A stretch of DNA of 64,000 nucleotides from an uncultured Chloroflexia bacterium (lineage in GTDB: Bacteria; Chloroflexota; Anaerolineae; B4-G1; SLSP01): contig CAVVUS010000037.1 of assembly GCA_963751345.1 (NCBI GenBank), positions 32,001 through 96,000 on the forward strand. Direction: 5' to 3'. Below the pieces are notes generated by a model. The model saw only the letters and a list, made by a program, of their open reading frames with translations. It was not told the origin of the DNA and did no database searches. Positions within the stretch are counted from its first letter, which is position 1. Every line of letters starts with the position of its first letter. Positions 1 to 64,000 of the stretch are shown here, in pieces. Position numbers and translations under genes: made by a program.

Positions 1-1
1 C

Positions 2-934
2 GCAATCGCCAACCAGCTCGTCGGTAACCCGCCCGATGCGGCGGGGCTGGAGATCACCCTGACGGGGCCCGTGATGCGATCGCAGAGTGACCGACTGATC
101 GCCGTGTCCGGTGCCGAATTCGTGCTCCGGGTGGACGGACTGACGGTGCCCACCTGGCATGCCATCTTCGTTCGCGCGGGGCAATGGATTCGCTTTGAGA
201 CACGCCGTGCGGGCGCACGGGCTTATCTCGCCGTTGCGGGAGGCATCGACACTCCCCTCTTCCTTGGCTCGAGGTCGACCTATCTCAGGGGCGGCTTCGG
301 CGGGCACTTGGGTCGCGCCCTGCAGCGTGGAGATCGGCTTTCCATTGGTCCAAGCACATGGGCGGCCACCGCCGCGACGCTATTCGATCGTGCGGGCACC
401 GCCTGGCCCACAGCCACGCGTCCCGTCTATGCAAAGCCTCCGACGCTGCAAGTCGTGCTGGGTCCTCAGGATGATCACTTCACGGCAGGAGCCTTGGCGA
501 AGCTGCTGGACAGCCCCTATACTCTGACGTCCGCGGCCGATCGGATGGGCATCCGCCTGGCCGGCCCCAGGTTGGAGCACGCCCGGCGTCCCGATGGGTC
601 ATCCGCAGATGGCATCGTCTCCGACGGCATCGTGACCGGCTGCATCCAGGTCCCGCCGGACGGTCAACCCATCGTGATGATGGTTGACCACCAGACGACG
701 GGTGGCTATCCGAAGATCGCGACGGTCATAGAAGCCGATCTACCTTCGTTGGCGCAGTGTCTGCCCGGTGACGTGGTGAGATTCACGACGGTCGACGTGA
801 AGCGAAGCATAGCAGAGTGCGAAGTGACTGCCGTCGGATATCCGATCCAACGTCACAGTGACTCCTCATCCCGGCCCACCATAGCGCGCACTACCTCGCC
901 CACGTACATCCTGTGGAAGTCACGAGCCGGATAG
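2..934 (+). CDS. pxpC: 5-oxoprolinase subunit C / KipA-like (allophanate hydrolase subunit 2 family), 5'-truncated by window edge
   Basis: Frame open from base 2 (AIANQLVGNPPDAAGLEITLTGP). Motifs GARAYLAVAGG, LGSRSTY, DRMGIRL, IQVPPDGQPIVMMVDHQTTGGYPKIA. The C-terminal overlap with the next gene suggests the true end is earlier (possible indel). Confidence 0.85.
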   Translation, partial: AIANQLVGNPPDAAGLEITLTGPVMRSQSDRLIAVSGAEFVLRVDGLTVPTWHAIFVRAGQWIRFETRRAGARAYLAVAGGIDTPLFLGSRSTYLRGGFGGHLGRALQRGDRLSIGPSTWAATAATLFDRAGTAWPTATRPVYAKPPTLQVVLGPQDDHFTAGALAKLLDSPYTLTSAADRMGIRLAGPRLEHARRPDGSSADGIVSDGIVTGCIQVPPDGQPIVMMVDHQTTGGYPKIATVIEADLPSLAQCLPGDVVRFTTVDVKRSIAECEVTAVGYPIQRHSDSSSRPTIARTTSPTYILWKSRAG

Positions 935-1390
935 TGAGCCTCGACAAGCGCCGGATTGATGAACTTGGCTTCCTCAAGATCCTGGGCGTAGAGCTTACGG
1001 CAGACCAAGACCAGGCGAGCCTGGTCAAAGTAGACGGCACCGGTCGGGTCGACCACAGGCGTGAGCCCGGTCGCCGCCGCCTTATCTCCCTCGCGCCCGG
1101 AGTGGCTGCCACAGTAGTCCAGAATGCCGCGGTGCTCGGAACCGTAGAAGGTCAGGCTGTAGTGGTCGTGCTGCTCCATGAAGCCGAAAGTGTAGCGCTG
1201 CGGGCGCACGAAGCAGAACGCGACCAGGCGTCCCCACAGAATGCCCATCCCACCCCAGCTTGCCGTCATTGTATTGAACCCACCGGCGTCCCCGGCCGTG
1301 ATCAGCATCCACTCTTTGCCGATCAGTCTTGAAGACATTATCGGTCAGTTGCTCGGGATCGATGGTGATAAAGCGTGGCTCAACAGGCAT
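853..1390 (-). CDS. Flavin reductase family protein (frameshift near 1325)
   Basis: MPVEPRFITIDPEQLTDNVFK (ATG at 1390, AGGAGG RBS) joins in another frame to LIGKEWMLITAG...NTMTASWGG...VRPQRYT...GSHSGR...HRMYVGEV. Confidence 0.85.
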
Positions 1391-1412
1391 AGCAGGCCTC
1401 CTTTGCTGGATA

Positions 1413-2354
1413 CTACCTTCTGCTCTCCGTCCGTGACATCCCCAGCCGGCGACCCACCAGGTAGAAAAGCGGGCGCGGGATGAAAGCAGCCACTGATGCC
1501 AGCGTGCGGTAACCCAAGCCCGGCACCGAGATCGGACGATCGCGACGCAGGTCGCGGAGCGAGCCGGCGACCACCACTTCAGGCGACATCCACAGGAAGT
1601 CGGGGATGTTGAGTGCCTCGATGTCCGCGGTGCCCTGAAGCTCAGTCAGGACAAACCCGGGACAAAGCGACTGCGCCCGCACTCCCGTGCCGATCAGTTC
1701 CTGATGCAGCGCCTCGGTGAAAGCCCGCAGGTAGCACTTGGTTCCGGCATAGGTGGAGCTGCCGTACAACGGGTAAAACGCCATCAACGACGATACGTTG
1801 ACCACCGCGCCACGCGCCTGCGCCAGCATCCCGGGCAGCGCAGCCCGCGTCAGGCGGACTACGGTCTCGATGTGAAGCCGGATCATATCCAGGTGGCGGT
1901 TGATGTCGCCCTGGACAAAGGGACCGGCCAGACCAAAGCCGGCGTTGTTGACGAGTAGACTGAGGTTATCAGTCGCGGCGATGACCTGCTCGGTCAAAGT
2001 AACGCCGGCCTCCGTTGCCAAGTCTGCCTGCACCACGGTGGCCTTGATGCCGTAGGCCTCCGACAACTCCGAGGCCAATGCCTCCAGCCGCTCGCGACGC
2101 CGTGCAACGAGGATCACATCGTAGCCCAGCCCGGCCAGCTCGGTCGCATAGGCCAGGCCAATGCCGCTGGACGCCCCTGTGATCAGGGCTGACAGAGCCT
2201 GGGCAGTCGGAGCTTCTGAGGGTCGGAGGACGGGCGAGGTGCGGCGCGCCTGCGCGCGGCGCCACCAGCTCAGTCCCGCGAGAGCGCCGGCGATGAGCCC
2301 GGCCCCTAACCCCAGCCATTGCTCATGATCGCCGCAGCATTGTTGTTCGGTCAC
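1413..2354 (-). CDS. Short-chain dehydrogenase/reductase with N-terminal membrane anchor
   Basis: TGASSGIG, NNAGFG and YAGTK motifs. GTG at 2354 follows an AGGGAGAG RBS. Confidence 0.9.
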   Translation of the reverse strand: MTEQQCCGDHEQWLGLGAGLIAGALAGLSWWRRAQARRTSPVLRPSEAPTAQALSALITGASSGIGLAYATELAGLGYDVILVARRRERLEALASELSEAYGIKATVVQADLATEAGVTLTEQVIAATDNLSLLVNNAGFGLAGPFVQGDINRHLDMIRLHIETVVRLTRAALPGMLAQARGAVVNVSSLMAFYPLYGSSTYAGTKCYLRAFTEALHQELIGTGVRAQSLCPGFVLTELQGTADIEALNIPDFLWMSPEVVVAGSLRDLRRDRPISVPGLGYRTLASVAAFIPRPLFYLVGRRLGMSRTESRR

Positions 2355-2559
2355 GTATCTCTCCCTTGTTCGCGAGTTCTTCACCGGGTAGGCCCCGTCG
2401 CGATATCGCGCCATTATAACGCGGAACGGGCCAAACAAGAGTTACAGGTGTTTGGCGAGATACGCCTCACAGAAATCACGTGGATGGATATCCCGCAAGC
2501 TCAAGAGTGCGTTGGCAAACACGTGGACTTGGTGCAGCTCCGCCACCGAGTGAATGCGG

Positions 2560-3928
2560 TCAATGACCATCTTCTACTTTTCGTACGACGCTCAGCGCCA
2601 GATCTTCCATGAAGAGCGGAGTCCCGACCCTCTTGCCCCCACCCGGATGCTGCGCTACGACCTCGGTGCGGAGAATCCGACCATCGGCGGGATTGATCCA
2701 CGTTAACTCGTAGCTCCCGGCAGGGCAGGGCCACGGTGAGGTCGATCCGCGATCCCTCTCCCCAGAGGTAAATGGCGTACTGCTTACCGGGCTCTGCGAG
2801 CGCCGCAGCATGAAGGCCGGGATTGTTCCACCGCAGCACCGCATCCGGGCAGGGAGCCATGGGGACCAGGTCAAAGCCATCGAGGAAGCGCTTCAGCACA
2901 CCGAGCTGTGCGCGCCACGCAGGGCCACCGTGACCCGGTGTCTCGTCGACGATGGATGCCGTCCCATCAGGGTGATCGACCGAGAACGTGTAATCCAGGT
3001 GGCTGAAGATCCCACCGCCGCTCAGCATAAAGGCCCAGGCCTCCATCCGGTAGGGCGAATCGGTCGAGCCCTTGAAGCCGGTCTCATCGTCCGAGACCAC
3101 CCGGTCCAGGTGATAGTTCCACGCGACCGCTTCGGGCATGGCATAGTGGAAATTGAGGATCGAGACGTCGGGGTGCGGGTTCCGAATACGCCGGACGTGA
3201 TTCTGGTAGTTGATGGCGATCAGGTGCCGGTTGGGCAGCGCCTTCTCTGCCTCGGCGAGCACGTCGACGAGGTGGTGCTGCCAGTCGAGGAAGACGCCGC
3301 CGTCGTGAAACGAGTAGATCTCGTTGGCGATCTCGTAATAGACGTTATCGAAGCGCGTTGAGCTCTTCCGCGACCTTGCGGGTAAACGCCTCTTGATAGG
3401 CGAGCAGCTTGGGGTTGTCGAGGCTGAAAATGCCATTGCGGTCCTCGATGGTCAGCCCATTTACGTTGTTGCCGGGGTGCATCGGGCTGGCGCGCCACAG
3501 CTCATCGGTGTACATAAAGCAGAAGAGCACGTACTCCACCACGATGCCGCGCGTGCCCGCCTCTGTGACGAAGTCGCGCAGACGCTGCCAATAGGCATCG
3601 TCCCATTGTCCCAGATCCCACTTCACGGGTTCCCCGTCCGGCCCCCGCTCGACACAGCGCCAAGGGCAGACGAAGCGCTCGGGCGCTTGGGGCCATCGTG
3701 TTGTTCTGGATGAGATGGCTGCCCGGCAGCTCGCGGTACGTACCGCTGAAGAGTCGCGTCAGGTTGAAGCCGCCCTTGGCGAGCGCATCGAAGTAACTTA
3801 GGTAGTCGAAGTCCAGATTCATCACGCCGCCGTAATGCTCGCCGGACGTGATCAGAACCGTCGGCTTCATCGCGAAACAGCAGGTAATGCGGGTTTCCCG
3901 GGTGCAGAGAAAGAACTGAAGAGGGCAT
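2560..3928 (-). CDS. Putative TIM-barrel glycoside hydrolase (GH5/DUF4038-like) with C-terminal beta-sandwich; about 4 frameshifts
   Basis: Fragments in successive frames: LHPGNPHYLLFR / LITSGEHYG..NLTRLF / KWDLGQWDDAYWQRLRDFV / NVYYEIANE..DDETGF..FSHLDY / YELTWINPADG. AGGAGG RBS before 3928. Confidence 0.65.
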
Positions 3929-4135
3929 CCATACCTCCTGGTAATCTAGGCGAGAGCTTAGTAGACCATTAGGGCTTCAACAATCCTGTAATCTATTCAA
4001 GGATGACCTGTGTCCCATACGGATCGCTAGATGCAACAGTGCCTCCAATCAAGGTGATTGTACTCGGTGATACCCGGTCTGTGAAGTAATGAACTGGAGG
4101 GTTCTCAACCATGAACCATTGTGTGTTCAGCCACA

Positions 4136-5135
4136 CTATGGCGTTCCCATAGTGTAGATCGACAACGTTCCTTGGGAGGGCTGATCGGTTAGGGCAATCT
4201 GATACGGCCCCGGCGGAAGGAGTTCCTCAAACTGGGAGCGATCCCTGGTCGCCGTATAGCCCTCGGCATGGATCAACAGATGGTCGTAGCCATCTGGGCC
4301 GAGGAGCCGAACGTCGAAGTAATCGGAGTCGATATCCTGGACAAGCAGATAGATGCCGACACGGGTCGGCCTGTCGAGTGCGAAAGCATATGCAGCAGAC
4401 CGAGTCAGCGCGCCCTGTGACAGATCGATGGTCGCAACCTGTTCGTAGCCCTGGGGTGGCTGAAACGGATCGGCCCTGGGCGCCGCCAACCGGAAGCCGT
4501 TGGCACCGAAAGCTACGAGTCCACAAAGCGCGAAAACACCCGCGATCATGCCCAAGGTCTTGCGCACGCCTGGCGTGATGATATCCCGATCGACTTTGCG
4601 ATAGAGCTCAACCTCATGCCGGATACCCTCAATCTTCGCAAGATAAAGCCGCCAGCCACCGAGGTAGATCAGCAGGGCTGCACCCACGACCCACAGGGGG
4701 TGCAGCCCTGTGTTTCTGAGGAAATTGGTGACGTCATCGCCGGGTGCCTGTCCGCCCAAATACACCAAGGGCAGTACGACCCATGCCAGGAGCGTGTTCA
4801 GGAAGACCAGTGTGCCGGTCGTCTTGACCGTCTCAAGGGCGAAATTCGCCCGTTTGGGGACGACCAACATGAAACCAAACCACACCAACAGCGGCAAGGC
4901 CACCCCGGCGACGTTATTGGCGACGGTCTCTGCAGGCGTAAGGTCACCGACCATGCCAACATGGGCGCCAAGATCCAGGAAGCTCACACTGAAACCCGTG
5001 ATCGTGGCACCTGAGGCCAAGCCGACCAGGGCGTGCCCACCCTCGTGCAGAAACGTGTATGTAAAGACGACAAACACCGCCACGAACAACAGAAGTAGCA
5101 CCTTCTGTACCTGTGACTGGACTCGATGAGGTCAT
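4136..5135 (-). CDS. M50-family membrane metalloprotease with C-terminal soluble domain (probable frameshift near start)
   Basis: HEGGH zinc motif in a TM helix, several TM segments and a GDD motif. ATG at 5135 with GAAAGGA RBS is out of frame with ORF 4136-5101. Confidence 0.75.
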
Positions 5136-5310
5136 GGATTAGTCCTTTCCACGCTCACAAGAATGCGCACATTATACACGCCGACTTGCACTTCTGAGGT
5201 CGGTCCGCCGAGACGGTGGTGCCTCCCCCGGATTTGACCGGTGCAGTCGTGGCGCTATGCTTGTACGCGAAAGTCGATCTGTCAATAGACCAAGCTCAGG
5301 AGATCTGCAT

Positions 5311-7062
5311 ATGCCAGACACACCCAGACCCGAGTACCCGCGTCCGCAGTTCGTGCGCGATGAATGGATCAACCTCAACGGCCCGTGGGACTACGCCTTC
5401 GACTTCGGCAAGTCGGGGCGGGAGCGCAGCTTTCAAACCCGATCGAACTTCGCGGACCTGCCCGACAGCGGCACGATTACCGTGCCCTTCTGCCCCGAGA
5501 GCAAGCTCTCCGGGGTGGCACACACCGACTTCATCGAGATGATGTGGTACCACCGCAAGCTCGCGGTGCCCGCTACGTGGGCCGGAAAACGCGTCGTGCT
5601 CCACTTCGGCGGCGTTGACTACGAGTGCGAGGTCTTCATCGATGGCGTATCCGTCGGTCGTCATTGGGGCGGCACGGTGGCCTTCGCCTTCGACGTCACT
5701 GCGAATGTCACGCCCGGTCAGACCCACGACCTGGTCGTCTACGTGCGCGACGAGGTCCGCTCGCGCGTTCAGCCCGGCGGCAAGCAGTGCCATGCCTACC
5801 GCTCCTATGGCTGTCTCTATACCCGTACGACCGGGATCTGGCAGACGGTGTGGATGGAGGCGGTGCCGGAGTTCGGCCTCAGGGATGTTCAGATCATTCC
5901 GGACCTAGACAACGCGAGTTTCGTCGTCGTGCCCACGTTCTTCGCCGAGAAGCAGGGCCTGAAGCTCCGCGCGACGGTGCTGGCCGATGGCGAGGTGGTC
6001 GACCAGCGGACGCTGGCTGCCGGCAGCGGCCTGCCCTATGTACTTCCTGTAGGGAACCCGCGACCGTGGTCTCCTGCCGATCCCTTCCTCTACGATCTCG
6101 TCTTCGAGGTCGTCGACGGCGATGCCGTTCTCGACCGCGTCGGGAGCTATGCGGGCTTGCGCAAGATCCACATCGAGGGCAACCACGTCTACCTCAACAA
6201 CCAGTCCTTCTACCTGCGCCTGGTGCTCGATCAAGGTTTCTACCCCGACGGCATCTGGACCGCTCCCACCGACGAGGCGCTCAAGCACGATATCGAGCTG
6301 TCGATGGCGGCAGGCTTCAACGGTGCCCGCCTGCACCAGAAGGTCTTCGAGCCGCGCTTCCACTACTGGGCGGACAAACTGGGTTACCTGACCTGGGGCG
6401 AGTCGTCGAGCTGGGGGATGGACATCACGGACGAGGTCAGCGCGCGCAACTTCCTGGCGGAGTGGCGCGAGATCGTGACACGGGATCGAAATCACCCGTC
6501 GATCATCGCCTGGACCCCTTTCAACGAAACACGGGGCGGGGCCGGCAATCCCCAACACGCGCGGCTGCACATCGATGCTTACGAGCTCTGTCACGACCTG
6601 GATCCCACCCGGCCCGTCAACGACGCCAGCGGCTACGTCCACGTCAGAACGGATCTGTGGACCGTACACACCTACAACCAGAATCCCGACGCGCTGCGCG
6701 ATCAGCTCAGGCCTGACGCGGAGACCGGCGTCTGGCGCAACTACCCGGATTTCGAGGTGCCCTATTCCGGACAGCCCTACATCGTCGACGAATTCGGTGG
6801 CATCAAGTGGATTCCCAAAGCCGAGCTCGTCTTCGCCGAGGACTCGTGGGGCTATGGCGAGGATCCCAAGACACTGGAGGAGTTCTACGCGCGCCTCGAG
6901 GGGCTGGTCGACGCTGTCCTAAGCTACGATCATATCTGCGGCTACTGCTACACTCAGTTGACAGACATCGAGCAGGAACAGAACGGAGTCTACAACTACG
7001 ACCGCTCTGAGAAGTTTGATATGAAACGCATCTCTGCTGCGTTCCGAAGGCAGAAAGAGTAG
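5311..7062 (+). CDS. Glycoside hydrolase family 2 (beta-galactosidase/glucuronidase-like)
   Basis: PRPEYPRPQFVR, LHFGGVDY, GIWQTVWME, LDQGFYPDG, NHPSIIAWTPFNE (acid/base), VDEFGG (nucleophile), YTQLTDIEQEQNG. AGGAG RBS. Confidence 0.92.
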   Translation: MPDTPRPEYPRPQFVRDEWINLNGPWDYAFDFGKSGRERSFQTRSNFADLPDSGTITVPFCPESKLSGVAHTDFIEMMWYHRKLAVPATWAGKRVVLHFGGVDYECEVFIDGVSVGRHWGGTVAFAFDVTANVTPGQTHDLVVYVRDEVRSRVQPGGKQCHAYRSYGCLYTRTTGIWQTVWMEAVPEFGLRDVQIIPDLDNASFVVVPTFFAEKQGLKLRATVLADGEVVDQRTLAAGSGLPYVLPVGNPRPWSPADPFLYDLVFEVVDGDAVLDRVGSYAGLRKIHIEGNHVYLNNQSFYLRLVLDQGFYPDGIWTAPTDEALKHDIELSMAAGFNGARLHQKVFEPRFHYWADKLGYLTWGESSSWGMDITDEVSARNFLAEWREIVTRDRNHPSIIAWTPFNETRGGAGNPQHARLHIDAYELCHDLDPTRPVNDASGYVHVRTDLWTVHTYNQNPDALRDQLRPDAETGVWRNYPDFEVPYSGQPYIVDEFGGIKWIPKAELVFAEDSWGYGEDPKTLEEFYARLEGLVDAVLSYDHICGYCYTQLTDIEQEQNGVYNYDRSEKFDMKRISAAFRRQKE

Positions 7063-7072
7063 GGAGCGAGCG

Positions 7073-7109
7073 ACCGGGGGCTGGGGCAAGTCCTGCCCCA
7101 GCCCCCGGT
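7073..7109. terminator. Hairpin between convergent genes
   Basis: Perfect 16-bp stem accgggggctggggca / tgccccagcccccggt with a 5-nt loop. Confidence 0.7.
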
Positions 7110-7127
7110 TCCGAGTCAGTGACGGTC

Positions 7128-8138
7128 CTACGGCAACATCGCGCCGATCACGGCGAGCTGCTGCCTCATAGCCTCCAGCCGCCGCGAGACCACGCTCAAC
7201 ATCGCCTCAGCCACATCCTCGTGGGCCCGGGGGCTTTCCAACCTGACCTTCTCGACCCATTCGGCTGGCAACGCCCCAACGCCTCGATATGCACCGGCTA
7301 AGGCGCCGGCCATCGAGGCGATCGTGTCGGCGTCCCGTCCGAAGTTCGCGCCGTAGAAAATCGCCCGCTGCGGATCCCCTCCCGCGAGGTAGAACAACGA
7401 CAGCGCCACCGGGACGGTTTCGCGCGCATCTGGGATGGCGATTTCGGGCAGAATCCGCTCTGCGTAATAGGTGGCCCGGAATGCGGCATAGTCCGCAGTT
7501 TCCCTTGCCAACGCCAGCGTTGCCGCGATATAGTGGCGCATCACGTGCGCGCTACGGGGCGGCAGGTAGAGTGATGCCGCATCGAGCACCGAGTCCACAG
7601 TCGCCTGTGGATGTAGCGCCGCTGCGACGGCAGCCGCCATCGCGCAGGCTGCGTCACGGGAGAAGTTGTGGTGGATCAACGAGGCCACCTCGAATGTCTC
7701 CAGAGCCGCCTGACGTGGATTGCCTGCGTTGATAATACCCATCGGCGAGATACACATAGCCGAACTGCTGCTAGCCATATTGCCCCGCCCGGCCTCCCGG
7801 GGTGCGACGTTCTCGGCCCGGATCTTCCAGAAGCCATTCATCACCGGAATCCAGAAGAGATGGCGCTTGATGAACATATCCTGCTGAGCCAACCACTCAT
7901 CCGCCCAGATGTCCGCAGTGGGATAGCCCTCGCCGCGCACGATAGCGTCACAGAGAATGTGTTTGAGTGCCGAATCATCGGTACCATAGCCGGAAAAATC
8001 GGTGATCTCGCCAAAGAGCTCCTCGATCTGCTGATACGTCTTCCCCTCCGCGGGTGCACCCATAGCGTCTCCAATCTCCCCACCATAGAGACACCCCAAG
8101 ACATGTTCGTAGAGCGCGCGTTTCGATAGCGACATCAT
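7128..8138 (-). CDS. ADP-ribosylglycohydrolase family protein
   Basis: GDAMGAPAE, GTDDS and GRDADTIASMAGALAGA motifs. Confidence 0.9.
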   Translation of the reverse strand: MMSLSKRALYEHVLGCLYGGEIGDAMGAPAEGKTYQQIEELFGEITDFSGYGTDDSALKHILCDAIVRGEGYPTADIWADEWLAQQDMFIKRHLFWIPVMNGFWKIRAENVAPREAGRGNMASSSSAMCISPMGIINAGNPRQAALETFEVASLIHHNFSRDAACAMAAAVAAALHPQATVDSVLDAASLYLPPRSAHVMRHYIAATLALARETADYAAFRATYYAERILPEIAIPDARETVPVALSLFYLAGGDPQRAIFYGANFGRDADTIASMAGALAGAYRGVGALPAEWVEKVRLESPRAHEDVAEAMLSVVSRRLEAMRQQLAVIGAMLP

Positions 8139-8326
8139 CACCTCCTGCCTTGCGGCGGATCAATCTGCTCTCTGAGCTCGGGCCTGAGTATAGACAAGAA
8201 ATGGGCATGGTGCCAGGCAGTACCTGGGTACGATTGCCAATTCGGCGCCCAGGTGTACAAACGAACTCGTCCTCGGTCGCTGATCGCGGACACGAACGAA
8301 GGAAAATCGCCCTGGGAGATGGGAAT

Positions 8327-9160
8327 ATGCACTTTGACGCACACCAACACTTCTGGCACTACTCAGCGGACGCATACCAATGGATCACGTCGGGGATCTT
8401 GGCGCAGGACTACCTGCCCGTAGATCTCAAGCCGCTGCTCGACGCGGCCGGGTTTGATGGCACCGTCGCAGTTCAGGCGCGATCGACCTGGGAAGAAACG
8501 CGATGGCTATTGACCTTGGCGGAGCGCAATCCCTGGATCGTGGGCGTGGTAGGATGGGCCGACCTCTGCGCGCCGGATCTCGCGGAGCAGTTGGAATACT
8601 TTGCGACGTATCCGGCATTCTGCGGCGTGCGTTGCGATATTGAAACCGAGCCGGGCTCGACGGAGATGCCCTGTCCTAACTTTCTGCAGGGCATGGAAGT
8701 CCTCACGGCCTCAGACCTAACCTTCGACCTCTTGATCCGTCAGGACCAACTCCGACTGGCCTGCCGGCTGGCCGAGTCAGCCCCGGAGCAGCGGCTGATC
8801 CTGGACCACATCGCCAAGCCACCGATTGCAGAACAGGTCATGGAGCCGTGGGCCACCGAGATCCGCGACCTGGCCGCCAATCCGAACGTCGCCTGCAAGG
8901 TCTCGGGCATGGTCACGGAAGCAAGCCGCGGCGGCCTTCACCCCGCGGACTTCCGACCTTACCTGGACGTCGTTTTCGATGCCTTTGGCCCCGAACGCTT
9001 GATGATCGGTTCCGACTGGCCGGTCTGCCTTCAGGCCGCGTCGTACGACACGACGATGCAGATCGTCGCTACCTACATCACCTCTCTGGCGGACGATGCA
9101 CAGGCGGCCGTTCTCGGAGGCACGGCCATCGAATGGTACAAGCTGGCCGTGGACGTCTAA
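8327..9160 (+). CDS. Amidohydrolase_2 family sugar lactonase (L-fuconolactonase-like)
   Basis: DAHQHFW, VAVQA, GVVGW, ILDHIAKP, CKVSG and RLMIGSDWPV motifs. Confidence 0.88.
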   Translation: MHFDAHQHFWHYSADAYQWITSGILAQDYLPVDLKPLLDAAGFDGTVAVQARSTWEETRWLLTLAERNPWIVGVVGWADLCAPDLAEQLEYFATYPAFCGVRCDIETEPGSTEMPCPNFLQGMEVLTASDLTFDLLIRQDQLRLACRLAESAPEQRLILDHIAKPPIAEQVMEPWATEIRDLAANPNVACKVSGMVTEASRGGLHPADFRPYLDVVFDAFGPERLMIGSDWPVCLQAASYDTTMQIVATYITSLADDAQAAVLGGTAIEWYKLAVDV

Positions 9161-9163
9161 TCT

Positions 9164-10127
9164 ATGGAGCCCACCACGTCGCAGAATGATCTACCCAGGG
9201 TCCCCAAGGTAGCCCTGGGGCGCACCGGGATCGTCACTACCAAGCTTGGGCTCGGCACAGCGACCTGGCCCCATCAAGTGTCGTTTGAACAGACTATGGA
9301 GATGCTGCAGACGGCGCTCGACACGGGCATCCGGCACATCGACTGTGCGCCGCTCTACGGGACCGAGGTTATCATCGGGCAAGCGCTGCAGGAGATCGAC
9401 CTCCCTGACGATATCGTCATCGTCACCAAGGCAGGTTCGTATGCCGACCCGGAGCTCGGTATCCATTATACGGGCTACCGTGCCGGACAGATTCGCCGGT
9501 CGGTGGAGCGCAGCCTCAAACGCTTTGGCAGGGAGTTCCTCCACATTGTACACATTCACGACGTGGACACAGAGCACCTGGGACAGGTGTTGGGCAAAGG
9601 CGGCGCCCTGGAAGCACTGGTTGATCTCAAGAGCCAGGGCGTCATCGGCGCCATCGGTATGGGCACTATGGGGTTCGACTGCCTGCAGGCTGCCGTGGAC
9701 AGTGGCGCCGTCGACATCATCCAGGTTTTCCACACGTATACGCTGCTAAACCAGTCGGCAGCTAGCGAACTCTTCCCCTCGGCGCTGAAGAAGAACGTGT
9801 CGATCTTCAACTCTGCGCCCTACGCGGGCTACATCCTGGCCACGGGGGCGACGCCGGATGCGCGCTACAACTACGCGCCGGCTCCCCAAGGCGTGATCGA
9901 GGCCACACGCCGGATCGAAACCGTGCTGGCAACAAAGGGCGTGGACCTGCCTACGGCCGCCCTCGCCTTCTCGCTCCGCAACCCGGATATCGCCGTGACC
10001 ATACCTGCGTCCGGCATGCCCCAGCACGTTGCCCAGTGGGTCGCGGCGATGGAGACACACCCTGACCGATGCCGACTGGGAGGAGATCCTGGCTGCTGCG
10101 GGTGGCCAATACCCGCTGCGGCACTGA
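9164..10127 (+). CDS. Aldo/keto reductase (sugar dehydrogenase-like); frameshift near 10060
   Basis: LGRTG..LGLGT, IDCAPLYG, TKAG, SLKRF..HIHD. The shifted frame gives a typical end, LTDADWEEI...YPLRH*. Confidence 0.85.
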
Positions 10128-10163
10128 CGATCACTCCTCCCCTGAGCTGAAAGGAGCCAAACG

Positions 10164-11324
10164 ATGAGGATCACGTCCCTGGAGACGCTCTGTCTATCCC
10201 GAATGCACGAGCCCGAGCGCCAGTGGGTCACCTCGCGCTACCGGACGGTCAAGGCCGACTGCGCTATCGTCCTCATCCACACGGACGAGGGTGTCACAGG
10301 TATCGGGGAAGCCAGTGCCTACGGATGGCCGCTGATGATCCGCGACTGGGTGAGTTGGCTGGAGCCGGAACTGGTCGGCAAGGATCCGCAGGATATGAGC
10401 ATCGCACCGCCGCCCAACGGCAGCGGGCGAGCGCACGATGCAGCCGTCGGCGGTATCGACTGCGCGCTCTGGGACCTCCGAGGCAAGATCGCGGGCAAGC
10501 GCGTCAGTGAACTGCTGAGTGACACTTCCCTGGACAGGGTGCGAGTCTACGCCTCCAGCGGCTGCAGGTACGATTGGCGGGATCGCCCGGAGCAGCTCAT
10601 CGAGGAGGCCGTGGGCTACATCGAGCAGGGCTTCACCGCGATGAAGTTCCGCATTGGAACCGAATGGGAATGGGACGGCGTGACGGTCGATCGGTTCCTC
10701 GGGCTGGTGCGGGAGCTGGCACAGGAGGTCGACGGCAGGATGGACCTGATGCTCGACGGTAACTGCCGCCTGACCGAGGACCAGTCGATGGCCGTGGCGA
10801 TGGAACTGGATCGGCTCGATTTCGCCTGGTTCGAGGAACCGATGCCGCGCGACCTGATCGATGCCCACACTCGCCTGGCAGCCGCAGTCGAGATGCCGAT
10901 CTCCGGCGGTGAGGTCTTCACCACGCTTTCCCAGTTCCGGCCATACCTCGATGCCCGCGCCTACGATATCGTACAGCCCGACGCCGCGCTCTGCGGCCTC
11001 ACCGAGGCGATGCGCATCGCGCGGGTGGCCCACCGCTACGGCGTGCCCACCGCACCCCATAGTTGGCACAACGGCCTGATGGCGATGGCGCACGCGCACT
11101 TCATCGCGGCGCTGCCCACCCCACTGATGCTCGAGGTCTGCCAGATCCAGGGACCGCTCCAATGGGCGATCCTGGCCGAGAAGCCGAAGATCGAGGACGG
11201 CTACCTGATCTTGCCCGAGGGTCCCGGCTTCGGCGTCTCGCTGGCGGACGATCTGGAGGCAACGTTCCCCTATATCGAGGGACATTACGCCGTGCAGGTA
11301 CAACGGCAAGGGATAGGTCAATAA
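10164..11324 (+). CDS. Mandelate racemase/muconate lactonizing enzyme family (probable acid-sugar dehydratase)
   Basis: TDEGVTGIGEA, IDCALWDLRGK, KFRIG, LDGN, WFEEP, GGE, VQPD, APH and PGFGV motifs. Confidence 0.9.
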   Translation: MRITSLETLCLSRMHEPERQWVTSRYRTVKADCAIVLIHTDEGVTGIGEASAYGWPLMIRDWVSWLEPELVGKDPQDMSIAPPPNGSGRAHDAAVGGIDCALWDLRGKIAGKRVSELLSDTSLDRVRVYASSGCRYDWRDRPEQLIEEAVGYIEQGFTAMKFRIGTEWEWDGVTVDRFLGLVRELAQEVDGRMDLMLDGNCRLTEDQSMAVAMELDRLDFAWFEEPMPRDLIDAHTRLAAAVEMPISGGEVFTTLSQFRPYLDARAYDIVQPDAALCGLTEAMRIARVAHRYGVPTAPHSWHNGLMAMAHAHFIAALPTPLMLEVCQIQGPLQWAILAEKPKIEDGYLILPEGPGFGVSLADDLEATFPYIEGHYAVQVQRQGIGQ

Positions 11325-12205
11325 TGGAAAAGTTCGCACCGCTGAATATGACACCAGACGAGATCGTCGACTACACGTACCTGTGGACCGGCGAACGCTT
11401 TGCCGACGGCCGGCCAAAGGTGCCGGACAGCTTGCTGGAGCGGGTGGCGCACGTCACCCTGACTCAAGCGTGGGGTGTACTGAGGAACGAGGGCTATCAT
11501 TGGCAGTACGAGGATGGCTTCGTCTGCACGCACCCAGGTGGTGTGCTTGTGGGGCGGGCCCTGACCGCGATGTACATGCCGCGGCGACCCGCGATGCGCA
11601 CGCTGATGGAGCAGAAAGGGGATCGGGCCGGGTGCATCGGCGACCAGATCTCCTGGCCCATCGATCTATTGGTGACGGGCGACGTCTACGTCGCCGACGT
11701 CTACGGCAAGCATGAGCAAGGGCCGATCATCGGCGACAACCTCTCCACGGCGATCTTCGCCAAGTCGGGCCGGGGCGTCGTGCACGACGCATCGGTGCGT
11801 GATATCGACGGCATCCGTGAGATCGAGGGCTTCGCCAGCTTCGTCCGTGGTTTTCACCCAACCTACGCCTCGCCCACTATTATGCTGGTCGGCGTGAATT
11901 GCCCCGTACGCATCGGACAGGTCACGGTGATGCCCGGCGATGTGGTCCTGGGCAAACACGAGGGCGTGATCTTCATCCCACCGCACCTGGTCGAGAAGGT
12001 CGTCGAGACGTCCGAGCTGATCCGGCTGCGAGATATGTTCGGAAAGCAGCGGCTCCGAGAGGGCAAGTACACGCCGGGTCAGATCGACACGCGCTGGGTC
12101 GACGAGATCGAGGCCGATTTCTCCCGGTGGCTGGAGAGTCACATCGAGCAGCTCCCCGTCCCCGCCGATGCAATCCAGAAGCTGCTCGAGGAACGCACGT
12201 GGTAG
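11324..12205 (+). CDS. RraA/HMG-aldolase family protein
   Basis: GERFADGRPKV, GDNLS, VRDIDG and TVMPGDVVLG motifs. ATG overlaps the upstream TAA. Confidence 0.85.
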   Translation: MEKFAPLNMTPDEIVDYTYLWTGERFADGRPKVPDSLLERVAHVTLTQAWGVLRNEGYHWQYEDGFVCTHPGGVLVGRALTAMYMPRRPAMRTLMEQKGDRAGCIGDQISWPIDLLVTGDVYVADVYGKHEQGPIIGDNLSTAIFAKSGRGVVHDASVRDIDGIREIEGFASFVRGFHPTYASPTIMLVGVNCPVRIGQVTVMPGDVVLGKHEGVIFIPPHLVEKVVETSELIRLRDMFGKQRLREGKYTPGQIDTRWVDEIEADFSRWLESHIEQLPVPADAIQKLLEERTW

Positions 12206-15200
12206 CTGGAGATCTGGTCAACCTCGCCGACTTCGCCCATCTACGATGGTGGGAAGGGGCCGCGCCCGGATTCGATCCGCGCCCACGCCGTGACCGCCGA
12301 TGCCTCAGGCATGCTCAGGCCGGTCCAGATGGGGGATGGGACCTGGCACCTCGGGCTGGAGTGGGATGAACCACGGGATGTGTCACGCGTCGTGGTCACT
12401 TACTCCGATATAGGTGCCCACCCGACCTGCAGGTCGAGTATTGGCAGGCCAACTGGCCGACCCCGGCACCGGAGCGGCGAACAGGCGCTCGGCGCGGCTG
12501 GATCGGGCGAGACGATCCATGGCACGGCCGGTGGATCAGGGCGCGTGGCGTAAGCGTGGTCGATGGAGAGACCTGCGCCTTCGTCTTTGATCCCGTGGAC
12601 GGGCCTGAGCTCCGCCCCTGGGTGAGCTGGGAGGCGCTGGAGGAAGCAGAGGACTATTTGGCGCGGTTCAGGCGGACGCTCAAAGTGCGACTGGTCAGCG
12701 GCGGATCGGATGAGCCTATCGTAGAGCATCTCGAGGTCACATCCGGAAGCCGCTGGCGAGAAGGGCAGATCAGGGCTGTCCTCGACCATCCACGGGATGT
12801 GGCCTCCCATCAGGCATTTTGGGTCGAATCCGCCAACGGCCGCATCGCTGCATCCAAAGAGGTGGGAGATAACGAGGTGCACGTCCGCGTGCTGTACGCC
12901 GGTAACGACGCAGCAAGCGCGGATCGCACCATCCTCACCATCGGCGGGCCGGTCCCCACCTTCTCATTCCTGGTCGGCGACCTGGATCGCGGGCCGATCT
13001 ATCTGCCCGACTACGGTGTGACGGTCACCTGGGCCGACGTTCCCGCTCTCTCTTACCGACCTCAGGCAGCGGATCTCCAACGCGCCCCGACCCATCTACG
13101 ATCGGGTCCTTGACGAACCCGAGCAGTCGCTGGCACGGGCGATGGCCGAGATTCCACCGCTCGATGTCGAGAAGCAGGATTCCTATATGGGCTTGGGGCG
13201 GTATCTTCCGCTGGGGATCGACGGAGGCCGGCAGGAGTTCGCCCTGCGGCATAACGGCGAGCTCTTCGTCGCCAAGTCGCAGCTCAAGTTATCCGGGCGG
13301 GACGCAGCGCGCCTGCTCTGGGCAGGTCAGCAGATGCGCTTCCGTTTCGGCACCGGGGATCCGCCTGACTTCCGCGAGGCAGATCACCGCACCGAGCAGA
13401 CACTGCTCGAGGGTTGGCTCCCCGTAGTGATCAGCCGGTGGATGGACCGCGAGATGGCCTTCGAGGAGACCACTTTCGCGACCCTGCTCGACAAACCCAT
13501 TCGAGGCTCCCGCGAACGGCGCGGGGACGAGGACGTCGTCGCGATGACCAGGTTTGCGATCCGCAATACCACGCAAGGGCGTAAGCGGGCGCACCTGTGG
13601 CTCAATATCCTGCCGCAGGAATCCCTTCTCCTTGAGGACGGGATGCTCGTTGCCGAAGGGCGCGTCGTTCCGGATGTCGCCGTGGCGCGCCAGTGGCGCG
13701 TGGCGCCCTATCCGGCCCCCCGATTTCGCTGCGCGTTCGCCTCGGGAGGACGTGGCACGGCGCAGATCGTGACGATGACCGATGACCCACAGGCATCACA
13801 CGCCATCCCGACGGGCCTGCTCTACAGCGTCGACCTGGAAGGTGGGGAGACCCACGAAGTGACGTTGGCCATCCCCTTTGCGACACCGGTCGAAGACGGG
13901 GACATCGCCGCGATCGAAGCTCTGAACTTCGATCGCGAGCTCGCCGACATCTGTGACTACTGGCGACGAACAGTGGCCTCGGGTGGGCAGATGGTCGTGC
14001 CCGAGCAGGTGCTTGCGGACTTTCACAAGGCAGCCCGCGTGCACGTCGGAATCACCGCCGACAAGGATCCGGTCAACGGCCTGACGGTCGTCCCGGCTGC
14101 CACCTGGTCGTATGGCGCCTGCGGGAACGAGGCGTGCTGGCAGATCTCGATGCTCGACCAGGCGGGTCACCACGATCAGGCAGAGGATTATCTGGAGAGC
14201 TTCATCCGAACCCAGGGCATCCACAGACCCGATGGGCGCTTCGCTTCCAGCGATGGCGCCCTGGTGGCGATGGATTTCGACGGTGGGCGGCCTGTGATGG
14301 GCGGCTTTGCCTACAATCTCGACCAGGGCTTTATCATGGAGTGTCTCGCCGATCACTACCGCTATAGCGGCGACCGTACGTGGCTGGACCGTGTGACCCC
14401 TGCCTTGATCGCAGCGTGCGACTTCGTGGCCCGCGAACGAGCGCGGACGAAACAGCACGACGCACACGGCAGCGCCATCGAAGCCTGGGGCTTGCTGCCG
14501 GCGGGACATCTCGAAGACAACCCGGAGTGGCGTCATTGGTTCGCGGTGAACGCGCACGCCTACGCGGGGCTACGCGCTATTGCCGACGTGCTCACCGAGA
14601 TCGCTCATCCCGCCGGGGCCCGACTCCGACAGGAAGCCGCCAGCTATCGCGAGGATATCCGCGCCGCAGCGAGGCGAGCCATGGCTCGGTCACCGGTCGT
14701 CCGGCTGCTCGACGGTTCCTACGTGCCTCACGTCCCCACCCGGACCGGAATCCGCGGACGTGAGTCGGGCTGGTTCCGCGAGGCAGCCTACGGACCACTC
14801 CATCTGCTGGAGGGCGGCGTCTTCGACCCCAACGAGGACGAGGTCACGTGGATCCTCAAAGACCTGGAGGACAACCTCTTCGTGAGCCGGGAATGGGGCC
14901 GCCCGGTCGACCTGGAGCGCACATTGGTTCAGCCACGGCGGCGTTAGCGATTCAGGCCAACCTGATGGATCTCTCCATTGACTACCTCCGGCGAGGTCAG
15001 GTGAAGCACGCCCTGCGGGCACTCTTCAACAATTTCGGCGCTTCCCTCTATCCGGACGTGCGGACCTTCACGGAGCATCCGGTCGTCGAACTCGGTCACG
15101 GCGTCGGCCCCTTTTACAAATCATCGGACGAGAGCAAAGCACTCATTTGGCTGCGCCACTGCCTGCTCCACGAGGAAGGAGCCGCCCTTCACCTCTGCAA

Positions 15201-15510
15201 GTGCGCGCCCAGAGCGTGGTTCGTGCCGGGACGATCGTTCGGCGCTCGAGATATGGCCACCTTCTTCGGACACATCTCGTACGATGTGACGTCGACGTCC
15301 GAGCGGACGCAGGTGAACCTCACGCGCGACATCCGCCACGCTCGCGCGGGTCGACTCGGGTCGATAGTGCTGTATCTCCGGCGACCAGATGGAGCTGCGC
15401 CGGTCGAAATCCGCGTGAACGGAGTCACCCTACCATTGACAGCCTACAATGGCGAGACAATCACTCTCGCCCACCCTGCAGAGAGTGCGGAAGTCGAGGC
15501 GATCTACTGA
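12199..15510 (+). CDS. Large (~1100 aa) hypothetical protein with probable (alpha/alpha)6 glycosidase/phosphorylase-like domain; about 5 disruptions
   Basis: Consecutive coding fragments 12199-, 12290-, 12556-, 13142- and 14848-. Contains LADHYRYSGDRTWL, GLLPAGHLED, NAHAYAGL and a C-terminal PRAWF..TFFGHISY beta-domain. Confidence 0.6.
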
Positions 15511-15533
15511 ACGCATGAGACTCGGCGACCGGT

Positions 15534-15562
15534 TTGACGCAGATGTGTTATTGGATTACAAT
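15534..15562 (+). promoter_or_regulatory. Sigma70-type promoter for the MFS-nagA operon
   Basis: TTGACG-17 nt-TACAAT, 38 nt before GTG 15601. Confidence 0.7.
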
Positions 15563-15600
15563 GCAACTCGTAATTCAATTACACACAACAGGAGAGAGCC

Positions 15601-16930
15601 GTGAGCGAGAAATCCGCAACCGGAGACCGGAACGTGGCCTCCGTCGATAATCGACCCTGGGCCGCGTCCTTCTTTACCATCTGGATCGGACAGGCGCTTT
15701 CATTAGTAGGCAGCCGGATGGGCGGGTTCGCTCTCGTCTGGTGGCTGACCCAGGCCTCGGGTGGTTCCGCGACGGTGCTCGCCACCTCGTCGCTGGTGGC
15801 GATGCTACCGGGCGTCTTTCTGGCCCCGATTGCCGGGGCGTTGACAGATCGTTGGTCCCGACGACGTGTGATGATCTTGGCCGACGGTGTTGTTGCGCTT
15901 TTCTCGGCCTGGCTCGGGATTATGGCCTGGATGGGCACGCTGCAACTCTGGCATATCTACTTCATCATGTTCGTCCGAGCTCTGGGCGGGACCTTCCACT
16001 ACACTGCGATGCAGGCAGCCACCTCTCTCATGGTGCCTAGAGACCAGTTGGCCCGTGTCTCCGGGATGAACCAGACGCTCCAGGGCGTGATGACCGTCCT
16101 TACCCCACCCCTAGGGGCATTGGCGATGAGCGTGATGCCATTGCAAGCGATTATGGGAATCGATGTGGTCACCGCCGCCTTTGCCATCGGCCCCCTCTTC
16201 TTTGTTCATGTCATAGAACCGGCGCGCCGCCCGGAGACGGCGGGTGCAGGCCTCGTCCGAGGGCTGGCGCGAGATATCCGTGAGGGTTTCTCCTATATCT
16301 GGCATTGGCAGGGCATGTTCATCGTGCTGGTGGTCGCCGCGCTGCTCAATGGCATCATCAACCCGGCGTTTTCCCTGATGCCCATCCTGATCAGGAACCA
16401 CTTTGGTGGTGGTGTTCTGCAGTTGGGGTGGGCAGAGTCAGCCTGGGGCATCGGCTTGATCGCCGGCGGCCTGACGCTCAGCATCTGGGGAGGTTTCAAG
16501 CGCAAGAATCATGACCTCCTTGCTGGGGTTGATCGTGGCCGGCTTCAGCTTCGTCGCCGTCGGGTTCGTCCCATCCACGGGCCTTAACATGGCTCTGGGC
16601 GCGCTATTTGTGGCAGGACTCTCAAATCCCATCATCAACGGCCCCTTCTTCGCCATTCTCCAATCCGTCGTAGCTCCTGAGAAGCAAGGGCGCGTCTTCA
16701 CTACCGTCCAAAGCCTCGCAAGTCTGGCCTCGCCGGTAGGAATGGCCATCTCAGGTCCGTTGGCCGACGCCTTCGGCGTACAGGTATGGTTCATCATTGG
16801 CGGCATCGTTAGCCTCGCAATGGGCATTGGGCTCCGGGCCTTCCCCTCGGTAATGCAACTCGAGGGCCACGGCAAGGAGCACCCGTTCATAGAGGCCGTC
16901 CCGGTAGGTCGAGGTCGCGGTCCAGAATAG
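15601..16930 (+). CDS. MFS transporter (DHA3/MefA-like); frameshift near 16510
   Basis: FFTIWIGQALS, GALTDRWSRRRVMILAD and VAPEKQGRVF. About 12 TM segments over two frames. Confidence 0.85.
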
Positions 16931-16942
16931 GAGAAAACTTAT

Positions 16943-18159
16943 ATGACCGTTGCCCTCTCTGGCGCCAAAGTCGTCACGCCGCTCGAAGTGATCCAGCCCG
17001 GCCTCGTCGTGATCGCCGGCGACGGCACGATCGCCTACGTCGGGCCTCCGGAGAATGCACCCCGTCCACTGACGATAGAGAACGCTCGCAAGCTTCCGGA
17101 CCTTGCGAGCGCGGGATCGTGGTGGCACCGGGGTTCATCGACATTCACACCCACGGCGGTGATGGCGTCACCTTTGGCCAGGGCGACGATTTACAGGGAG
17201 ACTTACGAACCTACACCGGCTGGGTAGCCTCAACCGGCGTGACGGGGTTCCTCTGCAGCGTCGCCGCGCCCGATCCGGCGGCGCTCCAGGCGCTCGTCCG
17301 CTCCTACGTAGAGCTATTCGAACAGGCGACGTTTACCGGCGCCCGGCCGCTGGGGCTCCATCTGGAAGGCCCCTACCTGAACCCCGAGAAAAAGGGGGCG
17401 TTCAACGAAGCATGGCTCCGGCGCCCATTGATCGACGAGGTTCGCGAGCTTCTGGAGGCCGGGCAGGGCTGGATTCGCCAGATGACGTTGGCGCCCGAGC
17501 TGCCGCAGGCCACCGAGGTGGCGGGCTTGTTGCGGAGCGCCGGGGTCGTCGCCGCGCTGGGGCACTCCAATGCCGACTACGCCACGGCGGCGGCAGCACT
17601 GGCCCACGACTTCACGCACGTCACGCACACATTCAACGCCCAACGAGGATTCCACCACCGGGAGCCGGGCGTCCTCGGCGCCGTGCTGAGCTCCGACCGC
17701 GTCACGGCGGAGCTCATCGCCGACACCGTCCACGTCCACCCCGGGGCAATGAAGGTGATGGTGCGCTGCCTTGGATCGGATCGCGTCGTCCTCATCACGG
17801 ACGCTATGGCTGCGGCGGGTCTTGGCGACGGTGAATACGAGCTGGTGGGGGAACAGGTGTTCGTCAGGGACGGGGTTGCGCGGCAGGCCGGCGGGACGAT
17901 CGCCGGCAGCACCGCGACGCTGAACCGGTGCGTCCGCAACATGGTCGAGGCGGTCGGGGTCCCCCTGCCGGATGCCGTCAAGATGGCAACGCTGAACCCG
18001 GCGCGCGTCCTCCACATGGACAACCACCAGGGCGTTCTGGCCCCCGGTCGAGAGGCCACGCTCACCGTTTTGGACCCCGACTTCAACGTGATGATGACGA
18101 TGGTGCGAGGCCAAGTCGTCTACAGAAAGACCACTGGAGAAATGTGTGATCAGCTATGA
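16943..18159 (+). CDS. nagA: N-acetylglucosamine-6-phosphate deacetylase; frameshift near 17110
   Basis: [54 protein letters not shown] and ATLNPA motifs. Confidence 0.92.
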
Positions 18160-19211
18160 GCCTTAAGGAAGAGATCTTTGAGCAGCCCACCGTCGTTCGG
18201 CGATTGATCGAGACCCAGTGGTCCACGGTCAAGTCGATTGCCGATCGGATCAAACAGATGCAGGCCTCCGCCTCCCCCATCGATTACGTCTTCCTGACGG
18301 CGCGTGGCACCTCCGACCACGCAGGCCTATACGCCAAGTACCTCTGGGGCGCCTACAACAGGCTGCCGATCGCGCTTGCTGCGCCGTCGCATTTCAGCAT
18401 CTACCACCGCCCGCCCCGCCTCAACCATGCTCTTGTCGTCGGGATTTCCCAGTCGGGTCAGTCACCGGACATCGTCAGCGTATTGGCCGAGGCCCGGCGC
18501 CAGGGGGCGCCGACACTGTCGATTACAAACGCACCGGACTCCCCCCTGGCCGAGGTCAGCGACTGGGTGATCGACACCGGCGCGGGGCCTGAGGTGGCTG
18601 TTGCGGCGACCAAAACGTATACAGCGCAACTCGCCGCTATTGCCCTGCTCTCGGTCGCGCTCGACGACGCGAACGGCGAGCGACGTGAAGCCCTCGACCA
18701 AGTGACCCGCTAGATGACGTGGGTTCTCGAGGCCGACGACCAAATCCAGCGCATTGCCGAACGATATCGCTATATGAACCAGTGTGTGGTTCTGGGCCGA
18801 GGCTACAACTATGCAACGGCCTACGAGTGGGCGCTCAAGTTGAAGGAGCTTACCTACGTCGTCACCGCCCCCTACTCCTCGGCGGATTTCCAGCACGGAC
18901 CGATCGCGATGGTCGCCCAGGGGTTCCCTGTCTTTGCCGTGATGCCAGACGGAGAGGTCTTCGGTGATCTCATGGAACTCGTCACCACACTGAAGACCGC
19001 CTACAAGGTCGAGCTGCTCGTGATCTCCAATCACGACCGAGCGTTGGCCCTCGCCGATCGCGCCATCCCGCTGCCCGATGGTCTTCCCGAGTGGCTGAGC
19101 CCGCTCGTGGCCATCGTGCCGGGCCAGCTCTTCTGCTATCACCTGACCCGGGCCAAAGGATTCGACACCGAGAATCCGCGGATGCTGAGCAAGGTGACGA
19201 GGACGGAGTGA
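18156..19211 (+). CDS. Double-SIS-domain glucosamine-6-phosphate deaminase/isomerase (NagB-II-like); in-frame TAG at 18711-18713
   Basis: [35 protein letters not shown], then in the same frame [23 protein letters not shown]. Confidence 0.88.
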
Positions 19212-19255
19212 GCAAATCGGCGAGTCCGCGAATGTAAGAAGGGAGAGTCAGTGAT

Positions 19256-20489
19256 ATGACCGAACCGAAAATGTCCGATTCCCGTTCTTTCCCTCCACGC
19301 GGGCACTTCGGCGAGGAGGAGAAAGCAGCGGTTGACGCCTTGCTCGATGAGGCCATCGAAACCGGCACCGCGCCAGGCTACAACGGTCGCGAGGAGGAGT
19401 CCTATTGTGCCGAGTTCTCGACCTTCCTGGGCGGGGGCTTCACCGATGCCGTGAGCTCCGGCACCGCCGGCATCTACGTGGCACTGCGGGCATTGGATCT
19501 CGAACCCCTCTCCGAGGTTATCGTCGGGGCGATGACCGATCCGGGTGGCCTGATGCCCATTCCACTTCTGAACCTGATCCCGATGATCGCCGACACGGCG
19601 CCGGGATCCTACAACACGGGGCCCGAGGAGATCGAGGCACTCCTCTCCCCCAGGACCGGCGCCATCGTGGTGCCGCACATCGCGGGAGAGCCGGCGGATA
19701 TCGCGGGCATCATGGAGATCGCAAAGCCTCGCGGCATCCCGGTCATTGAGGATTGCTCGCAGTCGCACGGCGCCCTGCTCCACGGACGTCACGTCGGCAC
19801 GTTTGGCGACATTGGCGTCTTTTCGACGATGTTCGGCAAGCACCACAGTTCCGGGGGACAGGGCGGCCTGGTCTTCACCCGTGACGAGACGCTCTACCAC
19901 ACGATCCGTCGTGCCTCGGATCGTGGCAAGCCCTTCTTCCTACCGGAGGGCTCGACCAACACCATCGCGTCGCTCAACCTCAACCTCAACGACCTGGCTG
20001 CAGCCATCGGCCGGGTGCAGCTACGCAAGCTGCCGCAGATCATCGAGCGGCGACGGGACATCGCCGCGAAGCTGGCGGATGGCGTCCGAGACCTCGCCTG
20101 CGTCTCCATCCCAGACCCTATCGAGGGCGCCGAGCCCAGCTACTGGTTCTTGCGCATGAGATTCCACCCGGAGGCCGCGACCGTCGAGCAAGGCTGAGTT
20201 CTGTCGTGCGCTGACTGAGGCGGGCCTGCCCGTGATGGTCGATTACTCGGGCGCGATGCCCCACACGATGGACTGGTTCGTCCATCGCCGGGTCTTTGGC
20301 CACAGCGGCTATCCCTGGTCCAACCCGGACTACAAGGGCGACCCCGACCGCCAATTCCCCTGTCCCAACGCGCACGCAGCCATCGCGTCGCACTTCAACC
20401 TGATGATCCACGAAGGCTGGAGCGACCAAGATATCGAGGATGTGCTGGCAATCCTTAGGGGCGCCAATGCAGCGCTGCAACGCGCGTAG
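19256..20489 (+). CDS. DegT/DnrJ/EryC1/StrS PLP aminotransferase; frameshift near 20190
   Basis: SSGTAG, VIEDCSQSHGA, GTFGDIGVFS..K and AAIGRVQL. C-terminus continues in ORF 20232-20489. Confidence 0.85.
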
Positions 20490-20504
20490 AGCCTGGCCTT
20501 TCTC

Positions 20505-21237
20505 TTAAGTGATCAAATCGCTTGGGAGGAAGTCCATGCGGTTGAGATACATCAAGACGCGTTGGTCGCCATCAAACGCGATATGCGTGATGGACACGTT
20601 GTTTGCTGCGAACCACACAGCATCGACCGACTCCTCCGGATCTCTCTCAGGGAGGGCAAAGAGCAGCGCGGAGAAGGTAGTTGAAGAACCCTCCGTGGCT
20701 GACAAACGCCACACCGTCATCGCTCTCCCCGTGCTTCTGCAGCAGTTCCGCCAGAACCCTGCGCGCCCGAGGGGCACGATCCTCTTTGGGCTCAAAGGGA
20801 CGGTTCCACCACCCTGCATCGGTCACCTCGTCCGGAAGGATAAGCCGCGGGTAGTGTGCCAATAGGTAGCTGCGTCCACGCCCAGGCTTAGGCGTGTGGG
20901 TATCGGTCTCCTCATCGTAGAGGAACATTCCGCCGGTCTCGTGTATATCAACCCAACCCAGCAGCGGCAGATCCAGGGCCTCTGCAATCCTGTGCCCCGT
21001 CGCCACGGCCCTCTCCATCAAGCTGGTGTAGATGTGGGTGATATGAAAGCCCTGGACATCGGCCCCGGCGAACGTGCCCACCGAGTCCGGCGCAGCCAGG
21101 AAGGAGGCAACGTGCTCAGCTTGCAGCTCTCCAGCAGCGGTTAGCGCCGGGTCCGCGACGCGTCCATCATATGAGGAGCTCTGCGCCCAACGCAGGTTGT
21201 TCTCAGATTGTCCATGTCGTATGAAGTAGAAGTGCAT
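20505..21237 (-). CDS. Histidine phosphatase (phosphoglycerate mutase family); frameshift near 20660
   Basis: FIRHGQSENN, YTSLMERA and FVSHGGF. C-terminal NVSITHI..YLNRMDFL lies in another frame. Confidence 0.85.
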
Positions 21238-21498
21238 AATTCTCCTGATCAGGGTACCTACGTTTGGCCAAGTTGGAGGCGATTCGATCGCGCATGCGAC
21301 ACGAAACCACTATCCCAGGGGCAAGGATACCAGGAAAGCAGCTAAGGGAAACGAGGGCTGGCCCACCCTCGACATGACCCAGAGTGCACCGGTGATATAC
21401 TGAAACTGGTCGGTGTGCGAACCCGCGTAGATAGGCGCGAGGGCTCGGTCCGGTCCATAGACTGAACGCCGATTCTCATATTCGGATTGAAGGTGCAA

Positions 21499-22196
21499 AT
21501 GCGAGACACACAACTCATCCTCATCGAGGGACCACCCGGCTCGGGAAAGACGACAACAGCTCAGAAACTTGCCGTAGAGATCTCGAACCTCGGGCAACCG
21601 TGCCGGTGTTTTGTCGAATGGGGGACTGATAACCCTATTGCGATCGGTGACGACCTGCATCTAGGCGAGGTCATTGCTTCGTCGGTGATCCGCGAGGACG
21701 CCGTACTCCAACAGTGGCGAGCATTCGTGCAAGAGAGACAGATAGACCACTCCGTAACGGTCATGGAGAGCCGGTTTTGGCAAACCAGCGTTATGCTGAT
21801 GTATATCGCCGGACATCCCATAGAGGATGTCTGGTCAGTAACCAGCGTGTCGTGGATGTCATTCAGATACTCAAGCCCGTGCTGATCTACTTCGCAATCG
21901 ATGACCAAAGCGCCTTTGCAGCACGGACGATCCAGCTCAAGGAGGAGGAGTGGCAGCGGGGGCGATTTCCCGGGACTTGGGCGCAGCATCTCTACGAGGC
22001 CTTCGACTCACGGCCATGGTTTGCAGATCGTGGCTTGGCCGGCTTGCCCGGGATGCTCGCTTTCCTGGAGGAATGGGCCACGGTTGCCGAAGGCCTTTAC
22101 GATAGAGCGCCGTTCCCCAAGGTCAAGATCCATAACCCCCATTTGGATTGGGCCTCGGCTATGCAGCAGATGCGGTGCTTTCTGGATCTGACCTGA
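21499..22196 (+). CDS. P-loop NMP-kinase-like protein; frameshift near 21830
   Basis: LILIEGPPGSGKTT Walker A. Continues in ORF 21714-22196. Confidence 0.7.
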
Positions 22197-22262
22197 CTTC
22201 TGTGAAAGTGAGGTGAACCGCGGCATCCTTGAGCCTTTATCTCTCAAGTAGGGGAGGTTGAA

Positions 22263-23057
22263 ATGAAAGTCCTGATGATGACCGATCTGGAAGGCGTTGC
22301 CGGGGTTGTGACGTTTGAGCAGGACTCGTATCCCACCGGTCAATACTATGAGACGGCCAAGCGCTTGCTGACCGCGGAGGTCAATGCCGCCGTCGACGGC
22401 TTGATGGAGGCCGGGGCAGAGGAGGTCTTGGTGCTGGATATGCACGGTCCGGGTGGCATCTGGTTTGAGGACCTGCATCCACAGGCGAAGCTGATGCACG
22501 GACGGCCTTTGGCCCCGCAGGCAGTCCGCGACGCCGTCTACAGAACCTACGACGTCTCCGTCATCGTGGGCCAGCACGCGATGGCGGGCGTCGCGGATGG
22601 TGATCTCGCGCACACGCAGAGCAGCCGCCACATCGACCGCTACACACTGAACGGCAAGCCAATCGGAGAGATTGCCCAATGGGTACTCTACTGCGGCGCG
22701 CTCGATCTCCCCGTGATCTTCCTCTCGGGCGACCACGCCGCCTGTCAGGAGATCGAGGAGCTGATCCCGGGTGTCACGACGGCCGCGGTCAAGCACGGGT
22801 TGAGCCGGACTTCGGCAATCACGCTGTCAAAGGAGGCATCCCGCGACCTCATCCGGGCACGCAGCCGCGTGGCCCTGGAGAAACAGCGGGAGGCGCCCAT
22901 CCCACCGCTGATCTGGGACCCGCCGTACGTGTTGGAGAAACGCTACTTCCACACGGACACAGCCGACGCAGCAGCAGCGCACCCGGATGTCGAACGCGTC
23001 GACGGTCAGACGGTCAGGCTCCGGAGCGACAGCATTCTCGATCTGATCTACAGATAG
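22263..23057 (+). CDS. M55 family D-aminopeptidase (DppA-like)
   Basis: TDLEGVAGV, EVNAAV, DMHG, GQHAMAG, LAHT, GE and LSGD motifs. Confidence 0.9.
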   Translation: MKVLMMTDLEGVAGVVTFEQDSYPTGQYYETAKRLLTAEVNAAVDGLMEAGAEEVLVLDMHGPGGIWFEDLHPQAKLMHGRPLAPQAVRDAVYRTYDVSVIVGQHAMAGVADGDLAHTQSSRHIDRYTLNGKPIGEIAQWVLYCGALDLPVIFLSGDHAACQEIEELIPGVTTAAVKHGLSRTSAITLSKEASRDLIRARSRVALEKQREAPIPPLIWDPPYVLEKRYFHTDTADAAAAHPDVERVDGQTVRLRSDSILDLIYR

Positions 23058-23063
23058 CTAGTA

Positions 23064-23103
23064 GGCTCCCTCCCCTTCCGGGGGAGGACTGGGAGGGGGA
23101 GCC
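23064..23103. repeat. REP-like GC-rich imperfect palindrome between convergent genes
   Basis: ggctccctccccttccgggggaggactgggagggggagcc: outer stem ggctccc/gggagcc and inner ctcccc/ggggag hairpin. Confidence 0.45.
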
Positions 23104-23176
23104 CTGCGGCAGGCAGTGCCGCCCGTCCGCGGAGCCCCCCCTTTGCGTATCTCCCGCCGGTGGCAGAGCTAAGAGC

Positions 23177-24181
23177 CTACATATACCAGCGGCTGATGGA
23201 GTACTCCGGCTCGAAGCCGATGAGCTGCCGGGCCTTGTCGATGCTGACCAGGCTCTCCGTGCCTTCCAGAGACCGTTTGAGCGGCACTTCAGGATAGAAG
23301 AGCTCCGCGAGGGTCTGCGTGGGGACGCCGGCAGAGTTGTGGCTGTCGTTGACCCAGAGCGGGTAGCTCCCTTCGTAGTCCGCGATCAACCCCAACTCGA
23401 TGGCCTGCGCCGAATCCCGAGCATCAATGCTCGCCCAGAAATTGCTGTAGCCGAACATCATCCGCGCGTGGGGTAGCTCGCGGAGATTCGGACGATTCTC
23501 GCCCGGCTCAAATGCGCGCGCCGCCCGAAGCTGATCGTGAAGATCGATGACCTCTTGCGCGATCTTCTTCTGTTCCTCCAACGGCTTCGACAGCAGCTCC
23601 TGGTACGCCTCCATTGACCGCGACCGCCATCCGCGCATGCGGTCGGCGTTGTCTTCCGTCACCTCGTAGACGCCCGGCAGCCGCAGGAAGACGCTTGAAA
23701 CCCCTTCACGGCGCCAGAAGTAGTAGCCGATCTCCTCCATAATCTGTTTCGAGAAGGAGTAAGGGTCCGTCGTATAACTGGGATGCGCTTCGTCCATCGG
23801 GAAGTACTGGAGCCTGAAGCGCTTGATCCCGAAGTTGTAGCCCAGAGCGTTGATAGAGCTGGCGCTGACGATGCGTGTGATTCCCGCGTTGGCTGCGGCC
23901 CGATAGACATTGAAGGTGCCGGTATCGTTGACGCGGAAGATCGCCTCACCCGTGCCTAGCCCCGGATTGGGGATCGCCGCAAGATGGACCACGGCCTCCA
24001 TCCCCATCACGCACTCTGTCATACACTCAAAGTCGACGATATCACATTGACGATACGCGGCCCCCGGAATCTCCAGGTTCGGCGTCCGGCCTATGACCGT
24101 CACATCGTAGTCGTGGGCGACCAGTCGCTTGACGGCCTCGCGGCCGACCGCGCCGGTACCGCCTGTAACCAGAACTCGCAT
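23177..24181 (-). CDS. NAD-dependent epimerase/dehydratase (uronate dehydrogenase-like extended SDR)
   Basis: VTGGTGAVG, VHLAA, ASS and YSFSK motifs. Confidence 0.88.
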   Translation of the reverse strand: MRVLVTGGTGAVGREAVKRLVAHDYDVTVIGRTPNLEIPGAAYRQCDIVDFECMTECVMGMEAVVHLAAIPNPGLGTGEAIFRVNDTGTFNVYRAAANAGITRIVSASSINALGYNFGIKRFRLQYFPMDEAHPSYTTDPYSFSKQIMEEIGYYFWRREGVSSVFLRLPGVYEVTEDNADRMRGWRSRSMEAYQELLSKPLEEQKKIAQEVIDLHDQLRAARAFEPGENRPNLRELPHARMMFGYSNFWASIDARDSAQAIELGLIADYEGSYPLWVNDSHNSAGVPTQTLAELFYPEVPLKRSLEGTESLVSIDKARQLIGFEPEYSISRWYM

Positions 24182-24199
24182 AGGATTCCTCTCTGTCTG

Positions 24200-25333
24200 C
24201 TAGAAGTAGTCAGGTGTCCACACGAACGGCACACCCTTGGGGAAGAGCACGTCCAGGAGCGGCAGCACTCCTGTCCCAACAGCGCTGGCCACTACCACGT
24301 CAGGGGTGTTGAGCAGATCCCGCGCACTCCGGTATCCCATCAACAACTGCATGAGCTTGTCCTGCGACAATGATACGCGCGCCACGGAGCCCCGCTCCTC
24401 CCCGACGGAAACCACACCGTCCTCAAATGTCAGGGTTGTCACGCCAAGATCGGTGTCAAGGGACAGGGCGTCAGGGAGCCAGGCCACAGGCCGGGCGGCA
24501 AGCCGATCGGTCAGTACAGGTGCTATCTTCTGGAAGAGCGACACTTGATTGAGGACCCGCATCATACCGTCGGAGTAGCGAGGATACTCGATCTCCCAGG
24601 TGATGCCAAACTGCTGGGCGAACTCGGAGAAGGCATGATCCGGTGGCAGGTGGAGCGTGATCGCCTCACACCGCTTCGTCACGGCCTGCTCGGCAAGGAA
24701 GCGGAGAAGCGTCGGAAAGGCCCTGGGATCTGAGACGCCCAGCTCGGCGACTCTGACCTCCGTGGGACGCCTGTCCCAGACGAGATAGGCCAGCACCTCG
24801 CCGGAGGCATTCTCCCACAGCGCACTCTCGGCCGCGACACCCCAGTGCGTGCCCTTGGCGAATCGTGTGAACTGCTCTGGGGTTCGGATCAATGTGCCGG
24901 TACGGCGTGCATTCTCGGCAGCGTAGAGCTCGAGCACTGCGGGCATATCGGCGGGCTCGATCGGCCGCGGATCACTCGCGTCCATCTCCAGGACCGCGGC
25001 CTCGGCATCCCGAGTCTTGATCGTGAAGCTGCACTTGGGCAGGCAGGCAGCGTACCCGAATTTGGTGTAGAAATCAGGGATACCGAAGAGCATGGAGACA
25101 TCGTAGCCCTCGTCGGCCATGTAGGTTACGGTGTCGTCGTAGAGAATCCGCATGTAGCCCTTCATCCGGTGCTCGCGCCTGGTGTAGACGTCGCCAATCC
25201 CGGCCATCTGAATCTCGGCATGGCCGATGCGCATGGGTAGATCGATCACGTATAGATGCGCGACGTTCGTCTCGTCGTCGATCCACAGCTCCCGCTTGTG
25301 GCTGCGTCCCTCATCAATCGTCTTGAAGTGCAT
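24200..25333 (-). CDS. Eis-like GNAT acetyltransferase
   Basis: AGIGDVYTRREHRMKGY and LFGIPDFYTKFGY, tandem GNAT plus an SCP2-like C-terminus. Confidence 0.82.
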   Translation of the reverse strand: MHFKTIDEGRSHKRELWIDDETNVAHLYVIDLPMRIGHAEIQMAGIGDVYTRREHRMKGYMRILYDDTVTYMADEGYDVSMLFGIPDFYTKFGYAACLPKCSFTIKTRDAEAAVLEMDASDPRPIEPADMPAVLELYAAENARRTGTLIRTPEQFTRFAKGTHWGVAAESALWENASGEVLAYLVWDRRPTEVRVAELGVSDPRAFPTLLRFLAEQAVTKRCEAITLHLPPDHAFSEFAQQFGITWEIEYPRYSDGMMRVLNQVSLFQKIAPVLTDRLAARPVAWLPDALSLDTDLGVTTLTFEDGVVSVGEERGSVARVSLSQDKLMQLLMGYRSARDLLNTPDVVVASAVGTGVLPLLDVLFPKGVPFVWTPDYF

Positions 25334-25348
25334 GTCCGATACCTCTCT

Positions 25349-26218
25349 TTACTTCAGACCGATGCGCGACCGGAATTCGGGCACGCCCTTGATCCCTAGG
25401 TTGAGGTGGAAGAGCGATCCCGCCAGCGGCCCCTCCGTATCACGATGACCGTTGCTCGCCGTGGTGACGTACATGTCCGTGTAGTCCTCGCCGCCAAAGC
25501 AGATCGAGGAGACTTTGGGCACGGGGAAGGTCACCTCCTGCATCTTCTCGCCTTCGGGCGAATACTTAACGAGGCGATGCCCGTCCCAACGCGCCGACCA
25601 CACGATGCCCTCAGCGTCGACGGTCATGCCGTCCGGATGACCCTCGCCGGCGGTCGTCGGCACATCGACGAAGACACGTCGGTTGGTGAGCTCGCCCGTA
25701 GCCTCATCGTAGTCAAAAAGGAAGATCTTCTGCTTGCGCGTGTCCGTGTGGTACATCGCCTGACGATCCGGCGTGAAGCCCATCCCATTGGATAGGGCCA
25801 CGTCATCGAGCACCAGCGTCAGCGTGCCGTCCGGGTCAAGCCGGTAGAGCAGCGCGGGTGCGTCAGGCCTGGGCATCGAGCCGCAGAAGACGCGCCCCGC
25901 GGGATCGGCGATCACGTCGTTGAACCGGGTCTCCCGCATGGCCGGGATCTCGTCCACGACCATTTCCAGCTCCTGCCCCTCTCGCCAGATGCCCACGGAC
26001 CCTTTATCCATGAAGAAGACCAGCGAGCCATCGGCCTGCAGCGTGTAGCCACCGATCGGCCGCCCAGTGTAGACCAACTCGTGGGTTTTCGCGGCGGGAT
26101 CGTAACGGTAGAGCCGTCCATTTGGAATGTCCACCCAGTAAAGCCGATGCTCATCGGGGTGCCACAGAGGTCCCTCCCCCGTGTCGCAGTCCACATTTGC
26201 GACAACCTGCGGTTCCAT
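25349..26218 (-). CDS. SMP-30/gluconolactonase/LRE family protein
   Basis: GEGPLW, LYWVDI, RFND, SNGMGF, PDGMTVDAEG and FGG..MYVTT motifs. Confidence 0.92.
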   Translation of the reverse strand: MEPQVVANVDCDTGEGPLWHPDEHRLYWVDIPNGRLYRYDPAAKTHELVYTGRPIGGYTLQADGSLVFFMDKGSVGIWREGQELEMVVDEIPAMRETRFNDVIADPAGRVFCGSMPRPDAPALLYRLDPDGTLTLVLDDVALSNGMGFTPDRQAMYHTDTRKQKIFLFDYDEATGELTNRRVFVDVPTTAGEGHPDGMTVDAEGIVWSARWDGHRLVKYSPEGEKMQEVTFPVPKVSSICFGGEDYTDMYVTTASNGHRDTEGPLAGSLFHLNLGIKGVPEFRSRIGLK

Positions 26219-26248
26219 ATGTCCCTCCTTACGATGATGAACCTTGAC

Positions 26249-26500
26249 CTAGAGGCCGAGTAGATTCTTGAGATCGCGTCTCGGCGGGTCGTCCAGAATC
26301 GTGCCGTCGGGAAGCACGAGAGTCGGCACGACCCAGGCTTTCCCGCGCAGTTCCAACAGTGCATCCAGCGCGCCGGCGTCATTGTCAATATCCCTGTAAT
26401 CATAGGAGACGTCGTGACGATCGAGGAATGCACGGGTCATCCTCACGCTCGGGCACCAGCCGGCTCCGTAAAAGACGATCGCGGTTTGGTCTTCAGACAT
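26249..26500 (-). CDS. Glutaredoxin/mycoredoxin-like protein (single-Cys WCPSV motif)
   Basis: FYGAGWCP..., YRDID and VVPTLVLPDG. Confidence 0.8.
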   Translation of the reverse strand: MSEDQTAIVFYGAGWCPSVRMTRAFLDRHDVSYDYRDIDNDAGALDALLELRGKAWVVPTLVLPDGTILDDPPRRDLKNLLGL

Positions 26501-26512
26501 AGCTACCTCTCT

Positions 26513-28505
26513 TCAGCGCCGGAAGACATCCGCCAGGGCAAATGCAGCCGGCTTGGGATTTCCGTCGAAGTCTACAACTGATGTGTTGGAGGTGCAAGGG
26601 AAACTGTCGTGGCCCATCCAGACGATGAAGCCACCGCAGCGAGGGAACCGGTCCTTGCACGCACCCGCGGCGATGGAGAGCGCCTGCGCCTGGCGCTGCT
26701 GGCCCCACGCTACGTATTCCTGCAACGTCTCCGGCTCCCGCCCCATCTCCGCTATGAACTGCGGCCACTCGATCCACCAGGAAGTGCGCCGCCAGAGGGG
26801 ATTTCCGAATGTCCCCGGGTAAGGATCGACGTCGCCGGCATATCTCCGAATCAGTTCGGCGGGGCTTGGACCGGGCGCACCGACCTCCGACCGCATCAGC
26901 GCATCATCGTCGCGCCAGTAATCCTGCCAGGTCTCGTCCAGTGTCCCCACAGCCTGCCACGGGCCGTGAACATCCCAGTGAACGCCCATGCCGAACTCCT
27001 TCTCATTGGCAGACTCGCGAGGACCTGAAGCTGACGTGGGCAGGAACCGCCGCGTGGGGTCCAGCGCCTCGACAACATCGTGGAGCGCCTTCAGCATGGG
27101 ATGCTCCAGGCCCAGGGGCCGGCCACCTGCCTCACGGTTTCCATTCTTATCGTCCATCAGCTCGTTCCCACCGCACCAGGCGAGGAGCGAAACGTGGTGC
27201 CGGCGGCGCGCAATGTAGGAACGAGCGATTTCCGTCAGCGCGGCGACACTGTGCCGCATCGTCGGGCGCGTAGTTGTCGACCCCGGAGGACGAGAGGGGG
27301 AACTCCTGCCAGACCAGAGAGGCCTAGCGCGTCGCACAGGTCATAGAAAACCTCGCGCTCCAACACCGCTCCACCCCACACGCGCAGCACGTTGACGTGC
27401 AGATCGCGATAGAGCTTCAGGCGCTTCTCATAGGCTGCCGCGCCCACGTCCGCGAAGTTGGGGCGGATCGGCGTCCAGTTTACGCCCTGCAGGAAGATCG
27501 GTTGACCGTTGACGACACAGAGCCAGGGATCCGCATCCTCAGGAGCATCCATGCAAGGCTGCCACGCGATATGTCTGAAGCCGACGGTGCGCTCGGCGCG
27601 ATCTAGTACGTCGCCCGCCGCATCCAACAACTCCACAACCAGGGCGTAGCGCGGCTGGTCTCCGTAGCCGTTGGGCCACCAGAGATCCACGTCCAAATCT
27701 CGCCACACCACTTCGACCAAGGCAGGGTCTGCGGCGCTCTCACTCGCAGCAAACTCCAGCGTCTCGTCGCGAAGTGGCGGCTCGTCCTCGGGCCCTCGTG
27801 GACCCGACAAGATACAGTGAAGCGCGGTCCCCTGACCCACGATGCGGCTCGAGAGCCGGAGCTCGCCCAGCGGAGGATCGATGCCGGCGTCCGTCGTGAC
27901 GTGCAAGCGCAGCAATCTCGCCCGCGCCCAGGACTCTCCAGCTCAATGGCGTCCCAGATCCCGATCTGGACAAGACGGGCTGTCCAATCCCAGTGATAGT
28001 TGAACCGCGGCTTCCACTCGGTCATGCGCGAGGTGTAGCCAAACTGGCCGAGCCAGCGCGGAGGACATTCAAAGACAATCTGGAGCCGGTTGCCCGACGT
28101 ATCCAGGAACGGGGTAAGGTCGACTCGAAGCGGCACAAAGCTGTTCTCAAACGCTGCCACCTCCCGGCCATTGATCCGGATAGCTCCGTTGCCGTCGAGG
28201 CCCATACACTGAAGGCGAACCATTGCGCCTGTCTCGAGCCAATCATCGGGCAGCATGACTTCGTAGATCCAGTGGCGATTCTCCACCCACTCGCACTGTG
28301 CCGCGTTCAGCCCGATATTCCAGTCGGGGAGCCGGCCGGCGTCAAGCAGCGCCTGCTGGACGGAACCCGGCACCGGCGCGGGCACGGCGGGCGTCTCTAC
28401 ATAGCGGGAGGTACCGATCGCCAAATCGGCATCCAGTCGCCATACGTGTGGCTGAAAGCCCGCGACGTGCCAGTCAAGCCGGCCAAGATCGTACGTTCTT
28501 TTCAA
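26513..28505 (-). CDS. GH2 beta-mannosidase-like glycoside hydrolase; frameshifts near 27925 and 27320
   Basis: VPGSVQQAL, KPRFNYHWDW, LWWPNGYG, IFLQGVNW, LRVWGG, FYDLCD, AWCGGNE, DVHGPW and SEVG motifs. Confidence 0.88.
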
Positions 28506-28580
28506 TGGTAGCCTCCTGAGGATGGCGATCAGCGTTCAGAAGTGCAGGGTCGTGCCCTTGATCCATCGCCCTCTGTTACC

Positions 28581-29708
28581 CTAGACGTGATCGAACGCCA
28601 TCACGTAGCACGGCACCGGCAGAAGCGCCAGCAATGGCTGTGGGAGCTCGGCCTCACAGGCGACCGGTGGACCGCCGAAAACCAGTCGGGCGACCTCGAC
28701 AACCGGAAGCTCCACGTAGGTCGCGGCGTGATTGCCCGGCCGGATATCAACGTCGCCGTCCTCGACCGTCAACGTCGTGACGGTCGTGCGGTCGTGCTCC
28801 TTGACACCAATAGCGACGGAGAAGTCCCGGATGCCCTGGGCCTGTGCCTTGAGATACTCCCTGGCAGCCGTAAGGACCTGCGTCAGATCGTTGACCCGGT
28901 ACATCGAACTGTTGCCACCGGTCCAATATGAGATGCACGGCATCAGCCGACCGAGACGCACCTTGTCCCAGGCTGAGAGTGCCCAAGACGCGCGCTCGCC
29001 AAAGGTCCACTCCAGAAGTGCGCGAATCATGCCCAACTCGTTGCCGCTCTCAGAGACGAGTTCGAGGATGCGCAGGTGTTGGCGCGCCTGGCCCTCCAGG
29101 ATAGCGTACCCATCCTCTGCAATCCAGAACCGCGTATCCATCTTCCGAATTTGGGTCTTCAGATCCGGACGAATCGTATGGCACCGCTGCCGCGACTGCA
29201 GGCGCTCCACAACCGGCAACGCCTCTTCCGGCATGACCTCGTCGATCTCGATGGGCTGGACGCCGTGCCATTCCAGCGAACGTCGCGAGAACTGCAGATC
29301 ATACTGAGGCGATGCCAGCTCCCATCCGAAGGTGTTGTAGCGTTGGCGATCCCCGCCAAGCCAGGAGACGGGATAGCCGATGCGCCGCATCTCCTCGACA
29401 ACGTGGGTGAGAAGCTTGCTCATATACCCCTTGCCGCGGGCCTTCGGCGAGGTCGAGACCGCGCCAATGCCGCCAATCGTCATGCGGACACCGGCAGTCA
29501 CCGACTCGATGGGATAGACCCCAACGTGAGAGACGATCTCGCCGTCCTCCGCGATGACGTAAGCCCACTGAAGCGCCTCTTCCGTGGGCATATAGAGATG
29601 TGGGTAAACGCGCTCGAAGAAGGCCTTGGAGTGCCCAAAGGCCTGCTCCACGTAGCGCATGAAGCTCTCGAACTCTTCCACACGGGGATGGCGTATCTCA
29701 CCTTCCAT
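28581..29708 (-). CDS. Eis-like GNAT acetyltransferase
   Basis: GGIGAVSTSPKARGKGYMS and RYNTFGWE. Confidence 0.82.
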   Translation of the reverse strand: MEGEIRHPRVEEFESFMRYVEQAFGHSKAFFERVYPHLYMPTEEALQWAYVIAEDGEIVSHVGVYPIESVTAGVRMTIGGIGAVSTSPKARGKGYMSKLLTHVVEEMRRIGYPVSWLGGDRQRYNTFGWELASPQYDLQFSRRSLEWHGVQPIEIDEVMPEEALPVVERLQSRQRCHTIRPDLKTQIRKMDTRFWIAEDGYAILEGQARQHLRILELVSESGNELGMIRALLEWTFGERASWALSAWDKVRLGRLMPCISYWTGGNSSMYRVNDLTQVLTAAREYLKAQAQGIRDFSVAIGVKEHDRTTVTTLTVEDGDVDIRPGNHAATYVELPVVEVARLVFGGPPVACEAELPQPLLALLPVPCYVMAFDHV

Positions 29709-29744
29709 GATGCTTTCCTTTCTGAGTCACAACATCGGAGCGTC

Positions 29745-30551
29745 TTACAGGCTACTGCGCTCGGCCCCTGCATCCAGTGCCGCGACAGACGGTTTTACCG
29801 GCCCGACGCCGGACAGCGTCCGTTGTGTCAACCAGAGCAAGCCGACACTCAGTAGGGCGACGACGGCCAGGGCCCCCTCGGCGGCGATGATACCCCACGA
29901 CTGACCTACGTACACCGAGACGGCATTGGCGGTTGCGTGCCAGAGAATTGCTGCGAAAAGCGGCCATATCCTGGACTTGAAGAAGCACAGCACCACCAGG
30001 GTTGAGAGGCTGAGATGCATCGTCATCGCCATCACGCGCTCGGCTATGGCCAATAGCGGCGCAGCCGGCGACATCGACCAGTAGGCCTGCACCTCTGCGA
30101 GCGTGTTCGCCGGGAGCCCCACTGCGGACGGGTCGGCCACCTGGCTGATCGCAATGACGTTGACAAGCGTAAGTGCGACGAGCGCGCCCGTCAGGATCGA
30201 CTCCACACCACCGTGTCCCATGCCGAAGAAGACCGCCTCGCGCCAACTACGGGCGTCCTTCTGCCAGAACCTGTAAACGAGGTAACGGGCGACTTCCTCA
30301 AACACGCCGGCCGACAGCCCCAGGACCACGGCCTGCACCAACAAGGATTGCGACGGCATATCGAAGGTCTGGGATATCAGCGAGTTTGTCGGGATATGCA
30401 CGAGCTGGGAGGCCACAAAGGTAGCTGCGCCCGCCCACGCCAGCCGCATCGGAAGCCCCCAGCGGCGTCTCAAGATCAACACAATAGCAGCGGGCAGGCC
30501 AATCACAAAAACGACCTCGAGACTCACCAACGCGATGATCAACACGGACAT
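29745..30551 (-). CDS. YhfC/PrsW-family intramembrane glutamic/metalloprotease
   Basis: AGVFEEVARY, GMGHGGVES, ERV..H and AILWH motifs with multiple TMs. GGAGGG RBS before 30551. Confidence 0.85.
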   Translation of the reverse strand: MSVLIIALVSLEVVFVIGLPAAIVLILRRRWGLPMRLAWAGAATFVASQLVHIPTNSLISQTFDMPSQSLLVQAVVLGLSAGVFEEVARYLVYRFWQKDARSWREAVFFGMGHGGVESILTGALVALTLVNVIAISQVADPSAVGLPANTLAEVQAYWSMSPAAPLLAIAERVMAMTMHLSLSTLVVLCFFKSRIWPLFAAILWHATANAVSVYVGQSWGIIAAEGALAVVALLSVGLLWLTQRTLSGVGPVKPSVAALDAGAERSSL

Positions 30552-30582
30552 AGAGCCCTCCACCTGGGCAACAGGCAAGCCA

Positions 30583-31093
30583 TCAACTGCCCACAATTTC
30601 TGCCCGCATCCGATAGTACGGCAGCCCATCATCGCCCACGAAGTCGCCGTAGCGGACGAATCCTTGATTCTCATAGAGTCGCCAGGCCACAGCGTTGTCC
30701 TGGACCACGGTCAACAGGACCCTCGGCAATCCTGCATCCCGCGCCCAAGCCATCACGCGGGTGATGAGGCACGTACCCACGCCTTGCCCGTGATGGGCAT
30801 CGGCCACAGCCAGGCCGAGCATAGGCTCAGACTCCGGATTGGCGCCATCGAGGCCCCATATGAAACCCCAGCCGACGATCATATCGCCGTATACCCATAG
30901 CGACGAGGTCATACTTCGTCGGGTGTGGGCCGGTGTTAGCGGAGACGATGTCAGCACAAGTTTCCACCGTCGTCGTAACGTCCAGCGGGCGGAACGTCCG
31001 CTTCGACGCCTCGCTCAACCCGTTGTAGAACGCCGCGAGCGCCCCGGCATCACCGGGCGCCAGTCTACGGAAGTAGATGTTGTCGGTTTCCAT
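30583..31093 (-). CDS. GNAT acetyltransferase; frameshift near 30895
   Basis: METDNIYFRRL.. joins LGLAVADAHHGQGVG...NAVAWRLYENQGF. Confidence 0.8.
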
Positions 31094-31113
31094 AGGCTGT
31101 CATGCGCTTTCCC

Positions 31114-33205
31114 TCACTTCCCCGCCGCGGGCCGGCCCACAGCCGTGAACTCCAGCATCGATTCCAGGAAGATCTCATCATCGATCTTCTCACCCACCGG
31201 TCCCGTATGATCGGTGCGCACGAGCTTGACCTCAACTTGCTGCGCCCCTGCCTCCTCGGCTAATGTGCGCAGCCGGCCCGGGACGACATCCTCGACATAG
31301 GCCACCGACGCCGCCAACGTTTCAAAGTCCCGAACGCTCTCGGGGAGGCTGAGATCACCCGGCAGATGCACGCGATAGAGCGCGCCGAACTCAATGGGGC
31401 GTATCAGCACTTTGGCCCGCTGAACCACACTGCCCACGACAGCCCCGATCGCATTCGCGACGTCAGCGTGAGGGGGCAGCACCAAGTCGGTATGGAGACT
31501 CCCGGCAGCGCGAGGCATATAGGCAGCCACCGGCGCGCCCACGGCTACCACCGGCTGTCGAAGGGTCAACCGGCACGCCAGATCGGTCTCGCACACAGCA
31601 TTCAGCGCCCGTGCCAGCAGACCCGCCGCGACCGGCTCTTGGGGCCAGTTTGCAGGAGCCACCTCATCGCTCAGAACCTTGGTGATGAGTTCTGCAGCAA
31701 CCCGGTCCGAGACGACATCGGCCACCTGCTCGCAGAACGCCTCCACCGAGATGCCCAGTTGAGCAGCCAGCAACACCGCCGCCAGCCGTGATGCTTGTGC
31801 ATCCCAGATCTCGAAACGACCCAGAACGTGGAGGGCATCCGTGGGTGTGAACCCCACACGCATAACGAGTTGTTGGGCCGTCAGCCGATGCACGCGATCC
31901 ATCAGGAACGCCTGATACCTCGGATCCTGGGCAAGACGCACGAGAGAGATCGGCCCGTCCTGAAGCCGCGCCAGCAGCGCCAGGTCGTCCTCACCGACAC
32001 CGGTACCCGGCTGCCGTCTCGGGATCAGGAACTGCGCGACAAAAGGCAGCAGGGTTCGCTTCTTGACGTGCTGCTGCGCCACCAACTCGTCGAGGATCTC
32101 AGGGTAATCGCTGCCCAGCCTGCAGAGCGGCAGCACCCTCTGGGGTCCGAGCGACAGCGACGGCCTCCCGTGATCGGGGGAGGCCCACATCTGGCCAGGA
32201 TCTCCACCGTTGGTGTCGATCCTGACGTGGCTGTCGCCGCCCAGCCCGACTGTATGCACATCTGCCGCCTCCACCATCGTACGGAACCGGCCCACCTGTG
32301 CCCCCTGGGGATTGAGCCGGGGATGCCCGTCACGCAGCGCGGCGATGTCGGTGGTCGTTCCGCCGACGTCGACCACCCAGACGTCCTCGCGGCCGGCGAT
32401 GTGCCAGGCGCCGACGACGCTTGCCGCGGGACCGGACAGGATCGTCTCGATGGGCCGTTGAATAGCCCACTCCGATCGGACGAGGGATCCATCACCCTTG
32501 ACGATCATCAACGGTGCGGCCACCCCAGCCTCGTCGAGCATCCTGCGGACGGTCAGAATCAGATCGCGTAACGTGGGGATCAGCCGCGCGTTGAGCGCGA
32601 CCGTCGTCGCCCGGCGAATGGCGTTCAGCTTCGTCGTGAGCTCGTGCCCGCAGGTCACCGGTAATCCCGACCAGATCCTCGACCAGCGCCTTGACGCGCA
32701 GTTCGTGCGCAGGATTCCGCACGCTGAAGTAGCCCGACACGGCGAAGGCGCTGACACTGTCGCGGCGCGCAAGGATAGCCTCGCGGACGGCCTGCTCATC
32801 CAGCGGCGCCCGCTCCTCACCGTCGATGTTGTGACCGCCCCGGATGTAGACGACGTCCTGCGTGGCGAGGTCCTCGGCAAAGGCGTGGGTGCGGATCAAC
32901 TCCGGGTCATATCCCAGCAGGAGCAAGCAGACGGGGCTGCCCTGTCCCTCCACGATGGCATTGGTCGCCAACGTCGTCGAAAGGCCCACAAGACCCACGT
33001 CGCCCGGGCCGATGGCTCGCTCCCGCACGATCTGCTATCCGCGCCTCGGGCGCAAAGACGCCGCGTATCGCCGCCCCAATGCCGATGGAGAGATCGCGAT
33101 GCGTGGTCAGCGCCTTTGTCGTTGCCAAACCCCACCCGTCTCCTGATCCACCAGGACGGCATCGGTATAGGTGCCGCCCGTATCAATGCCCAGTGCGATG
33201 TCCAT
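31114..33205 (-). CDS. Hydantoinase/oxoprolinase A family protein; about 3 frameshifts
   Basis: MDIALGIDTGGTYTD, LSTTLATNAIVEG, RRATTVALNA, TILSGPAAS, VDVGGTTTD, GLGGDS, TPTDA and ANAIGA motifs. Confidence 0.88.
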
Positions 33206-33424
33206 TTATGTCGATGTATCCTTCACCTTGAGAGTCAGATAACCAACATAACGGTCGATCGGATCCTGCATACAACGCCGGTCGTCGGCCGATCGGCCGA
33301 CGACACGGGCTCTTATCTTACTACGGTGTCGGCTGAACGCGAGAGCTTGCAGTCTGCACGACACAGCAGTATACAGGTATTGTACTCTTGGACAGGTCAC
33401 CAAGTCGGGAGGCTCGCGATTCAC

Positions 33425-33943
33425 ATGAGCAACACTCTCATTCCTGCGTTGCTGGCTCTGGCGTGTGGCAGCATCTTCATCCTGGCCCTTATCGGGCTGG
33501 GACTCTTTCTCGTGATCCAGGGCACCCGCAGCCGCCGCAAGGCAGGTGAGAGCCTGCAGTGGCCCAGCGTGAGTGGAGTTATCGTGGAGACGCAGGTTCG
33601 TGAAGCCCGTAACACCGACGACGACGGCAACATCGATGTGAGCTACTACCCGCGCGTGGACTACACTTATGAGGTGGGAGGGCAGACGTATCGTTCTCAC
33701 CTCATTGCGTTTGGCGCCATCAAGCCGGTGAAGAACGCGGCTCAGGTGCAGAAAGGACTGGAGCGCTACCCCATGGGTGGCCCGGTGACCGTCTACTACA
33801 ATCCGGAAAAGCCGTCCGAGGCGGTGTTGGAGCGAGCGCCGGCGCACACACAGGCACTGCTCGTCATCGGTGTCATATGCCTGGTCCTTGCACTTTGCCT
33901 CGGCGGCCCGCTGATCCTGGGTGTCATCAACAACATCCGCTAG
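33425..33943 (+). CDS. DUF3592 family membrane protein
   Basis: TM, then WPSVSGVI..YYPRVDYTYEVGGQTY..VTVYYNPEKPSEAVL, then TM. Confidence 0.85.
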   Translation: MSNTLIPALLALACGSIFILALIGLGLFLVIQGTRSRRKAGESLQWPSVSGVIVETQVREARNTDDDGNIDVSYYPRVDYTYEVGGQTYRSHLIAFGAIKPVKNAAQVQKGLERYPMGGPVTVYYNPEKPSEAVLERAPAHTQALLVIGVICLVLALCLGGPLILGVINNIR

Positions 33944-33976
33944 ATCGCACTCACTCGGACCGAGCTAACGCACTGC

Positions 33977-35704
33977 CTAAAGCGTGTACTTCTGCGTGAT
34001 CGGCGGGCGGCGGTCCTTGCCGAAGGCGCGCACCGTGATACGCACTCCCGGCGGCGCCTGCCGCCGCTTGTACTCCGCACGGTCCACCATCCTCACGACG
34101 CGCATCACGAGCGCCTCGGATACGCCGAGATTCCTGACGATCTCCTCGGGTGATTGGTCCTCTTCGACGTATGCGCGCAGGATCGGATCGAGAATCTCGT
34201 ACTCGGGAAGGGAATCGCTGTCCTTCTGGTCGGGCCGCAGCTCCGCCGATGGCGGGCGCGTGATAGCGCGCTCCGGGATAACCGGGCTCTCGCCCTGCTC
34301 GTTGCGCCAGCGCGACAGCGCGTAGACCAAGTCCTTGAGTACGTCCTTGATAACGGCGTACCCGCCGGCCATATCGCCGTAGAGCGTCGCATAGCCCACG
34401 CTCATCTCGCTCTTGTTGCCGGTCGTCAGCACCATCCAACCGAACTTATTGGAGAGCGCCATCAGGTAGTTGCCGCGGATGCGCGCCTGAACATTCTCCT
34501 CGGCGACGTTGGCCGCGGTGCCCGCGAACGGTGCTGCCAGCGCGTCGAGATAGGCGACGAAGACTTGCTCGATCGGAATGGTCATATAGCCGATACCGAG
34601 ATTCCTCGCCAACACAGCTGCATCATCATTGCTCATGTCCGCGGTATAGCGCGACGGCATCGAGACACCCGTGACGTTCTCCGGGCCCAGGGCATCGGCC
34701 GCAATGCAGGCGACGAGGCTGGAGTCGATGCCGCCCGATAGCCCGATCACAACCTTCTGGAATCCGTTCTTGCGCACGTAGTCGTGGGTGCCCAGCACCA
34801 ATGCGCTATAGATCTCGGCGAGATCGGGTAAGGGCTCGACCAGGTGTTCCGGCACGCCGGGTTTCTCGCTGTCAGATTCGGCCCCCGCGACAGGAAGATT
34901 GATGACGGGTAACGAGGCCGACGTGGCCTTCCGGCGCCGCGGATCGTGGAGCCGCCACCGGAACACGGCAGCCGTGTCGACGTCGGCGACGACAAAGTCT
35001 TCCTTGAATTGCGCGCCACGCGCGATCACCTCGCCTCGCTCGTCGATGATCAGGCTACGTCCGTCGAAGATCAGCTCATCCTGTCCCCCCACCAGATTGC
35101 AGAACGCCAGCACGGCGGCGTTATCCGCGGCACGCGTCCGCAGCATCTGTTCGCGCGAACTGCCCTTTCCCGCGTGGTAGGGAGACGCAGAGATATTGAT
35201 GAGCAGCCGTGCGCCGCCGTCAAGCGCTTGCTCCTCAGGCGGACCCGCAGGATACCAGATGTCCTCACATATGCTGACGCCAAAGGTCAACTGACCACGG
35301 CGCAGCACACAGTTGCTGTTACCCACCTGGAAATAGCGATCCTCGTCGAAGACGGCGTAGTTCGGAAGATAGTGCTTGTGATACGTGTGGACCCATACGC
35401 CATCGTGGAAAATGGCGGCGGCATTGTGAACGTCGTCGTCCACATCGGCGAATCCCACAATCGCCGTGATGTCCTGCGTCGTGTCCGCAATCGTGCGGAC
35501 GGCATCGAGGTTAGCCTGGAGAAATGACGGCTTCAGGAGCAGATCCTCCGGCGGATAGCCGGTCACGGACATCTCGGGGAAGAGCACGATATCGGCGCCC
35601 ACGTCCCGAGCGCGCCGGATTCCGGCCTCGATCTTGCTCACATTGCCATCGATGTCCCCAACGACTACATTGATCTGCGCCATCGCGATTCGGGCACGGC
35701 TCAT
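33977..35704 (-). CDS. nadE: Glutamine-dependent NAD+ synthetase
   Basis: Nitrilase domain (FPE, K, ICEDIW) plus synthetase domain (GLSGGIDS, ENVQARIRG, GNKSE, PSAELRPDQKD, EYKRRQAPPG). Confidence 0.96.
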   Translation of the reverse strand: MSRARIAMAQINVVVGDIDGNVSKIEAGIRRARDVGADIVLFPEMSVTGYPPEDLLLKPSFLQANLDAVRTIADTTQDITAIVGFADVDDDVHNAAAIFHDGVWVHTYHKHYLPNYAVFDEDRYFQVGNSNCVLRRGQLTFGVSICEDIWYPAGPPEEQALDGGARLLINISASPYHAGKGSSREQMLRTRAADNAAVLAFCNLVGGQDELIFDGRSLIIDERGEVIARGAQFKEDFVVADVDTAAVFRWRLHDPRRRKATSASLPVINLPVAGAESDSEKPGVPEHLVEPLPDLAEIYSALVLGTHDYVRKNGFQKVVIGLSGGIDSSLVACIAADALGPENVTGVSMPSRYTADMSNDDAAVLARNLGIGYMTIPIEQVFVAYLDALAAPFAGTAANVAEENVQARIRGNYLMALSNKFGWMVLTTGNKSEMSVGYATLYGDMAGGYAVIKDVLKDLVYALSRWRNEQGESPVIPERAITRPPSAELRPDQKDSDSLPEYEILDPILRAYVEEDQSPEEIVRNLGVSEALVMRVVRMVDRAEYKRRQAPPGVRITVRAFGKDRRPPITQKYTL

Positions 35705-35804
35705 GGTTCCTCCCCAGGGTCCAAAGTCTCAAGGCCGGGTAACAGTATACACGCTTTGGTAGGGCCGGGAACCGGTTGATAGGGGACGGAGGCATCTACG
35801 AAGG

Positions 35805-36297
35805 TCAGGTTGTGTCGATCAGCTCACAGACAGGGCCGGGACCCAGCCCGGGGTGCGCCGCCGACCCGCTGCTATGGAGCGCGGACTCAAGCTGGTGCAA
35901 TAACTTCGCCGGAGGAACGACGCCGTAGTTGATGTGCACCACGCGACCGCTGGGGTCAACGACCAGGCTGGTCGGCAGCGTCAGAATGTTGTAGGCCTTG
36001 GCTCGGTCGGGTTCGGCCTCTACATCCACAGGCTCGATCAGAGTGCGCACCCTCTCATCGAGCTGGGTCCACAGGCGAGCCTGGGTCTCGCACGACACAC
36101 AACTGTCGCTCCGAAAGTAGATCACGCGAGGGCACGGATCACCAGGTTCCCTCAGCGACGGTGCAGCGCCTGTCGAGCGCGGCACTTCACGCATGAGCTG
36201 CATTGCTGGCCCTGCGGCGTTGGTACCAGGTAGCCAAGAGGGCCAGGAGGCCGGCCACGACAACGACCGCGAGGGCGATCAGAAATCGATCGAGCAT
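35805..36297 (-). CDS. Membrane-anchored thioredoxin-like protein; frameshift near N-terminus
   Basis: CVSC motif and YNILTLPT. ATG 36297 encodes a hydrophobic MLDRFLIALAVV start. Confidence 0.75.
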
Positions 36298-36302
36298 GAG
36301 CA

Positions 36303-36764
36303 CTATCCGGTAAGCCGGCTGCGGGAAAACCCCGGCACGCCTAATCGGTTGAGTTGATAGTAGACGAAGCAGCCCAGACAGAACCCGGCAAAGAGGTTAA
36401 GAGAAGCCAACAGGACATGGAACCAGGCGAGGCTCCATCCGACAACGGGCCGACCAAGCAGCAGAAACGCGGTAGCAGCCAGGGCCAGCACCCCTCCCAC
36501 ACCCTTCGCAAAGCGGTGAGGCTCCTCGTAGTCAGAGATGATATTCGCACGAACAAGGCCCAGCGGCTTGAGCACGACTCGGTAAAGCTGGCGCCACAGC
36601 GAAAGGTTCGGACCCAGCAGGCCTACAAGATTGACGACGGCCACAGCCGCTACGAGGGGCCAAAAATCGACGACGAACCCCGTGACAAGCAGCAGAATCG
36701 TGCAAGCCTGGCTTACCTTGATTACAGATTGGTCCACACGCGGCATCTCCGGCCTCTCGTTCAT
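36303..36764 (-). CDS. DUF4395 family membrane protein
   Basis: EPHRFAKGVG and LNLFAGFCLGC motifs. Confidence 0.85.
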   Translation of the reverse strand: MNERPEMPRVDQSVIKVSQACTILLLVTGFVVDFWPLVAAVAVVNLVGLLGPNLSLWRQLYRVVLKPLGLVRANIISDYEEPHRFAKGVGGVLALAATAFLLLGRPVVGWSLAWFHVLLASLNLFAGFCLGCFVYYQLNRLGVPGFSRSRLTG

Positions 36765-36877
36765 ATCAGTTTCGCTCCTCACGATCACGCTATGCAGTGT
36801 CCGATATTCTACGATTAAGGATAGCAGAATATCACAAATGAGCCACTGACGCCAGATGCAGGAGTTGACATTTTGCA

Positions 36878-36906
36878 TTGACAATAGAACTAATGTCCTA
36901 TATAAT
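36878..36906 (+). promoter_or_regulatory. Perfect sigma70 promoter with LexA-box-like palindrome in the spacer
   Basis: TTGACA (36878-83), 17 nt, TATAAT (36901-06). The spacer holds TAGAAC-TAAT-GTCCTA, one mismatch to AGAAC-N4-GTTCT. Confidence 0.8.
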
Positions 36907-36944
36907 AGGAATAGGGTTATCGCGCATATTGGACGCCATGGACT

Positions 36945-36973
36945 TTGACGGGGCAAGTGACCTATGCTATACT
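36945..36973 (+). promoter_or_regulatory. Second sigma70 promoter upstream of the topoisomerase operon
   Basis: TTGACG-17 nt-TATACT with a TGn extended -10. Confidence 0.7.
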
Positions 36974-37176
36974 CCTCGCGTCGACCTAGAAGTCGCCTGA
37001 TCCTGGTCCGCATCCACCACACTGGGCGAGGATCGGTCCGATGCCCCCCTTTGTCGACCTGCGGATCTGAGGGCCATGAACGACCACGACGCTCACCCTC
37101 TGCAAGTGGAAAGACCAGGCCAATATCGCTATCGTGGTGGCACGATGGCTGTGGTGGATGTGTAAGTGAGGAATGA

Positions 37177-39186
37177 ATGGTAAAGAAACAAGCAGTCTAT
37201 GACGCATCATCTATCCAGGTGCTGGACTACCCGGAGAATATCCAGCGTCGTCCCGGTATGTACGTGGGCGGCAAGGGTGAATCGGCGCTGCACCACCTGG
37301 CGATCGAGGTCATCGACAACTCAGTCGATGAGGCCCTGGCGGGCGTCTGTGACTGGATTGACGTAACGATTAGGAAGGATGGCAGCATCACGATCGCAGA
37401 TGACGGGCGCGGATTCCCGGTGGGTATCCACCCCGAGAAAGACAAATCCGCGTTGGAGGTCGCGTTCACAGAGCTGCACTCCGGTGGCAAGTTCGACCAA
37501 GGCTCTTATTCGACTTCTGGCGGCCTGCACGGCGTCGGCATCAAGGCCACGAATGCTTTGTCCAAGTGGCTCGACGTCGAAGTGAAACGCGACGGCGTGA
37601 TCTACCATCAGCGCCACGAGCGTGGCCTGCCGGTCACTGCAGTACTGATACTTGATCCCCATAGCCGCGACGTCATCGGCGAGGTCGGTGAACGTAAGGA
37701 GAAGTCCGTGATCCGCCAACACGCGGATCGTCAGATCGGCACCGGGAGCACGGTCTCCTTTATGCCAAATCCGGAGTTCCTGGACGTGACCGAGTTCGAC
37801 TTCAGCACGCTGGCACGACGGCTCCAAACCGTGGCGTTCCTGGTGCCGGGGCTGAAGGTCCACATTGTGGACGAACGAGATACGGACAATGAGCGCACCT
37901 ACCAATACAATGGTGGGATCGCCGAATACGTCGCCTACCTCAACCGGGACCGTCAGACCATCAACGAACCGATCACGATCACAGGTCAGACCGAGGACAA
38001 CACCAGGGTCGAGATCGTGCTCCAATATCAGGACCAAGACGAGGAGGAGATCATCTCCTTCGTCAACACCATCCCCACCCCCGACGGGGGACGTCACGTA
38101 GCGGGATTCCGTTCGGCCCTCACCAAGGCGGTCAACGTCTTCGCGGGAGAGAAAAAGCTCCTCAAACCCGGAGACGAAATCACGGGACGCGATACGAGTG
38201 CCGGAATCACGGCGATCGTCAACGTGAGCATGCGCGATCCGCAGTTCACGAGCCAGACCAAGACCCAGCTCGGCAGTGACCAGGTCCAGGGACAGGTGCA
38301 CTCGATCGTCTACGACGCGCTGTTGACCCAATTCCGGAAGAAGATGCCGCTCGGGCGCGCCATCGTGTCACGATGCCTGGCGGCCTCCCGCGCGCGCCAC
38401 GCCGCCGCGAAGGCCCGCGCGCTGGTCATGCGGCGTTCGGTCCTGGAGATCGACGAACTGCCGGGCAAGTTGGCCGACGTAGCCAAAGGCAGCCCGACCA
38501 ACCAGACCACGCTCTTTATCGTGGAGGGCGATTCGGCCGGGGGCTCCTGCAAGCAAGCACGCAACCGCAACTACCACGCGATCCTGCCCCTGCGCGGCAA
38601 GATTCTCAATACCGAACGCGCCCGGCTCAGCAAAGCACTCGCCAACGCCGAGGTCAAGTCCATCATCGCTGCCGTCGGCGCGGGCATAGGCTCGGACTTC
38701 GAGACGGAGAAGATGCGCTATGGGCGGGTGGCGATTCTGGTCGATGCCGACGTAGACGGCGATCACATCAAGACGTTGCTCTACACCCTCTTCTGGCGGC
38801 TGATGCGCACGATGGTGGAGGACGGGAAACTCTTCATCGCGCGCGCGCCCCTCTACCAGTTACGCAACGGTAAGAACAGCGCATACGCCTACACTGAAGC
38901 GGAGCGGGAACGCATCCTCAAGCAGTGGAAAACGGACAAAGCCACGACCCAACGCTACAAGGGATTGGGCGAGATGAACCCCAGCCAGCTTCGCGAGACC
39001 ATCTTCAAGGCGGGCGACCCCAATCCGTGGTTCAACGAGCATATGGCCCGCGTCACCGTCAACGACGTCCACGCCGCCAACACGACTGTCTCGCTGTGGA
39101 TGGGGGGCAGCCCCTCACAGCGCCGCGAGCGGTTGATGGAACATTGGGATGGTAAGGTCGTCGCCGACAACGGCGCCGGTGACTAG
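37177..39186 (+). CDS. parE: Type IIA DNA topoisomerase subunit B (ParE/GyrB family)
   Basis: [48 protein letters not shown] and RYKGLGEM. Assigned parE rather than gyrB from the partner subunit. Confidence 0.85.
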
Positions 39187-39205
39187 GAAAAAGGAAGGAA
39201 CCAGA

Positions 39206-41698
39206 ATGGCAGCAACCGCAGCCAGTGTTGAGGAAACCTACACCGATACCGTCGAACTGTATCGGGACATGACCCAGGCCTACATCGGCTATGCGCGCGA
39301 GACCATTGAGGACCGCGCGCTACCCGACGTGCGCGACGGCCTCAAGCCCGTGCAGCGGCGCATCCTCTATGCGATGCACGATCTTGGGCTGACACACAGC
39401 AAACCACATAAGAAATCCGCCCGTATCGTCGGAGAGGTTCTGGGTAAGTACCATCCGCACGGCGACAGCTCGGTCTACCTGGCGATGGTGCGCTTGGCCC
39501 AGGACTTCGTGATGCGGGCGCCCTTGGTCGATGGACAGGGCAACTTCGGATCCATCGACGGCGATTCTCCGGCGGCTATGCGGTATACCGAAGCGCGTCT
39601 CAGCGCATTGGCGGAGACGATGCTCCAGGATCTGCAGATGAACACGGTGAGCTGGGTCGACAACTTCGACGGGAGTCTCCAGGAGCCGACCGTCCTGCCC
39701 ACCGTGCTGCCCAACCTGCTGGTCAACGGTGTCGACGGTATCGCCGTCGGCATGGCCACAAAGATTCCGCCTCACAACCTCGGCGAGGTATGCGATGCCG
39801 TGGTTCACGTCGCCAAGCAGTGGTCCCGTCGGGCCAAGATCACGGTCGACGAGCTGATGAAGATCATCCCGGGCCCAGACTTCCCGACCGGCGGGTTGAT
39901 CTACCGCTATCGCGACCAGGGCGAGGGCGATCCCATCGACACGATCCGTCAGGCGTACCGGACGGGGCGGGGCCTCGTCGTGATGCAGGCGCGGGTCCAA
40001 CTGGAGGACATCGGCGGAGGCAAGACCAACATCGTCGTCACCGAGCTGCCCTATGCCGTCCTGAAGACCACGGTCATCGAAAAGCTCGCCCGCGAGATCC
40101 GCGAGGGGCGCCTCACCGGCATCACCGACCTGCGCGACGAGTCGGACTACACGGGAATGCGCGTCGTCATCGAACTCTCGCGAAACGCCAACCCGAATGA
40201 GGTCATCGCGGAGACGCTGAAGTACTCGCAGCTTCGTGAGACCTTCGGCGTCATCAACCTGGCGTTGGTCCCGACCGACGACGGCGAGACCCGGCCCACG
40301 TATCTGTCGCTGGCGCAGATGCTAATCCACTTCGTGCACCATCGCCTGATCGTCATCGAACGCCGGAGCCAATACGAGCTGGAGGTCCGGCGCGCGCGGC
40401 TGCACATCGTCGAGGGATTGCTCAAAGCGCTGGATATCCTCGACGAGGTGATCGACACGATCCGCCGGTCGCGGACGGCAGAGACGGCACACGACAACCT
40501 GATGCACAAGTTCGGTTTCACCGATCTCCAGGCCACGGCGATCCTGAACATGCAGCTTCGCCGCCTGGCTGCGCTGGAGCGCCGGCATCTCGTGGACGAA
40601 GCGAAAGAGCTGCGAGACCGCATCAAGTTCCTGGAGAGCCTTCTGGGCTCGGAAGAGAAGCGACTCGAGGTCATCGTCGAGGAGACGACCCAGCTCAAAG
40701 AAACCTACGCTACACCCCGGCGAACGGTGATCATCGACACGGCGGAGAACGCCGCAGGGAACGGCAGCTTTACCACCCAGGCGGATCTGGTCATGCCGGA
40801 GGGGAAGCAGTTGGTCATCCTCACTCCCAACGGGATCCAGCGCCGGGACGCTTCAGGCTACTACTACCGCGTGGACGACGGGCTCACGAGTCGCGCGCCC
40901 GCCGGGGGCGGGCACCTCGCCCACCTTGAGGTCGAGCCAAACGAGGAAGTACTCCTCTTCTCCAGCAGGGGACGCGGGTGGAAGGGAGCCGTCGGCTTTG
41001 TTCCGGAGGAAGCCACGCCCGAAGCGATGGGGCTGGCCAAGGGTGAGGAGATCGTGGGTGCGGTCATCCTGAACCCCGACGATCATCTCGTGATGGTCAG
41101 TCGCGCCGGCAAGATCAAACGAACCAAGAGCGCAGACCTCTCCCTACCCGACCGGAGCTGGGATGTCATCATGGGGCTGGACGACGACTCCGATCGGTTG
41201 CTGGTCGGAGCGGTAGCCAACGACACCGCTCACGTCGTCTTCTATACGGCGGAAGCGCAGACGTTGCGCATCGACGCCAGCACGGTCAACCCACAGCAAA
41301 CGGGCTCAGCCTCCGGTGTGGTGGGGATCAAGATTCGCGAGGACGACACACTGCTCGGTGCCGTCGTCGTGCCCGACGGTGAGAAGGAAGAGGCGCTGTC
41401 ACAGATCGTGGTCGTATCGGAAACCGGCTACGTCCACCGCTTCGCCCTGGCCGAAGTCGCGGTGAAGGGACGTGGCAGCATGGGCGTGCGCTGTCTGCGC
41501 ATCTCCAAGTCCACCGGCAAGCTGGGGGGATTCGCCATCGGCCGAGAGGATGAAGGCGTTGACGTCTTCCTCGTCGACGGGCGGCGCTATCACCAGACCA
41601 TCAAGGCATTACCGGCTACCGCACGAGACGTCCAGGGCAACAAACTGATCAAAGACCCGAAGAAACAGCCTGTGGTACAGGCGGTGGTGGTAAGATAG
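39206..41698 (+). CDS. parC: Type IIA DNA topoisomerase subunit A (ParC-like, no GyrA box)
   Basis: [28 protein letters not shown] (catalytic Tyr) and GPDFPTG. The C-terminal pinwheel lacks QxRGGKG. Confidence 0.85.
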
Positions 41699-41736
41699 CA
41701 ATCAGCGGTTAGCGATCAGCTTTCCAGGAGATGCCT

Positions 41737-42739
41737 ATGCGTGCAGCTACCCAGACCACCCTCCCGCGCTGGCGAGGGTTCAACCTGCTGGAGATGTTCA
41801 CCACGAGGAGCAGTGGAGATTTTCGGGAGGACGATTTCCGCTGGATGGCCGACTGGGGATTCAACTTCGCCCGGATCCCCGCCTGCTACACACTGTGGAT
41901 TGAGGACGAGGATGTCTACAAGCTCCACGAACCTATGCTGGCGAAGATAGACCACGTCGTCGATCTGGGGCGGCAGTACGGCATCCACGTCTCGTTCAAC
42001 TTCCACCGCGGCCCCGGCTACTCTGTGAACCGAGAGCGGCAGGAGCCTTTCGACCTCTGGAAGGACCAGGAGGCGCTGGATGCCTTCGTCTTCCATTGGA
42101 CAGACGCTCGCGGAGCGCTACAAAGGCATCCCGTCCGACGATTTGAGTTTCGACCTCGTCAACGAGCCGCCCTCGCCCCACCCGGACGGCATGACCCGTG
42201 AGGACCACGAACGAGTCGTTCGCGCCACCGTTGCCGCGATCCGCGAGATCGACCCCGACCGGCTCATCATCGCCGACGGGCTCGGCTACGGGCGGCTGAC
42301 GATGCCGGAGCTGGCCGATCTGGGGATTGCACAGAGCTGCCGCGCCTACGAGCCGATGGGCGTCAGCCACTACAAAGCCTCGTGGGTCAACGGCGAAGAT
42401 TGGCCGGTTCCCCAATGGCCCGGAGCGTGGCACTATGGTGCGACCTGGGACAGGAGCAACCTCGAAGCTGCGTACGCACCGTGGGCCGAACTCGCCGCAC
42501 AGGGCATTGGCGTTCACTGCGGCGAGGGTGGCGCTTTCAACAGGACGCCCCACGACGTCGTCCTCGCCTGGTTGCGTGACGTCTTGGAGATCCTCACGGG
42601 CTACAACATCGGTTATGCCCTCTGGAACTTTCGCGGCGCCTTCGGGATCCTCGATTCGGGTCGCGACGACGTGGCGTACGAGGACTGGCACGGGCACAAG
42701 CTGGACCGTCCGCTGCTCGACCTACTCCAGGAGTTCTGA
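41737..42739 (+). CDS. Glycoside hydrolase family 5; frameshift near 42105
   Basis: WRGFNL, WGFNFARIP, FDLVNEP (acid/base), HCGEGG (nucleophile) and YALWNFRG. Confidence 0.9.
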
Positions 42740-42752
42740 TCCGACGTTGCCG

Positions 42753-42783
42753 GCGACGCTCGCTCTAGTAAAGCGAGCGTCGC
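42753..42783. terminator. Hairpin between convergent genes
   Basis: 12-bp stem gcgacgctcgct / agcgagcgtcgc with a 7-nt loop. Confidence 0.6.
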
Positions 42784-42819
42784 TGACTTGCGGTATACTC
42801 CCTGCTCCCCAATCTCGCT

Positions 42820-43668
42820 TCACGGATGCTTGCCCAACATCATCCCGTGAAGGGCCCCCTGGAGATTGCGGGTGATGGCGCCGGGCTTGCCCTCGCCGAT
42901 GGGACGGCCCTCTATCTCCACGACGGGCATGACGCCGGTGGTCGTCCCCAGCAATAGCACCTCATCCGCATCGCACAGGGTCTCTTCCAGTATGGGGCGC
43001 TCTTCGTAGGGGATCTCGAGTTCCTGGCATAGGGTCAGAACCGCATCGCGGGTCACACTGCCCAGGATGTGATGCGTCAGCGGATGTGTGACCAACTGCC
43101 CGTCGAAGACGGCGCACACGCTCGTGTGCGAGCCCTCGGTCACCACACCATCCCTGACCAGGATCGCATCGTAGGCCCCCGCTTGCTTCGCACGTTGGCT
43201 TGCCAGGACGTTGGGCAGCAGCATCAGTGACTTGATATCACAGCGAGCCCAGCGAAGGTCCGGCAACATGATGGCGCGGACGCCGTTGGCCCACAGTGCT
43301 TCCGGGGGTACAAATGGCTCAGCCGAAGCATAGACGGTCGGGGAGACGGGTCTCTCCGGGAAGGTATGTCCGCGTGGTGCCACACCGCGCGTCACCTGGA
43401 TATAGAGCTTCGCGCCTGCATGGTCGAGGGCGTTCTGTGGGAGCAGCGCCTCAACGGAGGATCTCAGCAGCCCGAGATCTGGGAGAGGGATTTGCAGCGC
43501 CTGGAGGCTGCGCACGAGGCGCTTGAAGTGCACGTCCGACATGAAAAGCGTCCCGTCATAGGCACAGATGACCTCATAGACGCCGTCGGCGAAGAGGAAA
43601 CCACGATCGTCAGGCGAGATACGGACGTCCTCCTTGGGCAACAACTCTCCATTGTAGTATACGATCAT
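42820..43668 (-). CDS. dat: D-amino acid aminotransferase (PLP class IV)
   Basis: DRGFLFADGVYEV, YIQVTRG..RGH, RW..CDIKS..LLPNVL, VTEGS, ILGSVTR and ADEV motifs. Confidence 0.88.
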   Translation of the reverse strand: MIVYYNGELLPKEDVRISPDDRGFLFADGVYEVICAYDGTLFMSDVHFKRLVRSLQALQIPLPDLGLLRSSVEALLPQNALDHAGAKLYIQVTRGVAPRGHTFPERPVSPTVYASAEPFVPPEALWANGVRAIMLPDLRWARCDIKSLMLLPNVLASQRAKQAGAYDAILVRDGVVTEGSHTSVCAVFDGQLVTHPLTHHILGSVTRDAVLTLCQELEIPYEERPILEETLCDADEVLLLGTTTGVMPVVEIEGRPIGEGKPGAITRNLQGALHGMMLGKHP

Positions 43669-43717
43669 TGGCTTTAGGAGCTCCAAGTCCTGAATGCTAA
43701 TTGCCAGGCAAGGACAG

Positions 43718-44311
43718 TCACATCCGTCCCCGTGCCCGACCATAGGCCAGCAGACTGTCACGGTGGATGAGCCATTCCCCGCGGATCTTCTCAGCACGTA
43801 CCAGGCCCTCGCGGGCCAGCCAGCGAATGTGGCTGGCCACGTAGTCCGTGACCTCGCTGGCTTCGGCGGTCCCGATCCACCCCTCGAGATAGGCGAGCAG
43901 CAGCTCACGATCGAAGAGCCAGCTATCGCCCTCTTGACGCGCGCCGACGCGCCCTTCTGCAGCAAGCTTCAACAGGTAGGTTGAGCCGCAGCCCGTCGCC
44001 CGGATGGCGTCTAGCGTGGAGATCCATTCCAGGTCGGCATCGTGGTCGAAGGGTGTCTCGCGGATGTGGATGTCGGGGCGAAGCTCCTCCAAAGTCCGAA
44101 GGAGCTTGTCGATCCGGTGACGATTCCCAAAATAGGTCACAAGCTCGCGCGCCATGTCACTCTTGTTCGTGCCGGTCAGCACCTCATCATCGACTCCCGC
44201 ATCGAAGGCAAGATCGCGCAGTTCACTCTCGGTGAGCCTCTCCACGAGTACCCGTCGCAGGTCCGCCCGATCGACCGGCACTCTCACGCTCTCAGGAGCG
44301 CACCTTGTCAC
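43718..44311 (-). CDS. Effector-associated domain (EAD7-like) fused to two excisionase-type HTH domains
   Basis: N-terminal ELRDLAFDAGVD..L.G.NK..MARELV.YF..R.RI..L..L..LRP. Two repeats of WI.T.[DE]A....G...A...G..WL..R..LLAY. GGAGGG RBS. Confidence 0.7.
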   Translation of the reverse strand: MTRCAPESVRVPVDRADLRRVLVERLTESELRDLAFDAGVDDEVLTGTNKSDMARELVTYFGNRHRIDKLLRTLEELRPDIHIRETPFDHDADLEWISTLDAIRATGCGSTYLLKLAAEGRVGARQEGDSWLFDRELLLAYLEGWIGTAEASEVTDYVASHIRWLAREGLVRAEKIRGEWLIHRDSLLAYGRARGRM

Positions 44312-44525
44312 GATAGCCCTCCTTGTCGAGGCCCGGGCAAGCGGTGGACAGTTGCCCGGATTGGCCTATGCTTCCAGCCGCATTGTCTAGTATTATAGGT
44401 ATCGACGCCTTTCGGGCAACGGGCCGTGCCCACGCTGCGCATTACTCTTGGCGGCAAATGGCGTTACAATGCGTACAAGAGATAGATCGTCACACCCACA
44501 CTTTTCCCTGTTAAGGAGTAGAGTC

Positions 44526-45191
44526 ATGTCATCGCACCTGCAAATAAAGACTGCTGTCATCACAGGAAACCATCCGTTTGACGTACCAGCCTTCACCCGG
44601 CTCTTCCGCGTCCTCTCGAACGTCGACGCGTTCATCCAGACCCTGGACGATTTCGTGGCGGATGAGGGTAAAGCACGCAACTGGTACGACGCGATCGTTT
44701 TCTACAACTTCCAGCAGGAAACGCCGGGGGCGCCGAATCACGAGCCCGGCGGAGGACGCGACGTGCTGAACGCGCTCAAGCGCCTCGGAAAGACCGACCA
44801 GGGCATCGTCGTCCTGCACCACGCCCTGATGGCCTTCCGCGAGTGGCCGTTTTGGTCGGAGTTGGTGGGCATCGAGGAGCGGGGGTTGGGCTACCACCAC
44901 GACCAGGAGATCGACGTTCACGTCGAGGACCCCAGCCACCCGATCACACTTCACCGGGGCGACTGGTCCATGGTTGACGAGACGTATACCATCAACGAGC
45001 CCGACGCCGATTCCAAGGTCCTGCTAACCACAAACCATCCCAACAGCATGCACAGCCTGGCGTGGGCCCGCACCTTCAACAAGGCGAGGGTCTTCTGCTA
45101 CGCATCCGGGCACGATTCGCAGGCGTTCGACAACCCTCATTTCCGCACCGTCCTGTCACGGGGCATCGCCTGGGCAGCGGGACACATCTGA
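44526..45191 (+). CDS. ThuA-like (class I glutamine amidotransferase-fold) protein
   Basis: GIVVLHHA, HPIT..DETY, LAW.R..RVFC...GHD and RGIAWAAG motifs. Confidence 0.85.
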   Translation: MSSHLQIKTAVITGNHPFDVPAFTRLFRVLSNVDAFIQTLDDFVADEGKARNWYDAIVFYNFQQETPGAPNHEPGGGRDVLNALKRLGKTDQGIVVLHHALMAFREWPFWSELVGIEERGLGYHHDQEIDVHVEDPSHPITLHRGDWSMVDETYTINEPDADSKVLLTTNHPNSMHSLAWARTFNKARVFCYASGHDSQAFDNPHFRTVLSRGIAWAAGHI

Positions 45192-45217
45192 GGACGGCAG
45201 CAAGGACCTCGACAGAC

Positions 45218-45673
45218 ATGAGGATTGATCTGTCGCGATTTCACCACGCCTTCCGCACCAAGCCCTTGCTTATCGGCGGGAAGGCGATGGAATACTATGG
45301 CCTGCGGCTGGCCGGCGCCGACATCGACTTCGTGGTCACGCGCGGGGACTATGAGGCCCTTGCCCAACGCTACCCGGACACGTTGAGGGATCTCTGGGGC
45401 GACCTCGGCGTCTGTCCCTACGAGTTCGAAATCTGGACGAGTATCTGCCTTTTCGACTACGAGGATCTGTCGCCCGGCGCGATCGATTCGGGGGACTACC
45501 TCGTCATCTCGCTGGAGAAGCTTCTCTTCCTCAAGGCGTTGGCGATGGAGAAGGAGAAGTATCATCGTGACCTGGAGATGATCGTCCAGAAGATCCGGAG
45601 TGAAAAGTACGCGCCATGGTGGGACGCGCTGCCTGAAGAGCGCCGACAGGCCTACCTGGCAAGTCAGAAGTAA
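45218..45673 (+). CDS. Pol-beta-superfamily nucleotidyltransferase-like hypothetical protein
   Basis: LLIGG.AM...G.R..ADIDFVV signature, and ISLEKLLFLK...KY..DL. Confidence 0.65.
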   Translation: MRIDLSRFHHAFRTKPLLIGGKAMEYYGLRLAGADIDFVVTRGDYEALAQRYPDTLRDLWGDLGVCPYEFEIWTSICLFDYEDLSPGAIDSGDYLVISLEKLLFLKALAMEKEKYHRDLEMIVQKIRSEKYAPWWDALPEERRQAYLASQK

Positions 45674-45777
45674 CCAGACACGCGAGGGAGGGCTCTTGCG
45701 AGGAACCATCCAACCGACGACCAAGACGTAGAGGAAGCCGTGGATGCGCCGGCCATTGGTCGGCGGCAGGCGGTAGT

Positions 45778-45818
45778 TACAGATGACCACAGGCTGAGTC
45801 AGCCTGTGGTCATCTGTA
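45778..45818. repeat. 41-bp perfect palindrome / bidirectional terminator candidate
   Basis: tacagatgaccacaggctga-g-tcagcctgtggtcatctgta: 20-bp arms with a 1-nt centre, between convergent genes. Confidence 0.8.
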
Positions 45819-45827
45819 TAGGCTGCT

Positions 45828-46121
45828 CTACACGTCGATAGGCACCTCGAAGTACGTGATGTCGGGTTGCGCTGCCATCAGCGGCACCAGAGAGCCCAAC
45901 TTCGACTTCAGCCAGCCGCTTTCCTCCTGCTTCAGCATATTCTCCTTCGTATCATAGATGGCGATGGTCATCGACGTGCCGTCTTCCTCGTTCATCATCA
46001 CCAGGAACTTCTGGAGTCCCTCGAGCTCCGGCAGGTCGGGCACGACGTGCTTGTTCATCGCGTCGACTGCGGAATCTCCCGTGCCTGGCTTCATCTTCAC
46101 CGAAACCACCCGTGCGATCAT
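45828..46121 (-). CDS. ABM (dimeric alpha-beta barrel) family protein
   Basis: 97 aa, MIARVVSVKMKPG...FEV. GGAGG RBS. Confidence 0.7.
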   Translation of the reverse strand: MIARVVSVKMKPGTGDSAVDAMNKHVVPDLPELEGLQKFLVMMNEEDGTSMTIAIYDTKENMLKQEESGWLKSKLGSLVPLMAAQPDITYFEVPIDV

Positions 46122-46215
46122 CTCTTACCTCCCGTGTGTCTGGATTGGCCCATTGTCGTCCTTCGACGATCCTATATTGCCACAGGAGTATCAAAGAACT
46201 CTCAAAGGATCGGCA

Positions 46216-46434
46216 ATGCCGGTGGTCCGCAGGCTCACCGGCGACCGCGTTGATGCCTTCTGCAGCCCTGACAGCGAGACGTGGTACGCCATGAGCCACG
46301 TCACCTTCCCGATGGACGACACGGTGCAGGTCGGCGTCCGTACCATCAGTATGATCGACCGCACCATCTACCCCGGCGCGTATCCTGAGGGTACAGCGAT
46401 CCGCTTCACGTCGTTCAAACTCTGGTCTGCTTGA
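46216..46434 (+). pseudogene. Probable remnant of a concanavalin-like (DUF1349-type) C-terminal domain
   Basis: RRLTGDRVDAFCSPDSETWY...VQVGV...AIRFTSFKLW resembles the tail of such domains. No good RBS or N-terminal part. Confidence 0.45.
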
Positions 46435-46530
46435 TCTGTGCAGCACGCCGCAGCGTTGGGTGGGCCACTTGCTGAGCCATCTTCTGAACCACTGGGACCC
46501 CGGTCGTAGGCTGCGTCTTCCTTTGGAGCC

Positions 46531-46577
46531 GCATTGGGCACTGAGACGGCAGGGCCGCCGGCTCCAGTGCCCAATGC
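46531..46577 (-). terminator. Hairpin downstream of the small ORF
   Basis: 13-bp stem gcattgggcactg / cagtgcccaatgc enclosing an inner cggc/gccg stem. Confidence 0.55.
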
Positions 46578-46588
46578 TGGAATCTTGC

Positions 46589-46780
46589 CTATGAAGCTGG
46601 GAAGACGGCCCTGCGCACCACGAGCCGCACGCGGGTCAGCACGTTGTCTGAGGGAGTGGCCCCCCGCCCACGGGCCTGACGGGCCAGGTGCCGGTCGTAA
46701 GCTGCCTGCTGCAGCTGCGCGCGAGAAGCCTTGTCCGTCGCCATCATCGTGTCGGTGCTGAACATCCGTGTCTCGTCCAT
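46589..46780 (-). CDS. Small hypothetical protein (63 aa)
   Basis: AAAGGAG RBS before ATG, followed by a hairpin. Basic helical sequence. Confidence 0.6.
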   Translation of the reverse strand: MDETRMFSTDTMMATDKASRAQLQQAAYDRHLARQARGRGATPSDNVLTRVRLVVRRAVFPAS

Positions 46781-47014
46781 CGCGCTCTCCTCTTTGAGAT
46801 TGGTTGGTGTCTCCGTAACTTGTCCACAGCATAGCCAATGACCGCACTCGGAACGCATCGAGAACGCACTGTCTGGCAGCCCTGGCCAGGGCAGTCATGA
46901 AGTTGGGTGCAAGGTCCGCGGCTCCGTGTATACTGCTGGCAGGCTTGGCGTTGCATGGTTAGGCTGAAGGATGGCATGGGCAGCTCCTCCTACTGGCTGC
47001 CAAAGGAGTGAATC

Positions 47015-50000
47015 GTGGCACGCTTGGGACTGGCGTTGTTGGGCGGCATGACCATCACGCTGGACGGCATCGACGTTTCGGGCTTCAATTCGGATAAGGT
47101 GCGCGCGTTGCTGGCCTACCTGGCGGTCGAATCCGACCGCGCCCACCTTCGCGAGAGCCTCGCAACGCTCCTCTGGCCCGACTATCCTGAGCGTTCTGCA
47201 CTGACCAATCTCCGCAATGCGCTGGCTAACCTTCGCACCGTGATCGGCGACCGCGAAGCGGAGCCGCCTTTTCTGGAGATCAGCCGCCAAACCCTCGGCT
47301 TCTGCCCGGAGAGCGACGGCCACGTCGACGTATCGATCCTCAGCCGCATCGCCACTAGCCTAGCAAGCCGCCCGGTATCGACTGAGCAGGTTGCCGCAGC
47401 GGTCGACCTCTACAGGGGCGACTTTTTGGCAGGGTTCGCGCTCGAGGACAGCGCTGAATTCGATGACTGGTCGACCGTGACGCGTGAACAGCTACGTCGC
47501 CAGGCGATCTCCGCCCTGGAGTATCTGATCGACCAGCTTCAGCAACAGAACAAGCCCGACGAGGCATTAGGCTACGCCTGGCGTTTGGTGCAACTGGAGC
47601 CGTGGCGGGAGACAGGGCAGCGAGCCCTGATGCGATTGTTGGCTCTCACAGGACAACGCGCCGCCGCACTGGCGCAATACAGAGCCTGTTGCCGGATCCT
47701 GTCTGTTGAATTGAACATCGAACCCTCAGCTGAGACCGTAACCCTCTATGAGCAGATACAATCCGATGAGTTGCGGGCACAGACGTCTAGAACAGAGCAG
47801 GACATAGGGACAACAAAGCCGGTACAGCGCCGCCACAACCTCCCGGCTCAGCTCACGCCCCTGATCGGGCGCGAGTCGGAGTTGGCCCGGATCGATGCTT
47901 ACTTGCACGATCCTGCGTGTCGGCTTCTCACGCTTGTCGGCCCTGGTGGCATCGGCAAGACGCGGCTGGCATTGGAGGCGTGTGCTCCACAGGTCAACCG
48001 TTTCGATCACGGCGTCTTCTTGGCGCCACTGGCGGCGGTGGGCACGGCTGATGGCCTCGTCCCGGCTATCGCTGGCGCGGTGAGCTTCGCTTTCCACGAG
48101 GAGGGCGTCACCAAGAGCGCAGGTGGGATGACCGAGACGCCGCAAGCACAGCTCTTGGCCTACCTGCGGGACAAAGAGATGCTCCTGCTGCTCGACAACG
48201 TCGAGCACCTGCTGGACGGTGAGTCCCCAGATGGCGACATCCGCGAGACTATCTTGGCACTTCTGAGCTCGGCGCCAGACGTCAAGATCCTCACGACGTC
48301 GCGGGCGCGGGTGGAAATGCAGGGGGAGCAGCTCCTCCCACTAGGGGGCCTAGCCTATGGTGAGCGCTGGGTCGGCCCGCCGGCAGAGCCCCCGCTGAGT
48401 GCCGGGATACAGCTCTTCGTCGAAGGGGCTCGACGCGTCGTGCCCGGTTTCGCGATTTCGGACGGCAACGCCGAGCCGGTGGCGCGCATCTGCCGTGTCG
48501 TACAAGGGATGCCACTGGCGATTCTGCTTGCGGCGGCGTGGGTCACCGTTCTGTCGCCGCGGGAGATCGCTGACCAGCTCGCCGAGGGGGCGGACTCGGC
48601 TCTCGATCTGCTGACCGCGGACTGGGGCGACGTTCGGAACGCCACCGCAGCCTGCGTAACGTGTTCGAGGGCTAATGGACGCTGCTCACGCCCGACGAGC
48701 AGACGGCTTTCGCGGCCCTCAGCGTCTTCCACGGCGGCTTCACGTGGCCGGCGGCGCGCGATGTGGCGTGCGTCTCGTTGCCAACGCTGCGGGACCTCGC
48801 CTCCAAATCGATGGTTCAAGTCAATGAGGGACGTTACGACCTGCACCCGCTTCTGCGGCAGTTCGCCGCGGAGAGACTATCGGCCTCGCCCGACCACGCG
48901 GCTGCGCGCCAACGTCACTGCGCCACCTATGCGGCCAAGGTGCAGACTTGGTCACGCGGGTTGAAGGGGGCAGAGCAAATGGCGGCGTTGGCCGAGATGA
49001 CCGCTGAGATCGCCAACGTCGAGGCTGCTTGGGTGTGGGCTGCAAGTGCCGGCGACGTCAGCTATCTGGACACGATGGCCGAGGGGCTTGGACTCTACTA
49101 CCGCCGACGTGGCCTGCGCCGCGATGGTGAGCGTCTCTTCCGGATAGGCGTGGCGGGGTTGTCGCGGATTGAGCATGCGATCGGGGAGGCTGCTGGGCTG
49201 CAGGCGTGTCCACTGGTTCGCTTGCTCGCGTGGCAAGCCTATTTAAGCCAACGGGCAGCGGACAAGCGTCCCCTGGTCGAACGGGGTAACGCACTGCTTG
49301 CCCTAACCGACGCCAGTGACGCGGATGCATTGGCGTGCCGCGGTTTCTTGCTGCTCCCGGCTACGGATATTGCGGAAGCCGACGGCGACCTGGAACACGC
49401 ACAGGCATTGTCGTTGGAGGCACACCGGCTGTTTCATCAGTTGGACAGCCGCTGGTGGGAAGCCCTTGCGCTGTCGTATGCAGCTGATGTGGCTTGGTCA
49501 CTCGGGAGGTTTGCTGAGGCCTATCGCCTCAGCGACGCAACGCTAGGCCTCTTCCGGTCTCTCGGTAGTTCGCGGGAGGTCGGGCGGGCGTTGCTCCTGA
49601 CTGGCTCTACGTTGATGCGACAGGGCGCGCTCGATCGTGCGGAGGCGCTGTGGCAGGAGGCCGCCGAGGAACTGCGCAGGGCCGGTGACAAGGCCGATGC
49701 CGCGGATGCACTGTTCCATTTGGGCGCTGCCTGCTATTGGTCTGGGCGTTTATCCAAAGCTCTCCGCTTGATAAACGATGCCTATGACCTGTCGAGCGAC
49801 CTCGGACTACACGACCTGGCCTGTGAGATGGGGATTATGATCGCGGGCGCCCGGTGTATGCTAGGGGACTATGCCGCGGCGTCCGCATTCGCCGAAGCTC
49901 ACATGCGCGCTGCCGACGCGGCTGGCGATGTGCGCGCTGCGGGCGACTATCTGATATCGATGGCCAGCGTCGATCTGGTTGAGGGACGGGTTGATGACGC

Positions 50001-50433
50001 ATACACCCGTTGCCAGAGGGCCATCGAGCTCCTGGCTGGCCACGTGGCGGACGAGGAGGCGATGGCCAAGGCCATACTGGGGCTCATCGTGCTTCGCCTC
50101 GGCCAGCGGCACGCCGCCCACCGTCATCTGAAGGAGGTGCTAGCATTCTCCGAGCGAACGAATGCCTTCATGGCGCTGTATTACGCGCTGCCAATCGGTG
50201 CATCCCTGTTGGCCGAGTCTGGCGAGGTCGAGCGCGCCGTCGTGGTCTACGCTCTTGCCCGCGAGCGCTTTGCCTTTGTGGCCAACTCGCAGTGGTTCCA
50301 GGATGTGGTCGGTCAGCCGCTTGCGGAAGTCGCGGACAGGGCCCTGTCCCCCGAACGTATTGAAGCCGCTAAAGCGAAGGGGAGTGCCTTGGATTTGCAG
50401 CAGACCGTGGCTTTGTTGCTGGACACGATATGA
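47015..50433 (+). CDS. SARP/BTAD-NB-ARC-TPR transcriptional regulator; frameshift near 48640 and in-frame TAA near 48673
   Basis: KVRALLAYL..RESLATLLWP, LYRGDFL..FDDW, LEPWRE..LMRL, GPGGIGKT, LLLLDN, GMPLAI, YDLHPLLRQF and a TPR-like C-terminus. Confidence 0.88.
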
Positions 50434-50569
50434 GGCTTGTGAGTCTGCAGTACGTCGATGGGCTCTCAATAGAGAGCTAAGGTAAGCTGTATTTGGAGCT
50501 GGCGACTACATCGTCGCGTGATTGCATCCAAACGCCACCATACACCATACTAACAGTAGGAGGTTCCCT

Positions 50570-52272
50570 ATGATCCATCTCACCGAGAGTGGCTTGATCG
50601 CAGAGTCAGCCACCACCATCGTCGAGTTCGAGGGCGCGAGCATCGTCGCCATCAAGGATGCCCGCACGGGCGAGGCGTTCCTCGACCGCGGGCTGGGCGC
50701 CGACGTGCCCGGCTTCGACCTCTTCCATCAGACCGGCAAGGTCTCGCCGCTGGGCGTCCACCCGATGGCCAGCCACGTCCACACGACGCTGCTGACCGAC
50801 TCGCATCGCCGAGATCGTGCTGGAGGATTGGGAGGCCGACGTCAGCATCCGCGTGAGCATCGACGACGCCACCGGCGACATCCTTGTGGAACCCTCGGCG
50901 TGGACGATGCAGGGCGGCGTCGCGGGGCTTGGGCTCAACGTCGCCGGGATCCGCGAGGACCTGGACGTCGTGGGCCCCTTCCAGCAGGGCACGCGGCTGC
51001 CGCTTGCCCACCCGCAGATGGCGGGCAAGCGTGCGCCCTGGCCCAACACCTGGGAGGCCGGGTTCCTGGTCTTCCAGGGCAAGGCGTCCGGCTTCAGTGT
51101 CCAGACTTGGGACGATCACTTCATCTTCAAGCAGGTGAACGTCGGCCACGAGAAGAGCGTCCAGTCGGTGGCCTTCGTGACCCAGGCCTACGGTCCCCTG
51201 GAGCACAACCGGTGTGTGGGCAATCTCGCGTGGCGCATCTCGGCCCACCAGGGTGACTGGACCGTGCCGGTGACGCGCTACCGGGACTGGTACTGGAAAG
51301 CCTACCGCCTCGACGAGGCAGCTGCGATGCGGCCCGACTGGCTCGACGACATCCGGCTTGCGGTGTCGTGGTGCCCGTCGAACCCCGACCTGCTGGACGC
51401 GCTCGCCACGAGGATCGGATCCGCACAGGACCTTTCTCCACGTGCCGCGCTGGCGCCCGTACGAGTATGACCAGGACTATCCTACCTTCACGCCGAGTGA
51501 TGAAGGCCGGGCCTTCATCGAGAAGGCGCGTACGATGGGCTTTCACGTCGCGCCCCACGCCAACGCCTGCCAGATGAACCCCGATCACCCCTTCTTCTTC
51601 CAGGCGCGAGACTTCTGCACCCGGAGCCCGACCGACATCCGCTGGGGCGGCTGGAGTTGGCTGCCGGTGGAGGGCTGGGGCGCCTTTGGCCCGCCGCAGA
51701 GTTACTCGCAGATGCCGGCCAACAAGGATTGGAACATCCTCGTGAACGTGCACCTGGCCTGGTCGCCGTGGCGGCGACAGCTCACGCGCCAGGTCGCCGA
51801 TCTGATCCGCGACTTGGGCCTCGACAGCGTATTCGTGGACGTGTCGCAGCTCATTCACAACAGCGACAACGCAATTCTGGAGGGGCTGAGCTACGCGGAG
51901 GGCTCGCTCAAGTTGATCCGCGAGCTGGCCGAATTGACACCCGGCTTCTGCGTCTCCGGCGAGGGCCGCAACGAGATCTCGACCCAGTACCTGTCCATGG
52001 TGCAGTTCCACCTCTACAACTTCGCCCACAGCACCGCCATCAACCAGAAGGACGTCTCCTGGGTCATTGAGGCGACCACACCGGTCAACAAACTGCTCTT
52101 CGAGGGCCTCAGCCGCGGCATCGGCTACAACTACGGCAGGGGCGAGAACCGTCGCGTGATGGTCGAGGCAACGCTCAAGCAAGGCACGATCCCGACGCTG
52201 ATCTTCCGCACCCAGGATCCCGTCGCCGAGTTGGGCGGCGAGGAAGCACAGTACATTCTGTCCCACACCTAG
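50570..52272 (+). CDS. Hypothetical protein, putative TIM-barrel glycoside hydrolase (DUF6259-like); frameshifts near 50805 and 51415
   Basis: AGGAGG RBS and three successive frames. Motifs GDW..YRDW, WR..YDQDYP, GFHVAPH, DSVFVD and SGEG.NE. Confidence 0.55.
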
Positions 52273-52313
52273 GGCGCGCAACTCGACAGCCCGCTCCTAC
52301 GAAAGGTCTACCT

Positions 52314-53945
52314 ATGATCACACTCTCTTTGGCGGATTACCGATCGAAAGTGCTCGGATGCTGGATGGGCAAGAATATCGGAGGCACACTGGGCGCGCCC
52401 TTCGAGTGGCGCCGCAAGGTCAATGGCGTCACGTTCTACACGCAGGATCTGGGTGGCGAACCGCTCCCCAACGACGACCTGGATATACAACTCCTGTGGC
52501 TGGTGGCGCTGGAAGAGCAGGGCGTCGCGCTCGATGCGCAGACGCTGGCCGAGTATTGGTGTCTGTTCGTCACGCCTCACTGGGCCGAATACGGCACGGC
52601 CAAGAACAACATGCGCTCCGGCCTGCTCCCACCACTCTCGGGGACCCTCAACAACGTCTACAAGGACAGCTGCGGTGCCTTCATCCGCTCGGAGATCTGG
52701 GCCTGCATCGCTCCGGGTATGCCACGGCTCGCCGCCCGATACGCCTACGAGGACGCCATCCTCGACCATGGCAATGGGGAGGGCACCTTCGCGGAGGTCT
52801 TCTGTGCCGCGTTGGAGAGCGCGGCCTTTGTCATCAACGATCTGCCCACCCTGATCGATATCGGGCTCTCTTACATTCCCGACGACTGCGGCGTGGCGGG
52901 CGCCGTGCGTGCCGCGCAGGCGGCCTATACGTCAGGCATGAGCTGGCTCGATGCGCGCAACGACGTACTCGAACGCTTCCGCGGCAGCACGCACGCAGGG
53001 GTCCCCGAACTGACCTCGCCGGTCGATCGCGAGCGGGGCTTCCACGAGGGCCAACGCGGATGGGACGTGCCCTCCAATATCGGGATGCTCGTGATCGGCC
53101 TGCTCTACGGCGAGGGCGACTTCGACAACACGCTGTGCACCGCCGTGAATTGCGGCGAGGACACCGACTGCACCGGCGCCACGGCGGGTTCTATCTTCGG
53201 CATTATGCGCGGTATCGAGGCGGTCCCCACCCGCTGGATCGAGCCTATCGGCAAGACCATCAAGACGGCGTGCCTCAACCTCGGCGAACTCGGCTACTTC
53301 GGAGCGCAGCTCCCCCAGGATGTCGAGGAGATGACCCGGCGCACAGAGCGCATCGCCCAACAGGTGCTCGCGGCCTCGTCAGGGGCCATCGAACTCTCAG
53401 AACACCTAGCGACCGATTCGTCGCAGGTCAACGTGGATGCGCTCATGGCCCCCGACCCCAGAGCCCGCACGGTTGACACGTTGCTGGCTCACCCTTTCGC
53501 GCCGCCGGAGTTTGACAACCTGGGCGCCACCGTCCACAGATTCGACTTCTTCCAGGTGGCCGTCGACTACGGTGGGGACCCGCTGGTGCGCGACGGACAG
53601 CTCAAGAGTGTCACCCTGCGTATCCGCAATCTGTACAAGGTGCAGGACAACGTCAACATTCACTGGTACACGCCACCCGGCTGGTCGGTAAGCCCGTCAC
53701 CCGACGGCAGAGTCTTCGTGCCGTGCGGCTGGTTGGCACTGGGCGCCACCGCCGAGGTCACCTACGAGCTAATGGCGGAGCGGGTCGAGACGCCCATCGT
53801 ACGCTTCGCCGTGGAGCTGACCATCACCGGTCGGCCCACTGTGATGCTCGTGCCGGTGATGCTGGTCAACGGCAACCTGGTCGGAGAGGCTAGGCTGGAC
53901 GATCTCTCAGCCGCCATTTCACAGCACGAGGGTGTCTCAGCCTGA
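52314..53945 (+). CDS. ADP-ribosylglycohydrolase family protein with C-terminal Ig-like domain
   Basis: GKNIGGTLGAPFE, PNDDLD, GAFIRSEIWA and GEDTDCTGAT motifs. Confidence 0.88.
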   Translation: MITLSLADYRSKVLGCWMGKNIGGTLGAPFEWRRKVNGVTFYTQDLGGEPLPNDDLDIQLLWLVALEEQGVALDAQTLAEYWCLFVTPHWAEYGTAKNNMRSGLLPPLSGTLNNVYKDSCGAFIRSEIWACIAPGMPRLAARYAYEDAILDHGNGEGTFAEVFCAALESAAFVINDLPTLIDIGLSYIPDDCGVAGAVRAAQAAYTSGMSWLDARNDVLERFRGSTHAGVPELTSPVDRERGFHEGQRGWDVPSNIGMLVIGLLYGEGDFDNTLCTAVNCGEDTDCTGATAGSIFGIMRGIEAVPTRWIEPIGKTIKTACLNLGELGYFGAQLPQDVEEMTRRTERIAQQVLAASSGAIELSEHLATDSSQVNVDALMAPDPRARTVDTLLAHPFAPPEFDNLGATVHRFDFFQVAVDYGGDPLVRDGQLKSVTLRIRNLYKVQDNVNIHWYTPPGWSVSPSPDGRVFVPCGWLALGATAEVTYELMAERVETPIVRFAVELTITGRPTVMLVPVMLVNGNLVGEARLDDLSAAISQHEGVSA

Positions 53946-53956
53946 AGGCAACAACA

Positions 53957-54011
53957 GCAGTCTTGGTCCGGACATGCGCCCGAAGCGGGTTACTGTCCGG
54001 ACCAAGACTGC
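53957..54011. terminator. Long hairpin between convergent genes
   Basis: 18-bp perfect stem gcagtcttggtccggaca / tgtccggaccaagactgc with an inner cccg-aag-cggg hairpin. Confidence 0.7.
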
Positions 54012-54068
54012 GAAGACCTCAGGGGCGGCGCCCCTCCGAGCTTGCCGCTGGGGCGCACCCTTCAATCG

Positions 54069-54980
54069 TCATTTACTCCACGTCATCAACGGCGCCAGCC
54101 CCTTCAGAATCTCATCCAGGTATGCTGACGAGACGTCGTCCAGCGGCATCGGGCCATTGCGCTTGAGCGGGCAGTCGATGACACCGCGACGATAGAGCAC
54201 TTCCTTGTAGGAGCCTGGGAGCTGGTGCTCGAAGAAGAAGAGGGGAGCCATTTCCTTGTAGATGTGCAGGGCGTGCGCATCGTCGCCACTTTCCAGCGCA
54301 TGCCAGAGGGCCACGACGACGTCGGTCACATGACAGCCAGGCATGTTGCCCGCGGAACCGCGCCGGAATTCCTCGATCAGATAACGCCCGCCGGCGCCGC
54401 CGAAGACACCCCTGCACGACCTATCGTTCCGCGCCAGTAGTTGCGAGAGCTTCATCGTCGTGGGCGTGGTCTCCTCTTTCACGTACTGCACCCACTCGAT
54501 CTCACGGCAGAGCCGCAACAGCAGATCAGCACTCATATCGGTACCCACCGGCGGCCCATAGTTCTGGATGAAGATGGGCAAGCGGGCAGCGTCGGAGATC
54601 GCCCGATAGTAAGCCCATATGACCGTTTCCGGCGTGCTTCCGCGATGGATATAAGGTGGCATTGCGATGACGCCGTCCGCCCCGATCTCGCGCGCGTGTG
54701 CCGCGAACTTTGCAGCGACCTCCTTCGCCACACCTGCGACGCCGATGATGGCCGGAATACGCCCGGCGTCCTGCTCGACCAGCACTTCCGTCAGCGTGAA
54801 GCGCTCGGCATCACTCAGCGACGTGAATTCACTGGCGTTCACCGGAAAGACCAAGCCGTGGGCACCACATCCAATACAGAAGTCGACCACGCGGCGGAAA
54901 CTGGCGACATCGATCTCCCCGTCCTCACGGAAGGGGGTGGAGGGAATGGTGAATATGCCTCGGAAAGGTGTGTGGGTCAT
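54069..54980 (-). CDS. Dihydrodipicolinate synthase family aldolase/dehydratase
   Basis: TPFREDGEID, E..SLSDAER, GADGV..PPY and YVKEE (Schiff-base Lys). AAGGAG RBS. Confidence 0.88.
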   Translation of the reverse strand: MTHTPFRGIFTIPSTPFREDGEIDVASFRRVVDFCIGCGAHGLVFPVNASEFTSLSDAERFTLTEVLVEQDAGRIPAIIGVAGVAKEVAAKFAAHAREIGADGVIAMPPYIHRGSTPETVIWAYYRAISDAARLPIFIQNYGPPVGTDMSADLLLRLCREIEWVQYVKEETTPTTMKLSQLLARNDRSCRGVFGGAGGRYLIEEFRRGSAGNMPGCHVTDVVVALWHALESGDDAHALHIYKEMAPLFFFEHQLPGSYKEVLYRRGVIDCPLKRNGPMPLDDVSSAYLDEILKGLAPLMTWSK

Positions 54981-55121
54981 ATCGCCTGGCTCCTTCTTGA
55001 GTATGCCAACAGAGACGATCCGATCGTGGAGGTATCGTAGCCCGCTCCGGCAGGCGCGCAACCGGACGATGGTCCCGCGGTTCTAGACGACACACCACCG
55101 AGCCGACCGTGCACTTTCCCG

Positions 55122-55150
55122 TTGACCCTGCCGCCGAACCCTCCTATACT
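55122..55150 (+). promoter_or_regulatory. Sigma70 promoter
   Basis: TTGACC-17 nt-TATACT upstream of 55192. Confidence 0.6.
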
Positions 55151-55191
55151 GGGTCCGACACCTCGGGTGCTGACGCGAAAGGAGATGCCCA

Positions 55192-55569
55192 ATGCACAGG
55201 ATCGTGATAACAGCCGGGGACGTGACGATAACAGCAGAGCTAAACGAGAGCCCAACTGCCCTGGAAATATGGGAGGCTCTGCCCATTCAGGCCCAGGCCA
55301 ATATCTGGGGCGATGAGGTATACTTCGAAATCCCGGTGACACAGGCACAGGCACCGGATGCCCGGGCAGAGGTCGACGTGGGGACGCTGGGGTATTGGCC
55401 GGTCGGCAGCGCCTTCTGTATCTTCTTTGGGCCAACGCCGGTAAGTACCGGAAGCAAGCCGCGTGCATACAGCCCGGTGAACGTGATTGGCTCAGTCATA
55501 GGTGATGTGACCCCGCTCCAGCGTGTCCAGCAGGGGGATTCCGTGAGGATCGCCAGAGCGAAGGCCTGA
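55192..55569 (+). CDS. Cyclophilin-like fold protein (DUF369/TM1367-like)
   Basis: WGDEVYF, GYWPVG.AFCIFFGPTP and SPVNVIG motifs. Confidence 0.88.
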   Translation: MHRIVITAGDVTITAELNESPTALEIWEALPIQAQANIWGDEVYFEIPVTQAQAPDARAEVDVGTLGYWPVGSAFCIFFGPTPVSTGSKPRAYSPVNVIGSVIGDVTPLQRVQQGDSVRIARAKA

Positions 55570-55593
55570 AGACAAACACACGACGCTGGAATG

Positions 55594-55637
55594 ACAGACT
55601 CCCCGCGCACCGAACGACACGCGGGGAGTCTGTTTCT
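55594..55637. terminator. Intrinsic terminator, probably also ending the ECF operon
   Basis: 14-bp stem acagactccccgcg / cgcggggagtctgt followed by a short T-rich tail. Confidence 0.75.
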
Positions 55638-55647
55638 GTACTGAAAC

Positions 55648-56103
55648 CTACTTAACCTGGATCTCTACCACGCCCTTGACCTGAAGGTTACCGGGGAAGT
55701 CCGGAAGCACGGTGCTGAAGCCGCCCTGGTTGCGGAATGAGACAATACAGTTCGAGCACCCCTGTAGCTCGCTCAATGCCACCTCGGCCGTGTAGCCATC
55801 GTCGGCCACAAAGACCACCGTGGTCGCACCACTCGCGACGCCGGCGATACCCAGCAGATCGTTGATCGGAACGCCCGTGTAGGTGCTCGCGACCCCATCC
55901 TTGTTGGTAGACTCGACATCGATGGCATCCATCGCCTTGAGGTCAGCCTCCGTCCAGCCGACCTCACTGTCCACACTACCGGTGACCTTGAGTGCAGCGT
56001 CGCTGGGGACACCTGAGCTGGTACCGCTCGGGCTGCCACACGCCGTCAGCGCCATAGCCACCACCAAGATGACGACCAACCATAGACCAGATCTCTTCGA
56101 CAT
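55648..56103 (-). CDS. Lipoprotein with sulfite-oxidase-type molybdopterin-binding-like fold
   Basis: LTAC lipobox; LKVTG.V...T.ADL..M...YTGVPI.DLL..AG....VVFVADDGY...VKGVVEI. Confidence 0.75.
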   Translation of the reverse strand: MSKRSGLWLVVILVVAMALTACGSPSGTSSGVPSDAALKVTGSVDSEVGWTEADLKAMDAIDVESTNKDGVASTYTGVPINDLLGIAGVASGATTVVFVADDGYTAEVALSELQGCSNCIVSFRNQGGFSTVLPDFPGNLQVKGVVEIQVK

Positions 56104-56152
56104 ATTGTTCTCCTCTTGTTGATAGACAGATTGATAATCGATGCTCACTCCC

Positions 56153-56635
56153 TCACGGATTGACCGTGAGGGTTTGCACCTGGAATACCCAGCGATTCGC
56201 TGGCGTCTCCGGGCAGACCAACCGGATGGGACCTTTGTCCGGCTCCGCCTTGGTGATCCACGTTCCATCTTTCTGCAATGCGACGATTGCATTCTGGAGC
56301 TCGTCTCGCGTGATCTCGATGGCATAGCCGTCTGCCGCGGTCGCCGTGATCGTAGCGAACTCTCCGACACCTGATTGACTCAGGATTGCGTCAAGCGAGA
56401 CTCCGCTCCACGAAGCCGTCTCGTCCTCGCCCAATGACTTCTGCATCAGGATATCCGTCAGATCGATTTGGGGCATACCTGCCAGATCGGCATAGCTCAA
56501 CGCAAGCGGCGTGCTCACATCACCCTCGATCGAGAGCGTCCACTCCACCTTGGGGGCACTATTGCAGGCCGCCGCCAGCAGGACGACACCGGTCAGGAGA
56601 CATAGAGCCAACAACCTCATCGTTTTCATTTCCAT
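56153..56635 (-). CDS. Lipoprotein with Oxidored_molyb-like fold
   Basis: AAAC lipobox; WTLSIEGDV..PL.LSY.DL..MP...WSGVSL..IL...AADGY...GPIRLV.P....RWV. Confidence 0.8.
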   Translation of the reverse strand: MEMKTMRLLALCLLTGVVLLAAACNSAPKVEWTLSIEGDVSTPLALSYADLAGMPQIDLTDILMQKSLGEDETASWSGVSLDAILSQSGVGEFATITATAADGYAIEITRDELQNAIVALQKDGTWITKAEPDKGPIRLVCPETPANRWVFQVQTLTVNP

Positions 56636-56704
56636 TCCTCCTCATACACACTTCATGCTCCTCACTCACTGTCTCGCTGCGTTACCTTTGATCTCACCTC
56701 CTCG

Positions 56705-57844
56705 TCACGGCTCTCTGACAAAGACCGGGATCAGCATATCCCGGGCAATGAGGTGCCCGTGATTGCCCTGTCGACCCTCCTCGTCCACGGTGTGCATCCC
56801 GTGGTCCGCCACCATCAGTACCAACGTGCCGTCGGGCAGAGCCTCGAGAAGCTGTCCAACAGCAGCGTCCACCCCCCTGATCGCAGCGACCTCCTCCGGC
56901 GCGCCGGGCCCGTACGTGTGCCCCGCGTCATCGATACCGTGGAAATGGACCCACAGCAGATCGGGCATACCCGCTTCGATGGCGGAGAGCGCATTGGCCA
57001 ACACGTTGTCATCGGTGCTCCCGTTTCCATCGCGATCGCCCGACAGTACGATTTCTGCGTCACGCAGGTTGAACGCCAACGCGTCCCCCTCAATGGCGAC
57101 GACCTGACGCTCTGCCGCGGACAAGACCCTAAACACAGTCTCCACCTCGGTGCTGCGGATGCCCCTGTCCGTTACGCCATTGACGACCGGCGGAGCGCCG
57201 CTCAGAAGCGCCGCCGAGGCAACCGCTGTGCAAGGCGGATAGACGGTCAACCCTATGAGTGGATCGCCCAGCGAAGCGAGAACCGGGATCAAGCCCGCGT
57301 CACGCGCCTCCGTGTATCGGACGTAGCCAAAGCCATCGAGGATCATTAGCAGAACGCGATCCGCCGGGCCGACCGCCAGGGACTTGCCGGTGGCCTCCGC
57401 CGGCGCGGGCAGGCCAAGCGCGTCCGCCGCCGTCGGGGCCAGGTCCGTAATGCTCACACTCGGCGCTGAAGGGAGCGTCAGTGGCTCGACGGACAGAGCT
57501 GCAGGTACGATAGTATTCCCACCTAGCGTGATCTTGCCGTCCAGAGACCACCAAGCGTCTTCCGCCGTTGGATCCCAACTATACGTCGTGACACTCCCTG
57601 CGGTGTCCGTAACGGTCACCGAGCTCACCAGATGATAGGCTGCCGCGTACAGCACGGTATCTACCGGCACGCCGTCCGACTCTCCGTGGGCCAGCAGGCC
57701 CTTCACCACATCGCGGTTCACCACGCCTGTCGATCCATCGGGGCCAACCACGATTGTCTCCCAGGCGTGTGCACAGCCAGACAGACCCAGCAAGCCGATC
57801 AGAAACACAATACATGCCGAAAGCACCGCCACAGATCGCTTCAT
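56705..57844 (-). CDS. Alkaline phosphatase superfamily (NPP/phosphodiesterase-like) lipoprotein
   Basis: LSGC lipobox; LDGFG, YPPCT (Thr nucleophile), DDAGH..GP, ADHG.H and NHG metal ligands. Confidence 0.82.
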   Translation of the reverse strand: MKRSVAVLSACIVFLIGLLGLSGCAHAWETIVVGPDGSTGVVNRDVVKGLLAHGESDGVPVDTVLYAAAYHLVSSVTVTDTAGSVTTYSWDPTAEDAWWSLDGKITLGGNTIVPAALSVEPLTLPSAPSVSITDLAPTAADALGLPAPAEATGKSLAVGPADRVLLMILDGFGYVRYTEARDAGLIPVLASLGDPLIGLTVYPPCTAVASAALLSGAPPVVNGVTDRGIRSTEVETVFRVLSAAERQVVAIEGDALAFNLRDAEIVLSGDRDGNGSTDDNVLANALSAIEAGMPDLLWVHFHGIDDAGHTYGPGAPEEVAAIRGVDAAVGQLLEALPDGTLVLMVADHGMHTVDEEGRQGNHGHLIARDMLIPVFVREP

Positions 57845-57847
57845 GCG

Positions 57848-58762
57848 CTATTGGCTCTCCAGGGCCACTACATCTGCGACCCACTGCCCGCGGCCGCGAT
57901 CAGGAAACACCAACGTCGCCTGCCCACGTACCTGCGCCAAGAGCGCGCCACGCGCCTCGTCGACGGTCACCGTCTGCGCGGTGCCATCGGCACTGCGGAC
58001 CGTAAGGGTCGTGAATGACGGATCGGCAAGGATTGCCGATACCAGAATGCCGTTGATACGGGAGCCGGCCTGCGCCGTGCGCACCTGTCCGTCGTCCTCG
58101 CTCTTAAACATGACGTCGGCCTGCTCCACTGTCACCGATTGCACGGGCCCCAGCAGGAGACGGCCCATCGACGTCGCCCGCCCATCCACCTCTAGCGGAG
58201 TCTCTTGCCCCACGACAACGACACGCCTGATACCTTTCAGCCACGCGGAAACGTGCAGATCAGGAGATGCGAATCGAATGCCATCTTCGTAGGGCAGCAG
58301 CAAGGCGGCGTCCGTCAGATTCTGGCGCTCGATGGTGACAAAGCCGCCGTCATCGGATGCCAGGGTGACGCTATCGAAGTCCGCTACACCTTGCGCGGAG
58401 AGGAACGCCGTAAGTGCCACGTGGGTGTTTGGCTGATCCCGGTAGGGCAGCACGTCATCGACCAGAACGTACCCCGGCTCGGGTACATCTCCTTCGAAAG
58501 CCACCACAGCATAGAAGGGGACGTCGCTCAATTCCAACGCTCCGTGCTCATCATGGCACGTGGTGCAGCGATGAAACTCCGCGGTGTCGTGACACTCGGC
58601 ACATGCACTCATGGTCGCCGCCTCTTCGGCGAGCACCTTGACCGGATAGTCTGTAAGCACACGGACGGGCACAGCGTGCATCGAGCCGACGACCACCCCG
58701 ATCGTGCCGCCCAGCAGCACCAACAGAACAAACCCGGGCACCAACCAACGGGATCTTCTCAT
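57848..58762 (-). CDS. Membrane-anchored di-heme c-type cytochrome with two molybdopterin-binding-like repeats
   Basis: N-terminal signal/TM; CAECH and CTTCH; ASDDG..WLKGI and SADG..WVADV repeats. Confidence 0.7.
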   Translation of the reverse strand: MRRSRWLVPGFVLLVLLGGTIGVVVGSMHAVPVRVLTDYPVKVLAEEAATMSACAECHDTAEFHRCTTCHDEHGALELSDVPFYAVVAFEGDVPEPGYVLVDDVLPYRDQPNTHVALTAFLSAQGVADFDSVTLASDDGGFVTIERQNLTDAALLLPYEDGIRFASPDLHVSAWLKGIRRVVVVGQETPLEVDGRATSMGRLLLGPVQSVTVEQADVMFKSEDDGQVRTAQAGSRINGILVSAILADPSFTTLTVRSADGTAQTVTVDEARGALLAQVRGQATLVFPDRGRGQWVADVVALESQ

Positions 58763-58801
58763 TCGCTCCTCCGAGACTGTGCACCTTAGATGCCGGCGAC
58801 C

Positions 58802-59587
58802 TCAGAAGGTGCCGGGTACTTTCAGGCGGAGCCCCAGGACCAGCGTCGCCAGGGCGAGCAATAGCGCGCCCGTCGCCAGGATATCCGTCCGGGTGAAGGG
58901 CACCTCGCGCAGAAAGGTCCGCCGCTGGTATTGCCCGAAGCCACGCCCCTCCATAGAGACCGCCAGGGCATCGACCTTACTCAGCGCCGAAACTAACAGA
59001 GGCAAGATGAACTGGCGTGCCAGGATCAGCCACCGCCGCGGACCGGTCCGGTCGTAGGCCATACCGCGCGCGATTTGTGCGCGATAGACCGTCTCCCCTT
59101 CCTGCTCGAAAACAGGCACGAGCCGCAGGGCCGTGACCAATGCAAAGCCAAAACGGTAAGGCAAGCCGACCTGCATCAGGGCGTAAGCCAGCGCATTTGG
59201 ATCCGTCGTCAGCACAAACAAGTAACTGAGCAACACGATGCCAAGAAATCGAGCCCCGACGTACACGCCCGTGGAGATCCCCTCTGTCGTCAGACGCAGC
59301 CAGCCGAGTTGCACCCAGACCGTGCCCTCCGTCCGGAAGAGCATCTGCACGATCGCCAGTGCCGTCGACGTAATGACAGCAAGGCGCACACCCCGCACCC
59401 GTCCGGGCACAAGCCACAGCCATAGGCCGCATAGGCCACAGAGCACGCTCAGTGCCGCCCACGGAGATCGCACCGCAAAGGCGAAGACCGTGACCGTCAC
59501 GAGCCAACCGAGCTTGACCAGGGGATGCAATCGGTGGACCAAGGTCTCGCCCGGCCTGTAGGCAATCTGTTCCCGCCGAGGGCTCAT
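58802..59587 (-). CDS. ecfT: ECF transporter transmembrane T component
   Basis: HRLHPLVKL, TTDP..L, ALRLVP, AQIARG and MEGRGF (two conserved Arg motifs). Confidence 0.92.
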   Translation of the reverse strand: MSPRREQIAYRPGETLVHRLHPLVKLGWLVTVTVFAFAVRSPWAALSVLCGLCGLWLWLVPGRVRGVRLAVITSTALAIVQMLFRTEGTVWVQLGWLRLTTEGISTGVYVGARFLGIVLLSYLFVLTTDPNALAYALMQVGLPYRFGFALVTALRLVPVFEQEGETVYRAQIARGMAYDRTGPRRWLILARQFILPLLVSALSKVDALAVSMEGRGFGQYQRRTFLREVPFTRTDILATGALLLALATLVLGLRLKVPGTF

Positions 59588-61107
59588 GCAGCGATCCCCC
59601 CTGCCAGAGGCACGTAGGCCGTACGCCCCAGCTTGGCCAATGTCGCAAAGCCCTCCTGCGGCACGTCGTCCACGGTTAGCCGCCCATGGTCGAGAAAGAG
59701 CACGCGATCGGCGTAACGAGCAGCCACCTCGGGTGCGTGACTAACCATTACGACCGCGGCACCGCGGTCCGCCTCCTCCCGGAGTAGATCGAGGACAAAG
59801 GCCGCACTGGCGGGATCCTGACCGATCAGCACCTCATCAAGCAATAGCAGGCACGGCGCATAGCCGAGAACCGAGATGAGGTTAAGCCGTCGCTTCTGCC
59901 CATAGCTCAGGCGATAGGGCGGATCAGACTCGCGACCGCGGAGTCCGGCTCTTTCCAGCAAGTCACCCACACGCGCGCGGCGTCCGTCATCGAGCAAGTC
60001 GAAGTTCCGCAAGGCGAGCATCGCCTCATCCCAGACCGTATCGGCAAAGAGCTGGTGGTCGGGGTTCTGGAAGACATAGCCGACGTTGCGCGCGAGCTTG
60101 GAGACTGGTGTACGGCGCGTATCCAGGCCAAGTACCTCCACACGCCCCCTTCGCGGTATAAGGAACCCCATCAGGCTCTGAAGCAGTGTGCTCTTCCCCG
60201 AGCCGTTATCGCCCATCACGACGACGAACTCACCCGCCTCCATCGTGAAGGAGACATCTCGCAGGACGGGATCCTCCGTGTAGCCGGCGGACAGATTCTC
60301 GACCCGCACTACTATCTCACGTCCTGCCTGCGGGAATCGGCTGCCAGGCTCGCGACCCGACCACATAGAGACCGGAGGGGTATGATGCTCGATGACTTCT
60401 CCTGCCACAACGTGCAGCCAGCGGGGATCGAAGCGGCGCAGGTAGTCCACCTTGTGCTCGATCACAACGACCGTCAGCGCCCCCGGATCCCCATCTTCCG
60501 CGCACCCATTGGCGAGGATCTGCGTCGGCTCCCTGTCTTCAGCACGGATCCTCGCGATAACGTCGAAAATCTCGGCGGTGGCTGTCGGGTCCAGATTGGA
60601 TGTCGGCTCGTCAAAGATCAGCACCTTAGGCCGCGCCGCCAGCATCGACGCCACGGCAATGCGCTGCTTCTCGCCTCCGGACAATGTCGATAGCGAGCGG
60701 TCACGCAGATGCGCTGCTCCCACAACGTCCAGGGCCCACGCGAGCCGCGCCAGGATCCTCTCCCGCGGCACGCACCGGTTCTCCAGGCCAAACGCCACCT
60801 CGTCCTGCACCGTCAGCGTACAGAACTGCGCTTCAGGGTTCTGCTGGACCAGCCCGACGGTCTCCGCGACCTCATAGATCGGCGCTCGGCGCACATCCAA
60901 ACCTCCAACAGTCACAGCACCCTCAGCCTCTCCGGCATACTGGTTGAACAGAAAGCCTGACAGAGCCAACGCCAACGTCGACTTGCCCGAGCCTGACGGG
61001 CCGGTCACGACCACAAAGTCGCCCGGCGCGATCTCCAGATCCACGTGGCGGAGCGCATAGCGGTCACTGCCCGCGAAGCGATACGAGAAGTCACGCAGCG
61101 AGATCAT
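59584..61107 (-). CDS. ecfA: ECF transporter fused dual ATPase (A-A')
   Basis: GPSGSGKST, QNPEAQ, LSGGEKQR, DEPTSNLD; then GDNGSGKST, FQNPDHQLF, LSYGQKRR. Alternative GTG start at 61122. Confidence 0.92.
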   Translation of the reverse strand: MISLRDFSYRFAGSDRYALRHVDLEIAPGDFVVVTGPSGSGKSTLALALSGFLFNQYAGEAEGAVTVGGLDVRRAPIYEVAETVGLVQQNPEAQFCTLTVQDEVAFGLENRCVPRERILARLAWALDVVGAAHLRDRSLSTLSGGEKQRIAVASMLAARPKVLIFDEPTSNLDPTATAEIFDVIARIRAEDREPTQILANGCAEDGDPGALTVVVIEHKVDYLRRFDPRWLHVVAGEVIEHHTPPVSMWSGREPGSRFPQAGREIVVRVENLSAGYTEDPVLRDVSFTMEAGEFVVVMGDNGSGKSTLLQSLMGFLIPRRGRVEVLGLDTRRTPVSKLARNVGYVFQNPDHQLFADTVWDEAMLALRNFDLLDDGRRARVGDLLERAGLRGRESDPPYRLSYGQKRRLNLISVLGYAPCLLLLDEVLIGQDPASAAFVLDLLREEADRGAAVVMVSHAPEVAARYADRVLFLDHGRLTVDDVPQEGFATLAKLGRTAYVPLAGGIAA

Positions 61108-61131
61108 CCGACGACCGTACACCTCATCCTA

Positions 61132-62493
61132 CTACCTCACTTCCAGGGCCATGACCTTCGGCGCGATCACCGTCCCGTCCATCCGTGCGACGGCGAACGT
61201 GATTCCGAGCCCGTCGATGACGGTGAAGATACGGACATCATCACTGTCCCACAAGCCCTCCAGCGGCAACGTGACAGGTGCCTCCGGCGTTTGGATGATC
61301 AAGTCGTGAGCGTCCACCTCAGGTTCCATCGAGGCAATCACCGCCCCTAATGGTACGCCCTGCAGCTTCTGTGCCCCGTGCCCTACGTCGAGACTGACGC
61401 TGTCCATCTCGAACTGCCACGCGTCAGGGTCATAAGCCCCGGCCGCCGCGAGCTTTCCCGAAACGTCGAGCGTCACGCCACCGATCACCGTCAATGAACT
61501 GACGCCACGCACCCACGCCTTGCTGTTTTCCGGGCCCACGAGGTCGAAGGTCGCATCATCGCCGTTGCCCGACGGTACCAGGAGCAACGCCGGGTTGTCA
61601 CGCACCTCCTTCAGGCTCACAAAGAACGCATATCCATCGGCAGCGCGGACGAGCAGCAGGCCGGCGTCGCTTGCAGGCTGAGCACGGGCAAGCATCTCAC
61701 GAACGGGCACACCGGAGTATCGCGCCGGCGTCCCTCGCAGCGACGCCTCGGCCGTGATGCGCGGAATATCACCGTGCGCCGTGGGGTAGGCATAGGGCGC
61801 GGCTACCGCCCCATCCACCGTGACGACTGCCGGGCCGCGGAGCGCACCGCGCAGATAAAGGCCAAAGAGGATCGTCAGTATGGCAGCCCCGCCCACCCAT
61901 ACGGGAGCGACGCGGCGATCCCGTGACGGGGCAGGCAGGTCCTTCACTACACCCGCTCGGCGAAGCGCCCCCAATAGCACCCAGCCCAGTACCCCGGCAA
62001 AGACCACACCCGAGATGGCGGCCATGCCACCTACGAGGGCAAGTGCGCCGTAGGCCAGAAGATCGGCAGGCAGGGCAGCGAAGAGCTGAAAAACAAAGAC
62101 ATTTGACGCCGACGCGAGGCCACCGGCCAGCACATAGGCCGGCAGGCGGTCCTTTCTCCGAAAGAAGAGAAAGACGGCATCAACGAGCAAGCCCGCGACA
62201 ACGTCGACGAGCACAACCAACAGGCCGTGGGTGTTCCCTGTGAGGAACTCGACGCTACCCTTGAGGATTCCGGTCAGCGTCCCCGCCCCAACCCGTCCTG
62301 TCAGTCCTATCGCGAGCGTGAGCCACAGCACATGCAGCCCGGCAGCCCACTGCGTCGACCCGGCAAAGCCCAGGATCGACTGGGCGAGGTCGCCGATAGC
62401 ATTGATGTAGGTGCTCGTGACACCGCCAAGGGCCGCCAGCGCAGCCATCATCAGCCAATCACGCGTGGCGAGGCCAGGTCGCTCTGTGCGCAT
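61132..62493 (-). CDS. ECF S component (YkoE/ABC_cobalt-like) fused to two molybdopterin-binding-like domains
   Basis: About 6 TMs with GLH.LWL.....GRVGAG..TG..KG.VEFLTG..HG, ending LRRAGV. Then an extra TM and VDGAV...YSGVPV...AADGY...WVRGV plus a second LQGVPL repeat. Confidence 0.8.
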   Translation of the reverse strand: MRTERPGLATRDWLMMAALAALGGVTSTYINAIGDLAQSILGFAGSTQWAAGLHVLWLTLAIGLTGRVGAGTLTGILKGSVEFLTGNTHGLLVVLVDVVAGLLVDAVFLFFRRKDRLPAYVLAGGLASASNVFVFQLFAALPADLLAYGALALVGGMAAISGVVFAGVLGWVLLGALRRAGVVKDLPAPSRDRRVAPVWVGGAAILTILFGLYLRGALRGPAVVTVDGAVAAPYAYPTAHGDIPRITAEASLRGTPARYSGVPVREMLARAQPASDAGLLLVRAADGYAFFVSLKEVRDNPALLLVPSGNGDDATFDLVGPENSKAWVRGVSSLTVIGGVTLDVSGKLAAAGAYDPDAWQFEMDSVSLDVGHGAQKLQGVPLGAVIASMEPEVDAHDLIIQTPEAPVTLPLEGLWDSDDVRIFTVIDGLGITFAVARMDGTVIAPKVMALEVR

Positions 62494-62517
62494 TTTGGTT
62501 TGCTCCCTACTCAGGAC

Positions 62518-62551
62518 AAAGAAAAACGGCATGCCCAGGAAAGGCATGCCG
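62518..62551 (-). terminator. Intrinsic terminator in the riboswitch expression platform
   Basis: Minus strand cggcatgcc-tttcctg-ggcatgccg-tttttcttt, 24 nt before the S-component ATG. Confidence 0.85.
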
Positions 62552-62605
62552 CAGTCCACGACGGAACGCGCCACTCACATAAGTGGCGCGCCCTGTAGAG
62601 GGAGG

Positions 62606-62710
62606 GCATCTCCTTTCCAAACACGGGAGGCATGGCCGTTTCCCGCCATACCCAATGGTCTCAGGCCTTGGGAGGTAAAGTATCCTTTAGGCTGTGAGAC
62701 TCGGAGACAA
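62606..62710 (-). ncRNA. Moco RNA motif riboswitch, P3-lacking (tungsten-cofactor-type) variant
   Basis: Minus strand ucuccgag...ccuaa...gggUAUGGCgggaaacGGCCAUGCCUcccguguuUGGAAAGGAGA. P1 ucucc/ggaga, P2 gucuca/ugagac, P4 with GAAA loop and the 3' CCUCCCG...UGGAAAGGAG signature. Recognised by eye, not by covariance search. Confidence 0.85.
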
Positions 62711-63140
62711 GCTATGGATGTGCAACGTGTAAGGTACTGTGATCCAAAGGCAATCCTACCACGCCGGACCACAAACACAAATGGCACCTGATCCTGGCGC
62801 ATGGTGTTTGGGCGCTCTCTCGTCTATCGCCAGGGCGTACGCATGTCGAGCCGCAGCAGGCCGCCGGGCAGTGCACAACTCCTCAGCGACGACCCCTTCC
62901 CTAGGTGAGACGCGGCGACGCCCGTCTTCTGCTGCGCCGGGAACGCCGTTCGAGACAAACGTCGCGTCCCCAAGGCACTCCACCACGCGGTAGACGCCCC
63001 GACGACGCACTCCAATGCGCGGCTTCCCCAGTAGCATGCCACGTGAAATGCCTGCGTCCTGGCCTTTCCCTCTCCGAGGGACGCTGCTATGATAGCGGCA
63101 TCACGACGAGCGGCTACCATTACGCCCAAGGGAGGGTGCT

Positions 63141-64000
63141 ATGGACTTCGAAAAGCTTGGGGCCTTCTACCTCGGCAAGGCCTACGACCTCGCAAATCAG
63201 CAGTTGCTGGAGCAATTGACGATGTACGACGCCCGCGACCTGACCACGCACGCGGTCTGCGTCGGCATGACCGGGAGCGGAAAGACGGGGCTCTGTATCG
63301 ACCTCCTGGAGGAGGCGGCGATCGACCGCGTGCCCGCTCTGATTATTGACCCCAAGGGCGACATCACGAACCTGCTGCTTACCTTCCCGGACCTTCTCCC
63401 CTCGGACTTCCGCCCGTGGATCAACGTTGACGACGCGCGACGCCAGGGCCTCACCGAGGACGCGTACGCCGAGCAGCAGGCGAAGCTTTGGCGAAACGGC
63501 CTGGCCGAGTGGGGCGAGGATGGCGACCGTATCCGGATGCTGCGCGAGACCGCGGACTTCGCGATCTACACGCCGGGCAGCGACGCAGGGTTGCCGGTCT
63601 CGATCCTCCAGTCGTTTGCCGCACCCAAGCTCAGTTGGGACACCGAGGCGGAGCTGCTCCGCGAGCGCGTCCAGGGCACCGTCAGCGCGCTGCTGGGGCT
63701 CGTCGGCATCGACGCCGACCCGGTCCGGTCGCGCGAGCACATCCTGCTGGCTAATCTCTTCGAGCACTTCTGGCGCAAAGGCGAGGATCTGGACCTGCCC
63801 AAGCTTATCCTCTCGATCCAGACGCCGCCCATTCGAACCCTGGGCGTCTTCGACGTCGACACCTTCTTCCCGGAAAAGGACCGCTTCGGCCTCGCGATGG
63901 CGCTCAACAACATCATCGCTGCGCCTGCCTTCCAGAGCTGGCTCAACGGGCAACCGCTGGATATTGCCGGCTTCCTCTGGACACCGGAGGGCAAGCCGCG
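63141..64000 (+). CDS. HerA/FtsK-superfamily ATPase (DUF853/DUF87-like), 3'-truncated by window edge
   Basis: MDFEKLGAFYLG...DLTTHAVCVGMTGSGKTG...IIDPKGD...IYTPGS. GGAGG RBS; open to the end of the window. Confidence 0.85.
   Translation, partial: MDFEKLGAFYLGKAYDLANQQLLEQLTMYDARDLTTHAVCVGMTGSGKTGLCIDLLEEAAIDRVPALIIDPKGDITNLLLTFPDLLPSDFRPWINVDDARRQGLTEDAYAEQQAKLWRNGLAEWGEDGDRIRMLRETADFAIYTPGSDAGLPVSILQSFAAPKLSWDTEAELLRERVQGTVSALLGLVGIDADPVRSREHILLANLFEHFWRKGEDLDLPKLILSIQTPPIRTLGVFDVDTFFPEKDRFGLAMALNNIIAAPAFQSWLNGQPLDIAGFLWTPEGKP

Follow-up and report, generated by a model that had tools for sequence, protein, structure and literature searches.

The S-fusion gene and its operon

The window, which is the whole stretch of 64,000 nucleotides analysed here, comes from an uncultured Chloroflexia bacterium and carries on its minus strand an operon of seven genes headed by a riboswitch. 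In order, these encode an ECF S component fused to further domains (the S-fusion), a fused A-A' ATPase, a T component, a diheme protein, an NPP-type phosphodiesterase and two SUOX-like lipoproteins (Table 1). The S-fusion itself is built from a YkoE-like ECF S core, a K/R-rich linker, a seventh transmembrane helix (TM7) and two homologous SUOX-fold domains located outside the cell.

Table 1. Features of the riboswitch-headed ECF operon, in window coordinates
Feature	Position	Strand	Description or evidence
Moco/Tuco riboswitch aptamer RF01055	62594..62718	-	P3-less subtype; 71.6 bits vs gathering 36, E 2.6e-15
Intrinsic terminator hairpin	62526..62552	-	11 bp + U tract; riboswitch expression platform
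S-fusion gene (P0001)	61132..62493	-	ORF of 453 aa + stop
ECF S core, aa 1-192	61918..62493	-	YkoE-like, six TM helices; PF09819, 5edl, Foldseek
TM7, aa 195-217	61843..61911	-	After K/R-rich cytoplasmic linker aa 178-194; sequence + AF2
Repeat 1, aa 222-338	61480..61830	-	Cys-less, SUOX/PruR-like; invariant D286-G287-Y288, K325-A326-W327-V328
Repeat 2, aa 339-453	61135..61479	-	Diverged copy without DGY; invariant W359, M363, Q378, G379
Fused ECF A-A' ATPase, 512 aa	59584..61122	-	Two ABC_tran domains; TIGR04520 341.8 bits
ECF T component, 261 aa	58802..59587	-	PF02361 CbiQ, E 8.4e-30
p304	57848..58762	-	N-terminal anchor, two CxxCH haem motifs, C-terminal SUOX-like domain
p379	56705..57844	-	Lipoprotein-type signal, N-terminal domain, NPP/alkaline-phosphatase-type phosphodiesterase
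p160	56153..56635	-	Lipoprotein, single Cys-less SUOX/PruR-like domain
p150	55648..56103	-	Second SUOX-like lipoprotein, last operon gene

The architecture described in the earlier note (a 453-aa protein with S domain, linker, extra transmembrane helix and two repeats) was borne out by the reading frame, PF09819, AF2 and hhalign alike. The ATG at 62493 is preceded by the terminator hairpin (62552-62526) and then by a GGGAG Shine-Dalgarno sequence, and homologues have their start at the equivalent position; an alternative GTG at 62574, which would give a longer ORF, falls within the riboswitch leader. PF09819 matches aa 12-128 (E 7.6e-16, 58.8 bits vs a cut-off of 25.2) and a profile of 49 orthologues finds YkoE (PDB 5edl) with E 2.5e-14; NCBIfam returned no family for the protein. 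In the AF2 model (pLDDT 80.2), the six-helix S fold is formed by helices at 10-41, 50-65, 70-84, 90-110, 117-139 and 145-179 (Foldseek to 5edl, TM 0.74 on target), followed by helix seven at 195-217 and beta-rich domains at 224-338 and 342-452. Counting K and R by eye on the printed sequence, we found 14 in the N-terminus and loops 66-69, 111-116 and 178-194, and 0 in 42-49, 85-89 and 140-144. As these residues all lie on the N-terminus/linker side of the membrane, the C-terminal tail is placed outside the cell and not in the cytoplasm. Nor is the fusion a missed stop codon, since 120/120 relatives among the matches listed are full length (439-520 aa, at least 97% query coverage), and 81 of these 120 carry precomputed annotation of both PF00174 and PF09819. 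We considered whether shorter relatives represent split genes, but among the six sequences read, those from Anaerolineae seem to be truncated or frameshifted gene calls. In two S components from Planctomycetota (P0165, P0166), helix seven is present and the ecto-domains are missing.

The resemblance between the two repeats is not due to chance (hhalign 97.9%, E 3.6e-13) and we consider them homologous. A direct PF00174 match was obtained for repeat 1 only, and below threshold (17.1 bits vs gathering 24, E 0.004), while the search with repeat 2 gave no match. The assignment of both to the PF00174/SUOX fold, as the earlier note had claimed, is based on profile matches to the operon lipoproteins (hhalign 99.8% and 98.3%), on Foldseek matches to SorA, SoxCD and YedY, and on the precomputed annotation. 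Across the 49 orthologues, no invariant or nearly invariant cysteine that could be the Mo ligand was found in aa 218-453. The DGY...W residues are kept in repeat 1 only, repeat 2 being degenerate, and the offsets of the alignment to 7kos (not a superposition) put the DGY of repeat 1 within about one residue of N102/Y104 of PruR. By sequence and predicted structure, the fused domains and the lipoprotein p160 resemble PruR, whose pterin binding in the periplasm is proven.

The remaining genes form a conserved set. The start of the T component and the stop of A-A' overlap by 4 nt, A-A' and T lie directly downstream of the S gene (the group I layout) in 37/38 loci with enough sequence, and all six partner features are kept in 31 of the 38 loci with at least 6 kb past the S gene. 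In p304, for which no Pfam or NCBIfam family was found, the CxxCH motif at aa 54 is present in 37/43 orthologues and that at aa 66 in 43/43, and aa 237-302 match p160 (hhalign 95.3%). The phosphodiesterase p379 belongs to PF01663 (E 1.6e-19, 71.1 bits vs a cut-off of 23) and conserves D170, T206, D305, D306 and H309 in 37/37 orthologues, and D347, H348 and H362 in 35/37; we take these to be the NPP catalytic (metal-ligand or nucleophile) residues. Both lipoproteins match PF00174 above gathering (p160, E 3.2e-13, 50.1 bits; p150, E 4e-7, 30.2 bits), and p150 is related to p160 (hhalign 100%) and to repeat 1 (99.8%). The p160 family profile finds SorA (2.8e-10) and PruR 7kom (2.1e-6) in the PDB, its AF2 model (pLDDT 87.7) finds 7kom by Foldseek (E 9.7e-8, TM 0.74), and its orthologues keep D102 (46/46), Y104 (45/46) and W149 (46/46), with no conserved cysteine found. 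The surface proteins of the operon carry lipoprotein or Sec signals, whereas the MsrP-like enzyme of the same genome has a twin-arginine signal. Family and fold searches matched no operon protein to an oxyanion-binding family. The fused domains belong to a wider group of surface proteins in this operon, and it is too strong to say that S components need no extra proteins: metal ECF systems have accessory parts, namely CbiN and NikK/L.

Riboswitch control and distribution of the operon

The earlier note does not mention the riboswitch. The P3 stem positions are deleted in the RF01055 alignment of the window's riboswitch, as they are in 31/31 aligned riboswitches of the order. According to excerpts of Regulski 2008 (PMC2408646), the P3-less class has been proposed as a Tuco sensor, and Moco riboswitches also sit ahead of genes for cofactor-using enzymes. 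Terminator-like sites are more frequent in the region than expected (3 observed vs 0.5). Among 70 related loci, 54 have a same-strand riboswitch that precedes the S gene by at most 700 nt and in 15 none was seen; by coordinates, it lies upstream in 17 of the 18 fusion-carrying genomes of the order sample. The class is not restricted to this operon, as 15 of the best 29 riboswitch loci of the order lie ahead of WtpA and 3 lie ahead of a TupB-like permease.

We then compared gene content across 38 genomes of the same family. All are draft MAGs, 80-97% complete, so that gene absences mean "not found", and related genomes do not count as independent samples. The fusion and its operon are carried by 18 of the 38. 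In 14 of these 18 genomes, neither MoaC nor the MoaA C-domain was found, and the same 14 yielded no WtpA, ModA, strong TupB-like permease or second ECF S component. MoeA is also missing in 8 of these 14 operon-only genomes, the only 8 of the 38 in which it was not found. AOR-family (tungstoenzyme) genes are nevertheless present in 38/38, with 1-10 matches in each of the 14, and both states alternate within genera g1, g5, g6 and g7. WtpA accompanies the fusion in 0/18 genomes and is present in 14/20 without it. Each of the four fusion genomes with MoaA and MoaC has another candidate metal importer, so the operon is no substitute for metal uptake in genomes that make the cofactor. The six operon-only genomes that keep MoeA fit metal insertion after import, which would allow more than one candidate for the imported species. 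MoaE (PF02391) was found in 0/14 operon-only genomes, an absence of little weight since the family was detected in only 11/38 overall, few MoaA/MoaC-positive genomes included.

The window's own genome has moaA, moaC, moaD and moeA, located in a second riboswitch-controlled ECF operon, together with 8 AOR genes; WtpA, ModA and TupB were not found in it. Profile comparison of the 159-aa ecto-protein of the second operon with the repeats, from an alignment of only three sequences, showed no significant similarity. In another genome (G059, locus L037), an S-like protein lies behind a riboswitch, and its relation to either S component of the window's genome is undetectable.

Proposed cofactor salvage and its alternatives

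Based on these results, we think that the S-fusion is probably the capture subunit of a group I ECF importer that salvages a pyranopterin cofactor (Tuco/Moco, or MPT). Five lines of evidence lead to this reading: the Moco/Tuco riboswitch directly upstream; the link between the operon and the loss of MoaA/MoaC and of W/Mo importers while tungstoenzymes are kept; the vitamin-type (YkoE) S core; the Cys-less PruR-like outer domains, with the invariant DGY and W of repeat 1 and p160; and the conserved partner set with its invariant putative NPP catalytic residues. The substrate would be Tuco/Moco itself, metal-free molybdopterin being less likely. By analogy with PruR, the fused domains and the lipoproteins would serve as pterin receptors. 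The riboswitch, the phyletic pattern and the PruR-like domains, as far as alignments and models can tell, also support the proposal in the earlier note that the fused part may be a tethered cofactor-capture module.

More tentatively, we propose that these Anaerolineae are Tuco/Moco auxotrophs which import the metal-loaded cofactor through the ECF system after PruR-like capture, NPP trimming and involvement of the diheme protein. In the main reading, the P3-less riboswitch would keep the terminator from forming whenever the cell is short of the cofactor, so that the seven genes are transcribed. The Sec-exported, Cys-free SUOX modules (p150, p160, the C-terminal domain of p304 and repeat 1) would bind the pterin in the manner of PruR, the surface phosphodiesterase may trim MGD and MCD to the MPT form used by AOR enzymes, and the haems may hold the ligand reduced. 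Repeat 1, held above the S core by TM7, would hand the ligand to the YkoE-like pocket, with repeat 2 as a possible spacer or docking surface. The S core would then topple against T, with ATP hydrolysed by A-A', and AOR-type apo-enzymes could be loaded with the cofactor.

Several observations count against salvage. The genomes compared are draft MAGs, six operon-only genomes keep MoeA, the window's genome retains its moaA, moaC, moaD and moeA, the riboswitch is missing at the 15 loci mentioned above, the PruR pocket is reportedly too short for Moco (PMC11194511, in excerpts), and Moco and Tuco are chemically labile outside proteins (PMC9026282, likewise in excerpts).

An ECF importer of tungstate or molybdate, which would capture the oxyanion by its SUOX-like domains and lipoproteins and stand in for WtpABC, is to our mind unlikely. 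Metal ECF importers exist for cobalt and nickel, the same riboswitch class heads WtpA and TupB-like genes in this order, the fusion and WtpA never occur together in the family, and the window's genome has its eight AOR genes with none of the three oxyanion transport proteins found. We demoted this reading because of the MoaA, MoaC and MoeA absences: in the 14 genomes in which MoaA and MoaC are missing, metal alone could give no cofactor, and eight of them also lack MoeA, the metal-insertion enzyme. Furthermore, the four pterin-making operon genomes all retain another candidate metal importer, the S core belongs to the type that takes organic vitamins (thiamine/HMP), and the outer domains are similar to a pterin binder, with no oxyanion-binding family matched.

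Equally doubtful, in our view, is the import of an early precursor or another pterin, be it cPMP, a neopterin/monapterin-type or a folate-type compound. It would agree with cPMP being the most stable intermediate and with the MoeA kept in six of the 14 genomes. It would also agree with PruR, which binds small pterins and whose pocket length is the difficulty for Moco noted above (PMC11194511). However, cPMP would have to be processed by MPT synthase, and the 14 genomes yielded no MoaE, a weak point given the low detection of this family. The eight genomes with neither MoeA nor a metal importer would have no means to complete a metal-free precursor. The riboswitch class, according to excerpts of PMC2408646, senses the finished cofactor, and the phyletic link is with Moco synthesis and not with folate.

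Finally, an extracytoplasmic redox system (SUOX-like subunits working with a diheme cytochrome in the manner of SorAB, and the ECF module serving it in another way, for example cofactor delivery or repair) is very improbable. In its favour, SorA/SorB have a comparable fold and haem partner, and Moco riboswitches do precede genes for cofactor-using enzymes. Against it, there is no conserved cysteine to ligate Mo or W, the dimerisation domain is absent, and the signals are Sec or lipoprotein and not Tat, so that the protein could not carry along a cofactor loaded in the cytoplasm. Moreover, ECF systems work as importers, and the loss of MoaA and MoaC is left unexplained.

Import of the metal-loaded cofactor by auxotrophs, if true, would be a pathway of Moco/Tuco uptake at the cofactor level, the first in a prokaryote, and would imply that this cofactor is cross-fed in anoxic communities like B12. 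A 2021 review (PMC9026282) states that Moco has to be made de novo in all organisms with C. elegans as the sole known exception, and our literature search turned up no report of Moco or Tuco uptake by microbes. A dedicated importer would explain MoaA/MoaC-less genomes with up to ten tungstoenzyme genes, and let the W/Mo pterin cofactor join the vitamins that microbes exchange. It would also suggest a growth factor for Anaerolineae culture, and offer tractable proteins for the question of how a labile cofactor moves between cells, which bears on Moco-deficiency therapy. The S-fusion would be the first ECF S component carrying a tethered receptor domain; no paper on such a receptor was found in the literature search, whose hits concern other transporters.

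Relation to known systems

The closest transporter is YkoEDC, the group I thiamine/HMP importer of B. subtilis, which shares the PF09819 S family, the in-operon A-A' and T, and riboswitch control. Unlike YkoE, the S-fusion adds TM7 and two SUOX-fold ecto-domains, and the operon is governed by a Moco/Tuco instead of a TPP riboswitch and includes four extra exported proteins. Both the riboswitch class and the gene content across genomes speak for a substrate other than thiamine/HMP, the predicted one being a pyranopterin cofactor.

For the outer domains, the best comparison is PruR (7kos, 7kou, 7kom, 7kp2, 7rkb), which binds pterins in the periplasm (PMC11194511, in excerpts) and is likewise a small exported SUOX fold with no Mo-ligand cysteine and with a conserved aromatic pair (DGY...W here). 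In PruR, a Tyr/Trp sandwich and an Asn (Y104, W160, N102) grip the pterin ring, Pro-Trp stands where the Cys loop would be, and the pocket is said to be too short for Moco. PruR is the signalling partner of the c-di-GMP enzyme DcpA and has no transporter link, whereas the domains described here form part of an ECF importer or are encoded next to one, and no GGDEF/EAL (DcpA-type) partner occurs in the operon, which holds only ECF, haem, NPP and lipoprotein genes. The molybdoenzymes SorA, SoxC, sulfite oxidase and YedY/MsrP share the cofactor-binding fold (Foldseek E ~1e-6 to 1e-8; profile 2.8e-10), but the modules here, of about 115 aa each, lack the Mo-ligand cysteine and the dimerisation domain and use Sec or lipoprotein signals instead of Tat.

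WtpABC, TupABC and ModABC belong to the same riboswitch regulon in this order and also supply W/Mo enzymes. They are binding-protein-dependent type I ABC oxyanion importers which occur with MoaA and MoaC, in contrast to the present ECF operon, which occurs mostly without them. Fused substrate-binding domains are found in type I ABC importers such as OpuA and GlnPQ; there the receptor is likewise tethered to a membrane subunit, but both the transporter class and the receptor fold differ from those of the S-fusion.

Architecture and conservation of the S fusion

The earlier note described an ECF S component followed by one extra transmembrane helix and two extracytoplasmic repeats, and our results confirm this through the PF09819 match, the seventh helix, the Lys/Arg topology and the homology of the repeats. 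The match to PF09819 (ABC_cobalt, the YkoE family of ECF S components) covers residues 12-128 (E 7.6e-16), and a profile of 49 orthologues of the fusion matched the solved structure of YkoE (5edl) at E 2.5e-14. In the AlphaFold2 model, built from the 49-orthologue alignment (pLDDT 80.2, pTM 0.61), six helices extend to residue 179 and are followed by a linker, a seventh helix (195-217) and beta-rich domains at 224-338 and 342-452. Counted from the sequence with these helix limits, Lys/Arg residues cluster at the N-terminus and in loops 66-69, 111-116 and 178-194, and are absent from loops 42-49, 85-89 and 140-144. Since both ends of the S core are placed in the cytoplasm and one helix is added, the last 235 residues are extracellular in this topology. 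The true start is the ATG at 62493, as an upstream GTG (62574) lies inside the leader RNA and GGGAG stands just 5' of the ATG.

A search for relatives of similar length gave 877 clusters at E <= 0.001 among 8000 scored candidates. All 120 relatives among the matches listed have 439-520 aa, query coverage of at least 97% and 61-99% identity; their source names are Anaerolineae or Chloroflexota, and 81 of them carry precomputed PF00174 and PF09819 annotation. These full-length relatives, together with the fused tail found in 37/38 loci, establish the fusion as a genuine, conserved architecture. We located 70 S-fusion loci in species-representative genomes and counted operon conservation on the 38 with at least 6 kb beyond the S gene. 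The tail, A-A' and T are kept in 37 of these, a lipoprotein in 35, the diheme protein in 34 and the phosphodiesterase in 32, with all six partner features together in 31. More distant homologues (34% identity), one of them in a Methanomicrobia archaeon MAG (L113) and the other in locus L112, match residues 1-303 only, that is, the S core and a single outer domain; p150-like and p160-like genes lie near the S homologue in L113.

Coordinates of the features discussed (first four rows, within the window)
Feature	Location	Strand	Remarks
S-fusion gene	61132-62493	minus	ORF, 453 aa
RF01055 Moco riboswitch	62594-62718	minus	71.6 bits, directly upstream of S fusion
Cyclophilin-like protein (PF04126)	55192-55569	plus	flanks operon end
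DHDPS-family gene	54069-55061	minus	flanks operon end
Second ECF operon	L004 (G000:C14:268000-284000) 6141-14020	minus	window's own genome, outside the window
moaE of second operon	L004 about 7515-7855	minus	three reading frames
Short riboswitch variant, examples	G032:C235:10660-10770; G047:C4:96071-96181; G044:C14:34199-34308; G094:C431:38825-38935		5' of AOR-family genes
Tandem riboswitch pairs	G004:C71:13871-14233; G089:C201:15318-15699; G079:C3:60855-61224; L059 7339-7685		P3-less
Distant S-fusion homologue	L113 5887-6768		archaeal MAG

Six genes follow the fusion, encoding in order a fused A-A' ATPase, a T component, a diheme protein (p304), a phosphodiesterase (p379) and two lipoproteins (p160 and p150). 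The membrane-anchored p304 has two CxxCH motifs (kept in 37/43 and 43/43 orthologues) and a SUOX-like tail. In p379, of the NPP type, the residues expected from NPP motifs to bind metal and act as nucleophile are kept in 35-37 of 37 orthologues. The exported proteins of the operon have Sec or lipobox-type N-termini, unlike the MsrP-like SUOX enzyme of this genome with its twin-arginine signal. Judged by these signals, the surface modules could not bring along a cofactor inserted in the cytoplasm and would have to encounter their ligand outside the cell. We saw no tie between the operon and the cyclophilin-like and DHDPS-family genes at its end.

Riboswitch control

The riboswitch is the sole Rfam element within the 64 kb window and has no P3 stem; a terminator hairpin and U tract lie between the aptamer and the start codon of the fusion. 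Moco RNAs have been classed by P3, those without it being proposed as sensors of the tungsten cofactor (Regulski et al., 2008, PMC2408646). With a model trained on 31 riboswitches of the order, an element was found on the same strand within 700 nt 5' of the S gene at 54 of the 70 loci and 3.4 kb 5' of it at one. It was not found at the other 15, one of which has only 160 nt upstream. One operon subclade (L082-L093, L104, L105 and L108; fusion 43-50% identical) has no upstream riboswitch although upstream sequence is present.

Across the order, 92/101 sampled genomes carry the riboswitch. At the 29 best loci outside the window, the downstream target is WtpA in 15 (NCBIfam name at 389.8 bits, cut-off 355), the S fusion in six, a TupB-like permease below the TupB cut-off in three, molybdoenzyme-like genes in two, and moaA-moaC and another membrane protein in one each; the remaining locus ends at a contig edge before any target. 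In many family genomes, among them, by coordinates, at least 8 of the 14 without MoaA and MoaC that carry the fusion, a shorter and weaker-scoring variant (about 110 nt, 36-49 bits) lies 100-250 nt 5' of a gene for an AOR-family tungstoenzyme. Tandem P3-less pairs also occur, 5' of WtpA-type or other genes. For Syntrophomonas wolfei, the part of the 2008 study dealing with this species (PMC2408646) notes P3-less RNAs ahead of genes for a "putative sulphite oxidase", an exception that it leaves unexplained, and an operon of seven genes with a triple riboswitch, whose members include transport genes and others without known function. Both may be examples of the present type of system.

Metal import or cofactor salvage

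The fusion (18/101 genomes of the order) and WtpA (45/101) never occur in one genome, and for this reason the operon was initially read as a tungstate importer. The pattern of cofactor-synthesis genes across the family (38 genomes) changed this reading. All of these genomes are drafts, 80-97% complete, so a gene called absent is one that was not found. MoaC and the C-domain of MoaA occur in an identical set of 22, and 14 of the 16 genomes without them carry the fusion. In those 14, WtpA, ModA, the strong TupB-like permease and the second ECF S component were all not found. MoeA is retained in six of them and was not found in eight, the only such genomes in the family. AOR-family tungstoenzyme genes are present in 38/38, with 1-10 matches in each of the 14. 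A candidate metal importer is present in 21/22 pterin-making genomes, including all four that carry the fusion. Fisher tests gave 4e-5 (fusion vs MoaC) and 4e-6 (fusion vs WtpA), values inflated by the relatedness of the genomes; the alternation of the two states inside genera carries more weight (g1, 6+1 vs 4; g5, 3 vs 3; g6, 1 vs 2; g7, 2 vs 2).

With many tungstoenzymes, no pterin synthesis, often no metal insertion and no W/Mo importer, and with a cofactor-sensing riboswitch, a vitamin-type importer and receptors of a pterin-binding fold, the simplest account would be that the operon salvages the cofactor itself. The phosphodiesterase would cut dinucleotide forms back to MPT, the form on which AOR enzymes rely, and the haems would give redox care to a ligand labile to oxygen and oxidation. 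The suggestion of the earlier note that the outer domains act as a tethered capture module for a labile cofactor thus draws support from comparative genomics and fold similarity.

One genome (G059) lacks MoaA, MoaC, the fusion and WtpA but has retained a TupB-like permease and two genes for MoeA. About 510 nt after a strong riboswitch (L037, G059:C7) starts an ORF for a different, 202-aa polytopic membrane protein, which may represent another salvage route.

The window's own genome (G000), with eight AOR genes and WtpA, ModA and TupB not found, is a mixed case, in which the S-fusion operon coexists with a riboswitch-led ECF operon containing synthesis genes. The latter is headed by a second P3-less Moco riboswitch (63.8 bits) and encodes a soluble 248-aa protein (methanogenesis-marker-11/TiaS-TCKD-like), a 767-aa A-A'-T fusion, a TM-anchored 159-aa ecto-protein, a 182-194-aa S-like protein (PF09819, 21 bits) and then moaA, moaC, moaD, moaE and moeA. 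In G000 and G090, a genome of the same genus, no other candidate metal importer accompanies the synthesis genes, and this operon may therefore encode an ECF importer of tungstate. The S-fusion operon is its neighbour in L059, L066, L076, L077, L079, L080, L081 and L100. In G000, moaE implies two frameshifts, with its last part fused in-frame to moeA, which either gene decay or misassembly would account for; in G090 the ORF is intact (168 aa).

Outer domains and known systems

Repeats 1 (residues 222-338) and 2 (339-453) are homologous (hhalign 97.9%, E 3.6e-13). PF00174 is weak in repeat 1 (17.1 bits, cut-off 24) and Pfam gives no PF00174 match in repeat 2; p150 and p160 each pass independently. 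Profile comparison links repeat 1 to p150 (99.8%) and p160 (98.3%), and repeat 2 to p150 (97.6%). Foldseek with the whole S-fusion model returned SUOX enzymes (SorA at 1.5e-6, SoxCD, nitrate reductase, sulfite oxidase, YedY), YkoE, and the "pterin binding protein" PruR (7rkb with neopterin, 7kos, 7kou, 7kom, 7kp2). By sequence, the p160 family profile matched SorA (2.8e-10) and PruR (7kom, 2.1e-6; 7kos, 1.7e-5), and the p160 model (pLDDT 87.7) matched 7kom at E 9.7e-8 with a TM of 0.74 across the whole target.

How pterins cross membranes is given as unknown in a passage of a 2026 review of bacterial pterin signalling (PMC13259868), and a passage of a 2021 review (PMC9026282) holds Moco uptake to be impossible in most organisms, with C. 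elegans as the only known exception. One preprint raises the possibility of a role in molybdopterin uptake for some type 11 secretion proteins. We found no ECF or other microbial Moco/Tuco importer in the literature searched. We class the system with the group I ECF importers, from which its tethered receptor and predicted new substrate set it apart.

The outer domains share the fold of SUOX enzymes, but neither the outer part of the fusion (49 orthologues) nor the p160 family has a conserved Cys, so the Mo ligand of those enzymes is missing. Invariant in repeat 1 are D286-G287-Y288 and K325-A326-W327-V328, with the p160 counterparts D102, Y104 and W149 kept in 45-46 of 46 orthologues; repeat 2 lacks the DGY motif. 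In PruR, the pterin is sandwiched by a Trp and a Tyr, the latter preceded at a distance of two residues by an Asn (PMC11194511). Judged from alignment offsets, the DGY motif falls at about this Asn/Tyr site.
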